Part shown: one piece after another, positions 1 to 40,457 of the stretch
Position numbering within the stretch: position 1 is the stretch's first letter
Layout: each line of letters opens with the position of its first letter
The notes under the pieces: model-generated
The model's database searches: none
What the model was told of the DNA's origin: nothing
The model's input: only the letters and a program-made list of their open reading frames with translations
Assembly: GCA_023380635.1 (NCBI GenBank)
Contig: JAMCRP010000002.1
Coordinates: forward strand, 1-40,457
Length of the DNA: 40,457 nucleotides
Source: Patescibacteria group bacterium
GTDB lineage: Bacteria > Patescibacteriota > Microgenomatia > JAMCZE01
Reading direction: 5' to 3'
Made by a program: the position numbers and the translations under genes

Positions 1-126
1 GAAGAATTAGATGACATTGTCTGGGAAATTAACCACAAACCTCGCAAAACCCATGGTTATTTAACCGCTCAGGAAATGTTAGAATTGGAGCAAGCAACGG
101 GTGTTGCGATTCCATTTAGAATGTAG
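1..126 (+). CDS. IS30-family transposase, C-terminal fragment (5' end outside window)
   Basis: Frame 1 is open from base 1 to TAG 124-126 (EELDDIVWEINHKPRKTHGYLTAQEMLELEQATGVAIPFRM*). The N-x-(K/R)-P-R-K-x-x-G-Y-x-T tail is typical of IS30-type DDE transposase C-termini. IS ends were not identified. Confidence 0.6.
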   Translation, partial: EELDDIVWEINHKPRKTHGYLTAQEMLELEQATGVAIPFRM

Positions 127-154
127 GCTCAAACCGGATTTTGGTAATTCATGA

Positions 155-182
155 TTGACTTATGCCCCAAATAGATTATAAT
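155..182 (+). promoter_or_regulatory. sigma70-type promoter TTGACT-N16-TATAAT, candidate 16S promoter
   Basis: TTGACT 155-160, 16-nt spacer, TATAAT 177-182. It points at the 16S gene about 190 nt downstream. Confidence 0.5.
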
Positions 183-232
183 TATTTCCAGACATGAGAA
201 AAACCTAGTCCGAGTTTAAATAAGGGACTTTA

Positions 233-255
233 ATCCCGCCTCGGCGGGATTTTTT
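233..255 (+). terminator. intrinsic-terminator-like hairpin (or boxB-like leader hairpin)
   Basis: ATCCCGCC / GGCGGGAT palindrome (233-250) followed by a T-run (250-255). Confidence 0.55.
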
Positions 256-279
256 GTACCTTTAAAAGGTGCCTTTTTT
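256..279 (+). terminator. second terminator-like hairpin in tandem
   Basis: GTACCTT (256-262) pairs with AAGGTGC (266-272), followed by T6 (274-279). Confidence 0.4.
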
Positions 280-294
280 CTCAGAGCCTAGGCG

Positions 295-312
295 CACTTT
301 GAAAAGTTAATA
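295..312 (+). promoter_or_regulatory. boxA-like rRNA leader element (16S copy)
   Basis: CACTTTGAAAAGTTAATA. It is near-identical to CTCTTTGAAAAGTGAATA at 3929-3946 upstream of 23S and resembles the antitermination boxA GCTCTTTAACAA. Confidence 0.4.
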
Positions 313-1249
313 CTTTTCTACACAATAACTATTTTTCAAATTTGGTAACTGAAAAGTGGTAGGAATCAATTTTTTTGAGAATTTGATCCTGGTTCAGGAT
401 GAACGCTGGCGGCGTGCCTTAAGCATGCAAATCGAGCGGGATACTTGAGGATCGCAAGATCTTCGGGTGTCTAGCGGTGGACGGGTCAGTAACACGTGGG
501 AACATACCCTCTTGTATAGGATACCCCGGCGAAAGCCGGGCTAATACTGTATAGCCTCGCAAGAGTAAAGCAATTAACTTTGCGCGAGAGGAGTGGCCTG
601 CGGCCTATCAGCTTGTTGGTGGGGTAACGGCCTACCAAGGCGACGACGGGTAGGGGGACTGAGAGGTCGGCCCCCGACAATGGGACTGAGACACGGCCCT
701 TACGTCTACGGACGGCAGCAACTGGGAATCGTCGGCAATGGGCGAAAGCCTGACCGCGCGACGCCGCGTGGAGGATGAAGGCCCTCGGGTCGTAAACTCC
801 TTTTAACAGGGACGAACACAATGACGGTACCTGTAGAATAAGCCGCTACTAACTACGTGCCAGAAGTCTCGGTAATACGTAGGCGGCAAGCGTTATCCGG
901 ATTCATTGGGCGTAAAGCGACGTGTAGGCGGATTATCGCATCTTGTTTAAAAGGCCGGGGCTTAACTTCGGTTCTGGGCAAGAGATGGATGATCTTTGAA
1001 GATTTTCGGGGCAACTGGAACTTCAGGTGGAGCAGTGAAATGCGTTGATATCTGAAGGAACACCAATGGCGAAGGCAGGTTGCTAGGAAATTCTTGACGC
1101 TGAGACTCGACAGCTAGGGGAGAGAAGCAGATTAGAGACCTGCGTATTCCTAGCCGTAAACGCATGGGTGCTAGATACTAGGAGTTTACTCTTAGTGTCG
1201 CAAGCTAACGCGTTAAGCACCCCGCCTGGGGAGTACGAACGCAAGTTTA

Positions 1250-1283
<34 letters not shown>

Positions 1284-1817
1284 AGTGGAGCGTGTGGTTC
1301 AATTCGATTCAAAGCGAAACACCTCACCAGGGCTTGACATGTATCTGCAAGCGCACGGAAACGTGTGATCTACGAGAGTGATACAAAGCTGCTGCATGGC
1401 CGTCTTCAGCTCGTTCCGTGAGGAGTACCCTTTAGTGGGTTAACGAGCGCAACCCTCACTCTTTGTTAAATTATCAAAGAGAACTGCCCCGCCATAAGCG
1501 GGGAGGAAGGCGAGGATGACGTCAGGTCAGCACGGTGCTTATGTCCTGGGCTACACACACCCTACAATGGCGAAAAACAACGGGCTGCAAACCGGTAACG
1601 GCAAGCAAATCTCTGAAATTTCGCCTCAGTTCAGATTGGGGTCTGCAACCTGACCCCATGAAGTCGGAATTGCTAGTAATGGCCAATCAGCAGGTGGCCG
1701 TGAATACGTTCTCGGGTCTTGTACACACCGCCCGTCAAGGCAGCAAAGTCGGCAGTGGCTGATGATCCGCCAGTAAAGGCGGGTTGACGCCAAGGTCGGC
1801 GATGAAGCTTAAGTCGT

Positions 1818-2518
1818 ATCTGTAATGCGACTCTCAGAAGTAATTTTGAGAACAAATTTGGCTATATCGGTGAAACCTAAATTCTGATATTCTTAAGTCA
1901 GTAACAAGGTAATACCGAGGGAACCCCCGATCAAATCGGGGGACACCGTAGAGACTACATGCCAACGCCGCAAATTACGAAAGCTTATCTGCTTGGACTG
2001 TTGCATGACGCAACTGAAAGAAAGACTACTTTCAGAATCGCCACTAAGAGCAACAATTTTGCTAAGGTTCTAGTAAATGGCATTCATTTACTGGGCTTTG
2101 GGGCTTGGTCTTATCGAGAAGGGAAGAACCGCGATCTTTGGATCGTGGAGTTCTCCAAAAAATTTCTTAAAGACACAAGCATTCTTTCTAAAAAGGACAA
2201 AATTAATTATCTTAGGGGTTATTTTGATGCTGAAGGTGGGATTGCTAAAAATTCTAATGTTCGTTACTACTTATATTTTTGCCAAAAAGACAAGGCAGAT
2301 TTGGAAAGGGTAAAGGAATATTTAGAAGAATTAGGTATCAATTGCGGTAAATTGCATAATCCAAGTAAGAAGATCGATCCGGATTATTGGCGATTCTTCA
2401 TAGGAGTTAAATCTTACGAAAAGTTTGCCGAAGTAATCGGATCTTTACATCCAGATAAGAAAAAATATTTGCGGATGAAGATATAGTCCATGCCCCATGA
2501 AAATCGGGGATAAACATG
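1818..2518 (+). mobile_element. group I intron in 16S (between E. coli positions 1498/1499) carrying a homing endonuclease ORF in P8
   Basis: The exon sequence AAGTCGT|AACAAGG is split. P1 pairs exon 1812-1817 with GCGACT 1827-1832, with a U.G wobble at the 5' splice site. An R-like element CCGTAGAGACTACA lies at 1946-1959 and the S element AAGATATAGTCCA at 2478-2490. The last intron nucleotide is G2518. Confidence 0.75.
1959..2486 (+). CDS. LAGLIDADG homing endonuclease (two-motif, monomeric type)
   Basis: 175-aa ORF with motifs AYLLGLLHDAT and NYLRGYFDAEGG. It lies between the intron R and S elements. Confidence 0.85.
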   Translation: MPTPQITKAYLLGLLHDATERKTTFRIATKSNNFAKVLVNGIHLLGFGAWSYREGKNRDLWIVEFSKKFLKDTSILSKKDKINYLRGYFDAEGGIAKNSNVRYYLYFCQKDKADLERVKEYLEELGINCGKLHNPSKKIDPDYWRFFIGVKSYEKFAEVIGSLHPDKKKYLRMKI

Positions 2519-2690
2519 AACAAGGTATCCTTAGCCGAAGCTGAGGATGGATCACCTCCTTTCTAAGAGGTAACGGGTGCAGGCAAACCGAAAGGACTGT
2601 CTGTACAAATCAACTCCCAAGTTTTCTAGAGTTTCTTGGCTAAAAAACAACTCTTTAAAAGATCGGAAGCCGCTTTTCAGAGACCAACAC

Positions 2691-2834
2691 GAAAATTTGA
2701 AATTTGAACTTTGAAATTGTGCCTTCGGCAGAATTCTGCGCAAAGCGCACAATTTGAAATGAGCGTTTGAATAATTTTAAATTGTCTAAATTCAAATTCA
2801 ATTCAAATTTAAAATTGTAAATTCCAAATTGAAA
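2691..2834. repeat. A/T-rich hairpin repeat block (AAATTTGAAATTT / CAAATTGTAAATT family)
   Basis: GAAAATTTGAAATTTGAACTTTGAAATTG ... AATTCAAATTCAATTCAAATTTAAAATTGTAAATTCCAAATTG. It shares its core with blocks at 3850, 19988, 21434, 31031 and 31503. Confidence 0.7.
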
Positions 2835-2861
2835 GTCCACCTGTAAAAGGGTGGCTTTTTT
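2835..2861 (+). terminator. intrinsic terminator downstream of 16S
   Basis: CCACC (2837-2841) pairs with GGTGG (850-854 of that line), followed by T6 (2856-2861). Confidence 0.6.
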
Positions 2862-2900
2862 GTGGTCGAAGTGATGTTTTGATGAGAGGAGAAGATGAGA

Positions 2901-2976
2901 TGGAGGTCTGGGCGGGAATCGCACCCGCGAATAGCGGTTTTGCAGACCGCCGTGTTAGCTACTTCACCACCAGACC
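2901..2976 (-). tRNA. tRNA-Cys (GCA), CCA encoded
   Basis: The reverse complement folds as a cloverleaf: acceptor GGTCTGG/CCAGACC, anticodon loop CTGCAAA, T-arm GCGGG-TGCGATT-CCCGC, discriminator U73 and the A13:A22 mismatch typical of tRNA-Cys. Confidence 0.9.
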
Positions 2977-2989
2977 GGTTTAGAGAGGG

Positions 2990-3061
2990 TGCGCACTGAT
3001 GGAGTCGGACCATCCACTTCTGTCTTATCAGGACAGCGTTCTACCGATGAACTAAATGCGC
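2990..3061 (-). tRNA. tRNA-Ile (GAT)
   Basis: Reverse complement: acceptor GCGCATT/AGTGCGC, D-arm GTTC-ATCGGTA-GAAC, anticodon stem CTGTC/GACAG with loop CTGATAA, T-arm GATGG-TCCGACT-CCATC. No CCA is encoded. Confidence 0.88.
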
Positions 3062-3172
3062 CAGTGTCTAGGATTTTAGCATAATTTCCTTTCCAAACCC
3101 ACAACTTGTCTTCTTACCTTCTCCTTACCTCTCTTTGCTGGAATAAATAGCAGCAGCTTATATAAATGATTT

Positions 3173-3274
3173 ATGGAACGGACGCCGGGGGCATTTTTGG
3201 TCGGTCTGGGAGTGATTTTTGCCGCTCTGGCGGCAGCTTACATATTTTTCAGCGCCCTGGTCGGCCCTAAATAA
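3173..3274 (+). CDS. 33-aa single-TM peptide (below ORF-track cutoff)
   Basis: ATG 3173 to TAA 3272-3274 gives MERTPGAFLVGLGVIFAALAAAYIFFSALVGPK, a clean hydrophobic helix. Its stop lies 3 nt before the next ATG. Confidence 0.3.
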   Translation: MERTPGAFLVGLGVIFAALAAAYIFFSALVGPK

Positions 3275-3277
3275 ATT

Positions 3278-3511
3278 ATGGCGATAAAAAATATTGAGCA
3301 TTGGCCGGGTTGTTCCCATGAACAAATGATTGCGGCCTTTGATAAAGACAGCGAACAACAATTGAAAAATGTTGCGGCTGTTATGGTGGATCTCGACGAA
3401 GCAAAAATAGAGGATATTTCCAGAAGAGTCTCTGCCGCAGCAGGCGGCTATAGCCGAGTATTGGCCCGGCGCCTTGGTCTGACTCCGAGAGTCAGCGAGT
3501 TTGATGATTAA
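3278..3511 (+). CDS. hypothetical 77-aa acidic protein
   Basis: ORF-track entry with an ATG start and no recognisable motif. It lies between 16S and 23S. Confidence 0.5.
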   Translation: MAIKNIEHWPGCSHEQMIAAFDKDSEQQLKNVAAVMVDLDEAKIEDISRRVSAAAGGYSRVLARRLGLTPRVSEFDD

Positions 3512-3558
3512 TAGCTGAGCCTCTTAAAGGCGGAATACCAAGATAGTATAGAGGGTGG

Positions 3559-3587
3559 TTGACAACCTCATTTTAGCCTTGTATAAT
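3559..3587 (+). promoter_or_regulatory. perfect-consensus sigma70 promoter TTGACA-N17-TATAAT (candidate tRNA-Ala/23S/5S promoter)
   Basis: TTGACA 3559-3564, 17-nt spacer, TATAAT 3582-3587. Confidence 0.65.
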
Positions 3588-3707
3588 CTTCTTAATTCAC
3601 AGTTCGGGTGGATTAATTTCTTTGATGCGAAGCTATTCTACATATTCCGTTTATGCCCTGATAAGGGGCCGTCGGCGTCTGTAGACTTTGTATCAAAAGA
3701 ACTTTTG

Positions 3708-3730
3708 AGCCCCGAACGAGGGGCTTTTTT
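3708..3730 (+). terminator. intrinsic-terminator-like hairpin about 135 nt downstream of the 3559 promoter
   Basis: AGCCCC (3708-3713), loop GAACGA, GGGGCT (3720-3725), then T6. Confidence 0.65.
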
Positions 3731-3771
3731 AGTACATTGAGATCGCTAGGATATACAAACTCTACTCTCGG

Positions 3772-3844
3772 GGGCCGCTAGCACATCTGGTAGTGCGCCT
3801 CGTTTGCAACGAGGAGGTGAGGAGTTCGAGTCTCCTGCGGTCCA
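3772..3844 (+). tRNA. tRNA-Ala (TGC)
   Basis: Acceptor GGGCCGC/GCGGTCC with the G3:U70 identity pair, anticodon stem CCTCG/CGAGG with loop TTTGCAA, T-arm AGGAG-TTCGAGT-CTCCT. Confidence 0.9.
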
Positions 3845-3849
3845 CACGC

Positions 3850-3919
3850 GAAATTTGAAATTTGAATTTTGAAATTTGAAAAATTCAATTCAAATTGTAA
3901 ATTTTAAATTTCAAATTGC
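3850..3919. repeat. A/T-rich inverted repeat (about 32-bp imperfect hairpin) of the CAAATTGTAAATT family
   Basis: GAAATTTGAAATTTGAATTTTGAAATTTGAA-AAA-TTCAATTCAAATTGTAAATTTTAAATTTCAAATTGC. Confidence 0.7.
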
Positions 3920-3928
3920 AGCTCTTTG

Positions 3929-3946
3929 CTCTTTGAAAAGTGAATA
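3929..3946 (+). promoter_or_regulatory. boxA-like rRNA leader element (23S copy)
   Basis: CTCTTTGAAAAGTGAATA, preceded by a second GCTCTTTG. It matches the element at 295-312. Confidence 0.4.
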
Positions 3947-4600
3947 GAAGGCCCACAAGCATGCAAGTGCTTGTGGTAAAAATCTTTACAACATTTCAAT
4001 AGTAAAATTTGCTATTGAAAATTATCTACTCATAATGCCAGTGGTGGATGCCTTGGCAGAAAGAACCGATGAAGGACGCTTTCACAGAAGCGATATCGAC
4101 GGCTTGCTCTTCAAAGCTTACCCGTCGGTTTCCGAATGGAGCAATCCAGCCTATTGAAAGATAGGTTATTGCTATCTAAATACGCCGCAAGGCGGAATAG
4201 GGTTGCAAGGGAGACCCCCTGAACTGAAACATCTAAGTAAGGGGAGGAAAAGACAATAATAATGATTCCGGTAGTAGCGGCGAGCGAACTCGGAACAGGC
4301 TAAATTTTGTAGCAATACAAGAAGTTGCGGGGCGCTGTTGGGAGTATGGAGGTTAGAAGAATGCTCTGGAAAGGGCAACCAAAGAGAGTGAAAGTCTCGT
4401 ATTTTAAAACCGAAATACCTCTTGCGATTCCCCAAGTATTACGGGGCACGACACCCTGTGAGAATCCGTCACGTCCAGCGTGATAAGCCTAAATATTCTT
4501 TCTGACCGATAGCGAACTAGTACCGTGAGGGAAAGGTGAAAAGCACCCCGGAAGGGGAGTGAAATAGTTACTGAAACCATTGGCTAACAAACAACTAGAG

Positions 4601-4727
4601 CTTGTCTTTCGGACAAGAATTTTCAAATTCAAAGATACAAGATACAAATTAATAATCAAATTAAAAATTTGAAAGATTATTTGTTTCTTGCTTCTTGTTT
4701 CTTGGAATTTCTCGTCCGGAGGACGAG
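4601..4727 (+). other. helix-25 intervening-sequence-like expansion of 23S
   Basis: About 127 nt lie between CAACTAGAGC and GTGATAGTGTGCC, where E. coli has a roughly 12-nt hairpin. GC clamps CTTGTC/GACAAG and CTCGTCC/GGACGAG flank an A/T-rich core with GATACAAGATACAA and TTGTTTCTTGCTTCTTGTTTCTTG arms. Confidence 0.55.
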
Positions 4728-6104
4728 TGATAGTGTGCCTATTGAAGAATGAACCGGTGAGTTGCTCGATAACCGTTTTGTCTAAGCCACTCTGTGGCGA
4801 AGCGCAGTGAAAGCAAGGTTTAAATGACCAACTTTTACGGTTGTCGGCAGACCCGAAGCCCGGTGAGCTAACCTTGAGCAGGGTGAGCGGTGCCGAAAGG
4901 CACCAGGAGGCCCGAACTCGTCTGGGTTACAAGCCAGTGAGATGACTTGAGGTTAGGGGTTATATGCCTACCGAACCGGGGGATAGCTGGTTCTCCCCGA
5001 AATATATATAGGTATAGCGTTTCATCGTAATGTTACCTGGAGGTAAAGCACTGGATGCCCCACTTTGCGCAAGCAGAGCGGGGTAACCAAACTCTGAATG
5101 CCAGGTAAACTGATGGAGCAGTCAGAAAGCGACGGCTAAGCGCCGTTTTCTAAAGGGAAACAGCCCAGACTCAAAGCTAAGGTCCCTAAATTGGATCTAA
5201 GTTAAAGGAGGTTAAGTTTTTAAAACACCCAGGAGGTTGGCTCAGAAGCAGCCATCCTTTAAAGAAAGCGTAACAGCTCACTGGAATAAAGACTTAGCGC
5301 CGAAAATGATCGGGAATTAAGATCCATACCGAAGCTTGAGATTCCATAGCAATATGGAGTGGTAGGGGAGCGTTCTCTGCTAGAGCGAAGGTGAACCGTA
5401 AGGTTTGCTGGACGAAAGAGAAGTGAGAATGCCGGTATGAGTAGCGTTTAATCCGGTGAGAACCCGGATCACCGAAAGTCCAAGGTTTTCCACACAACGT
5501 CAATCGGTGTGGAGTTAGTCGGCCCTAAGCGTGACCCGCATTGGGATAACGCGATGGATAACAGGTCATTATTCCTGTACAGGGAGTGTATCGTTATCAG
5601 CCAAGGAAGGACAAAGTGGAGATATCCTGGCCCGCCCAACGAACACGGTGGGTCCAAGCGTCGAAATAGTGATGAGCGGTAAACCCCTCAACATGTTTAA
5701 TCGAGGCGCGAATGCTATCCCGCAAGAAATCAAGGAGAGCAGGAAAGTCTTCGTTTTCGAGAAAATTTTCGTGGCGAGATACATTTTTTACCGTACCAAT
5801 AACCAACACAGGTGGACAGGTCGAGCAGACCAAGGTGATCGGAAGAACTATGCTTAAGGAACTCGGCAAAGCAGCTCGGTGTAACTTAGGGAGATACCGT
5901 GCCTTCCGCAAGGGGGGCCGCAGCGAGTGATTGCTAAGCGACTGTTTAACTAAAACACAGCTCTCTGCAAAGCCGAAAGGCAACGTATAGGGGGTGACAC
6001 CTGCCCAGTGCTAGTAGATTAAAGTTCTTGGTGAAGGCCGCAAGGTCTAAGCCTGGGGCATAAGTCCTAGTGAACGGCAGCAGTAACTATAACTGTTCTA
6101 TGGT

Positions 6105-6666
6105 AGACCCAAGTGGGTCCGCTGCCATAGTAAAACTTGACTATATGCTGGGAACTCCTGTAATCTGATACTACTATGGTACATGGTACACATAGTAACA
6201 AAGTAATCAGTAGGGACAATCAGCAGGAAAGACTCGATCCGTGGTGGATTGTGGGATTCGTTGATGGTGAAGGTTGTTTCTCTGTAAGCACTTTTAAAAA
6301 TCGCACTACTAAAAGCGGATTGCAAACTCTTTATGAGTTTGTGATCACTCAAGGGGAGCGGAGTTTGGAAGCTTTAGAGAGAGTAAAAGATTACTTCCAG
6401 TGTGGAGGTGTCTACATTAATCACCGTTACGACAATCACAACTACAATCTTTACCGATATTGTGTCCGAAGACAGGATGATCTTCGAGAGAAAATCATTC
6501 CGTTTTTCAGAAAATATCGACTACAAACAGCAAAACGAGCGCAATTCGACAAATTTTGTAATCGTTTTGAGAATCGAGAATCCTCAGAGACTATACGTCA
6601 AGGCACAAGCGTGTAAACCGCTTGTACAAGATATAGTCCAAACTTCAAATTAACTTGAAGAATTTG
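6105..6666 (+). mobile_element. compact group I intron in 23S at the E. coli L1931 site, carrying a homing endonuclease ORF
   Basis: The exon sequence CTATGGT|AGCGAAG is split. P1 pairs exon 6098-6104 with GCCATAG 6124-6130, with U.G at the splice site. The S element AAGATATAGTCCA lies at 6628-6640 and the terminal G is at 6666. Confidence 0.7.
6176..6616 (+). CDS. LAGLIDADG homing endonuclease (single-motif, I-CreI/I-CeuI-like)
   Basis: 146-aa ORF containing LDPWWIVGFVDGEGCFSV. Confidence 0.85.
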   Translation: MVHGTHSNKVISRDNQQERLDPWWIVGFVDGEGCFSVSTFKNRTTKSGLQTLYEFVITQGERSLEALERVKDYFQCGGVYINHRYDNHNYNLYRYCVRRQDDLREKIIPFFRKYRLQTAKRAQFDKFCNRFENRESSETIRQGTSV

Positions 6667-6673
6667 AGCGAAG

Positions 6674-6708
<35 letters not shown>

Positions 6709-7140
6709 TAGAACGACTTAGCGACTGTCTTAAGCATAGATCCGGCGAAATTGAAATGGCTGTGAAGATGCGGCCTAGTCATACTTGGACAAAAAGACCC
6801 CGTGGAGCTTTACTGCAACTTGGCATTGTTGAGCTTATTTTCATTGTCTAGCAATAGGTGGGAGCGCAAGCGTCAATGTAAGACCACTCTTGAAGATGAG
6901 GGAGACTAATCACTTTCCCATTAAAAAGTTGGGAGTGAGACAGTGTCTGGCGGGCAGTTTAACTGGGGAGGTTGACTCCTAAATTGTAACGGAGTCGTAC
7001 AAAGGTACTCTAGCTTCGGATGGAAATCGAAGTGATAGCGCAAACGCAAAAGAGTGCTTGACTGCGAGACTTACAGGTCGAGCAGAAACGAAAGTTGGTG
7101 TTAGTGATCTGGTCTGTGCTTACTGGTAAGCACGGAGCTT

Positions 7141-7173
<33 letters not shown>

Positions 7174-7686
7174 GATCGCATCCAAGCGTCCACAGCGACG
7201 ATGCGGTTTGGCACCTCGATGTCGGCTCATCCTATCCTGGGGCTGAAGTAGGTCCCAAGGGTCCGGCTGTTCGCCGGTTAAAAGGGTACGCGAGCTGGGT
7301 TCAGAGCGTCGTAAGACAGCTCGGCCTCTATCCAGTATGACCGTTGGAATTTTGAGAGGAGTTCTCCACAGTACGAGAGGACCTGGAGGAACGAATCCCT
7401 GGTGTGCCAGTTGTCCCGTCAGGGGCACCGCTGGGTAGCTACATTCGGATCGGATAAGCGCTGAAAGCATCTAAGTGCCAAGCCGACCTCAAGATTAGAA
7501 TTCCATTCCGGCGCAAGCCGGAGAGAGATCCGTGGAAGACTACCACGTATATAGGCTTCGAGTGTAAGACGGGTAACCGTTTCAGCTTAGAAGTACTAAT
7601 GATCGATTGTAGATTTTTACGCTGTAAAGAAAAACCTTCTATTCGCTTTTCAGAGAGCAATTAATTAGCTCGAGATTAGAAATTTC

Positions 7687-7800
7687 TCGGTCTCTGGAGC
7701 GGTCTGGAACCACTCCTTCCCATTCCGAACAGGGATGTGAAACGGGCCAGCGCTGACAATACTTGAGGGGCAACTCTCTGGGAAGATAAGTCGAGGCCGG
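7687..7800 (+). rRNA. rrf: 5S rRNA
   Basis: Helix I pairs TCGGTCTC with GAGGCCGG. Conserved CCCATTCCGAACAGGGATGTGAAAC and a GGGAAGATAAGTCGAGGCC tail are present. Confidence 0.9.
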
Positions 7801-7826
7801 GGAATTTTTAGCCTCGAGTTTTTTTA
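7791..7826 (+). terminator. rRNA operon terminator overlapping the 5S 3' end
   Basis: TCGAGGC (7791-7797) pairs with GCCTCGA (7811-7817), followed by T7. Confidence 0.6.
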
Positions 7827-7856
7827 TTGGTAATACTGCCATGACATTCGAAGAAC

Positions 7857-8798
7857 TTGTGTTATCATTATCCAGTGAAACTACGCTGGATTTTTTTGTG
7901 CCTAGTTTTGATCACTGCCCCTGTTTTAGTCTGGTTTCGATTTATAGCTCCGGTAGGCTCTGATACAAATTTACAAATAATTTCCTTCCAAAATGACACC
8001 CCGAAACTGCTGGCAGCCAGCAGACTTCGCGAGCAGGGATATGTGCGTAGCAGTACCGCTTTAGAACTAATTTTAGACAAAAACATTGCCGCAGGCGGGT
8101 ATAATCTTTCCAAATCCATGAATGTTTTTGAAATAGCGAAGGCACTGCGAAATCCTGAATACCTGTGGGTGACAGTGGCGCCAGGCATGCGTAAAGAGCA
8201 AATTGCCGAGAAGATGAAGGATAAGTTTAATTGGACACAGGCGGACCTGGATGGGTTTTTAAGCTTTCCGGAGGGAGAATATTTCCCGGATACCTATTTA
8301 ATCAGTAAAACCGACGGGGGAAAGGCGGCAGGTCAGAAAATGTTTGACCACTTTAACGAAAAATTTGCCCCACTGGCGCCGGAGTTTTTAGCGCAAAATA
8401 TTAAAAATGACACGGCCATTAAAATCGCGTCGCTGATACAAAGAGAAGCGGGCGGGAAGGATGACATGCCCTTAATTGCGGGAATTATTTGGAACCGGTT
8501 ACTCAAAGGCATGTTGCTACAGATAGACGCCTCCAACCAGTACGCGAAAGGTTCCAGCGGTAATTGGTGGCCGCCGGTGTATGGCAGCGATTTGAAGGAC
8601 GACAACCCCTACAATCTTTATATCTATAAAGGCTTGCCGCCGACAGCCATTTCAAATCCCGGACTGCCGGCCATCGAGGCCGTCTTAAACCCCACAGAAA
8701 CCGACTGCCTTTTTTACTTGCACGACAAAGCCAAACAAATCCACTGCAGCGTGACTTACGAAGAACATCTGGAGAATATTAAGAAGTATCTGAATTAA
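7857..8798 (+). CDS. mltG: endolytic murein transglycosylase MltG (YceG-like)
   Basis: N-terminal TM helix; GLPPTAISNPGLPAIEAVLNP and FYLHDKAKQIHCSVTYEEHLENIKKY match YceG-family hallmarks. The start is uncertain (TTG 7857 or in-frame GTG 7875). Confidence 0.85.
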   Translation: MCYHYPVKLRWIFLCLVLITAPVLVWFRFIAPVGSDTNLQIISFQNDTPKLLAASRLREQGYVRSSTALELILDKNIAAGGYNLSKSMNVFEIAKALRNPEYLWVTVAPGMRKEQIAEKMKDKFNWTQADLDGFLSFPEGEYFPDTYLISKTDGGKAAGQKMFDHFNEKFAPLAPEFLAQNIKNDTAIKIASLIQREAGGKDDMPLIAGIIWNRLLKGMLLQIDASNQYAKGSSGNWWPPVYGSDLKDDNPYNLYIYKGLPPTAISNPGLPAIEAVLNPTETDCLFYLHDKAKQIHCSVTYEEHLENIKKYLN

Positions 8799-8801
8799 AA
8801 A

Positions 8802-9047
8802 TTATTTCTTTTCTTTTTGATAAGCATCCTCAACGAGAGCTCGGACAAATCCATCGTTGGCTTCGGGAAGAAGCTGTTTAGTGTCAACTAAAATTTCTGA
8901 TCGAGGTCGGCCCGCATCTTTCCACATATGAATGATGTCGGCAGCAGCCAAGATCACTGCCTCATCAATCCGACTGGTAAGAGAGAGACGGATATCTCCC
9001 TGCTGTTTTCTCACGGCCAGATTAAACATTATTTCTTTTGGATTCAT
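8802..9047 (-). CDS. hypothetical 81-aa protein
   Basis: The track ORF 8802-9272 was trimmed to the internal ATG (MNPKEIMFNL...), because its upstream part overlaps the well-supported GT2 gene on the other strand. No motif was recognised. Confidence 0.4.
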   Translation of the reverse strand: MNPKEIMFNLAVRKQQGDIRLSLTSRIDEAVILAAADIIHMWKDAGRPRSEILVDTKQLLPEANDGFVRALVEDAYQKEKK

Positions 9048-9104
9048 GCGATGTATTTTAATTGTTTCAAAGCCCAGAAACAAGTGTTGTGTTAAGATTA
9101 ATTT

Positions 9105-10025
9105 ATGGATGTTTCGGTAGTTATTGTCTCTTTTAATATTAAAGACACGCTCAAACGCTGCCTGGATGCAGTCTTCCAATACACAACCGATCTGGACTAC
9201 GAAGTTATTGTTGTCGACAACGCCAGCACTGACGGGGCGATTGGGATGCTTAAAGACTACGAGAAAAAGCACAAAAATCTAAAAGTCATCTACTCCCGGG
9301 AAAATCTGGGGTTCTCCAAGGGCAATAATTTGGGGATAAAACAGTCGACGGGCAAATATATCCTCCTTTTGAACAACGATGCCGTTCTTTTGGAAAACTC
9401 GGCTAAAAAGATGTTTGGTTGGATGGAAACGCATCGTAATATTGGCGCCGCTTCCTGCCTGCTTGTAGATAGTGAACAGAGAATTTCTCCAATCATGTCG
9501 GCGGGTTTTTTCCCGGGGTTACGGGGTCTTTTTGCCTGGGCATTCTTTCTAGATGATCTTCCGGGAGTAGTCAGGCTCTTTAAACCCTATCATATTCATA
9601 CTAACGGCACGGCATCAATAGATGTTTCTTCTGTGAATACGGATTTAGACTGGATTTCCGGGTCTTTTTTCTTTGTCCGCCGTGAAGTAATAGAAAAAGT
9701 TGGCGTTTTAGACGAAATGATTTTCATGTACGGCGAGGATTTGGACTGGTGTTACCGGATCAAGAAAGCCGGGTGGAAAATCGGCTATAACGGGGAAACC
9801 AAAGTGATTCATATCGGTCAGGCCAGCCAGGACAAAATACCCCGGGGCTATATCCTGGGTGAATTTTCCGGCCTGAAATTCTTTTACGCCAAGCATTTTT
9901 CCGGCTGGCGGCAGGTGGTTTTGGGCACGATTTTGGACGTGGCCGCTTTTAACCGGGTCGTTTTTTGGCTGGTGCGTTTGAAGCCGCAAACGGCGAAAAT
10001 TTACGCGGAGGCGCTCCTAAAATGA
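9105..10025 (+). CDS. family 2 glycosyltransferase
   Basis: VSVVIVSFNIKDTLKRCLDAVF...EVIVVDNASTDG...NLGFSKGNNLG...LLLNNDAVL is a canonical GT2 (GT-A) N-terminal domain. Confidence 0.9.
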   Translation: MDVSVVIVSFNIKDTLKRCLDAVFQYTTDLDYEVIVVDNASTDGAIGMLKDYEKKHKNLKVIYSRENLGFSKGNNLGIKQSTGKYILLLNNDAVLLENSAKKMFGWMETHRNIGAASCLLVDSEQRISPIMSAGFFPGLRGLFAWAFFLDDLPGVVRLFKPYHIHTNGTASIDVSSVNTDLDWISGSFFFVRREVIEKVGVLDEMIFMYGEDLDWCYRIKKAGWKIGYNGETKVIHIGQASQDKIPRGYILGEFSGLKFFYAKHFSGWRQVVLGTILDVAAFNRVVFWLVRLKPQTAKIYAEALLK

Positions 10026-10900
10026 TTAGTATTGTTATTCCCAATTACAATTCCGGAGAGCTGCTCAAGAAAAACTTGCCAAAGTTGGTTGAGATTTTAA
10101 AGAAAACAGAACTCGATTTTGAAATCATCGTTTCCGATGATTGTTCGACAGACGAATCTCTAAACATTTTAAGAAACTTCAGCCATTTAAGTAACTTAAG
10201 AATCTTAAGTTCAGAAACCAATATCGGTTTTGGAGGTAATGTCGATCGGGGGATTAGGGCGGCTAAAGGGGAAATTGTTTTTATTCTTAATGCCATCGAC
10301 GCCCTGCCGGAAAAGCCCGATTATTTCCAATTAATGTTGGCGCACTTTGAGGATCCGAAGATATTTTCAGTGGCGGCGGCTAAAAAAGATGAGATGATCC
10401 ATGGTTGCGGTGAGGTTTATTTCCGGAAGGGTTTTTATTTGCACCGGCACAAGGAAAATAGCCAGTTTACCGATTGGGCCGATGGTGGGGCGCAGGCAAT
10501 CAGGAAGGAATATTACTTAAAAATCGGCGGCTTTGATCCCATTTATAACTTTTATTGGGAAGATGTCGATCTGGGATTTCGGGCTCGGCAAGCGGGCTAC
10601 AAAATTATTTACGAACCGAAAGCCGTCCTGATTCACCGTAAAGAAGAGGGGCCAATTGCCAGGCGCTACAGCGAAAAGGAAAGATATGTCATGAATTTGC
10701 GCAACCAGTTCATTTTCACCTGGAAAAACGCCGATTGGAAACATCTGCTGCTATACGACTTGTGGGAACCGTATTATCTACTTATAGCGATTAAGAACCG
10801 CAACTGGCTCTGGTTTAAAGCCTACGCCCAGGCTTTTTGGCGTTGGCCAGAGATTGTCCGGAAGCGCTGGGAACAGAAAAAGCTGACTATTGCGAAATAG
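10022..10900 (+). CDS. family 2 glycosyltransferase
   Basis: ISIVIPNYNSGELL...EIIVSDDCSTDES...FGGNVDRG...YWEDVDLGFRARQAGYKI. Its ATG overlaps the upstream TGA (ATGA), so the track start at 9965 was trimmed. Confidence 0.85.
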   Translation: MISIVIPNYNSGELLKKNLPKLVEILKKTELDFEIIVSDDCSTDESLNILRNFSHLSNLRILSSETNIGFGGNVDRGIRAAKGEIVFILNAIDALPEKPDYFQLMLAHFEDPKIFSVAAAKKDEMIHGCGEVYFRKGFYLHRHKENSQFTDWADGGAQAIRKEYYLKIGGFDPIYNFYWEDVDLGFRARQAGYKIIYEPKAVLIHRKEEGPIARRYSEKERYVMNLRNQFIFTWKNADWKHLLLYDLWEPYYLLIAIKNRNWLWFKAYAQAFWRWPEIVRKRWEQKKLTIAK

Positions 10901-10950
10901 GAATAAATCGGGTATCATCAATTTAATCCATAGAAAGGAAGTGTTTATGA

Positions 10951-12105
10951 TTGACCAGCTCAAAAAGCTCATCGAAAGCCTCAAAAAAGCCCTCGGCCTC
11001 TAAAGACGAGCGTAAAGCGTCTAGCGTTAAGCGTCAAGAAAAAGAGCCCACCACTATGGAGGAGCTCTTGGCCTTGGAGCAATTTGCCCCTAAAGGCTAC
11101 AAACGCGGCGATGTCGTGGAAGGGCGCGTTTCCTCAATCTCCGGTAAAGAAGTTTTAATTGACTTTGGCGGCAAGATGGAAGGTGTCGTCGGAGAAAAAG
11201 AGTGGGATATCGTCAAAGACTTCGTTTCTAAATTAAAGCCTGGTGATAAAATAACCGCCGTTGTCATTTCCGCAGAAAACGACCGCGGCCAGATGATCGT
11301 TTCCATCCGCCAGGCCGGTTCCAAGTTCCGTTGGCAGCGGGCTAACGAACTACTTAAATCTAGCGAACCGGTTAATGTTAAAGGAGTCGAGACCAACAAG
11401 GGCGGCTTAATTGTCGAATTTGAAGGCATCCGGGGCTTTGTTCCGGGTTCCCAATTAACTCCGGAACACCAGAGCGAAATCGCCAAAATGATTAATCGGA
11501 ACCTTAGCGTAAAAGTGATCGAAGTCGACCAAAGCCAAAACCGCTTAATTTTTAGCGAAAAAGCAGTGGCCGGAGCAGCAGATTTAGCCAAGAAGCTTGA
11601 AGAAGTTAAATCTAAAGTAAAAATCGGCGAGAAATATCAAGGCAAGGTTTCGGCTGTCATGTCCTACGGAATATTCGTTAATCTTGATAACGGCACCGAC
11701 GGCCTGGTTCATATCAGCGAAATTTCCTGGACTAAAGTCGAAAACTTGGCCGATTTGTTTAAAGTCGGAGACGCAGTCGAAGTCATGGTGCTGGGTATTT
11801 CCGAAACCGACGCCAAATTAAATCTGTCAATCAAACAGCTTTTGCCTGATCCCTGGCTGAAATTATCCAAGAAATACACGGCGGACCAGGAAATCAAAGG
11901 CAAAGTTACCCGGGTCAGTAATTACGGCGTTTTTGTTCAGTTGGAAGAAGGCGTAGAAGGCTTAATCCACATTTCCAAAGTTCCGGCTGACGCTGCTTAC
12001 GAAGCAGGTGACAAGGTTGCCTGCACGATTGAAAGTATCGATTCCGTGGCGCACAGGATCTCCTTAATTCCGGTTTTGACAGCGAAACCCATTGGCTACA
12101 AATAA
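10951..12105 (+). CDS. rpsA: 30S ribosomal protein S1 (four S1 domains)
   Basis: Four repeats of the GxxVxGxV...GxxVxxxxGxxGxxHxSE type, for example GKVSAVMSYGIFVNLDNGTDGLVHISEISW. A K/S-rich N-terminal tail is present. AAGGAAG lies upstream; the start is uncertain (TTG 10951 or ATG 11056). Confidence 0.85.
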   Translation: MTSSKSSSKASKKPSASKDERKASSVKRQEKEPTTMEELLALEQFAPKGYKRGDVVEGRVSSISGKEVLIDFGGKMEGVVGEKEWDIVKDFVSKLKPGDKITAVVISAENDRGQMIVSIRQAGSKFRWQRANELLKSSEPVNVKGVETNKGGLIVEFEGIRGFVPGSQLTPEHQSEIAKMINRNLSVKVIEVDQSQNRLIFSEKAVAGAADLAKKLEEVKSKVKIGEKYQGKVSAVMSYGIFVNLDNGTDGLVHISEISWTKVENLADLFKVGDAVEVMVLGISETDAKLNLSIKQLLPDPWLKLSKKYTADQEIKGKVTRVSNYGVFVQLEEGVEGLIHISKVPADAAYEAGDKVACTIESIDSVAHRISLIPVLTAKPIGYK

Positions 12106-12108
12106 GCC

Positions 12109-12375
12109 ATGTCTGAAGAAGAAACAATCCAATGCAGGACGTTTGCCCACGGGTTTTCCTTTTCGGAGAAGGATTACGCAGCGCTAAAGATTCAGCTGGC
12201 TCGTAATCCAGAGATCGGGGAAAGATTTAGAATTATCGCTTCGGTTCGAATCGACAGTGTCGATGGCGAGAAAAGAGCTCGGGTTAGGCCCCGTGAGGTA
12301 GAGATCGGAGACCTGCATGAACTACTGGAACAATTTGGCGTCCAGATTCTCATGGTAAGGAGAAAAAGAAAATAA
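12109..12375 (+). CDS. hypothetical 88-aa protein
   Basis: The ATG lies 3 nt after the rpsA stop. No motif was recognised. Confidence 0.5.
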   Translation: MSEEETIQCRTFAHGFSFSEKDYAALKIQLARNPEIGERFRIIASVRIDSVDGEKRARVRPREVEIGDLHELLEQFGVQILMVRRKRK

Positions 12376-12415
12376 ATAAACCCCCAAAAAGTAATAGAGT
12401 ATAATTGCCCTATAA

Positions 12416-13705
12416 ATGGCTAAAGTTTCTTCGGATTTTGTCTGTCAGCAATGCGGCTATGTGTCCCCGCAATACTTGGGCAAATGTCCCAACTGTGGAG
12501 AGTGGAATACCTTCGTCGAGACTGTGGTTTCGACAAAAATTCCAAAATCCAAATTCCAAATTCCAAGCCAAAAACCAATAAAGTTATCTGATGTTAAGGC
12601 AGCGCAGACGACGAGAATAAATACGGGGATCTCCGAATTAGACATGGTGTTGGGCGGCGGGATTGTGCCGGGGATGGCGGTTCTTCTTTCCGGCGAACCG
12701 GGGATTGGGAAATCAACTTTACTCCTCGAATTAGCCTCAAAGACCAAGGGTGCAGTTCTCTATGTCGCCGGAGAAGAAAGCGCGTCACAAATTAAAATCC
12801 GGGCCTCGAGACTCGGTATAAAGGCAGATAATCTGTTAATTTTAGAGACAACGGATGTGGATGCTGCCTGTGCAGTTATTGACCAGCGCGTCGGTTTGGT
12901 GATTGTGGATTCAGTGCAAACCTTAAGTACGACTGACCTTTCGGGCACTGCCGGTTCGGTGGGTCAGGTGCGCGAGTCCGCCGCCAGATTAATCGCCACG
13001 ACAAAGCCCTTAAATATTCCGCTGTTTTTGGTGGGTCATGTGACCAAAGAGGGAACCATTGCCGGACCGAAGGTTTTGGAGCACGCCGTCGATACGATTC
13101 TCAACTTAGAGGGAGAAAAGTATACACAATTAAGGCTTTTGCGTACTACCAAAAATAGATTCGGCCCTACAGACGAGGTAGGGATATTTCAAATGACCGA
13201 TAGCGGTATGGAACCGACAAAAGATTTCCACGGATTGGTAGTGGATGAACACCGATCAAGCGAACCAGGCAGTTGTCTGACGATAACCATGGAAGGCACC
13301 CGGCCGATGCTGGCCGAGATCCAGGCTTTGGTAACCAGCACTCCTTTGCCCATGCCGCGGCGGGTTGCCTCCGGCATCAACTATAACCGTCTGCAAACGA
13401 TCATTGCGATCCTGCAGAAGCGCCTCTCCGTACCATTATATAAAGAGGATGTCTATGTTTCCGTGGCCGGAGGCTTAAAAATAGAGGAGCCGGCAATTGA
13501 TCTGGCTGTCGCCCTGGCGATTATGTCTTCCTACAAAAACAAGGCGATTACGGCCAATACCGTTGCCATCGGGGAGTTGGATCTTCTGGGTAATGTCCGC
13601 CGGGTTAATTCGCTGGAGCGAAGAATTAAAGAAGCCAAGAAACTAGGTTTTAATAAGATTATCTCTGCCGAGACCTTGGCTTCTCTGGCCGCATGGGCAA
13701 AATAG
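12416..13705 (+). CDS. radA: DNA repair protein RadA/Sms
   Basis: Zinc finger CQQCGYVSPQYLGKCPNCGEWNTF, Walker A GEPGIGKST, the KNRFG motif and a Lon-like C-terminal domain. Confidence 0.92.
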   Translation: MAKVSSDFVCQQCGYVSPQYLGKCPNCGEWNTFVETVVSTKIPKSKFQIPSQKPIKLSDVKAAQTTRINTGISELDMVLGGGIVPGMAVLLSGEPGIGKSTLLLELASKTKGAVLYVAGEESASQIKIRASRLGIKADNLLILETTDVDAACAVIDQRVGLVIVDSVQTLSTTDLSGTAGSVGQVRESAARLIATTKPLNIPLFLVGHVTKEGTIAGPKVLEHAVDTILNLEGEKYTQLRLLRTTKNRFGPTDEVGIFQMTDSGMEPTKDFHGLVVDEHRSSEPGSCLTITMEGTRPMLAEIQALVTSTPLPMPRRVASGINYNRLQTIIAILQKRLSVPLYKEDVYVSVAGGLKIEEPAIDLAVALAIMSSYKNKAITANTVAIGELDLLGNVRRVNSLERRIKEAKKLGFNKIISAETLASLAAWAK

Positions 13706-14462
13706 AAACTTCAGCTTCGTAAGCAAAAGTGGGCTCGGCGAATGGCTCCTGATATTTCTCACGATAGTCGGCAATCACTTTAATCAGTTCAATTTCTTCC
13801 GGGCTGGGCGGACCGAGGCGGTCACAAAGAGTTAGGATAATCGTTTCCAGATCAACCGGGCCGGACCGGTAGAGCCGCGGTTCCCAACCGGCGGAAAAAT
13901 GGTCGATAAGCGTCATCAGGCGAACAACAAAACGGGAATAACCATCGAGGCTGGCCCAAACCTTCTCGCTGCCGCCATAACTAAGATTCTTGTTTGGTGA
14001 GAAATGATGAAGGTAGGCCATTAATCTGATAATTTCGGCATCTTCGGGGGGCATGGCCAGGTCATGGCTGCTTAAAGCTTCAAAACCGACCCGCGGATGC
14101 TCTTTTTTAACTTGTTCTTCTCCGGCCGTGAGTGGCCCCGGTTTTTCCACGACAGCTAAGATCCTTTCCTCACCCTTGCCGGTGTCATGGGCCCAGGCAC
14201 CAATGGTTAAGAGGCCCAGGGTGCGGTCGTCAAGAAATTCCTGACAACGCTGGAGAACGCCTTCATGAGAAATAAAAGCGCTAATGCCTTGAATATGCCG
14301 CCGGCTTTGGGGGGAATTTTTCCATTGATTCTCAAGAAGTTTCAAAGCCCGGACATTGCCGTTAAGCCGCTGGACGAGTTGGTCGGGAAGCCTGGTGTTG
14401 TTGAATAATTGCTCCCGGGCGCTGGTGTTCTCCTCATTTCTCACGCCTTCCAGCGTAAACAT
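13659..14462 (-). CDS. HD-domain phosphohydrolase
   Basis: GAWAHDTGKGEE...LTAGEEQVKKEHPRVGFEAL matches the HD / HD-GYP-type pattern LHDxGK...H. Its 3' end overlaps radA by 47 nt (convergent). Confidence 0.75.
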   Translation of the reverse strand: MFTLEGVRNEENTSAREQLFNNTRLPDQLVQRLNGNVRALKLLENQWKNSPQSRRHIQGISAFISHEGVLQRCQEFLDDRTLGLLTIGAWAHDTGKGEERILAVVEKPGPLTAGEEQVKKEHPRVGFEALSSHDLAMPPEDAEIIRLMAYLHHFSPNKNLSYGGSEKVWASLDGYSRFVVRLMTLIDHFSAGWEPRLYRSGPVDLETIILTLCDRLGPPSPEEIELIKVIADYREKYQEPFAEPTFAYEAEVSILPMRPEKPRSRQR

Positions 14463-14637
14463 GAAATGTAAGAAATCAACATAAGAAGGGTTAAGTTTTT
14501 ACTAGAAATTTGATCCACTATTTGTCCACATTTAGAAATTAGTAATTAGTAATCAGAAATTTGCTGTTGTGAGGCTCTCCCCTTATTTATATAACTATAG
14601 GTATATCCTAGAGTAGCGGAGCAAAATACTATCGGAC

Positions 14638-14665
14638 TTGACAGAAGCGATAGCAGTGCTATATT
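14638..14665 (+). promoter_or_regulatory. sigma70 promoter TTGACA-N16-TATATT (extended -10 TGc)
   Basis: TTGACA 14638-14643 and TGCTATATT 14657-14665; an ATG follows 7 nt after the -10. Confidence 0.55.
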
Positions 14666-14672
14666 AAGAACA

Positions 14673-14828
14673 ATGTCCAGTAAAGCGAACATCCTCAAAA
14701 AGTTTCGCCGGTTTTTGCGCCGGGTGGAAGCCAGGCGGGAAACTCCTCTGCGTTCTTCGTTGTCGGTTCAAGTCGGTAAGCTTCTTAAAGAGCGCGGCGC
14801 GGAGATTATCACCATGACGACGCTATGA
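14673..14828 (+). CDS. 51-aa basic peptide, apparently leaderless (below track cutoff)
   Basis: MSSKANILKKFRRFLRRVEARRETPLRSSLSVQVGKLLKERGAEIITMTTL*. The ATG sits at the predicted transcription start. Confidence 0.35.
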   Translation: MSSKANILKKFRRFLRRVEARRETPLRSSLSVQVGKLLKERGAEIITMTTL

Positions 14829-15228
14829 GAATTAGCAAAGAGACAGACCAACAAAAAAGCATCACTTCCGCAGCCTGAGATCTCGAAAAGTGATGCTTCT
14901 TAGCAAAGATTCTTGGCCCTTAGGCAGTAAAGGCCGAGAACCTATGGCAACAAACTAACACGGGTGCGTGAAAGTTGTCAAGTTTTTTTTCACGCACGGT
15001 TTATAGATTTTGGATTGTTAAACGGGAGAAAAAATAGGAGAAAATTTTGGTTGGTAAAGTGGAGGTTCGGGACTAGGGCAGGGTTCCGAATCTCCACCTT
15101 GCCAATCAGGGTCCTAAGTATTTTCACTATCTCCGTTCTTATCTTACCCTAGAGTTTCCCCATTCTTAAACTCCGGCAGGCAATTTATAAAAGCAATGTA
15201 AGAACATGGCAAAACGGCCTTAGAGTTA

Positions 15229-15257
15229 TTGACAAAGGCTAGTCTTCTTCATAAAAT
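15229..15257 (+). promoter_or_regulatory. sigma70 promoter TTGACA-N17-TAAAAT
   Basis: TTGACA 15229-15234 is the TTG the ORF track used as a start. TAAAAT lies at 15252-15257, then 7 nt to ATG 15265. Confidence 0.6.
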
Positions 15258-15264
15258 CCGGCTA

Positions 15265-15954
15265 ATGAAGAAGATAATTATTTTATATCTTCTTGTCTTC
15301 CTGGTAGCGTTAATTTCCCGCCCGATTTTCGCCAGCGTTTCCTGTACGACGCAATATGGCGGGGGACAAACCTGTGTTTCTACCGGCGAACTATTAGTTA
15401 ATAAAAAAGTTTTCGATCCGGTTTCCCAGACTTTTGTCGATAATTTGGGCCGGACCGATCATGTTTTTGCCATCGGGGAGGAAGTGACTTTTTCCATTGA
15501 AGTGAAAAATGTCGGCGACGCACCGGTTAATGACATCACAGTGACCGATACTTTACCTAACTTCTTGACCTGGACCGGCGGCGATCCGCTGGTCTCAACG
15601 ATCAGTAGCCTGGGAGCCGGGGAAAGCGTGACGAAAACGATCCGGACTAAAGTTGTCAGTACTTTCGGCTCCGGCGTGGTTTGCGCCAATAATTTGGCTT
15701 CGGTTGAGGCAACCATTACTTCTACCAGCACCGCGACGGCTCCGGTTTCCGATCCGCAAACCGACACGGCGCAACTTTGTGTCAATTTGCCGACAGCGGC
15801 TCCGACGGTCGTCACGCCAACACCAACTCCACCGGTAACTCCGCCCACCGGACCTTCCGATTGGCTACTGCTACTTTCTTCTCCTGCCTGGCTCGGTGGA
15901 ATCGGGTTTTATCTAAAAAAGCTTGGTTCTAAAAAGGGGGGTGAGAATAAATAA
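15265..15954 (+). CDS. secreted DUF11 (conserved repeat domain) surface protein with C-terminal anchor
   Basis: Signal peptide MKKIIILYLLVFLVALISRPIFA; DUF11-like EEVTFSIEVKNVGDAPVNDITVTDTLPNF; PT-rich linker TPTPTPPVTPPTGP; then a hydrophobic segment plus the basic tail KKLGSKK. Confidence 0.8.
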   Translation: MKKIIILYLLVFLVALISRPIFASVSCTTQYGGGQTCVSTGELLVNKKVFDPVSQTFVDNLGRTDHVFAIGEEVTFSIEVKNVGDAPVNDITVTDTLPNFLTWTGGDPLVSTISSLGAGESVTKTIRTKVVSTFGSGVVCANNLASVEATITSTSTATAPVSDPQTDTAQLCVNLPTAAPTVVTPTPTPPVTPPTGPSDWLLLLSSPAWLGGIGFYLKKLGSKKGGENK

Positions 15955-16995
15955 ATGACAAATGCTGAAAGAAAAATTAGAAACGCTATAAGTGTGGCTT
16001 TAGTTGCCGGCGGATCTTTAACCGGTTGTAGTCTTTTTCAGCCGCCACAGACGCCGGATTTGTCTGCTCAGCGACAGCAAGAGCAACAATTCGCTAATCA
16101 GTTGAACCAGATGCAAAATCAGATTAACACACTGACAGCACCGACGGGAACGCCTACAAGCACACCGACGCCCGATTGGCGAGGAACAATTGCGGCACTA
16201 AGCACTTTATCGTCACAAAACGAAGAATCTAAATGCCAAACGGTGCCTCTGTCAGCAACATCGCGGCCCAGACTTATGTCCACACCGGCGGTTCCGGGAG
16301 CGCCCTTAAGCGGCGGGCCAGTTTCGTGCGAGTGGGTTTTTAACGAAGCCGCACCGCGCCAAGTAGTTTTTGAAGGATTTCCGTCGCACGCTATTCAAGT
16401 GCTAACCACTGATACCGCGCAACAAAAGAATTTCTTTAAAGCGGCACCTTGGAATCTAAGCGCAGACCTTAATTTGGGTTTTGCCGAACCGGGGGGGCTA
16501 AGCAATCCGAGTAAAATTAAGACTGTTGACAGCACCCCTTACTTAATTCCAACAGAACTGCAGGGATGGACAAAATTGTTCCTCCAGGAAGGAACTCTGA
16601 CTTGGGTCGATAATGAAGTTGGGATAACCAGAAAAGTAGCCTTAACGGAAGAACAAAATCGGACGTTTGGTGTGTACATTCGGGAAAAATACGATACGAA
16701 TGGCAATACACCACCTACGATCGAGCTTGATTGTAATGTGGCTAAGCATGGTCAAGTCCAGCATGTTGACCGACCAAACAGCGCCTTCGTTTCCGAGGGG
16801 CAGCTGGGGCAGGAAAGCATGTCAGTCTTTACCGGAAAGAATTTTGACGGGTCGGACTACACGATTCCCAACGACAACACTGCCAGGGGCAAGTTTACGG
16901 TTGTGATTATCGACATGAACACGGGGGCTTACACCGTGGCGTCCCAAATGGGAATGGGACAACCCTTTATTTTGGAATCGCAGAACTGGAAGTAG
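15955..16995 (+). CDS. lipoprotein, function unknown
   Basis: Lipobox LTGC at residues 22-25, a Q-rich stretch and a PT-rich linker (APTGTPTSTPTP). The ATG abuts the upstream TAA. Confidence 0.8.
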   Translation: MTNAERKIRNAISVALVAGGSLTGCSLFQPPQTPDLSAQRQQEQQFANQLNQMQNQINTLTAPTGTPTSTPTPDWRGTIAALSTLSSQNEESKCQTVPLSATSRPRLMSTPAVPGAPLSGGPVSCEWVFNEAAPRQVVFEGFPSHAIQVLTTDTAQQKNFFKAAPWNLSADLNLGFAEPGGLSNPSKIKTVDSTPYLIPTELQGWTKLFLQEGTLTWVDNEVGITRKVALTEEQNRTFGVYIREKYDTNGNTPPTIELDCNVAKHGQVQHVDRPNSAFVSEGQLGQESMSVFTGKNFDGSDYTIPNDNTARGKFTVVIIDMNTGAYTVASQMGMGQPFILESQNWK

Positions 16996-17048
16996 ACCAT
17001 AAACATTAACAATGAAGTGGGCCGCTCTTGGGGCGGCCTGCTTGGTGT

Positions 17049-19694
17049 ATGAAGAAATATGCCTTAATTTTGGCGGCCATGAGCCTTGCTTTGGCTTGGT
17101 TGAATTTCACACCGGGAACAATGCTTTCCGGGTGGGATACGCTGCAGCCGGAACTGAATTTACCCCTCTATATAGGCCGGATTTTTTGGGGTGTCTGGCA
17201 GCAGCACCAGGGATTGGGGGCAGTAGCTTCTCAGGCGCATGCCGTCGAACTGGCCAGACTCTGGTATTTGCTGCCGGCCACGATAATTCTGCCGGAAAAT
17301 CTGGTGCGCTGGGGCTTTTTTGGTTTGATGCTGGTTTTGGGGCCGCTAGGGACATACTTTTTTTTAAATAAAATAGTCCGCAAAGAAGCGGCTTTTGCCG
17401 GCGGGCTATTCTATCTTTTAAACCTGGGAACCATGCAGCATTTCTATCTGCCGCTGGAAATGTTTGCCACCGGTTTTGCTTTTTTGCCTTGGCTTTTTTG
17501 GGCAGCCCTGAATTACCTAGAAAGGGGCAGGAGCCGGGATTTATTAATTCTTATCTTAATATTTCTTCTTTCCGCTCCGATGGCTCATACGCCGACTCTT
17601 TGGTTTGTGAATTTCGGGGCTTTGGTATTATTTGCCGTCGTCTTGGCTGTGGCTAAAGTCACGCCGTGGCGTAAGGTCGGCCAAATATTTATAATCGGTT
17701 TAGTCGCCAACGCGTTTTGGCTGTTGCCCAGCCTGTATTTCATTTTTAACCACGCCGGGGATGTGGCTGTTTCGCATATCAGTCAACAATTTACTCCCCG
17801 GGCGGTAGCCACCAATCGGGAATTTGCCGATTTCGCCGATGTGGCGTTAATTAGGGGATATCTTTTCGATTGGGGACATTTTGATTTCGTTTCCCGACAG
17901 TTTGTCGATTTGTTTCCGGTTTGGAAGGCTCACCTTTCTCAATGGTTTGTATCCGCTATCGGTTATGGAGCTTTTGTGATGGCGATAGCCGGGGTAATCA
18001 TAACAATCTGGCGCCGGGAAAAAAAAGCCCTGGCTTTTTTACCGGTTTTGGTTTTGGCATTAGGAGGTTTAATCTTCGGTCCCTCTCTTAATTTGGGTTC
18101 AATTTTTGATGAAGCCCTTCGGTTTCCTTTCACCAAATTTTCTCTGCTCTTAATGCTGGCCCTGGCTTTCTATTTTGGACTGGCTATTGAATTTTTATTA
18201 AAAAGGGCGGGACAGCGGCAGGTCATAATTTTAATTACTGTCTTATTGATGATCTATCTATGGCCGGCTTTTAACGGCAATTTGATTTGCGGTTGCGAGC
18301 GAGTGCAAATCCCGGCTGAGTACCAGCAGGTTTTTAACTATTTTGCCTCCCGGGACCCAAGTGGCCGGATTGCCCCGTTTCCGGTCGATACCATGTACGG
18401 CTGGGGTTATTATTCCTGGGGTTATGAAGGAGCAGGTTTTCGTTGGTTTGGTCTGCCACAAGCCTTGCTTGACCGGGAGTTTGACCGGTGGATGAGCCCG
18501 AACGAGAACTATTACTGGGAAATTTCCCAGGCAGTCTACAGTAAAAATCTGCCCTTATTTGAATCTGTTCTAAATAAATACCGGATTAACTGGCTGCTGG
18601 TTGATGGAAATATTATTAACCCTTCTTCACCAAAAGCTCTCTATACCGATGAACTGGAACAGATGATGGCAAAATCGGGAATAATCAGCAAGGTGAGAGA
18701 GTTTGGAAAAATTTCGGTGTACCAAGTCCAGTTAAAAACGCCGACGAAGAGTTTTATCTCCCTGGCACAAAATTTACCCAATATCGAACCCGCGTACAAG
18801 TGGGGAAACCTGGACCAGGCATATTTTGATAATGGAGATTACATGACGATAGATGATAGAAAATCGAAGATGGTGGTGGAAGATGGAGGATCGAAAGCAG
18901 AAAGCCTTGTCTATCCATATAGAACTCTCTTTTCCGGCAAAAGTCAGGCGGATCTGGAATTTGATCCCGCAAAAATACCCCTCGGAGAATTAATAAAGCC
19001 TGAGGACTATCATAATCTCTCACACCGGGACGGGTATCTCATTAAAATCACTGCTAAAAATCTTTCCGGCATGCCGTTTCTGTTCTGGGTGGAAGATCTT
19101 AACAGCCGGAGAGCAGATCTGGAAACCTACCTGCCTGCCGGCAGGCAGGTCTACCAGTCGTATTTCGTTTTGCCGCCGATGGAATTTGACGGATTGGGCT
19201 ACACCTTTCACTTGGATAACCAAACTTTTGGGGGCGAGACGGCACAAAACGAGCTGGAAGGAATGGAAGTATACAGAATAAACTATTGGGATCTGGTGCA
19301 GGAGCGTCAAGAAAAGGATCTTAACGCTAAACGCTATACGCTAAACACTTCGTCATTTGCAGTGGAGCATCCGAATCCTGCATGGTACCGGATCGACCTT
19401 CCGGTCTCCAGTAACTGGCAACCAGAAACTATTATTCTGGCGCAGAGTTTTGAACCGGGGTGGATTGGGTTTTCCGTGGGGAATATGGGGGAATTGGGTG
19501 GGTTGGGGAAACATATTCTGGTTAACAACTGGGCGAATGGATGGCAGCTTTCCGGTAATGAACGGATCATCTACCTCTTTTTCTGGCCGCAGGCACTCGA
19601 ATTTGTTGGGCTGGGTGTACTGGGGGTGTTTTTAGCGGGGATAGTGTTTAGCGGGTTAAGAACTGGTAGCCGCCGACCAGCAGCCCACCAGTAA
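17049..19694 (+). CDS. large polytopic membrane protein, GT-C-like (AftD/DUF3367- or YfhO-like)
   Basis: It has more than 10 predicted TM helices in the first ~430 aa and a large soluble C-terminal half. The N-terminal SGWDTLQPELNLPLYIGRIFWGVWQQHQGLG resembles the first periplasmic loop of GT-C arabinofuranosyl/mannosyl transferases. ATG 17049 is preferred over TTG 17028. Confidence 0.8.
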   Translation: MKKYALILAAMSLALAWLNFTPGTMLSGWDTLQPELNLPLYIGRIFWGVWQQHQGLGAVASQAHAVELARLWYLLPATIILPENLVRWGFFGLMLVLGPLGTYFFLNKIVRKEAAFAGGLFYLLNLGTMQHFYLPLEMFATGFAFLPWLFWAALNYLERGRSRDLLILILIFLLSAPMAHTPTLWFVNFGALVLFAVVLAVAKVTPWRKVGQIFIIGLVANAFWLLPSLYFIFNHAGDVAVSHISQQFTPRAVATNREFADFADVALIRGYLFDWGHFDFVSRQFVDLFPVWKAHLSQWFVSAIGYGAFVMAIAGVIITIWRREKKALAFLPVLVLALGGLIFGPSLNLGSIFDEALRFPFTKFSLLLMLALAFYFGLAIEFLLKRAGQRQVIILITVLLMIYLWPAFNGNLICGCERVQIPAEYQQVFNYFASRDPSGRIAPFPVDTMYGWGYYSWGYEGAGFRWFGLPQALLDREFDRWMSPNENYYWEISQAVYSKNLPLFESVLNKYRINWLLVDGNIINPSSPKALYTDELEQMMAKSGIISKVREFGKISVYQVQLKTPTKSFISLAQNLPNIEPAYKWGNLDQAYFDNGDYMTIDDRKSKMVVEDGGSKAESLVYPYRTLFSGKSQADLEFDPAKIPLGELIKPEDYHNLSHRDGYLIKITAKNLSGMPFLFWVEDLNSRRADLETYLPAGRQVYQSYFVLPPMEFDGLGYTFHLDNQTFGGETAQNELEGMEVYRINYWDLVQERQEKDLNAKRYTLNTSSFAVEHPNPAWYRIDLPVSSNWQPETIILAQSFEPGWIGFSVGNMGELGGLGKHILVNNWANGWQLSGNERIIYLFFWPQALEFVGLGVLGVFLAGIVFSGLRTGSRRPAAHQ

Positions 19695-19863
19695 TTAAGA
19701 CTGAGCCGCCCCAAAATAAAAGGTTTTTGGTATTGCCTTCCGGCATAGCCAAGGCTATGCCCACAGCGACTAAACCGGATACAATAGCCACGGGGGATAC
19801 TTCCGTCAGCCGCTTGGGGCGGGAAAGAGTTTCCCGGGGCAGGTGCCATTGTTCCATAGACAT
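19648..19863 (-). CDS. 71-aa two-TM membrane protein, leaderless
   Basis: VSPVAIVSGLVAVGIALAM and LLFWGGSVLITGGLLVGGY helices. A consensus promoter lies directly upstream. Its 3' end overlaps the GT-C gene by 47 nt. Confidence 0.55.
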   Translation of the reverse strand: MSMEQWHLPRETLSRPKRLTEVSPVAIVSGLVAVGIALAMPEGNTKNLLFWGGSVLITGGLLVGGYQFLTR

Positions 19864-19869
19864 CCTATT

Positions 19870-19897
19870 ATTATAGGCCTTTTGACCGTCGTGTCAA
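19870..19897 (-). promoter_or_regulatory. consensus sigma70 promoter TTGACA-N16-TATAAT (minus strand)
   Basis: On the minus strand, TTGACA is at 19897-19892 and TATAAT at 19875-19870. Six nt follow before ATG 19863. Confidence 0.6.
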
Positions 19898-19906
19898 ATT
19901 GCCGGC

Positions 19907-19935
19907 TTGACAATATAGATCATTAGCCTGATAAT
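19907..19935 (+). promoter_or_regulatory. sigma70 promoter TTGACA-N17-GATAAT for rho
   Basis: TTGACA 19907-19912 and GATAAT 19930-19935. It lies back-to-back with the minus-strand promoter. Confidence 0.55.
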
Positions 19936-19987
19936 GGGGAACATAAGCTCAGACTTGTGAGCTTGGGGTGCCCCAGAACGATTTTCT

Positions 19988-20090
19988 TCAATTTGAAATT
20001 CGAAATTTGAAATTTGAATTGAATGTTTCAATTTTTCAAATTTAAATTTTCAAATTGATTTAAAATTAAAAATTTTAAATTTCAAATTTG
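19988..20090. repeat. A/T-only hairpin repeat block in the rho leader
   Basis: TTCAATTTGAAATTCGAAATTTGAAATTTGAATTGAA-TGT-TTCAATTTTTCAAATTTAAATTTTCAAATTGA... The arms are near-complementary (about 30 bp). Confidence 0.7.
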
Positions 20091-20095
20091 CGCTT

Positions 20096-21430
20096 GTGCC
20101 CCTGCGAAACAACAATTTCCGTCAGAATAATTTTAGTTCTGCCCGTAAGCCCGCCTTTAGAAGTCTGGGCTATAATTCTATGAATGTGAGTGATTTAGTG
20201 GGTAGCCCCCTCGATTCCACTCGGGGCAATATGCCGGCTCCGGTGCAAAGCGCTGCTCCGACGACTGACAACTCCTTGCCCCCAATGGGTGCGGGCCCGC
20301 GGGATCTAAACGACGCCAATATTCCGACGATGGAATTAAAGGGTGTCCTGGATATTACGCCTGAAGGCCACGGCTACCTGCGGCCGAAGTTTATTCCCTC
20401 AGAACGCGATGTTTACATTTCTGCTTCCCAGATTCGTCGGTTTGCCCTGCGGCCCGGTGATTGGGTGGAAGGCATCGGCCGGCCGCCCAAGGAAACGGAG
20501 CGCTACTACGGCCTGCTTCGCGTGGACAAAGTGAACGGGGAAGAGGCGGAAAAGATGATGAACCGGCCCTGGTTTGATGATCTGACGCCCATTTACCCGG
20601 ATTTACAATTAAAACTGGAAACCGGATCGGAACCCCTAAGTACCAGGATCATCGATTTGGTCGCGCCGATTGGCCGGGGACAAAGAGGACTCGTCGTTTC
20701 GCCGCCAAAAGCAGGTAAAACCTGGCTTCTTAAAGAAATTGCCAACGGCATTACGACTAATTTTCCGGACTATCATTTGATGGTAGCGCTAGTTGGCGAG
20801 CGGCCGGAAGAAGTCACCGACATTGCCCGAGGCACAAAAGGAGAGGTTATCGCTTCTAATTTTGATCAAACACCCAGAGAACAAGTAAGGGTGGCCGAAA
20901 TAACCCTGGACCGGGCGCGCCGACTCGTGGAAATGGGTAAAAATGTGGTTATTCTTTTAGATTCCATCACGCGGCTGGCCCGCGCTTACAACCTGGCAAT
21001 TCCGTCATCGGGACGGACCTTGTCCGGCGGTTTTGACCCGGCGGCCCTTTTCCCGCCCAAACAATTCCTGGGAGCGGCCCGCTGTGTCGAAGATGGCGGC
21101 TCCCTGACCATAATCGGCACCGCTTTAATTGACACCGACTCCCGGATGGACGATCTGATCTATGAAGAATTCAAAGGGACGGGCAACATGGAGTTGCATT
21201 TGGATCGGAAATTAGCGGAAAAGCGGGTTTTTCCGGCCATTGATGTGGCCCGGTCCGGAACCCGTAATTTTGAGCGTCTGGTGACACCGGAAAGATTAAA
21301 GCAACTGGACACTTTAATTAAAATGCTTCATCTTCTTAATGACGACGAGCGGACGCCCATGCTCATCGATAAACTTTCCCATACGAAGGACAATGAGGAA
21401 TTCCTCGAGTCCCTAAAGCAGGGAGGCTAG
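20096..21430 (+). CDS. rho: transcription termination factor Rho
   Basis: CSD-like RNA-binding part [15 protein letters not shown]...[20 protein letters not shown], Walker A PPKAGKT, plus ERPEEV and [38 protein letters not shown] start; the N-terminal ~80 aa are low complexity. Confidence 0.9.
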
Positions 21431-21433
21431 CTC

Positions 21434-21462
21434 CAAATTTCAAATTGTAAATTTCAAATTAA
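21434..21462. repeat. A/T repeat copy just after the rho stop
   Basis: CAAATTTCAAATTGTAAATTTCAAATTAA contains the TCAAATTGTAAATTT core. Confidence 0.6.
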
Positions 21463-21482
21463 TCTGCTATTCTCTTTCCCGC

Positions 21483-22598
21483 ATGGTCTTTAGGGAACTT
21501 GGCTGCGACCTGACGGAGTATTGTCACTCTGTCAGCTGGTACCTGAACCGCAAAGCAACTTACGCGGGAGTGGTTTTTGAAACCGGGAAAAGTCTGGTTG
21601 TCACCGTGCTTAAAGCCCGGCGGGGCACTTACCAAAAACCATTTCTCCACGCGGGAATGGTGATTATTACCGCAACCGCCGTCATTTCTGCGCCTTTAAT
21701 TGTTAACGAATATCCGACAGCCGCGGCCGGCCGGGTGCTTTCCGCGGCGACTTCGCCCTCGGCAGTTCTTAATACCGCAGCTGATATTACCAATGTCGAT
21801 ACTGTCACTCAGGAATCGGAAAAACCCCGGCGGGATGTGGTGGAATACACGGTCCAGTCCGGCGACACCCTGTCCACTGTGGCCAAAAAATTCAGTAACG
21901 ACAAACTGGGGATTACGGTCGATGTCGCCTCTATTTTAACTTTGAATAATATGATGGAAAGTAAAGTCTTAAAGCCGGGTGATGTGATTAAGATTCCGCC
22001 GGTTTCCGGGGTGATTGTCACGGTCAAGAAAGGGGATACGATCCAGTCGCTGGCCAAAAAGTATGGTTTGCCCAGCCCGCAGCCGATTGTTGACTGGCCT
22101 TATAATTCTTTTGCCAACGACGAAACTTTTGCTTTGACCGCCGGCCAAACGCTGGTGATTCCGGGCGGAGTGGCGCCGGAAGTGGCGGCCCCGGTAGCGC
22201 CGAGAATTATTAATGCGCCGTCGCTGTTCTCCGGCGGCACCGGCCAGTTTGTCTGGCCGACCAACGGGATTATTACCCAATATTTCTCCTGGTATCATCC
22301 GGCGGACGACATTGCCAACAATATCGGGACACCCATTCTGGCGGCCGATTCCGGGCGGGTAGTGACCGTGCTTTACCAAAACCATGATTACGGTTTCCAT
22401 GTGATTATTGATCACGGCAACGGCTACCGGACCCTTTACGGCCATATGTCCCGCATTGATGTAACGGTTGGTCAAAATGTTTCCCGGGGACAACAGATTG
22501 GGCTGATGGGCTCAACGGGCCGGTCCACCGGACCGCATCTCCACTTCGAGATCTATCAGGGTGGGACAAGAGTAAACCCACTGGGGCTTCTGAAGTAA
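21483..22598 (+). CDS. LysM-domain M23 family metallopeptidase
   Basis: Two LysM motifs (YTVQSGDTLSTVAKKF, VKKGDTIQSLAKKYGL) and the M23 core HVIIDHGNGYRTLYGHMS...GLMGSTGRSTGPHLHFEI. Confidence 0.9.
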   Translation: MVFRELGCDLTEYCHSVSWYLNRKATYAGVVFETGKSLVVTVLKARRGTYQKPFLHAGMVIITATAVISAPLIVNEYPTAAAGRVLSAATSPSAVLNTAADITNVDTVTQESEKPRRDVVEYTVQSGDTLSTVAKKFSNDKLGITVDVASILTLNNMMESKVLKPGDVIKIPPVSGVIVTVKKGDTIQSLAKKYGLPSPQPIVDWPYNSFANDETFALTAGQTLVIPGGVAPEVAAPVAPRIINAPSLFSGGTGQFVWPTNGIITQYFSWYHPADDIANNIGTPILAADSGRVVTVLYQNHDYGFHVIIDHGNGYRTLYGHMSRIDVTVGQNVSRGQQIGLMGSTGRSTGPHLHFEIYQGGTRVNPLGLLK

Positions 22599-22624
22599 GT
22601 TACAATAGTTACATTAGTTACGAT
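22598..22624 (+). repeat. tandem 9-nt array AGTTACAAT-AGTTACATT-AGTTACGAT
   Basis: Three exact-period 9-mers start at the last base of the M23 stop codon. Confidence 0.75.
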
Positions 22625-22640
22625 AGGTAAGAAAGAATAA

Positions 22641-23012
22641 GTGGACAAGATCCAGAGAAATGCCCGACTCTTGGAACGTCTCATTAAGTTTTCTCAAAAG
22701 GTTATCTCCTTGTGCAGAAAGTTGCCTCGAACATCGGTTAATCAACGTTTGGTACCTCAAGTAGCGGCTAGTTCTGATTCCATGCCAGCCAACTACGCCG
22801 AGGCCTGTGCAGCGGAAAGTAACGCCGACTTTGTTCATAAAATCAGGATCGTTATGAAAGAAGCCAACGAAACCCGAGTTCATTTGCGACTGTTATATGT
22901 GGCCAATCCTGACTTCCAGAGGGAAATCGTCGAGCTCGGGAAAGAATCAACGGAGTACATTAAGATCTTCTTTACAATCGAGAAAAAGTGCCGCCAGAAA
23001 AAGCCCTCTTAA
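22641..23012 (+). CDS. four-helix-bundle protein (23S rRNA IVS protein / Avd-like family)
   Basis: QVAASSDSMPANYAEACAAESNADFVHKIRIVMKEANETRVHLRLL fits the family pattern (R/A)S..SI.aNiaEg....s..DF...l.ia.gS..E. GTG start. Confidence 0.8.
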   Translation: MDKIQRNARLLERLIKFSQKVISLCRKLPRTSVNQRLVPQVAASSDSMPANYAEACAAESNADFVHKIRIVMKEANETRVHLRLLYVANPDFQREIVELGKESTEYIKIFFTIEKKCRQKKPS

Positions 23013-23025
23013 TTTTCTGAATCCC

Positions 23026-23052
23026 TAATGAACTGTTGTTACTATCGTAACT
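23026..23052 (-). repeat. inverted copy of the 9-nt array (minus strand AGTTACGAT-AGTAACAAC-AGTTCATTA)
   Basis: Plus-strand ATCGTAACT (23044-23052) is the exact reverse complement of AGTTACGAT at 22616-22624. Confidence 0.7.
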
Positions 23053-23061
23053 TACTCCTAG

Positions 23062-23132
23062 TGGACCCGCGGGGAATTGAACCCCGAACTCGTCAATGCG
23101 AATGACGCGGTATACCGTTTACCTACGGGCCC
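23062..23132 (-). tRNA. tRNA-Ala (CGC)
   Basis: Reverse complement: acceptor GGGCCCG/CGGGTCC with G3:U70, D-arm GGTA-AACGGTA-TACC, anticodon loop TTCGCAT, T-arm CGGGG-TTCAATT-CCCCG. Confidence 0.85.
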
Positions 23133-23167
23133 GAGGAATACATTATATCAAGTTATCGCCGAATCCG

Positions 23168-23203
23168 TTGTAACTATTGTAACTATTGTTACTGTTGTTA
23201 CTG
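23168..23203 (-). repeat. third 9-nt array, four units (plus strand TTGTAACTA x2, TTGTTACTG x2)
   Basis: The minus strand reads AGTAACAAC-AGTAACAAT-AGTTACAAT-AGTTACAA, the same family as 22598-22624. Confidence 0.75.
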
Positions 23204-23256
23204 TTCTTTTACTTCTTCCTTGTTGGTTTCTGGTTTGAAATAATTACACTCTCTCT

Positions 23257-23745
23257 ATGCCAGCCACTCCTGTTTATGGCCGCCGGGTTCTGACCCCGCA
23301 AACGATTTTTACCTATCTGGTTTTGGCGGTAGTGGCTTACGCCCTGGCGGTCTATATTTTTGCTAAAAATTCCGGGCGGCTGGCTTTACCGGGAGTAGGT
23401 CTTTCCCTTTCACAACCAGTCACAATATCTCTTAATGCACAAAATAATTCCGGGGAAACCGGAACGGCAACTTTGATGCCTGTCAACGACGGCACCCAAA
23501 CCCAGGTAACCATTAATTTGCAAAATGCCCCAAGCACTCCTCAGCCGGCTCACATTCATATCGGTGTCTGTCCCAATCCGGGAGCAGTGAAGTACCCGCT
23601 TAGCGATGTCGTTTCCGGACAATCGACCACGGTGATTAACGCGACGCTGGAAGATTTTAAAAATATGGAACCGCTGGCAATTAATGTCCACCAGTCGCCA
23701 AACGATATTCAGACTTATGTCGCCTGCGGAGATATCAAGTTTTAA
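23257..23745 (+). CDS. membrane-anchored CHRD-like domain protein
   Basis: N-terminal TM helix (IFTYLVLAVVAYALAVYIF). PAHIHIGVCPNPGAVKYPL and AINVHQSPND resemble the CHRD aHIH.G motif. The functional call is tentative. Confidence 0.7.
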   Translation: MPATPVYGRRVLTPQTIFTYLVLAVVAYALAVYIFAKNSGRLALPGVGLSLSQPVTISLNAQNNSGETGTATLMPVNDGTQTQVTINLQNAPSTPQPAHIHIGVCPNPGAVKYPLSDVVSGQSTTVINATLEDFKNMEPLAINVHQSPNDIQTYVACGDIKF

Positions 23746-24242
23746 CTAAATTTTGTTTTCTTCAGAAAGAATTTTGGCGGCTTAACAGCCGCCGCCTGTT
23801 GGCTCTTTCTTTGCTGGTGCGAAAGAAAGGGCCGCAAAGAAAGCACCCCCGAAAGAGCTTCGGACAAAACCACGCTTCAATTTCTCGGAAAAATTTTTCC
23901 GTTCAGGTACGGATGAGTGCCTCTCACTCCAAAATTTTTCCTCAATTTCCCCGGGTTTTGTCTCCTCGCTCTTTAAGGGGCCCCCATGGCGAAGTGAGTG
24001 TGCAAAATTCTCTGAGTTTTGCCGAGGAGACGGCCTGATGCTTGCGAATGCAAACAGACATGGCCGAGGTGATCCTCAAAAAACGAAGAGCTAATTTTGC
24101 CGCAAACGCAGACCGGGGTGCCCTTCTTTTATGTCCAATTTTCTTGGGCAAGCAAGAAAATGGACCCCCGGTTCCCGGAGGGAACGAATTTTAATTAAAG
24201 AAATAATTTAGAGAATTTGGTAAAATAAAAAGAGAAATTTTT

Positions 24243-24313
24243 GGGCCCGTAGGCTACCGGTAGACTGGTTCCATGGCATGGAACAGAAAGGGGTTCAATT
24301 CCCCTCGGGTCCA
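24243..24313 (+). tRNA. tRNA-Ala (GGC), weak D-stem
   Basis: Acceptor GGGCCCG/CGGGTCC with G3:U70, anticodon stem GTTCC/GGAAC with loop ATGGCAT, T-arm AGGGG-TTCAATT-CCCCT. The D-stem GGCT/GACT pairs poorly. Confidence 0.7.
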
Positions 24314-24382
24314 CAACAAAATTTTTCCTCCTTCTTCGGTAACTTTTTTCCTGCAATTTATCGCTAAAAAGCGGCCTTACTC

Positions 24383-24411
24383 TTGACATTTTTTCACGGA
24401 GGGGTATAAAT
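24383..24411 (+). promoter_or_regulatory. sigma70 promoter TTGACA-N16-TATAAA upstream of the giant gene
   Basis: TTGACA 24383-24388 and TATAAA 24405-24410. Confidence 0.55.
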
Positions 24412-24418
24412 ATATATA

Positions 24419-24448
24419 GTCGTAAAATGTCGTAATAAGTCGTGATAA
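24419..24448 (+). promoter_or_regulatory. three exact-period 10-nt direct repeats GTCGTAAAAT / GTCGTAATAA / GTCGTGATAA (operator-like)
   Basis: Head-to-tail repeats start about 8 nt after the -10 hexamer, at the predicted transcription start. Confidence 0.45.
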
Positions 24449-24584
24449 AGCTTAGCCTGAGAAGCTAAATCCCATTCCGAACGATAAATTAATTTCCACT
24501 GAAGAATTAATTAATCAGGCTAAAGCCAGGGGTTTTCTTTTTGGTGCCGGCAAACCGGTTTTTCTGCTTCATTACTACACTCAA

Positions 24585-27500
24585 TTGGGTCTGATTCCTA
24601 ATGCCGTCCGGATGCGGCTTGAAGGAGTCAAGGGACACACTGTCGGTTGCTATCCAGAAACAGTGGTGGAAACACTTTTAAAAATTCAAGAACTGCGCCA
24701 AGGCGGGTTGGTGATGGAGCAGATTAAGTCCAAAATTCTGGCAAACACTTCGGAAACGGATAATAACTTAATTTCCCTCGAAGAGCTAATCAACCGGGCC
24801 AGGGTGGCCGGTTTTATTTTTGGAGCCGGCAAACCCAGTTTCCTGCTGCACTATTACACTCAGTTGGGAATCTTACCTAAAGCGGTCAGACTCCGTCTAA
24901 ACGGTATCAAAGGACATACAGTAGGCTGCTATCCGGCGGAAGCAGTAGAGACCCTGCTAAAAATCCAGAAACTGCGCCGGGAAGGAGTGGCGGTCAAGGA
25001 TATCGCCCAAACGCTGGGCAACGAAGGGATTAAGCCGGCAGCCCGGCGGGAGGAAGCCGAAACTTTGGAAATTCTCCGGGTCGCGGCCCAAGCCCCGGTC
25101 CGCTATCAAGCCGAAACCGAAGCCGGCAGGCTGGCCGGATATTTCCAACCCCCACCGCCAGAGAGACAAGAAACAAGATACAAGATACAAGAAACAAAGA
25201 AAACACAAGATGCAAAAGAAACAAAAGAGAAGAGAAGCTGGAAAAGCTTTGCTTACACTCTTCCGGCAGTTTTAGCTACTATCCTTCTGCTGTTAACTAC
25301 CGGCCTGAATATATATATTACTTCCTATCAGAAGAAAGTGGCTTCTGACCGGAATTTGCAGGCGGTCTTGGCCGAAAGCAGCAGCCAAAACTTTTTAGAC
25401 ATCCGGGCGGATACCGATGTTTCCGGAAGACTGACCGTGTGGGGGAAAGATGTCTTAACAGAAGCGACTTTAGCTTCTTCTTCCCCCTACCTTAGCAACT
25501 TAAACCAAAGCCTCAGCACGACGGCCACTCCTACTTTTGCCAACCTTACCTTAACCGCCGGCAAGATTGTCCTGGAAGACAAAACGCAAACTTTAAAAAA
25601 CAAGACCATTGATGGCGGGAGTAATACCCTGACAAATATCTCAAACTCCTCACTTTCTAACTCCAAAGTCACCGTGACGGCCGGCACCAACCTGACCGGG
25701 GGCGGGGATGTCGTCTTAGGTGACAGCACCACGATTGGTTTGAAGGATAACATTAACATTGCTTCTTTGTCGGCTACTTCAGTTTTTGTTAACGGTGACG
25801 CCACGGTGGCCGGGAATTTGCTGCCGGGAACAAATAGTGCCAACGATTTAGGCAGCAGTGATCATTACTGGCACAGTCTCTATGTTAATAATATCTACGG
25901 CCCGCCGGTGGGGTCTTTTTGGTTCTGGCAAAGGGCTGCCGGGGCAGTGGCTCCGACGAACATCACTGATGATCTGCTTTTGGGCAGTACAGCCACAGCC
26001 ACGGCCCAAATTGCTCTGAACGCGACCAACGGGAACATCACGACCAAGGGGACGATAAATGGGCTGGGAATAACCTCGGCCACTATTGACACGGGGACGT
26101 GGCAGGCAACGGCTATCGGAACCCAATATGGCGGGACCGGCCAAAACTGGAGCAGTGTGGCCCAGGGCAACCTGCCCTACTTTAGCGCTTCAGGGACCAT
26201 GGGGACTTTGGCGCCGGACACGGTCAACAAGCTCTTAACGACCGGAGGCGCGGGGGCTAACCCCAGCTGGCAAAGTTTAGTCAATTTGCTTTCAGCCGGA
26301 ACCGACATTTCTTTTGGAGGCAGCGAAGTGGTCACGGTTAACGACACTGCCACTTTAAACACCGTCACCGGCCGGGGGGCAACCACCGCTAACGCCATTA
26401 CCCTAACCGGAGCGGGAACGGCTTTAACCGTGTCTAATAACGCCACGGTTTCTGGGACTTTAGGGGTTGGGGGAGAAGCCAGTATCAGTGGTAAACTAAT
26501 TTTAGGGTCAAACACCGCCCAGATTAACGCGACCAGTAATAATGATTTGCAGCTGGGCTTTCAAAACACCGGCACCGTCCGGTTTCTAAATACCAGTAAC
26601 TACCTTGACGCCAGCGGCAATTTTTACCTTTCCGGCAACCTCATTGCCAGCGGGACAACCGTCGGTTTCTGGCAGCGCACTGCCGGTTCCCTGGCTCCGA
26701 TTAATATTACTGACGACTTGAATTTAGGCGCGACCGGTACCAGTTCGGCTCTGGTCCATTTTGGCGGCACTTCCGGCCAAGGGAACTTTATCAACACCGG
26801 CGCCGGGGTGGGCATCGGGACTACCGACACCACCGAAATGCTTAATGTCAACGGGAGGCTTTTGTTAAGTCAGGTGAGTGCTCCCGGAGTGTTAACCGAC
26901 AAACTCTACAATTTAGGCGGCGCTTTAACCTGGGCGGGCAACGCTGTTTGTACCGCGGCCGGCAACTGCGCCGGGACAGCCAGTGCCTTAGGCGGGTCAG
27001 GGGGAGCGGGGTATATTTCCAAATGGTCTGGTACTTACAGTCTAACCACAAGTCCGCTTTATGTGGATGGTTCCGGCCAAGTGGGGATCGGGACGACCAG
27101 TCCGGCAGCCCAGTTTGCCGTCGGGGCCAATTCCGGCTTAACCATTAACGGGACCGGGGACATTGTCGCCCGGACTTTTAACGGCAATACCATCGCCACA
27201 GGGTCAGCGACTTTTACCATTCCGGCCAGCGGGACGGCAGCTTTAGGCACCGGGACTGCTAATCAGGTAGCCTACTGGTCAGGCACCAACACTTTAACTT
27301 CCGAAGCCCAGTTAGCTCCTTCCCGGGGAGGCACGGGGGCTGACTGGAGTTTGGTAGCCCAGGGATCGCTGCCATATTTCTCGGGAACCGGCACTCTTAG
27401 CACTTTGGGAGCGGGGACTGCTAACCAGGTCTTAACTACCGGTGGGGGCGGGGCAGACCCGGGTTGGACCAACATAGCTTCTTTAGTGACTCAAACCGGA

Positions 27501-29450
27501 AACATCTCTATCACCGGAACTCAGACTTTAAGCGTGAACACCGTCATGAACCCGACTTTTAGCACTTCGGTCACGACACCGCTAATTTACGGGGGAACCG
27601 GAGCTGGTTCTACCTTAACTTTAGCCGGGACTTCCAACGGCTCGCCGGTTAACGCTTATGTTTTGCTTAACCCGGCCGGTCAGGGCAATGTGGGCATCGG
27701 GACGACTAACCCTGTAACAACACTCCATGTATACAATGCCGGCGGAAATGACAACGGCGATGTTCAAATTTCAGGTACCACGAACCCGTCTATCGCTCTC
27801 GTAGACACCGGTGTGCAGGGATATGGCCTTTACATAGACACGAGTGACAGTAATAAGCTTAAGTTAACTAATGCGAATGCCGGCGTGTCCGCTGGCACAC
27901 CACTTATGACGATCACCAGCGCTGGCAATGTTGGCATCGGAACGACGGGACCAAGTAAATTACTTGATGTATATAAATCTCAAAGCAGTGTCACCGACGA
28001 GTCGCAAGCGGCAGCGGCTTTCGGTGTCACTACGACGGGAGGTATCTATGGATATATCACTCCTAATCAGACTGGAAAAACAGTCACATTCGCTGGAGTT
28101 CGAGGCGGTCAGGCTAACGACGTATCGCTGCTCTTTAACCCAGCTGGCGGCAACGTCGGCATCGGGACGACGGGACCTTTGGGCAAGTTAGATGTCGGCA
28201 ACCAAATGTATGTTCAGTCAAACGGAACCATCGAGAGTCCAGGCAGCAAGAACACGACTAACGGAATGATTGAAACATACTATAATGCTGGTGACAGATA
28301 TGGTTTAGGTCAACTTTCCAATGGAGTAACAGCTTTGTACACATCCGATGCTTACAGCCCCAGCTCAATACAGTTTGGAAGAATAGACAGCAGCAACAAT
28401 TTCATCTCTCTGATGGATATTACCCATGGTGGCAATGTCGGCATCGGGACGACGAGTCCGGGCTATCTTTTAACCGTTAACTCCAGCACCCCAGGCTGCA
28501 ACGGGTGTACCGCCTGGACAAACTACTCTGATATCCGCCTAAAGGAAAACATTGCTTCCGTCTCCGGGGGAATTTTAGACAAAATTTTGCAACTAAACCC
28601 GGTGACTTTTAACTACAACGACACCTACTATACCCAAACGGGTTATTCCCGCCCTGATGGCCAAACACCAACTTACACTGGCTTTATTGCCCAGCAGTTG
28701 CAAACGATTTTTCCGGAAATGGTTTCCACCTCCAGTAATGGTTATCTTGACACCAACCTTTCCAACTTGCAGATCTATCTGGTTAAAGGTATGCAGGAAC
28801 AACAGGGAGAAATTGCTTCCCAGTCGGCCGATATTGCCACCATGTCAGCCACACTTTCGGCCTGGAATGATTTGCTAGGCACCCCATCCGCCTCTCTGGC
28901 CGACTCGGTGGCCCACCTGGACGGCTTATCAGCCGATATTTCTACTCTCATGGCGGATAACCTGCAGATTAAGTCCGATATCGAGCTTCTGAAAGAGCAA
29001 ATGGCCACAGTTTCCGCTAATTTGGCCCAGGTGCAAAGTCAAACCGCTTCCAATTCCGCTTCTCTGGCTTCCTTAAGTCCCTTAAGTAACTTAAGCATCT
29101 TAAGTGATCTGGAAGTCTCGACGGTTTCGGCTTCCTTTGCCAACTTTTCTGATACCTTAAAAGTGGTCGGCAAAACGGACCTGGCTGATACTAACATCGG
29201 GGGCAGCTTGACCGTGGGGTTGCTGCACTTTGACGATTTGAAAGCGGAAATCTCTTCCTTAACCGGCACCGTCACCGTTAACAGTAATTTGCAGGTGGCC
29301 GGAGATGCCGAGGTTATGGGCAGCGCGACCGTTTCCGGCCAGCTGGCAGTGCGCGGAGGTATTGTCGTTAAAGATGCCGTTTCCGGAGAAAATTATTGTC
29401 TCCGGGTGGAAAACGGGGTGATGACCAACACTAAGGGAGACTGCAAATGA
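24585..29450 (+). CDS. giant membrane-anchored protein: 2x MerR-like HTH, one TM helix, tail-fibre-like repeats, peptidase S74 intramolecular chaperone domain, C-terminal extension
   Basis: 1621-aa ORF. The module LIS(T/L)EELIN...FLLHYYTQLG(L/I)(I/L)P.AVR.RL.G.KGHTVGCYP...VETLLKIQ.LR occurs twice. TM helix FAYTLPAVLATILLLLTTGLNIYI. Six G(N/Q)VGIGTTxP motifs. S74 signature YSDIRLKENI...LNPVTFNY...GFIAQQLQTIFPEMV. Homology continues in frame upstream to 24456, so the true start is unresolved. Confidence 0.9.
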   Translation: MGLIPNAVRMRLEGVKGHTVGCYPETVVETLLKIQELRQGGLVMEQIKSKILANTSETDNNLISLEELINRARVAGFIFGAGKPSFLLHYYTQLGILPKAVRLRLNGIKGHTVGCYPAEAVETLLKIQKLRREGVAVKDIAQTLGNEGIKPAARREEAETLEILRVAAQAPVRYQAETEAGRLAGYFQPPPPERQETRYKIQETKKTQDAKETKEKRSWKSFAYTLPAVLATILLLLTTGLNIYITSYQKKVASDRNLQAVLAESSSQNFLDIRADTDVSGRLTVWGKDVLTEATLASSSPYLSNLNQSLSTTATPTFANLTLTAGKIVLEDKTQTLKNKTIDGGSNTLTNISNSSLSNSKVTVTAGTNLTGGGDVVLGDSTTIGLKDNINIASLSATSVFVNGDATVAGNLLPGTNSANDLGSSDHYWHSLYVNNIYGPPVGSFWFWQRAAGAVAPTNITDDLLLGSTATATAQIALNATNGNITTKGTINGLGITSATIDTGTWQATAIGTQYGGTGQNWSSVAQGNLPYFSASGTMGTLAPDTVNKLLTTGGAGANPSWQSLVNLLSAGTDISFGGSEVVTVNDTATLNTVTGRGATTANAITLTGAGTALTVSNNATVSGTLGVGGEASISGKLILGSNTAQINATSNNDLQLGFQNTGTVRFLNTSNYLDASGNFYLSGNLIASGTTVGFWQRTAGSLAPINITDDLNLGATGTSSALVHFGGTSGQGNFINTGAGVGIGTTDTTEMLNVNGRLLLSQVSAPGVLTDKLYNLGGALTWAGNAVCTAAGNCAGTASALGGSGGAGYISKWSGTYSLTTSPLYVDGSGQVGIGTTSPAAQFAVGANSGLTINGTGDIVARTFNGNTIATGSATFTIPASGTAALGTGTANQVAYWSGTNTLTSEAQLAPSRGGTGADWSLVAQGSLPYFSGTGTLSTLGAGTANQVLTTGGGGADPGWTNIASLVTQTGNISITGTQTLSVNTVMNPTFSTSVTTPLIYGGTGAGSTLTLAGTSNGSPVNAYVLLNPAGQGNVGIGTTNPVTTLHVYNAGGNDNGDVQISGTTNPSIALVDTGVQGYGLYIDTSDSNKLKLTNANAGVSAGTPLMTITSAGNVGIGTTGPSKLLDVYKSQSSVTDESQAAAAFGVTTTGGIYGYITPNQTGKTVTFAGVRGGQANDVSLLFNPAGGNVGIGTTGPLGKLDVGNQMYVQSNGTIESPGSKNTTNGMIETYYNAGDRYGLGQLSNGVTALYTSDAYSPSSIQFGRIDSSNNFISLMDITHGGNVGIGTTSPGYLLTVNSSTPGCNGCTAWTNYSDIRLKENIASVSGGILDKILQLNPVTFNYNDTYYTQTGYSRPDGQTPTYTGFIAQQLQTIFPEMVSTSSNGYLDTNLSNLQIYLVKGMQEQQGEIASQSADIATMSATLSAWNDLLGTPSASLADSVAHLDGLSADISTLMADNLQIKSDIELLKEQMATVSANLAQVQSQTASNSASLASLSPLSNLSILSDLEVSTVSASFANFSDTLKVVGKTDLADTNIGGSLTVGLLHFDDLKAEISSLTGTVTVNSNLQVAGDAEVMGSATVSGQLAVRGGIVVKDAVSGENYCLRVENGVMTNTKGDCK

Positions 29451-29563
29451 TTCGACAATGCCTTAGCCCTGTCGGGTTTATAACCAGGAAAGCGCTTTAA
29501 GATCTGGTCCTTAGAGCCGAACATTTTCTTTAAAGAAGAGGCTACATGTGTTAATCTGAAATT

Positions 29564-30328
29564 ATGCCAAAAGTTTTGGCCCTGGTTTTGTTGGTAGTCA
29601 TGCTTTTCGCAGCTACCGGGCCGGCATTGGCGGCCTCGTTCGAAGCCGATATTGCTTCCTCATATCCGATTGCTGATAGCCAGGCAGTCTCCGGCGACAT
29701 TTTGATTGCCACAAACCAGGGAATTTCCCGGGCTTCTACCGAATATGACCAGAGACTGTTTGGCGTTTTGACGGATAAAGCGATCATGGTTTTCCGCTCG
29801 GCCGATCCCAATAACAAGCCTGTTTCCCGTTCCGGAATTGCCGTGGTGAATGTGACTAACGCCAATGGTCCGATTTCTAAGGGCGACTACATCACCTCCT
29901 CCGCGACTCCCGGCAAAGGAGAAAAAGCAACCATCTCCGGTTATGTGGTGGGCCAGGCGCTGGAAGACATGACCGGTTCCAGCGGCCAGATATCGGTGGC
30001 TGTCAGAGTTGAATACGCCGAAATCAGTAATGCCCGGACGCTCTCCAGACTGGTCGACTATGTGACCGCCGATGTTTTTCGCAATGTCAAAGATCAGGGT
30101 CAGTTATCAATGGTGTTGCGCTACATTATTGCCGGCTTAATTATGCTGACTTCGATTGCTATTTCCTTTGTCACTTTTTCCCGTTCCGTCCCTAAAGCCA
30201 TTGAAGCGATTGGTCGTAATCCCTTGGCCAGGACAAGTATCATGATCTCTTTAAGCATGTCCATAGGACTGGTAATCGCGACAATTGGATTAGGTTTAGC
30301 GGCAAGTATTGTAATCCTGAGGATTTAA
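29564..30328 (+). CDS. secreted beta-rich domain fused to an ATP synthase c-subunit-like helical hairpin (no ion-binding carboxylate)
   Basis: Signal peptide MPKVLALVLLVVMLFAATGPALA|AS. The C-terminal IIAGLIMLTSIAISFVTFSRSVPKAIEAIGRNPLARTSIMISLSMSIGLVIATIGLGLAASIVILRI aligns with c subunits (A-V/I-E-x-I-x-R-Q/N-P loop). It is the first gene of the atp cluster. Confidence 0.8.
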   Translation: MPKVLALVLLVVMLFAATGPALAASFEADIASSYPIADSQAVSGDILIATNQGISRASTEYDQRLFGVLTDKAIMVFRSADPNNKPVSRSGIAVVNVTNANGPISKGDYITSSATPGKGEKATISGYVVGQALEDMTGSSGQISVAVRVEYAEISNARTLSRLVDYVTADVFRNVKDQGQLSMVLRYIIAGLIMLTSIAISFVTFSRSVPKAIEAIGRNPLARTSIMISLSMSIGLVIATIGLGLAASIVILRI

Positions 30329-30362
30329 CTTTAATCTAAACTAGATATTAGAAACTTTCATA

Positions 30363-31031
30363 GTGACCGAGCAGCTTTTTATCATCTTTTTATTAATAGT
30401 AGGCATCAGCCAATTGGTCCTGGCCATCTATCTTTTGGGTCTTGGCAGCAAGGTCAGGTCCCTTTTAACACTGGCAAAGTCCAATTCCTTGCCCGGCCGG
30501 GGAGAGCGGGCGATGAAGATTCTGGGCGGGGCATATTCCCAGGCCAAGAATATCCTTTCCCAGGCAGAATTAACAGGAATTAAAATGCACGCCGAAACCT
30601 CGCTGGAAAACAAGAAAATAGCCGACCAATTTGCCCGTGAGATGGCGGTCTCCAGTTCAAGAATTGAACAAATTATGTTTGCGGCCACGGATAAAGCCAA
30701 TTCCCAGTTTGTCTCATTTTTGGATGACCTTAAAAACCATTCCCAGAAGGAAGAAGAGCTGGTTGTGGCCGACAGCCGCCAGCGGGTAGGGGCTTTTCTC
30801 GATAATTTTGAAAAAGAAATGGCCGAGGCGGTTAAAGCGGACATGGATAAAACTCAAAAAGCTCTGGCCGACTACAAAACAGCCCGGATGGCAGCTTTGG
30901 ACGAAAGTTTTATCGCGGCCGCGCAGCGGGCTCTGGAAATAATCCTTTCAAAACGAATCAATCTGGCCGACCAGGCGGAACTAGTAAACGAAGCCCTGGA
31001 ACAAGCTAAAAAAGAGAAACTCATCACCTAA
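30363..31031 (+). CDS. atpF: F-type ATP synthase subunit b-like (long, 222 aa)
   Basis: One N-terminal TM helix (LFIIFLLIVGISQLVLAIYLLGL) followed by a long charged helical region ending AAQRALEIILSKRINLADQAELVNEAL. Its position is upstream of delta. GTG start. Confidence 0.7.
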   Translation: MTEQLFIIFLLIVGISQLVLAIYLLGLGSKVRSLLTLAKSNSLPGRGERAMKILGGAYSQAKNILSQAELTGIKMHAETSLENKKIADQFAREMAVSSSRIEQIMFAATDKANSQFVSFLDDLKNHSQKEEELVVADSRQRVGAFLDNFEKEMAEAVKADMDKTQKALADYKTARMAALDESFIAAAQRALEIILSKRINLADQAELVNEALEQAKKEKLIT

Positions 31032-31131
31032 TTTTCAATTTGGAATTCGAAATTTGAACTGAATTTTTCAAATTTAAATTTGAATTGTTTGAAACATTTA
31101 TTTCAAATTGTAAATTTCAAAGTTCAAATTG
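31031..31131. repeat. A/T-only hairpin repeat block between atpF and atpH
   Basis: TTTTCAATTTGGAATTCGAAATTTGAACTGAATTTTTCAAATTTAAATTTGAATTG...TTTCAAATTGTAAATTTCAAAGTTCAAATTG. Confidence 0.7.
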
Positions 31132-31509
31132 TCTTTAGTTTCTCAAATCTTAACTACTTGTCTCACTAAATCCGCTGCTCTGCGGGAACTAAGTAGCGTG
31201 GAGGATCAGGTCCGGGCGCGCAAGGTCAGCCGGGAGGACTTTGATAAGGCCAGAGAAGAAATTAAAACCATCGAGCCGCTTTATCTTTATCTGCCGGCGC
31301 AGGTCCCGGAAGAAAATTTGCAGTCGATAGTTGGCAAGCTGCGCCGCGATTACGGTGATAGGTTTTTAATCGAGATTAAAATCGATCCGGCGCTTCTGGG
31401 TGGCTGCGCCCTGTCGTATAAGGGAATCTATAAAGACTATTCGTTAAAAGCTAAGCTGGAGAAAAATAGAGAAGCACTGAAGAAAGAGTTTGACAAATTT
31501 TTAATTTGA
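31129..31509 (+). CDS. atpH: F-type ATP synthase subunit delta (OSCP), short form (126 aa)
   Basis: The C-terminal FLIEIKIDPALLGGCALSYKGIYKDYSLKAKLEKNR matches the delta/OSCP C-terminal signature (idp.liGG..i..g....D.S). TTG start. The N-terminal helical domain is largely absent. Confidence 0.75.
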   Translation: MSLVSQILTTCLTKSAALRELSSVEDQVRARKVSREDFDKAREEIKTIEPLYLYLPAQVPEENLQSIVGKLRRDYGDRFLIEIKIDPALLGGCALSYKGIYKDYSLKAKLEKNREALKKEFDKFLI

Positions 31510-31553
31510 AATTTGAAATTTGAATTCAAATTGTAAATTGTAAATTTAAAATT
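31503..31553. repeat. A/T repeat block between atpH and atpA
   Basis: AATTTGAAATTTGAAATTTGAATTCAAATTGTAAATTGTAAATTTAAAATTG. Confidence 0.7.
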
Positions 31554-31557
31554 GTTT

Positions 31558-33102
31558 ATGGAAATTGGTTATGTTAAAGCCATCAGGGGTCCAATAGTTT
31601 ATCTTGATGGCCTGCCTGGCGCCAAGCTGGGGGATATTGTCGAATCGGACGGGGGAGCTTCGGGCTTTGTTTCAGGATTGAACTCAGACAGTGTCGAAAT
31701 CCTGATTATCCGCAATGATGATGTCAAACCGGGGACCGCCTTTAAACCTACAGGTAGAAATTTAGCGGTGCCGGTGGGGGATTTTTTGCTGGGGCGGGGT
31801 ATTAACCCTTTAGGCGAGCCGATTGACGACAAGGGAGCAATCTCGAAAAATCAAGAGGTTTTGCAGCCATTGGATCAGATTGCTCCGGGGGTGGCCGGCC
31901 GGGAGTTTATTCAGGAACAGTTTGTAACTGGCGTTAGCCTGGTAGATACTATTGTTCCCATCGGCCGCGGTCAGAGGGAACTGATTTTGGGAGATGCTCG
32001 ATCCGGAAAGACGGGTTTTTTAATTGATGTTGTCATTAATCAGAAACATCAGGATACTATCTGTGTTTACGCTTGCATTGGTAAACCAGCCACTGATGTC
32101 TACGATTTGATGGCAGCGGTTAAGCGGGAGAAGGCTCTGGATAAAACCATTTTTGTCGTTTCTTTTTCCGCCGATGCCGCGCCGCTTATCTACTTGACGC
32201 CAAAAGCGGCATTTGCTGTGGCCGGTTACTTCCAAAAGCAAGGGAAAAATGTTCTGGTGATTTTGGACGATTTGGGAGCGCACGCCAAGATTTATCGGGA
32301 AATTTCTCTTTTAGCCGAGCGCACCCCCGGGCGAGAAGCTTATCCCGGGGATATCTTTTATGAGCATGCTCATCTTTTAGAAAGGGCAGGTAAATTTAAT
32401 AAACAAACCGGTGGAGGGTCAATTACCGCTTTACCCGTCGTTGAACTGGGATTAACCGATTTTGTCGGCTTTATTCCCACCAATATTATGTCCATGACCG
32501 ACGGCCACCTGCTGTTTTCCGCCAATCTTTATAATCAGGGCCAACGGCCGGCCGTTGACTTGCTTTTGTCCGTCTCTCGGGTTGGTCAACAGACTCAAAA
32601 ACATGTTCAAACTGACTTGGCGTTTAAGATTAAACAAATGGTTAACGAAGCCGACCGATTGGCCTCATTATCTTCTTTTAGTACCGAACTTCCTCCCGAA
32701 ACCAGGTTGCTCTTGATTCGGAGAGAGATGATTATGGAAATTTTACGCCAACCGCCGTCAGTCAACATCAGCCCGGCCAAACAAATCGTATTGCTGGCCT
32801 TGCCGTTTTGTCATTTTATTGAGATTAAAGACGAAAAGTTCCTAGTGGCCTTCAAAAAAACCGTTCTGGATGCCCTGGATACCGAGCCGAGACTCAAAGA
32901 ATTCGTCAGCAAAGCTTTGGACTTACCCTCCGCGAATGAGCTGATTAAAGGACTGGAAGAACTAGGTCCGGTTATTATGGGCATCATCGGTAAAGTTAAA
33001 CCCGAAGGTCCGGCCACAGCCGCGCCGGCAATTGAAGCTGCGTATCCGGGGGTAAAGTACCCGAATTCAGCAGACAAACAGGTAGGCACAGACAGACACT
33101 GA
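31558..33102 (+). CDS. atpA: F-type ATP synthase subunit alpha
   Basis: P-loop GDARSGKT, PGREAYPGDIFYEHAHLLERA, and ALPVVE...IPTNIMSMTDGHLLF. ATG 31558 (an in-frame TTG lies at 31552). A P/A-rich C-terminal extension is present. Confidence 0.9.
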   Translation: MEIGYVKAIRGPIVYLDGLPGAKLGDIVESDGGASGFVSGLNSDSVEILIIRNDDVKPGTAFKPTGRNLAVPVGDFLLGRGINPLGEPIDDKGAISKNQEVLQPLDQIAPGVAGREFIQEQFVTGVSLVDTIVPIGRGQRELILGDARSGKTGFLIDVVINQKHQDTICVYACIGKPATDVYDLMAAVKREKALDKTIFVVSFSADAAPLIYLTPKAAFAVAGYFQKQGKNVLVILDDLGAHAKIYREISLLAERTPGREAYPGDIFYEHAHLLERAGKFNKQTGGGSITALPVVELGLTDFVGFIPTNIMSMTDGHLLFSANLYNQGQRPAVDLLLSVSRVGQQTQKHVQTDLAFKIKQMVNEADRLASLSSFSTELPPETRLLLIRREMIMEILRQPPSVNISPAKQIVLLALPFCHFIEIKDEKFLVAFKKTVLDALDTEPRLKEFVSKALDLPSANELIKGLEELGPVIMGIIGKVKPEGPATAAPAIEAAYPGVKYPNSADKQVGTDRH

Positions 33103-33166
33103 CAGGTACAGTGGACCTTAAGACTTTTCTGTCAGCGTCTGGCATGTCTGTTAAGGTCTATTTTAA

Positions 33167-34003
33167 ATGATTGCTCTTATTGACCCAATTCACGAGAATA
33201 TTAAAACCGGTGAAACTATCCGGATAATGGCGGAGGCTTACTCGGAGCTGTCGGTTTCCCGACTTAACCGGATCCGAGTAAAAATTGAGCGCAACCGCCT
33301 TTTTGCCCTGGATCTAGCTCAGGCCTTTCACGAGGTTCGAGCAGCGGCCAGCATCTTTAATTTCAAGAATAAACCGGTTCGCAAACCTAAACTAAATGTT
33401 CTCCTGTTTTCCAATCATGGTTATTTTTTAAGTTTAGAAACACAAATGGTTCGCTTTTTCCGGGAGCAAGGGGATGACGGAGATATTCTAGTGATAGGCC
33501 GCAGCGGGGCGGAAATTTTCGCCGGCCAGGGCTACACCAAACATTTTGATATCCTGATTTTTCCGACTGATTTGCCCCGCAGTCTGGAGCTAGCCAAGGC
33601 TTCAGAACGACTGAAAGGCTATGATCGGGTTTCGGTCTTTTATCCCCAGTTTAAAACAGTAGCTACACAGATTCCCGTGTCATTTGACATTACCGGCGAT
33701 TTAGGCCGGATTGAGAAAACCAATCATTCACCAGCTCCGGCTATTTTGGAACCGGAAGCGCCGAAAATGCTGGAGTTTTTTGAGGGCCAGATTGTCCGGT
33801 TGCTTTTGGAACAAGCTTTTTTGGAAGCGGAACTGGCTCGCACGGCTGCTAGGCTTTTAATGATGGATTCCACCCAAAATCGGGCCAGAGATTATATTAG
33901 AGCACAAGAGAAAGTCTTACGAACTCATATGAAAGAGAAGCAGGAAGGAAAGATTCTAGAACTGAGCTTGGGTTTTCTGGCGAGAAAGCGCAGGCAATTT
34001 TAA
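33167..34003 (+). CDS. atpG: F-type ATP synthase subunit gamma
   Basis: The position between alpha and beta, plus the C-terminal FLEAELARTAARLLMMDSTQNRARDYI matching gamma (E..aRm.AM..At.Na.d.i). Confidence 0.8.
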   Translation: MIALIDPIHENIKTGETIRIMAEAYSELSVSRLNRIRVKIERNRLFALDLAQAFHEVRAAASIFNFKNKPVRKPKLNVLLFSNHGYFLSLETQMVRFFREQGDDGDILVIGRSGAEIFAGQGYTKHFDILIFPTDLPRSLELAKASERLKGYDRVSVFYPQFKTVATQIPVSFDITGDLGRIEKTNHSPAPAILEPEAPKMLEFFEGQIVRLLLEQAFLEAELARTAARLLMMDSTQNRARDYIRAQEKVLRTHMKEKQEGKILELSLGFLARKRRQF

Positions 34004-34070
34004 ATTTCCAATTTTGTTAAAATTATTCGTTTTGTTCAGAATCTTGGCAAAGTCTAAGTTTAGAATTTAA

Positions 34071-35486
<1,416 letters not shown>

Positions 35487-35501
35487 GTTAAAAATTAGAA
35501 T

Positions 35502-35795
35502 ATGGCTACTAATCTTAGTTTGCACATCTTCTCTCCTTTGGAGGATATTTTTACCGGTGATATCGCCTCGCTTTCGAGCAAGAACTCTTCTGGGCCGTTT
35601 GATATTCTGCCTCAGCATGCTAACTTTGTCACTTTAATCAATAAGGACCCGATCACTGCGCGGTTGCCGGATGGCAGCAAAAAGGTTTTTGAGTTTCCCC
35701 AGGCAGTTCTGCGTTGCCATGAGGGCAAAATTGAGGTTTTTACAGACTTTTCCCAGGCAGAAATGCTGCTGCCGGAGGGGAAGTTTTTGATTTAG
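35502..35795 (+). CDS. atpC: F-type ATP synthase subunit epsilon, short form (97 aa)
   Basis: LHIFSPLEDIFTGDIASLSSKNSSGPFDILPQHANFVTLI matches the epsilon N-terminal beta-sandwich. The C-terminal helical hairpin is missing. Confidence 0.8.
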   Translation: MATNLSLHIFSPLEDIFTGDIASLSSKNSSGPFDILPQHANFVTLINKDPITARLPDGSKKVFEFPQAVLRCHEGKIEVFTDFSQAEMLLPEGKFLI

Positions 35796-35808
35796 CTCGT
35801 AATCTCCC

Positions 35809-35838
35809 TTGCTTTCGTAGTTGGTGTCCCGATATAAT
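35809..35838 (+). promoter_or_regulatory. sigma70 promoter TTGCTT-N18-TATAAT for glgA
   Basis: TTGCTT 35809-35814 and TATAAT 35833-35838; the ATG lies 9 nt downstream with no SD. Confidence 0.5.
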
Positions 35839-35847
35839 TAAAGCCAG

Positions 35848-37371
35848 ATGTCGGGAAAAAATCTCAAGGTGCTTTTTGTGTCGGCGGAGGCGGCCCCGTT
35901 TTCCACTGTTGGCGGTTTAGGCCAAGTTGCTTACTTTTTGCCCCGGGCTTTAATGAAGCTGGGAGTGGATGTTCGTATCTTTATTCCCAAATACGGCACC
36001 ATTAATGAGGAAAAATTTCCTACAAAAAAGGTCATTGATGCCCTTAAAGTGCCCACCGGCGAGAAGGAAGGGGACAAGCCAAGAGAGCTGATTTGTAATG
36101 TCAAAGCTTATGCAGAGACCAGAAAAAACGAACCAACGGTTTATTTTTTGGAGAACATGGAATATTTTGAAAAACGAGCCAATGTTTATGGTTATTCCGA
36201 TGACAACATCCGTTTTGGGCTTTTGAGCCGCGGCGCTCTGGAGTTTATTAAACACGAATTTTTTGTTCCGGATATCATCCATGCTAATGATTGGCACACG
36301 GCCTACACTCTTAATTTTCTGCGTCAGGACTATAAAGACGACCCCGTTTTAAAAAAAATTGCCGGGCTTATGTCGGTTCATAATCTGTTTCAAGGACAGG
36401 GATTCGATTTTGCCCACGCTTCGGAGATGGATTTTGATGACGGCAAGTCCCGGTTGGCGCCATTTTTCTCCGACCAGTTTTTCAAACAGAATTCTTTGAA
36501 ACGGGGTATCATTTACGCCGATGTGGTCAACACCGTTTCCGAGACCTACGCCCGTGACATTATGAAAGAAGAGTACGGCTGGGGTCTGGACAAGCTTTTT
36601 AAAGAGCTTCGCGGCAAGCTGTTTGGCGTTTTAAATGGCATTGATTATACCGATTTTAACCCCGCCACTGACAAATTAATTAAGAAGAATTATTCTGCCG
36701 GCAATTTTAAAGCCCGGGTTGAGGATAAAGCAGACCTGCAAAAAGAGTTTAACTTAAAAGATGATCCCAACGCTATGGTTTTGGCAATTTCCGGAAGGCT
36801 GGATGAGCAAAAAGGGATTGACCTGGTCATGGAAACAATGCAGTTCATTCTGGACGAATTTCCGGTGCAGTTCATTGTCCTGGGATCGCCGGCCAAAGAC
36901 GAGTACCGCAAGTTTTTTGAGGAACTGGAGAAAAAATATCCGGGCCGGGTAGGGACCCATTTGCAACCTAACTTCGCTTTACCGCGTAAAATTTTTGCCG
37001 GGGCAGATGTCATTTTAATGCCGTCAAAATACGAACCGGGCGGGATTGTGGCTCTGGAAGCGATGCGTTACGGCTGTGTGCCGGTGGTGCGGGCAACTGG
37101 GGGACTAAACGATAGCGTAAGCGACGGGGTTAACGGCTTTAAATTTAATTCCTATGCCGGCATGGCTTTTCTCTCTAGTGTGGCCCGGGCTTTGGAAATT
37201 TACAAAAATAAGGTGCTCTGGCAAAAAATGGTTAAAAAGGCCATGGAAGCGGATTTTTCTTGGGCTAAAGCGGCGGAAAAATATCTGGATCTCTACAGCC
37301 GGACCCTGGAATTTCGCAAAGAAGCCCTGTCTCCCAACCCTCCTCAAGCCTTCAAACAAGTGACATCATAG
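35848..37371 (+). CDS. glgA: glycogen/starch synthase (GT5)
   Basis: LKVLFVSAEAAPFSTVGGLGQVAYFLPRAL (KxGGL-type motif), HANDWHTA, and PSKYEPGGIVALEAMRYGCVPVVRATGGL. Confidence 0.9.
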   Translation: MSGKNLKVLFVSAEAAPFSTVGGLGQVAYFLPRALMKLGVDVRIFIPKYGTINEEKFPTKKVIDALKVPTGEKEGDKPRELICNVKAYAETRKNEPTVYFLENMEYFEKRANVYGYSDDNIRFGLLSRGALEFIKHEFFVPDIIHANDWHTAYTLNFLRQDYKDDPVLKKIAGLMSVHNLFQGQGFDFAHASEMDFDDGKSRLAPFFSDQFFKQNSLKRGIIYADVVNTVSETYARDIMKEEYGWGLDKLFKELRGKLFGVLNGIDYTDFNPATDKLIKKNYSAGNFKARVEDKADLQKEFNLKDDPNAMVLAISGRLDEQKGIDLVMETMQFILDEFPVQFIVLGSPAKDEYRKFFEELEKKYPGRVGTHLQPNFALPRKIFAGADVILMPSKYEPGGIVALEAMRYGCVPVVRATGGLNDSVSDGVNGFKFNSYAGMAFLSSVARALEIYKNKVLWQKMVKKAMEADFSWAKAAEKYLDLYSRTLEFRKEALSPNPPQAFKQVTS

Positions 37372-37391
37372 CAATCTTAAAATCTGTGGTT

Positions 37392-38408
37392 TTAAGCCGT
37401 CAAATCCTTTATTTTGGCGAGAAATGTCTGCTGTGATTTTTGGATTTCTTCCTTTTTGACCCTAAATTTTTTTCGATAGAATTGCTTTTGGTCGAGAACT
37501 TCCGTAACTTTTTGAACTAAAGTTCCCGGTTGCAAATCTTGCGGCAAAAGACAAAGCTCCGGGCAGTCGAGGAACCGGGCAAAGCTAAGATTACGCTGGT
37601 CATAGGCAATATTAATTTCCGGGGTTCCGGCTCCAAAGGCCATAACAACGCTATGAAGCATCATTCCGATAACGAGATCCAACTGACCGTAGAAATGCTT
37701 CTGGCCGGCCGGAGACAAATCAATAATTTCCAGGTCCGGTACCTGCAATTCTTGGACAATATTTCTCTCCGAAGGGTGTTGGAGAAGATAATAGATCTGT
37801 GCGCCGTGGTTTTTACGCAGCTGTTCCATGGTCTCCCGGTACGAGGTCATAATTTGGTCCTTAAACTTGCCGAATCCCAACCAGCCGGAATAATTTAAGT
37901 TAAAGCCGATTTTAAGTTTAGAGCCATTTATAATCCTTTCCGGTTTTTCTTCCAGTAGGCAAGCCGGGTCGCCGATAAGAGCCACATCATTAATGCCAAT
38001 TTTTTCCAGGAATTCCCGGGTATAAATATCTCTGACCGATTTCAGGGCCGCCCGTTGGTTTAAACAGGCGATAGAGGTAATTTCTGTTTTGTTCAGGGGG
38101 TTTCCGCCAAATTCCTGAATGTAACCAACGCCATAAGTAACAATCGGCGGTTTAATGCGGTTAATCAAATCCAGATTAAATGGCAAGAAATAGTGATAAT
38201 AAATCCCGCCGCCGCCAATAACCGCCAGGTTACTGTTGTTAATTGCCTCTAAGGTGCCAGGAGTTGGTTGGCTTAATTCACTTAGGGAAATATCGGTAAA
38301 TTCAACCGATCCCCGGAAGCGTTTTTCTAAAAGCTGTTGGACCGCCTGAACGATAGCCACATCGCCTTTATTGAGTTGATCGCTGACATGGAGGTGGGCA
38401 ATTTTCAT
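37392..38408 (-). CDS. polysaccharide pyruvyl transferase family protein
   Basis: MKIAHLHVSDQLNKGDVAIVQAVQQLL (N.GD motif), IGGGGIYYHY, and RDIYTREFLEKIGI fit the PS_pyruv_trans family layout. Confidence 0.7.
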   Translation of the reverse strand: MKIAHLHVSDQLNKGDVAIVQAVQQLLEKRFRGSVEFTDISLSELSQPTPGTLEAINNSNLAVIGGGGIYYHYFLPFNLDLINRIKPPIVTYGVGYIQEFGGNPLNKTEITSIACLNQRAALKSVRDIYTREFLEKIGINDVALIGDPACLLEEKPERIINGSKLKIGFNLNYSGWLGFGKFKDQIMTSYRETMEQLRKNHGAQIYYLLQHPSERNIVQELQVPDLEIIDLSPAGQKHFYGQLDLVIGMMLHSVVMAFGAGTPEINIAYDQRNLSFARFLDCPELCLLPQDLQPGTLVQKVTEVLDQKQFYRKKFRVKKEEIQKSQQTFLAKIKDLTA

Positions 38409-38410
38409 TA

Positions 38411-39559
38411 TTAAAGTCGGGGTAACTTATCTAAAAATTTAGCGCGCGCCTGATTGTACGCCGCGTACTTTTTCTCGACTTCGCCTGACCAGTGGTAAGA
38501 CCACATTTCCATTAAAAATTCGTGATAAAGCTTTTCGGCGGGAATTTTCAGCGCCGTGTCAATGTATAAACTGCGCACACAGCGGATCAATTCCCGGGCG
38601 CCGAGTTCCACCAGATCGGGGTGCCACCAGGGCCAATTGGACAGCCAATAATAGTGACAGGAGGAGATGCCTTGCTGGTAATGGCCCTCCGCCGGCGGAT
38701 TGGAATCAGGAGATTTCTGGAGAAGCTGATAGGCTAGTTTGGCCAGCTGGTCATACTTGTTTTGCAAAGGGTTATCGGGACTAAGCCACAGGGGATAGGG
38801 ATTATTGTTTTTTAAATCAGCAGCGGAAGTTTGCCAGGTAGAAGCTCGCACTGTGTCAAGCGTCAAGCGGGAAGCGTTACCAGAGTCGGGAATTTCGCTC
38901 GCCTTAATAAACTTAATTTTTTTCGTTTCCAGAAGTTCGCGTAATAAATTTATCCGTTCCGTGTAGTGGTGGCCGAAAACTTCCGCGTCCGAGACGGCCA
39001 AAATGGTCTGGTCCGGAGCGGTTTTAGCTTCAAAGAATTTCAGAAAAATATCGCCGGTAAGTTCGTTCGGATAGGATCGCAGGAGTTCCGAGACCGCCCG
39101 GGAAGAAACATTTTTGGGAAGAGGAGGAATTTTGTCCGGGTTGAAATCGGAATTTACGGAAGATTCGTCGATAATCATGTTTTCCTGATAAATTTCCGGC
39201 TTAACTCCCAGCTCCGGCAAATAAATTAGATTTCCGGGCTCGTAGCCAAAAACTTCCTTTATTCTGGCGCGGTTAGCTTCCAAAAGTTGCGGGATTTCCG
39301 TAGCTGCCAAAAGCGGCAGGAGAGGGTGATGGATTGGACTGTTGGTGAGCTCCACTTGACCGCGGTCCAATAATAATTTGATTTTAGCGGTAAAGTCAGG
39401 GGACGGAAAAACGGCAATGTTTAGAGTAAAACGGGCCTCCGGGTGGGCCAGAAGCAAGTCGGCCAAGGGCAGATAGCAGGAGCGCAGAACCTGCTCCGTA
39501 ATCGTCTGAGATTGGGTTGGCGGCTGGTAGAAATGCAGCAGTAGCGCTAAAGCGCGCAT
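38411..39559 (-). CDS. glycoside hydrolase family 57 protein
   Basis: ALALLLHFYQPPTQ...CYLPLADLL...FTLNI and SDAEVFGHH match GH57 conserved regions. Confidence 0.8.
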   Translation of the reverse strand: MRALALLLHFYQPPTQSQTITEQVLRSCYLPLADLLLAHPEARFTLNIAVFPSPDFTAKIKLLLDRGQVELTNSPIHHPLLPLLAATEIPQLLEANRARIKEVFGYEPGNLIYLPELGVKPEIYQENMIIDESSVNSDFNPDKIPPLPKNVSSRAVSELLRSYPNELTGDIFLKFFEAKTAPDQTILAVSDAEVFGHHYTERINLLRELLETKKIKFIKASEIPDSGNASRLTLDTVRASTWQTSAADLKNNNPYPLWLSPDNPLQNKYDQLAKLAYQLLQKSPDSNPPAEGHYQQGISSCHYYWLSNWPWWHPDLVELGARELIRCVRSLYIDTALKIPAEKLYHEFLMEMWSYHWSGEVEKKYAAYNQARAKFLDKLPRL

Positions 39560-39561
39560 AA

Positions 39562-40457
39562 TTAGAGATTATATAATTTTGTTTTATAGTCTTCCAGCAT
39601 CCTGGATGTGAGGTACTTTGTGGCGATTAAGTTCATAATCAGGCGCATATGGGCCAGCCAGGACTTTGGCAGGTTATTCGGCCGATCGTAAAACAGGGGA
39701 GCGATTTTGTCAGCCAGGAGTTCATAAATTTCTCCCAGAATCCAACCGCCGCCATGGCTCCAATCTTCTTCGGCAATCCAGCCGTCGGCCGTCGTCAATA
39801 AAAGCGCGCCGTTAAGCCCGGCTTTCATGGTTGAAGTGCCACAGGCTTCTTTGCCAACCAAAGGGGTATTGAGCCAGACATCAGCACCGGCGACCAAAAT
39901 TTTGGCGACATCCAGGCCATAGTGGGGCAAAAAGGCAAATCGGCCGGAAAAATCCGGATTCTTGGCAACGGCTTCCAGGCGTTCGGCAATGCTATATTGT
40001 CCCGGGTCCTTGGGATAGGGTTGGCCGCCGACGACAAACTGGATAGGTCGTCCGGGATTCTTTATAAGCTGCTTTAATTTATCGTAATTACTTAATAATA
40101 ATTCCGGCTGTTTATATTCCGCCAGTCGCCGGGCCCAAACAACGGTTAAAACTTTAGGGTCGAGTTTCGATCCGGTTTTTTGATTAATAAAATCGACCAA
40201 AGCGGAGCGGTTTTCTTCATGCTTCTGCCATAGTGTAGGGTCTGTCCCGCTGTCACTCTTCAGATTTTGTGCTTGCCAGCGATCGGGATTGATACCGTTT
40301 GTGAGGGGTATGAGCGGGCTGTTTTTATGGACTTCTTTTTCCACTTCGCAGTGTTTAACGCTCACTCCGTTAGAACGGACGGCATATTTAATCATGAATT
40401 TATTGGTGGAGAAAAATTCGGGATGGTTTTCATCTGATCCTTCGGCATAAATTTCTT
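39562..40457 (-). CDS. glgP: alpha-glucan (glycogen/maltodextrin) phosphorylase, GT35; N-terminus outside window
   Basis: NGVSVKH, WARRLAEYKQPELLL, VVGGQPYPKDP, GADVWLNTPLVGKEACGTSTMKAGLNGALLLTTADGW (with the PLP lysine motif). The frame stays open upstream of the track ATG to the window edge (…EIYAEGSDENHPEFFSTNKF-MIKYAV). Confidence 0.88.
   Translation of the reverse strand, partial: EIYAEGSDENHPEFFSTNKFMIKYAVRSNGVSVKHCEVEKEVHKNSPLIPLTNGINPDRWQAQNLKSDSGTDPTLWQKHEENRSALVDFINQKTGSKLDPKVLTVVWARRLAEYKQPELLLSNYDKLKQLIKNPGRPIQFVVGGQPYPKDPGQYSIAERLEAVAKNPDFSGRFAFLPHYGLDVAKILVAGADVWLNTPLVGKEACGTSTMKAGLNGALLLTTADGWIAEEDWSHGGGWILGEIYELLADKIAPLFYDRPNNLPKSWLAHMRLIMNLIATKYLTSRMLEDYKTKLYNL

What the first reader, a model, noticed from the sequence alone, without database searches (positions are those of the whole stretch)
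24456..25320. Membrane-tethered tandem MerR-like HTH modules fused to a giant extracellular fibre
Two ~90-aa copies of LIS(T/L)EELIN-x-A-..-GF-FGAGKP-FLLHYYTQLG-P-AVR-RL-G-KGHTVGCYP---VETLLKIQ-LR--G lie at 24489-24720 and 24770-25010. They follow the MerR-family layout: helix-turn-helix, ...YY..lGLl.P, ...Y. .e.v..L..I..Lr..G. Next come a charged K/E/T/Q-rich spacer and one TM helix (FAYTLPAVLATILLLLTTGLNIYI, about 25255-25320). The remaining ~1370 aa are predicted to be outside the cell. One polypeptide would therefore link cytoplasmic DNA binding to a 1300-aa tail-fibre-like surface structure. This is ToxR/CadC-like logic, but with MerR-type domains and a phage-fibre ectodomain. For an episymbiotic CPR cell this could couple host-contact sensing directly to transcription. 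I am not aware of a described example.
Basis: partly seen in the sequence, partly recalled or inferred. Interest (0 to 1): 0.8.

Follow-up and report, generated by a model that had tools for sequence, protein, structure and literature searches.

The report
Membrane-anchored MerR-like DNA-binding surface fibre
A tiny symbiotic-type (CPR) bacterium encodes a giant surface fibre whose inner, cytoplasmic end carries two copies of a MerR-type DNA-binding domain; it belongs to a large, undescribed family that could link the cell surface directly to gene control.

Summary
The frame 24474-29450 (+) encodes two tandem ~92-aa modules (61-65% identical, third-codon-position divergence), a charged linker, one TM helix and a ~1,376-aa tail-fibre-like region with a Peptidase_S74 self-cleaving chaperone. 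The module is a MerR-type winged helix: Pfam MerR_1 scores above its cut-off, a profile hits solved MerR/TnrA/GlnR structures, and an AlphaFold model (pLDDT 91.6) matches only MerR-family DNA-binding domains. It lacks the MerR coiled coil and effector domain. Module 1 lies upstream of every ATG/GTG/TTG. Orthologs start exactly where the window has ATT 24474, so the gene caller truncated it. The gene is not unique. At least 220 clusters (50% identity) share 'module, single TM, variable ectodomain'; every member whose source is named is from CPR. Most are ~220 aa, about a dozen are 1-3 kaa, several carry S74, and tandem modules arose repeatedly. The 10-bp phased GTCGT repeats are conserved in the two closest orthologs' leaders. 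A CGTGA core is the most enriched 5-mer in family leaders. The best reading is a membrane-tethered, probably autoregulatory DNA-binding protein, ToxR-like in layout and BldC-like in domain. DNA binding and any host-contact signalling remain untested. I found no published description.

The parts
24383..24410 (+). Promoter-like region: -35 TTGACA (24383-24388), 16-nt spacer containing TCACGG (24394-24399), -10-like TATAAA (24405-24410).
   Evidence: Read from the sequence. CTTGACAT is invariant in the alignment with the orthologous leaders L085 and L083. The consensus scan did not call this pair because it requires T at position 6 of the second hexamer; it called TTTTCA/TTCACG + TATAGT ending at 24420. 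TCACGG/CCGTGA recurs in the spacer of the L083 downstream promoter and of L087.
24419..24448 (+). Three phased 10-bp direct repeats, GTCGTAAAAT / GTCGTAATAA / GTCGTGATAA, at about the transcription start. Candidate operator for the encoded modules; a leader-RNA element is the alternative.
   Evidence: TRF finds period 10, 3.1 copies. The pattern occurs nowhere else in the window. Phased copies sit at the same distance from the -35 in L085 (ATCGTGATGG GTCGTGAAGT GTCGTGATAT GAGCGTGAA ATG) and L083. CGTGA is the top 5-mer of 512 in family leaders. A control on 70 other upstream regions found it in 9/70, against 7/13 family leaders.
24449..24466 (+). Small hairpin (AGCTT / agcctgag / AAGCT) 7 nt before the start codon, with loop YCUGAGA.
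   Evidence: It is in the MFE fold of the window, L001 and L002 leaders, with different but complementary stems and the same loop motif. Energies are not significant and there are only three sequences.
24474..24476 (+). Probable non-canonical ATT start codon.
   Evidence: Orthologs start at this aligned position: MDQEKLIS (ATG, L083), MEPLTKFIT (ATG, L085), MIDQNLIS (TTG, L001), MTDGKLIS (GTG, L002). The upstream part of module 1 evolves as coding sequence.
24474..24749 (+). MerR-like winged-HTH module 1 (aa 1-92).
   Evidence: Family HMM 100.1 bits. AlphaFold2 pLDDT 91.6 with topology b-a1-a2-b-b-a3-a4. The top 21 Foldseek PDB hits are all MerR-family DNA-binding domains.
24756..25031 (+). 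MerR-like winged-HTH module 2 (aa 95-186).
   Evidence: Pfam MerR_1 best stretch; whole N-terminus 35.3 bits against a cut-off of 21.6. Family HMM 93.6 bits. It takes the same fold in the two-module model.
25032..25247 (+). Charged tether (aa 187-258; K/E/T/Q-rich) between the modules and the membrane. It is predicted disordered as far as it was modelled (aa 187-219); aa 220-258 were not modelled.
   Evidence: pLDDT is below 50 for aa 185-219, and there is no long helix equivalent to the MerR coiled coil.
25248..25319 (+). Single transmembrane helix FAYTLPAVLATILLLLTTGLNIYI (aa 259-282), acting as a signal anchor.
   Evidence: It is the only stretch with a 19-residue Kyte-Doolittle mean above 1.6. 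111 of the 149 family representatives scanned have one such helix after the module with at least 15 aa beyond it.
25320..28526 (+). Fibre region (aa 283-1351), rich in T/G/S/N, acidic (pI 4.6), with GNVGIGTT-type repeats.
   Evidence: Composition and pI. PHROG tail-fibre families match aa 998-1461. It is collinear with the fibres of P0035 and P0003.
28527..29450 (+). C-terminal intramolecular chaperone: Peptidase_S74 (28527-28724) starting at NY|SDIRLK with the Ser/Lys(+5) dyad, then a coiled-coil-like segment and the C-terminal domain to the stop.
   Evidence: Pfam PF13884, E 7.8e-15. The SDIRLK motif is at aa 1352. The Ser/Lys+5 dyad and trimerisation-dependent self-cleavage are described in PMC3742443. 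The region is collinear with the P0035 C-terminus.

Best explanation
The gene (ATT 24474 to stop 29450; 1,658 aa) encodes a type II (N-in, C-out) single-pass membrane protein of a CPR bacterium. Its closest named relatives are Microgenomates/Daviesbacteria MAGs.

Cytoplasmic side. There are two tandem MerR-type winged-helix modules. They lack the MerR coiled coil and effector domain, so they are BldC/TnrA-like minimal domains. A ~70-aa charged tether, disordered where modelled, connects them to the TM helix.

Outside. There is a ~1,070-aa acidic fibre that ends in a Peptidase_S74 intramolecular chaperone. In phage fibres this chaperone drives trimerisation and then cuts itself off.

Family. 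The protein is a giant member of an undescribed family of 'MerR-like module, TM, variable ectodomain' proteins, found here only in CPR bacteria wherever a source is named.

Most likely mechanism. The modules bind DNA at the inner face of the membrane. This is a one-component, ToxR-like layout. At least one target is the gene's own promoter and leader: TCACGG in the -35/-10 spacer plus three 10-bp phased GTCGT(G/A)A repeats at the transcription start. Head-to-tail modules would bind head-to-tail repeats, as BldC does. The amount (and possibly the assembly state) of the membrane fibre would then feed back on its own transcription.

Status of each step. Shown: the architecture, the fold, the family, the ortholog start position and the conservation of the cis motif. 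Inferred: topology, DNA binding and autoregulation. Speculative: that the trimerisation or engagement state of the fibre modulates DNA binding.
For: Fold and family:
- Pfam MerR_1 scores 35.3 bits against a cut-off of 21.6, in two stretches.
- A 73-sequence profile hits solved MerR (4ua1, E 5.6e-7), then TnrA, GlnR and CadR.
- The AF2 model has pLDDT 91.6. Its top 21 Foldseek PDB hits are all MerR-family DNA-binding domains, many solved with DNA (GlnR, MtaN, TnrA, NmlR, SoxR, CueR).
- The modules are basic (pI 9.2 and 9.5; family mean net charge +5.9).
- Nearly invariant residues include Y34 of the RYY recognition-helix motif and the wing residue R46.

Architecture recurs:
- 220 representative clusters match at E <= 1e-3. 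The typical member has the module at aa 2-90, then one TM. 111 of 149 have a clear TM with sequence beyond it.
- Giants with S74 include P0035 (1861 aa) and P0154 (1585 aa).
- Tandem modules occur in about 10 clusters and arose independently.

Orthology. The gene shares synteny with L001, L002 and L088 (next to the atp operon) and with L083 and L085 (23S_rRNA_IVP upstream).

Topology. There is no signal peptide. K+R in the 15 residues flanking the TM is 2.54 (N side) vs 1.75 (C side), with N>C in 58 proteins and N<C in 26. Related fibres (P0004, P0009) begin with a hydrophobic, signal-peptide-like N-terminus.

Cis element:
- Phased GTCGT repeats are conserved in three orthologous leaders at the same offset from a conserved -35.
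- GTCGT-N5-GTCGT occurs exactly only there, in the window and in the 85 loci then held.
- CGTGA/TCACG is the most enriched of 512 5-mers in 13 family leaders (12 observed, 1.08 expected). It occurs in 7/13 leaders against 9/70 control upstream regions.

Precedent. BldC is a coiled-coil-less MerR-like domain that binds direct repeats head-to-tail (PMC5859096).
Against: - No experiment shows DNA binding.
- The window's recognition helix (FLLHYYTQ) has lost the two Arg and the Lys of the family consensus (NRLRYYTK). From memory, SoxR also has H at the equivalent Arg.
- The relative orientation of the two modules is not predicted (pTM 0.42).
- The motif analysis was started after seeing the repeats, uses only 13 leaders, and L085 contributes 4 of the 12 counts. 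Six leaders lack the motif.
- The large WWE3 ~220-aa ortholog group shows no such repeats.
- The repeats lie in the transcribed leader, so they could act as RNA.
- HTH-TM proteins can bind proteins rather than DNA (RodZ). MerR-like folds can too: CbpM (3ucs) appears at rank 33.
- The topology evidence is indirect and the positive-inside bias is modest.
- The start at ATT is inferred, not shown.
Confidence: 0.5

Rival explanations
1. The MerR-like module is a cytoplasmic protein-binding adaptor, not a DNA-binding domain. It would dock the membrane protein (fibre or small ectodomain) to a cytoplasmic partner such as a cytoskeletal, secretion or glycosylation component. RodZ's N-terminal HTH binds MreB in this way.
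For: RodZ has the same layout (N-terminal HTH, one TM, extracytoplasmic domain) and its HTH is required for binding MreB (PMC3599482). CbpM, a MerR-like protein solved in complex with the CbpA J-domain, appears among the structural matches (3ucs, rank 33). The commonest family member (~220 aa) is always paired with a ~750-aa Wzy_C-like polytopic/TPR membrane protein (66/80 loci), which suggests a protein complex. The window's recognition helix has lost the consensus basic residues.
Against: All 21 top structural matches are bona fide DNA-binding domains. The modules are consistently basic. Nearly invariant residues include Y34 of the recognition-helix RYY motif and the wing residue R46. A conserved, family-enriched DNA motif lies at these genes' promoters. 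RodZ's HTH is XRE-type, not MerR-type.
Confidence: 0.2
2. The modules bind DNA but serve an architectural role rather than a transcriptional one. They would tether the chromosome, or incoming DNA, to the membrane under the fibre, like RacA (a MerR-like chromosome anchor) or Xis-type proteins.
For: MerR-like winged helices occur in non-transcriptional DNA-architectural proteins such as RacA and Xis (PMC5859096 discussion). The ~220-aa ortholog lies next to competence genes (ComEC, ComEA, ComM, DprA) in WWE3 genomes. Trimeric fibres would cluster several DNA-binding modules at one membrane spot.
Against: The conserved motifs sit precisely at the genes' own promoters and transcription starts, which is typical of operators. 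No genome-wide repeated anchoring site could be examined. Neighbourhood with competence genes is seen only for one subfamily.
Confidence: 0.13
3. Module 1 is not translated. It would be a decaying 5' remnant, or the ATT is an assembly error or a mutation. The real protein would start at TTG 24585 or ATG 24612 with one complete module, as the automatic gene model has it.
For: No ATG/GTG/TTG lies between 24456 and 24585. The database gene model starts at 24612. ATT is a rare initiator. The ortholog P0035 has a single module that aligns best with module 2.
Against: The 35 codons upstream of 24585 show a coding-type substitution pattern against module 2 (13 identical, 12 synonymous, 10 non-synonymous; third-position bias 51 vs 22 and 15), with no frameshift or stop. 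Starting at 24585 or 24612 would leave a truncated, unfoldable half-domain. Four orthologs start exactly at the ATT position, two of them with non-ATG codons. Tandem modules exist elsewhere with normal starts.
Confidence: 0.1
4. The gene is a prophage or phage-derived tail-fibre gene. The N-terminal MerR-like domain would be an excisionase-type phage remnant with no role in the cell.
For: Peptidase_S74 and PHROG tail-fibre matches. Xis/excisionase proteins share the MerR-like fold.
Against: The neighbourhood is core chromosome: rRNA operon, Rho, tRNAs and the ATP synthase operon, with no phage genes. The position is syntenic in several genomes. The module pattern was not found in IMG/VR viral contigs. 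A TM anchor between domain and fibre is not a virion-fibre feature.
Confidence: 0.03

Closest known systems
BldC (Streptomyces), founding member of the BldC family of minimal MerR-like regulators (PMC5859096)
   Same: It has a MerR-type winged HTH without the coiled-coil dimerisation helix and without an effector domain. It binds direct repeats as head-to-tail multimers. Here the modules are arranged head-to-tail in one chain, and phased direct repeats lie at the promoter.
   Different: BldC is a soluble 68-aa protein. This protein is membrane-anchored, has two modules in cis and a giant ectodomain. No BldC chain appeared in the profile search of solved structures at E <= 1 or among the 50 Foldseek matches listed. 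By sequence the module is closer to MerR, TnrA and GlnR. The repeat unit here is 10 bp with a GTCGT/CGTGA core, not AATTxxxxC.
ToxR / CadC-type membrane-bound one-component transcription regulators
   Same: The layout is the same: an N-terminal cytoplasmic winged-helix DNA-binding domain, a linker, a single TM helix and an extracytoplasmic C-terminal domain.
   Different: The DNA-binding domain there is OmpR/PhoB-type, not MerR-type, and no Trans_reg_C hit was found. Their periplasmic domains are small sensors, not a >1,000-aa trimerising fibre. No signal is known here.
MYRF / MrfA family (eukaryotic membrane-bound transcription factors with a phage tailspike ICA domain; PMC3742443)
   Same: One polypeptide combines a DNA-binding domain, a TM helix and a Peptidase_S74 intramolecular chaperone with the Ser/Lys(+5) dyad. 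It is also a type II membrane protein, and trimerisation is implied.
   Different: In MYRF the S74 domain lies between the DNA-binding domain and the TM on the cytoplasmic side, so self-cleavage releases the DNA-binding trimer. Here S74 is at the far C-terminus, on the other side of the membrane, so its cleavage cannot release the modules. The MYRF DNA-binding domain is Ndt80-type.
Phage tail fibres / endosialidases with a C-terminal intramolecular chaperone (Peptidase_S74)
   Same: It has the S74 domain with the SDxRxK motif, PHROG tail-fibre similarity and a repetitive Gly/Thr/Ser-rich fibre.
   Different: It is chromosomal and syntenic, not in a phage. It is preceded by a TM anchor and cytoplasmic HTH modules, which virion fibres lack.
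RodZ (HTH, TM, periplasmic domain; binds MreB)
   Same: An N-terminal cytoplasmic HTH domain is tethered by one TM helix to an extracytoplasmic domain. It is a precedent that such an HTH need not bind DNA.
   Different: The RodZ HTH is XRE-type. There is no sequence or profile similarity here, and no RodZ C-terminal domain.

Membership tests
MerR family (PF13411/PF00376) | N-terminal winged helix-turn-helix DNA-binding domain (b-a1-a2-b-b-a3-a4) | tested here: met
   Pfam MerR_1 scores 35.3 bits against a cut-off of 21.6. The profile hits MerR 4ua1 at E 5.6e-7. The AF2 topology and the top 21 Foldseek hits are all MerR-family DNA-binding domains. The family-specific difference is a Gly-rich insertion (GxxFGxGxP) between a1 and a2.
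MerR family (PF13411/PF00376) | Long C-terminal antiparallel coiled-coil helix (a5) that makes the symmetric dimer | tested here: not met
   After a4 of module 1 comes a 4-residue low-confidence linker and then module 2. After module 2, residues 185-219 have pLDDT below 50 with only a 6-residue helix.
MerR family (PF13411/PF00376) | C-terminal effector-binding (metal, drug or redox) domain | tested here: not met
   No such domain appears in the Pfam or NCBIfam scans. The modules are followed by a charged linker and a TM helix.
MerR family (PF13411/PF00376) | Palindromic operator inside an over-long (19-20 bp) -35/-10 spacer | tested here: inconclusive
   The spacer is 16 nt (TTGACA 24383-24388, TATAAA 24405-24410). 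It contains a single TCACGG, not a palindrome. The repeated element is direct and lies at the transcription start.
BldC family (minimal MerR-like regulators) | MerR-like wHTH only, with no coiled coil or effector domain | tested here: met
BldC family (minimal MerR-like regulators) | Head-to-tail oligomerisation on DNA direct repeats | not testable with these tools
   Phased direct repeats are present and conserved at the promoter, but binding was not and could not be tested.
BldC family (minimal MerR-like regulators) | Detectable sequence relationship to BldC; small soluble protein | tested here: not met
   No BldC chain is among the PDB profile hits at E <= 1 or the 50 Foldseek matches listed. 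The protein is membrane-anchored and 1,658 aa long.
ToxR/CadC-like membrane-bound regulators | Cytoplasmic N-terminal DNA-binding domain, single TM, extracytoplasmic C-terminal domain | tested here: met
   The architecture is established; the N-in orientation is inferred from charge bias, lack of a signal peptide and composition.
ToxR/CadC-like membrane-bound regulators | OmpR/PhoB-type winged helix (Trans_reg_C) | tested here: not met
   There is no Trans_reg_C hit; the domain is MerR-type.
MYRF-type self-cleaving membrane-bound transcription factors | Peptidase_S74 ICA domain with Ser/Lys(+5) dyad | tested here: met
   PF13884 E 7.8e-15. S1352-D-I-R-L-K1357. The dyad definition is in PMC3742443.
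MYRF-type self-cleaving membrane-bound transcription factors | ICA domain placed between the DNA-binding domain and the TM, so that cleavage frees the DNA-binding trimer | tested here: not met
   The order here is modules, TM (aa 259-282), fibre, S74 (aa 1352 onward).
Phage tail fibre with C-terminal intramolecular chaperone | Encoded in a phage or prophage structural module | tested here: not met
   The neighbours are Rho, a LysM-M23 peptidase, tRNAs and ATP synthase. The locus is syntenic in other CPR genomes, and there were no viral-contig hits.

The most novel reading that the evidence does not exclude
The fibre is a contact or assembly sensor. S74-driven trimerisation outside the cell, and possibly engagement or tension of the fibre on a host cell, would change the clustering of the cytoplasmic tails. 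In this protein that is six MerR-like modules per trimer. The clustering change, or regulated proteolytic release of the tails, would alter occupancy of phased CGTGA-type operators. The effect would be a direct, single-polypeptide link from surface contact to transcription in episymbiotic CPR bacteria. The ~220 related clusters would then be a CPR-specific repertoire of such surface-to-DNA transducers.
Probability: 0.12. Interest if true: 0.9.

Novelty: new variant of a known kind. Interest (0 to 1): 0.66.

Why it matters
CPR/Patescibacteria have tiny genomes and few recognisable regulators. From my own knowledge, how they sense and respond to host contact is an open question. This family pairs a DNA-binding-type domain with highly variable surface domains in one membrane-spanning chain, from ~95 aa up to 3-kaa tail-fibre-like structures. 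It would be a simple candidate route from the cell surface to the genome.

It gives concrete, testable reagents: a ~190-aa soluble domain, and a 30-bp phased repeat with a CGTGA core.

It also shows that automatic gene calls truncate such genes (ATT start), and that automatic names ('MerR family transcriptional regulator', 'hypothetical protein') hide the membrane and fibre architecture.

Even if the modules turn out to be protein adaptors, a conserved cytoplasmic handle on CPR surface fibres would inform how these structures are assembled and anchored.

Tried and rejected
Searches that found nothing:
- The word-indexed homolog search with the N-terminus alone found nothing. The exhaustive phmmer search was needed.
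- An exact look-up of the window's own gene model found no contig.
- The search for related loci failed with the diverse alignment A1 because it had no conserved stretch.
- The search for related loci found nothing with the single N-terminal protein in genome contigs or metagenome contigs.
- A closer 4-sequence alignment returned only L086, which on inspection is a spurious KGHTVGCY match in a non-coding frame.
- No module relatives turned up in IMG/VR viral contigs.
- Rfam has nothing at the leader.
- Four literature searches for MerR, HTH, tail-fibre or membrane-tethered proteins in CPR found no description.

Analyses that were weak or negative:
- RNA folding of the leaders gave non-significant z-scores, so the hairpin rests only on three-sequence covariation.
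- The consensus promoter scan did not call the TTGACA/TATAAA pair.
- The two-module AlphaFold run did not give a trustworthy inter-module geometry (pTM 0.42). Whether the pair mimics a MerR dimer remains open.
- The WWE3 ~220-aa subfamily shows no repeat operator. Its upstream regions show only -10 boxes and, in 16 of 74 loci, a TCTGCCC box about 19 nt before the ATG.

Ideas rejected:
- L080 looked like a tandem-module protein but is a single module with a large insertion in the wing.
- My impression that the 254-aa ORF at 29564-30328 ends in an ATPase c-subunit-like hairpin got no Pfam support.
- Prophage origin was rejected on context.


Full report
**1. What is in the sequence**

The large + strand frame is open from 24456, just after TAG 24453-24455, to the stop at 29448-29450. 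I number from ATT 24474, which gives 1,658 aa. The product has six parts:
- Module 1, aa 1-92 (24474-24749).
- Module 2, aa 95-186 (24756-25031).
- A charged K/E/T/Q-rich spacer, aa 187-258.
- One hydrophobic helix, FAYTLPAVLATILLLLTTGLNIYI, aa 259-282 (25248-25319). It is the only such segment in the protein.
- A Thr/Gly/Ser/Asn-rich region of about 1,070 aa.
- A C-terminal region that begins with Peptidase_S74.

The two modules share 55 of 85 residues, but their DNA is only 65% identical. The mismatches fall 22/15/51 on codon positions 1/2/3. Both copies are therefore maintained by purifying selection.

**2. The start codon**

No ATG, GTG or TTG lies between 24456 and 24585. The ORF listing starts the ORF at TTG 24585. 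The public gene model (P0001, 1612 aa) starts at ATG 24612. Both positions are inside module 1. Three lines of evidence argue that translation starts at ATT 24474:
- The 35 codons upstream of 24585 differ from module 2 in a coding-type pattern: 13 identical, 12 synonymous and 10 non-synonymous.
- In the family alignment, the initiator Met of relatives aligns with this ATT. The window reads IPNDKLIS; relatives read MDQEKLIS and MTDGKLIS.
- Four orthologous genes begin at exactly this position: ATG in L083 and L085, TTG in L001, GTG in L002.

Genes in this window show no Shine-Dalgarno motif, so context gives no further help. A sequencing error (ATG read as ATT) cannot be excluded.

**3. What the module is**

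- Pfam MerR_1 matches above its gathering score, 35.3 against 21.6 bits, in two stretches.
- A 73-sequence profile of the module (A1) hits solved MerR (4ua1, E 5.6e-7). It then hits a MerR-family regulator, TnrA, GlnR and CadR.
- AlphaFold2 on that alignment gives pLDDT 91.6 with the order strand, a1, a2, two-strand wing, a3, a4.
- Foldseek against the PDB returns MerR-family DNA-binding domains at ranks 1-21. These include CvkR, GlnR-DNA, MtaN-DNA, TnrA-DNA, NmlR-DNA, SoxR-DNA and CueR-DNA, with probability 0.87-1.0 and TM about 0.6. E-values are weak, as expected for a 94-residue domain.
- The modules are basic (pI 9.2 and 9.5). The mean net charge of family modules is +5.9.
- The two-module model folds both domains confidently. 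It gives no reliable mutual orientation (pTM 0.42). It predicts disorder after residue 185.

The MerR coiled-coil helix and effector domain are therefore absent. The module is a minimal MerR-like domain. A family-specific feature is a Gly-rich insertion (GxxFGxGxP) between a1 and a2.

**4. The rest of the protein**

The C-terminal domain is Peptidase_S74 (E 7.8e-15). It starts at NY|SDIRLK, with Ser1352 and Lys1357 spaced as in the catalytic dyad. In phage endosialidases and in MYRF, this dyad performs trimerisation-dependent self-cleavage (PMC3742443). PHROG tail-fibre families match aa 998-1461. The ectodomain is acidic (pI 4.6).

Related fibre proteins without the HTH begin with a hydrophobic, signal-peptide-like N-terminus (P0004, P0009). 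This supports an extracellular location for the fibre.

For the HTH side, several points favour N-in, C-out:
- There is no signal peptide.
- A folded basic domain of 258 aa precedes the only TM helix.
- There is a family-wide positive-inside bias. Mean K+R in the 15 flanking residues is 2.54 on the N side and 1.75 on the C side, with N>C in 58 proteins and N<C in 26.

I could not run a dedicated topology predictor.

**5. It is a family, not a one-off**

The exhaustive HMMER search found 220 cluster representatives (50% identity) at E <= 1e-3. The typical member has the module at residues 2-90, one TM helix at about 100-180, and a short ectodomain, for a total of 180-230 aa. A minority are 500-3,068 aa.

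Several giants share the window's architecture:
- P0035 (1,861 aa) has MerR_1, TM, BNR and Peptidase_S74.
- P0154 (1,585 aa) has MerR_1 and Peptidase_S74.
- P0081 (2,216 aa) carries the automatic name 'MerR family transcriptional regulator [Candidatus Parcubacteria]'.
- The Daviesbacteria giants P0002 and P0003 share the fibre, but have a more canonical HTH_17/MerR N-terminus plus a TM.

About ten clusters have tandem modules. In the window and in P0012 the two copies are each other's closest relatives (61% and 57%). In P0010 they are not (42%, against 53% and 48% to P0035). Duplication therefore happened more than once.

A genome scan with one subfamily motif returned 80 loci. Every one whose record title names a lineage is Patescibacteria: WWE3, bins labelled Saccharibacteria, Nomurabacteria and unclassified Patescibacteria, including the complete WWE3 genome CP006914. 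None was found in viral contigs.

**6. Orthology and context**

The window is core chromosome. It carries an rRNA operon, Rho, a LysM-M23 peptidase, a 23S_rRNA_IVP gene, two tRNA-Ala genes, the fibre gene, and then two small membrane proteins and the atp delta/alpha/gamma/beta genes.

L001 (P0035), L002 (P0010) and L088 (P0154) carry their family gene at one shared position, downstream of divergent Phosphorylase and GH57 genes. In L001 and L002 the locus extends to the two small genes and the atp operon that also follow the window's gene. L083 (P0011) and L085 (P0017) share the upstream 23S_rRNA_IVP gene.

At this orthologous position the product ranges widely:
- 118 aa in L083, which is the module plus TM only and is a complete gene.
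- 394 aa in L002.
- 1,585-1,861 aa in L088 and L001.

P0035 is collinear with the window protein at both ends: module, linker, TM and the first ~240 aa of the fibre at one end, and the last ~430 aa including S74 at the other. It differs in the middle. The N-terminal unit is the conserved part and the ectodomain is the variable part.

The WWE3 ~220-aa subfamily is followed in 66 of 80 loci by a ~750-aa Wzy_C-like polytopic/TPR protein. It lies divergent from DprA, ComM, ArsR, ComEA and ComEC.

**7. The cis element**

Upstream of the gene the sequence reads, in order:
- A perfect -35, TTGACA (24383-24388).
- A 16-nt spacer containing TCACGG (24394-24399).
- TATAAA (24405-24410).
- Three exact-phase 10-bp repeats, GTCGTAAAAT, GTCGTAATAA and GTCGTGATAA (24419-24448).
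- A small hairpin (24449-24466).
- ATT 24474.

The two closest orthologs share only 46-53% module identity with the window. Both have the same arrangement at the same offset from an invariant CTTGACAT. L085 reads ATCGTGATGG GTCGTGAAGT GTCGTGATAT GAGCGTGAA ATG. L083 reads GTCAAAGGAG GTCGTAGGAA GTCATGG. GTCGT-N5-GTCGT occurs exactly only at this leader in the 40-kb window. Among the 85 loci then held, it occurs only at the L085 leader.

I then looked at leaders of more distant family genes:
- L089 has TCACGGgagaTCACGG.
- L090 has TTACCGTGACGGTAA.
- L082 has CCCGTCACGGG.
- L087 and the second promoter of L083 have TCACGG/CCGTGA in the -35/-10 spacer, as the window does.

An unbiased count of all 512 strand-collapsed 5-mers in 13 non-WWE3 family leaders ranks CGTGA/TCACG first. 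It was observed 12 times against 1.08 expected (Poisson 2e-9), in 7 of 13 leaders, and 0 of 5,000 shuffles reached 12. In 70 upstream regions of other genes from the same loci, the motif occurs in 9 of 70.

Caveats:
- I began this analysis after seeing the repeats.
- The sample is small.
- L085 contributes 4 of the 12 counts.
- Six leaders lack the motif.
- The L001/L088/L002 subclade instead has TTTGC-type palindromes and repeats.
- The WWE3 subfamily shows nothing comparable.
- The repeats are probably transcribed, so an RNA-level role is possible.

**8. Mechanism**

Shown:
- The domain architecture.
- The MerR-type fold.
- The absence of the MerR dimerisation and effector parts.
- The S74 dyad.
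- The family and its restriction to CPR wherever a source is named.
- The position of the ortholog start codons.
- The conservation of a promoter-proximal motif.

Inferred:
- The modules are cytoplasmic.
- They bind DNA.
- Their first target is their own promoter and leader.

BldC is a useful precedent. It is a coiled-coil-less MerR-like domain that binds direct repeats as head-to-tail multimers (PMC5859096). Here two modules are already joined head-to-tail, and the DNA repeats are head-to-tail at one helical turn. The ~70-aa tether, disordered where modelled, would let membrane-bound modules reach DNA. The cells are probably very small, which would also help.

Speculative:
- S74-driven trimerisation outside the cell would bring three tails (six modules) together.
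- DNA occupancy would then report how much assembled fibre is in the membrane, or whether it is engaged.

**9. Comparison with known systems**

The layout is ToxR/CadC-like, but the DNA-binding domain and the ectodomain are unrelated to those proteins.

The parts list (DNA-binding domain, TM, S74) matches eukaryotic MYRF. The order does not. MYRF's S74 lies between the DNA-binding domain and the TM, and its cleavage frees the DNA-binding trimer. Here S74 lies beyond the fibre, on the other side of the membrane (PMC3742443).

RodZ warns that an HTH tethered by a TM helix can be a protein-binding device (PMC3599482).

Four literature searches for MerR, HTH, tail-fibre or membrane-tethered proteins in CPR found no description. 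Databases carry only automatic names. The searchable library is incomplete, so the absence of a description is provisional.

**10. Verdict**

This is a real, recurrent and apparently undescribed architecture. It is best classed as a new variant of the membrane-tethered one-component regulator, built from a minimal MerR-like domain. The DNA-binding and sensing functions are still to be tested. Interest is 0.66.

Noticed in passing
window 371-7802: This is an rRNA operon with CPR-type oddities. The 23S gene (4021-7619) is ~670 nt longer than the Rfam model. A LAGLIDADG_1 endonuclease ORF lies inside it (6176-6616). A LAGLIDADG_3 ORF (1959-2486) plus minus-strand tRNA-Cys and tRNA-Ile lie between 16S and 23S.
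   Followed up: partly
window 24449-24466; L001 ~7975-8000; L002 ~7975-7995: A small hairpin lies immediately 5' of the start codon. It has a conserved YCUGAGA loop. The stems differ but stay complementary (AGCUU/AAGCU, AAUCAG/CUGAUU, GGGAG/CUCCC) in the window, L001 and L002. Folding energies are not significant, and there are only three sequences.
   Followed up: partly
L003-L079 and L081 (match near position 5001 in most): A ~220-aa 'module, TM, ~95-aa ectodomain' ortholog is widespread in WWE3 and other Patescibacteria. In 66/80 loci it is followed on the same strand by a ~750-aa Wzy_C-like polytopic/TPR membrane protein. It is preceded divergently by DprA, ComM, an ArsR-type HTH, ComEA and ComEC. 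In 16 of 74 loci a TCTGCCC box sits about 19 nt before the ATG.
   Followed up: partly
L083 1001-1448: The closest relative of module 1 (P0011) is a complete 118-aa gene consisting only of the module and the TM helix. A GGTCGTGTGAAAGGTGCGTGTAAAA element follows it. Then comes a second promoter (TTGACT...TAATCT) with CCGTGA in its spacer. The fibre may be encoded separately there, but the contig ends.
   Followed up: no
window 29564-30328 (also L001 17273-18037, L002 13975-14769): A conserved ~254-aa protein lies directly before the atp genes in the window and in L001/L002. It has a signal-peptide-like N-terminus and two C-terminal hydrophobic helices. It has no Pfam match, and my impression of an ATPase c-subunit-like C-terminus was not supported.
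   Followed up: partly
window, upstream of all ORFs of at least 100 aa: No Shine-Dalgarno-like motif is visible upstream of the genes in this window. Several ORFs in the mechanical ORF list begin with TTG or GTG.
   Followed up: no
window 23061-23132 (-) and 24243-24314 (+): Two tRNA-Ala genes (anticodons CGC and GGC) flank a small CHRD-like secreted protein (23257-23745) just upstream of the fibre gene. A 23S_rRNA_IVP gene (22641-23012) is also found upstream of the orthologs in L083 and L085.
   Followed up: partly
L087 ~1870-1995: The leader of the P0019 family gene contains AATATACAAAT twice in direct orientation and once inverted. It also has a perfect 16-bp palindrome, ACTCGCGCGCGCGAGT, about 15 nt before the ATG.
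   Followed up: no
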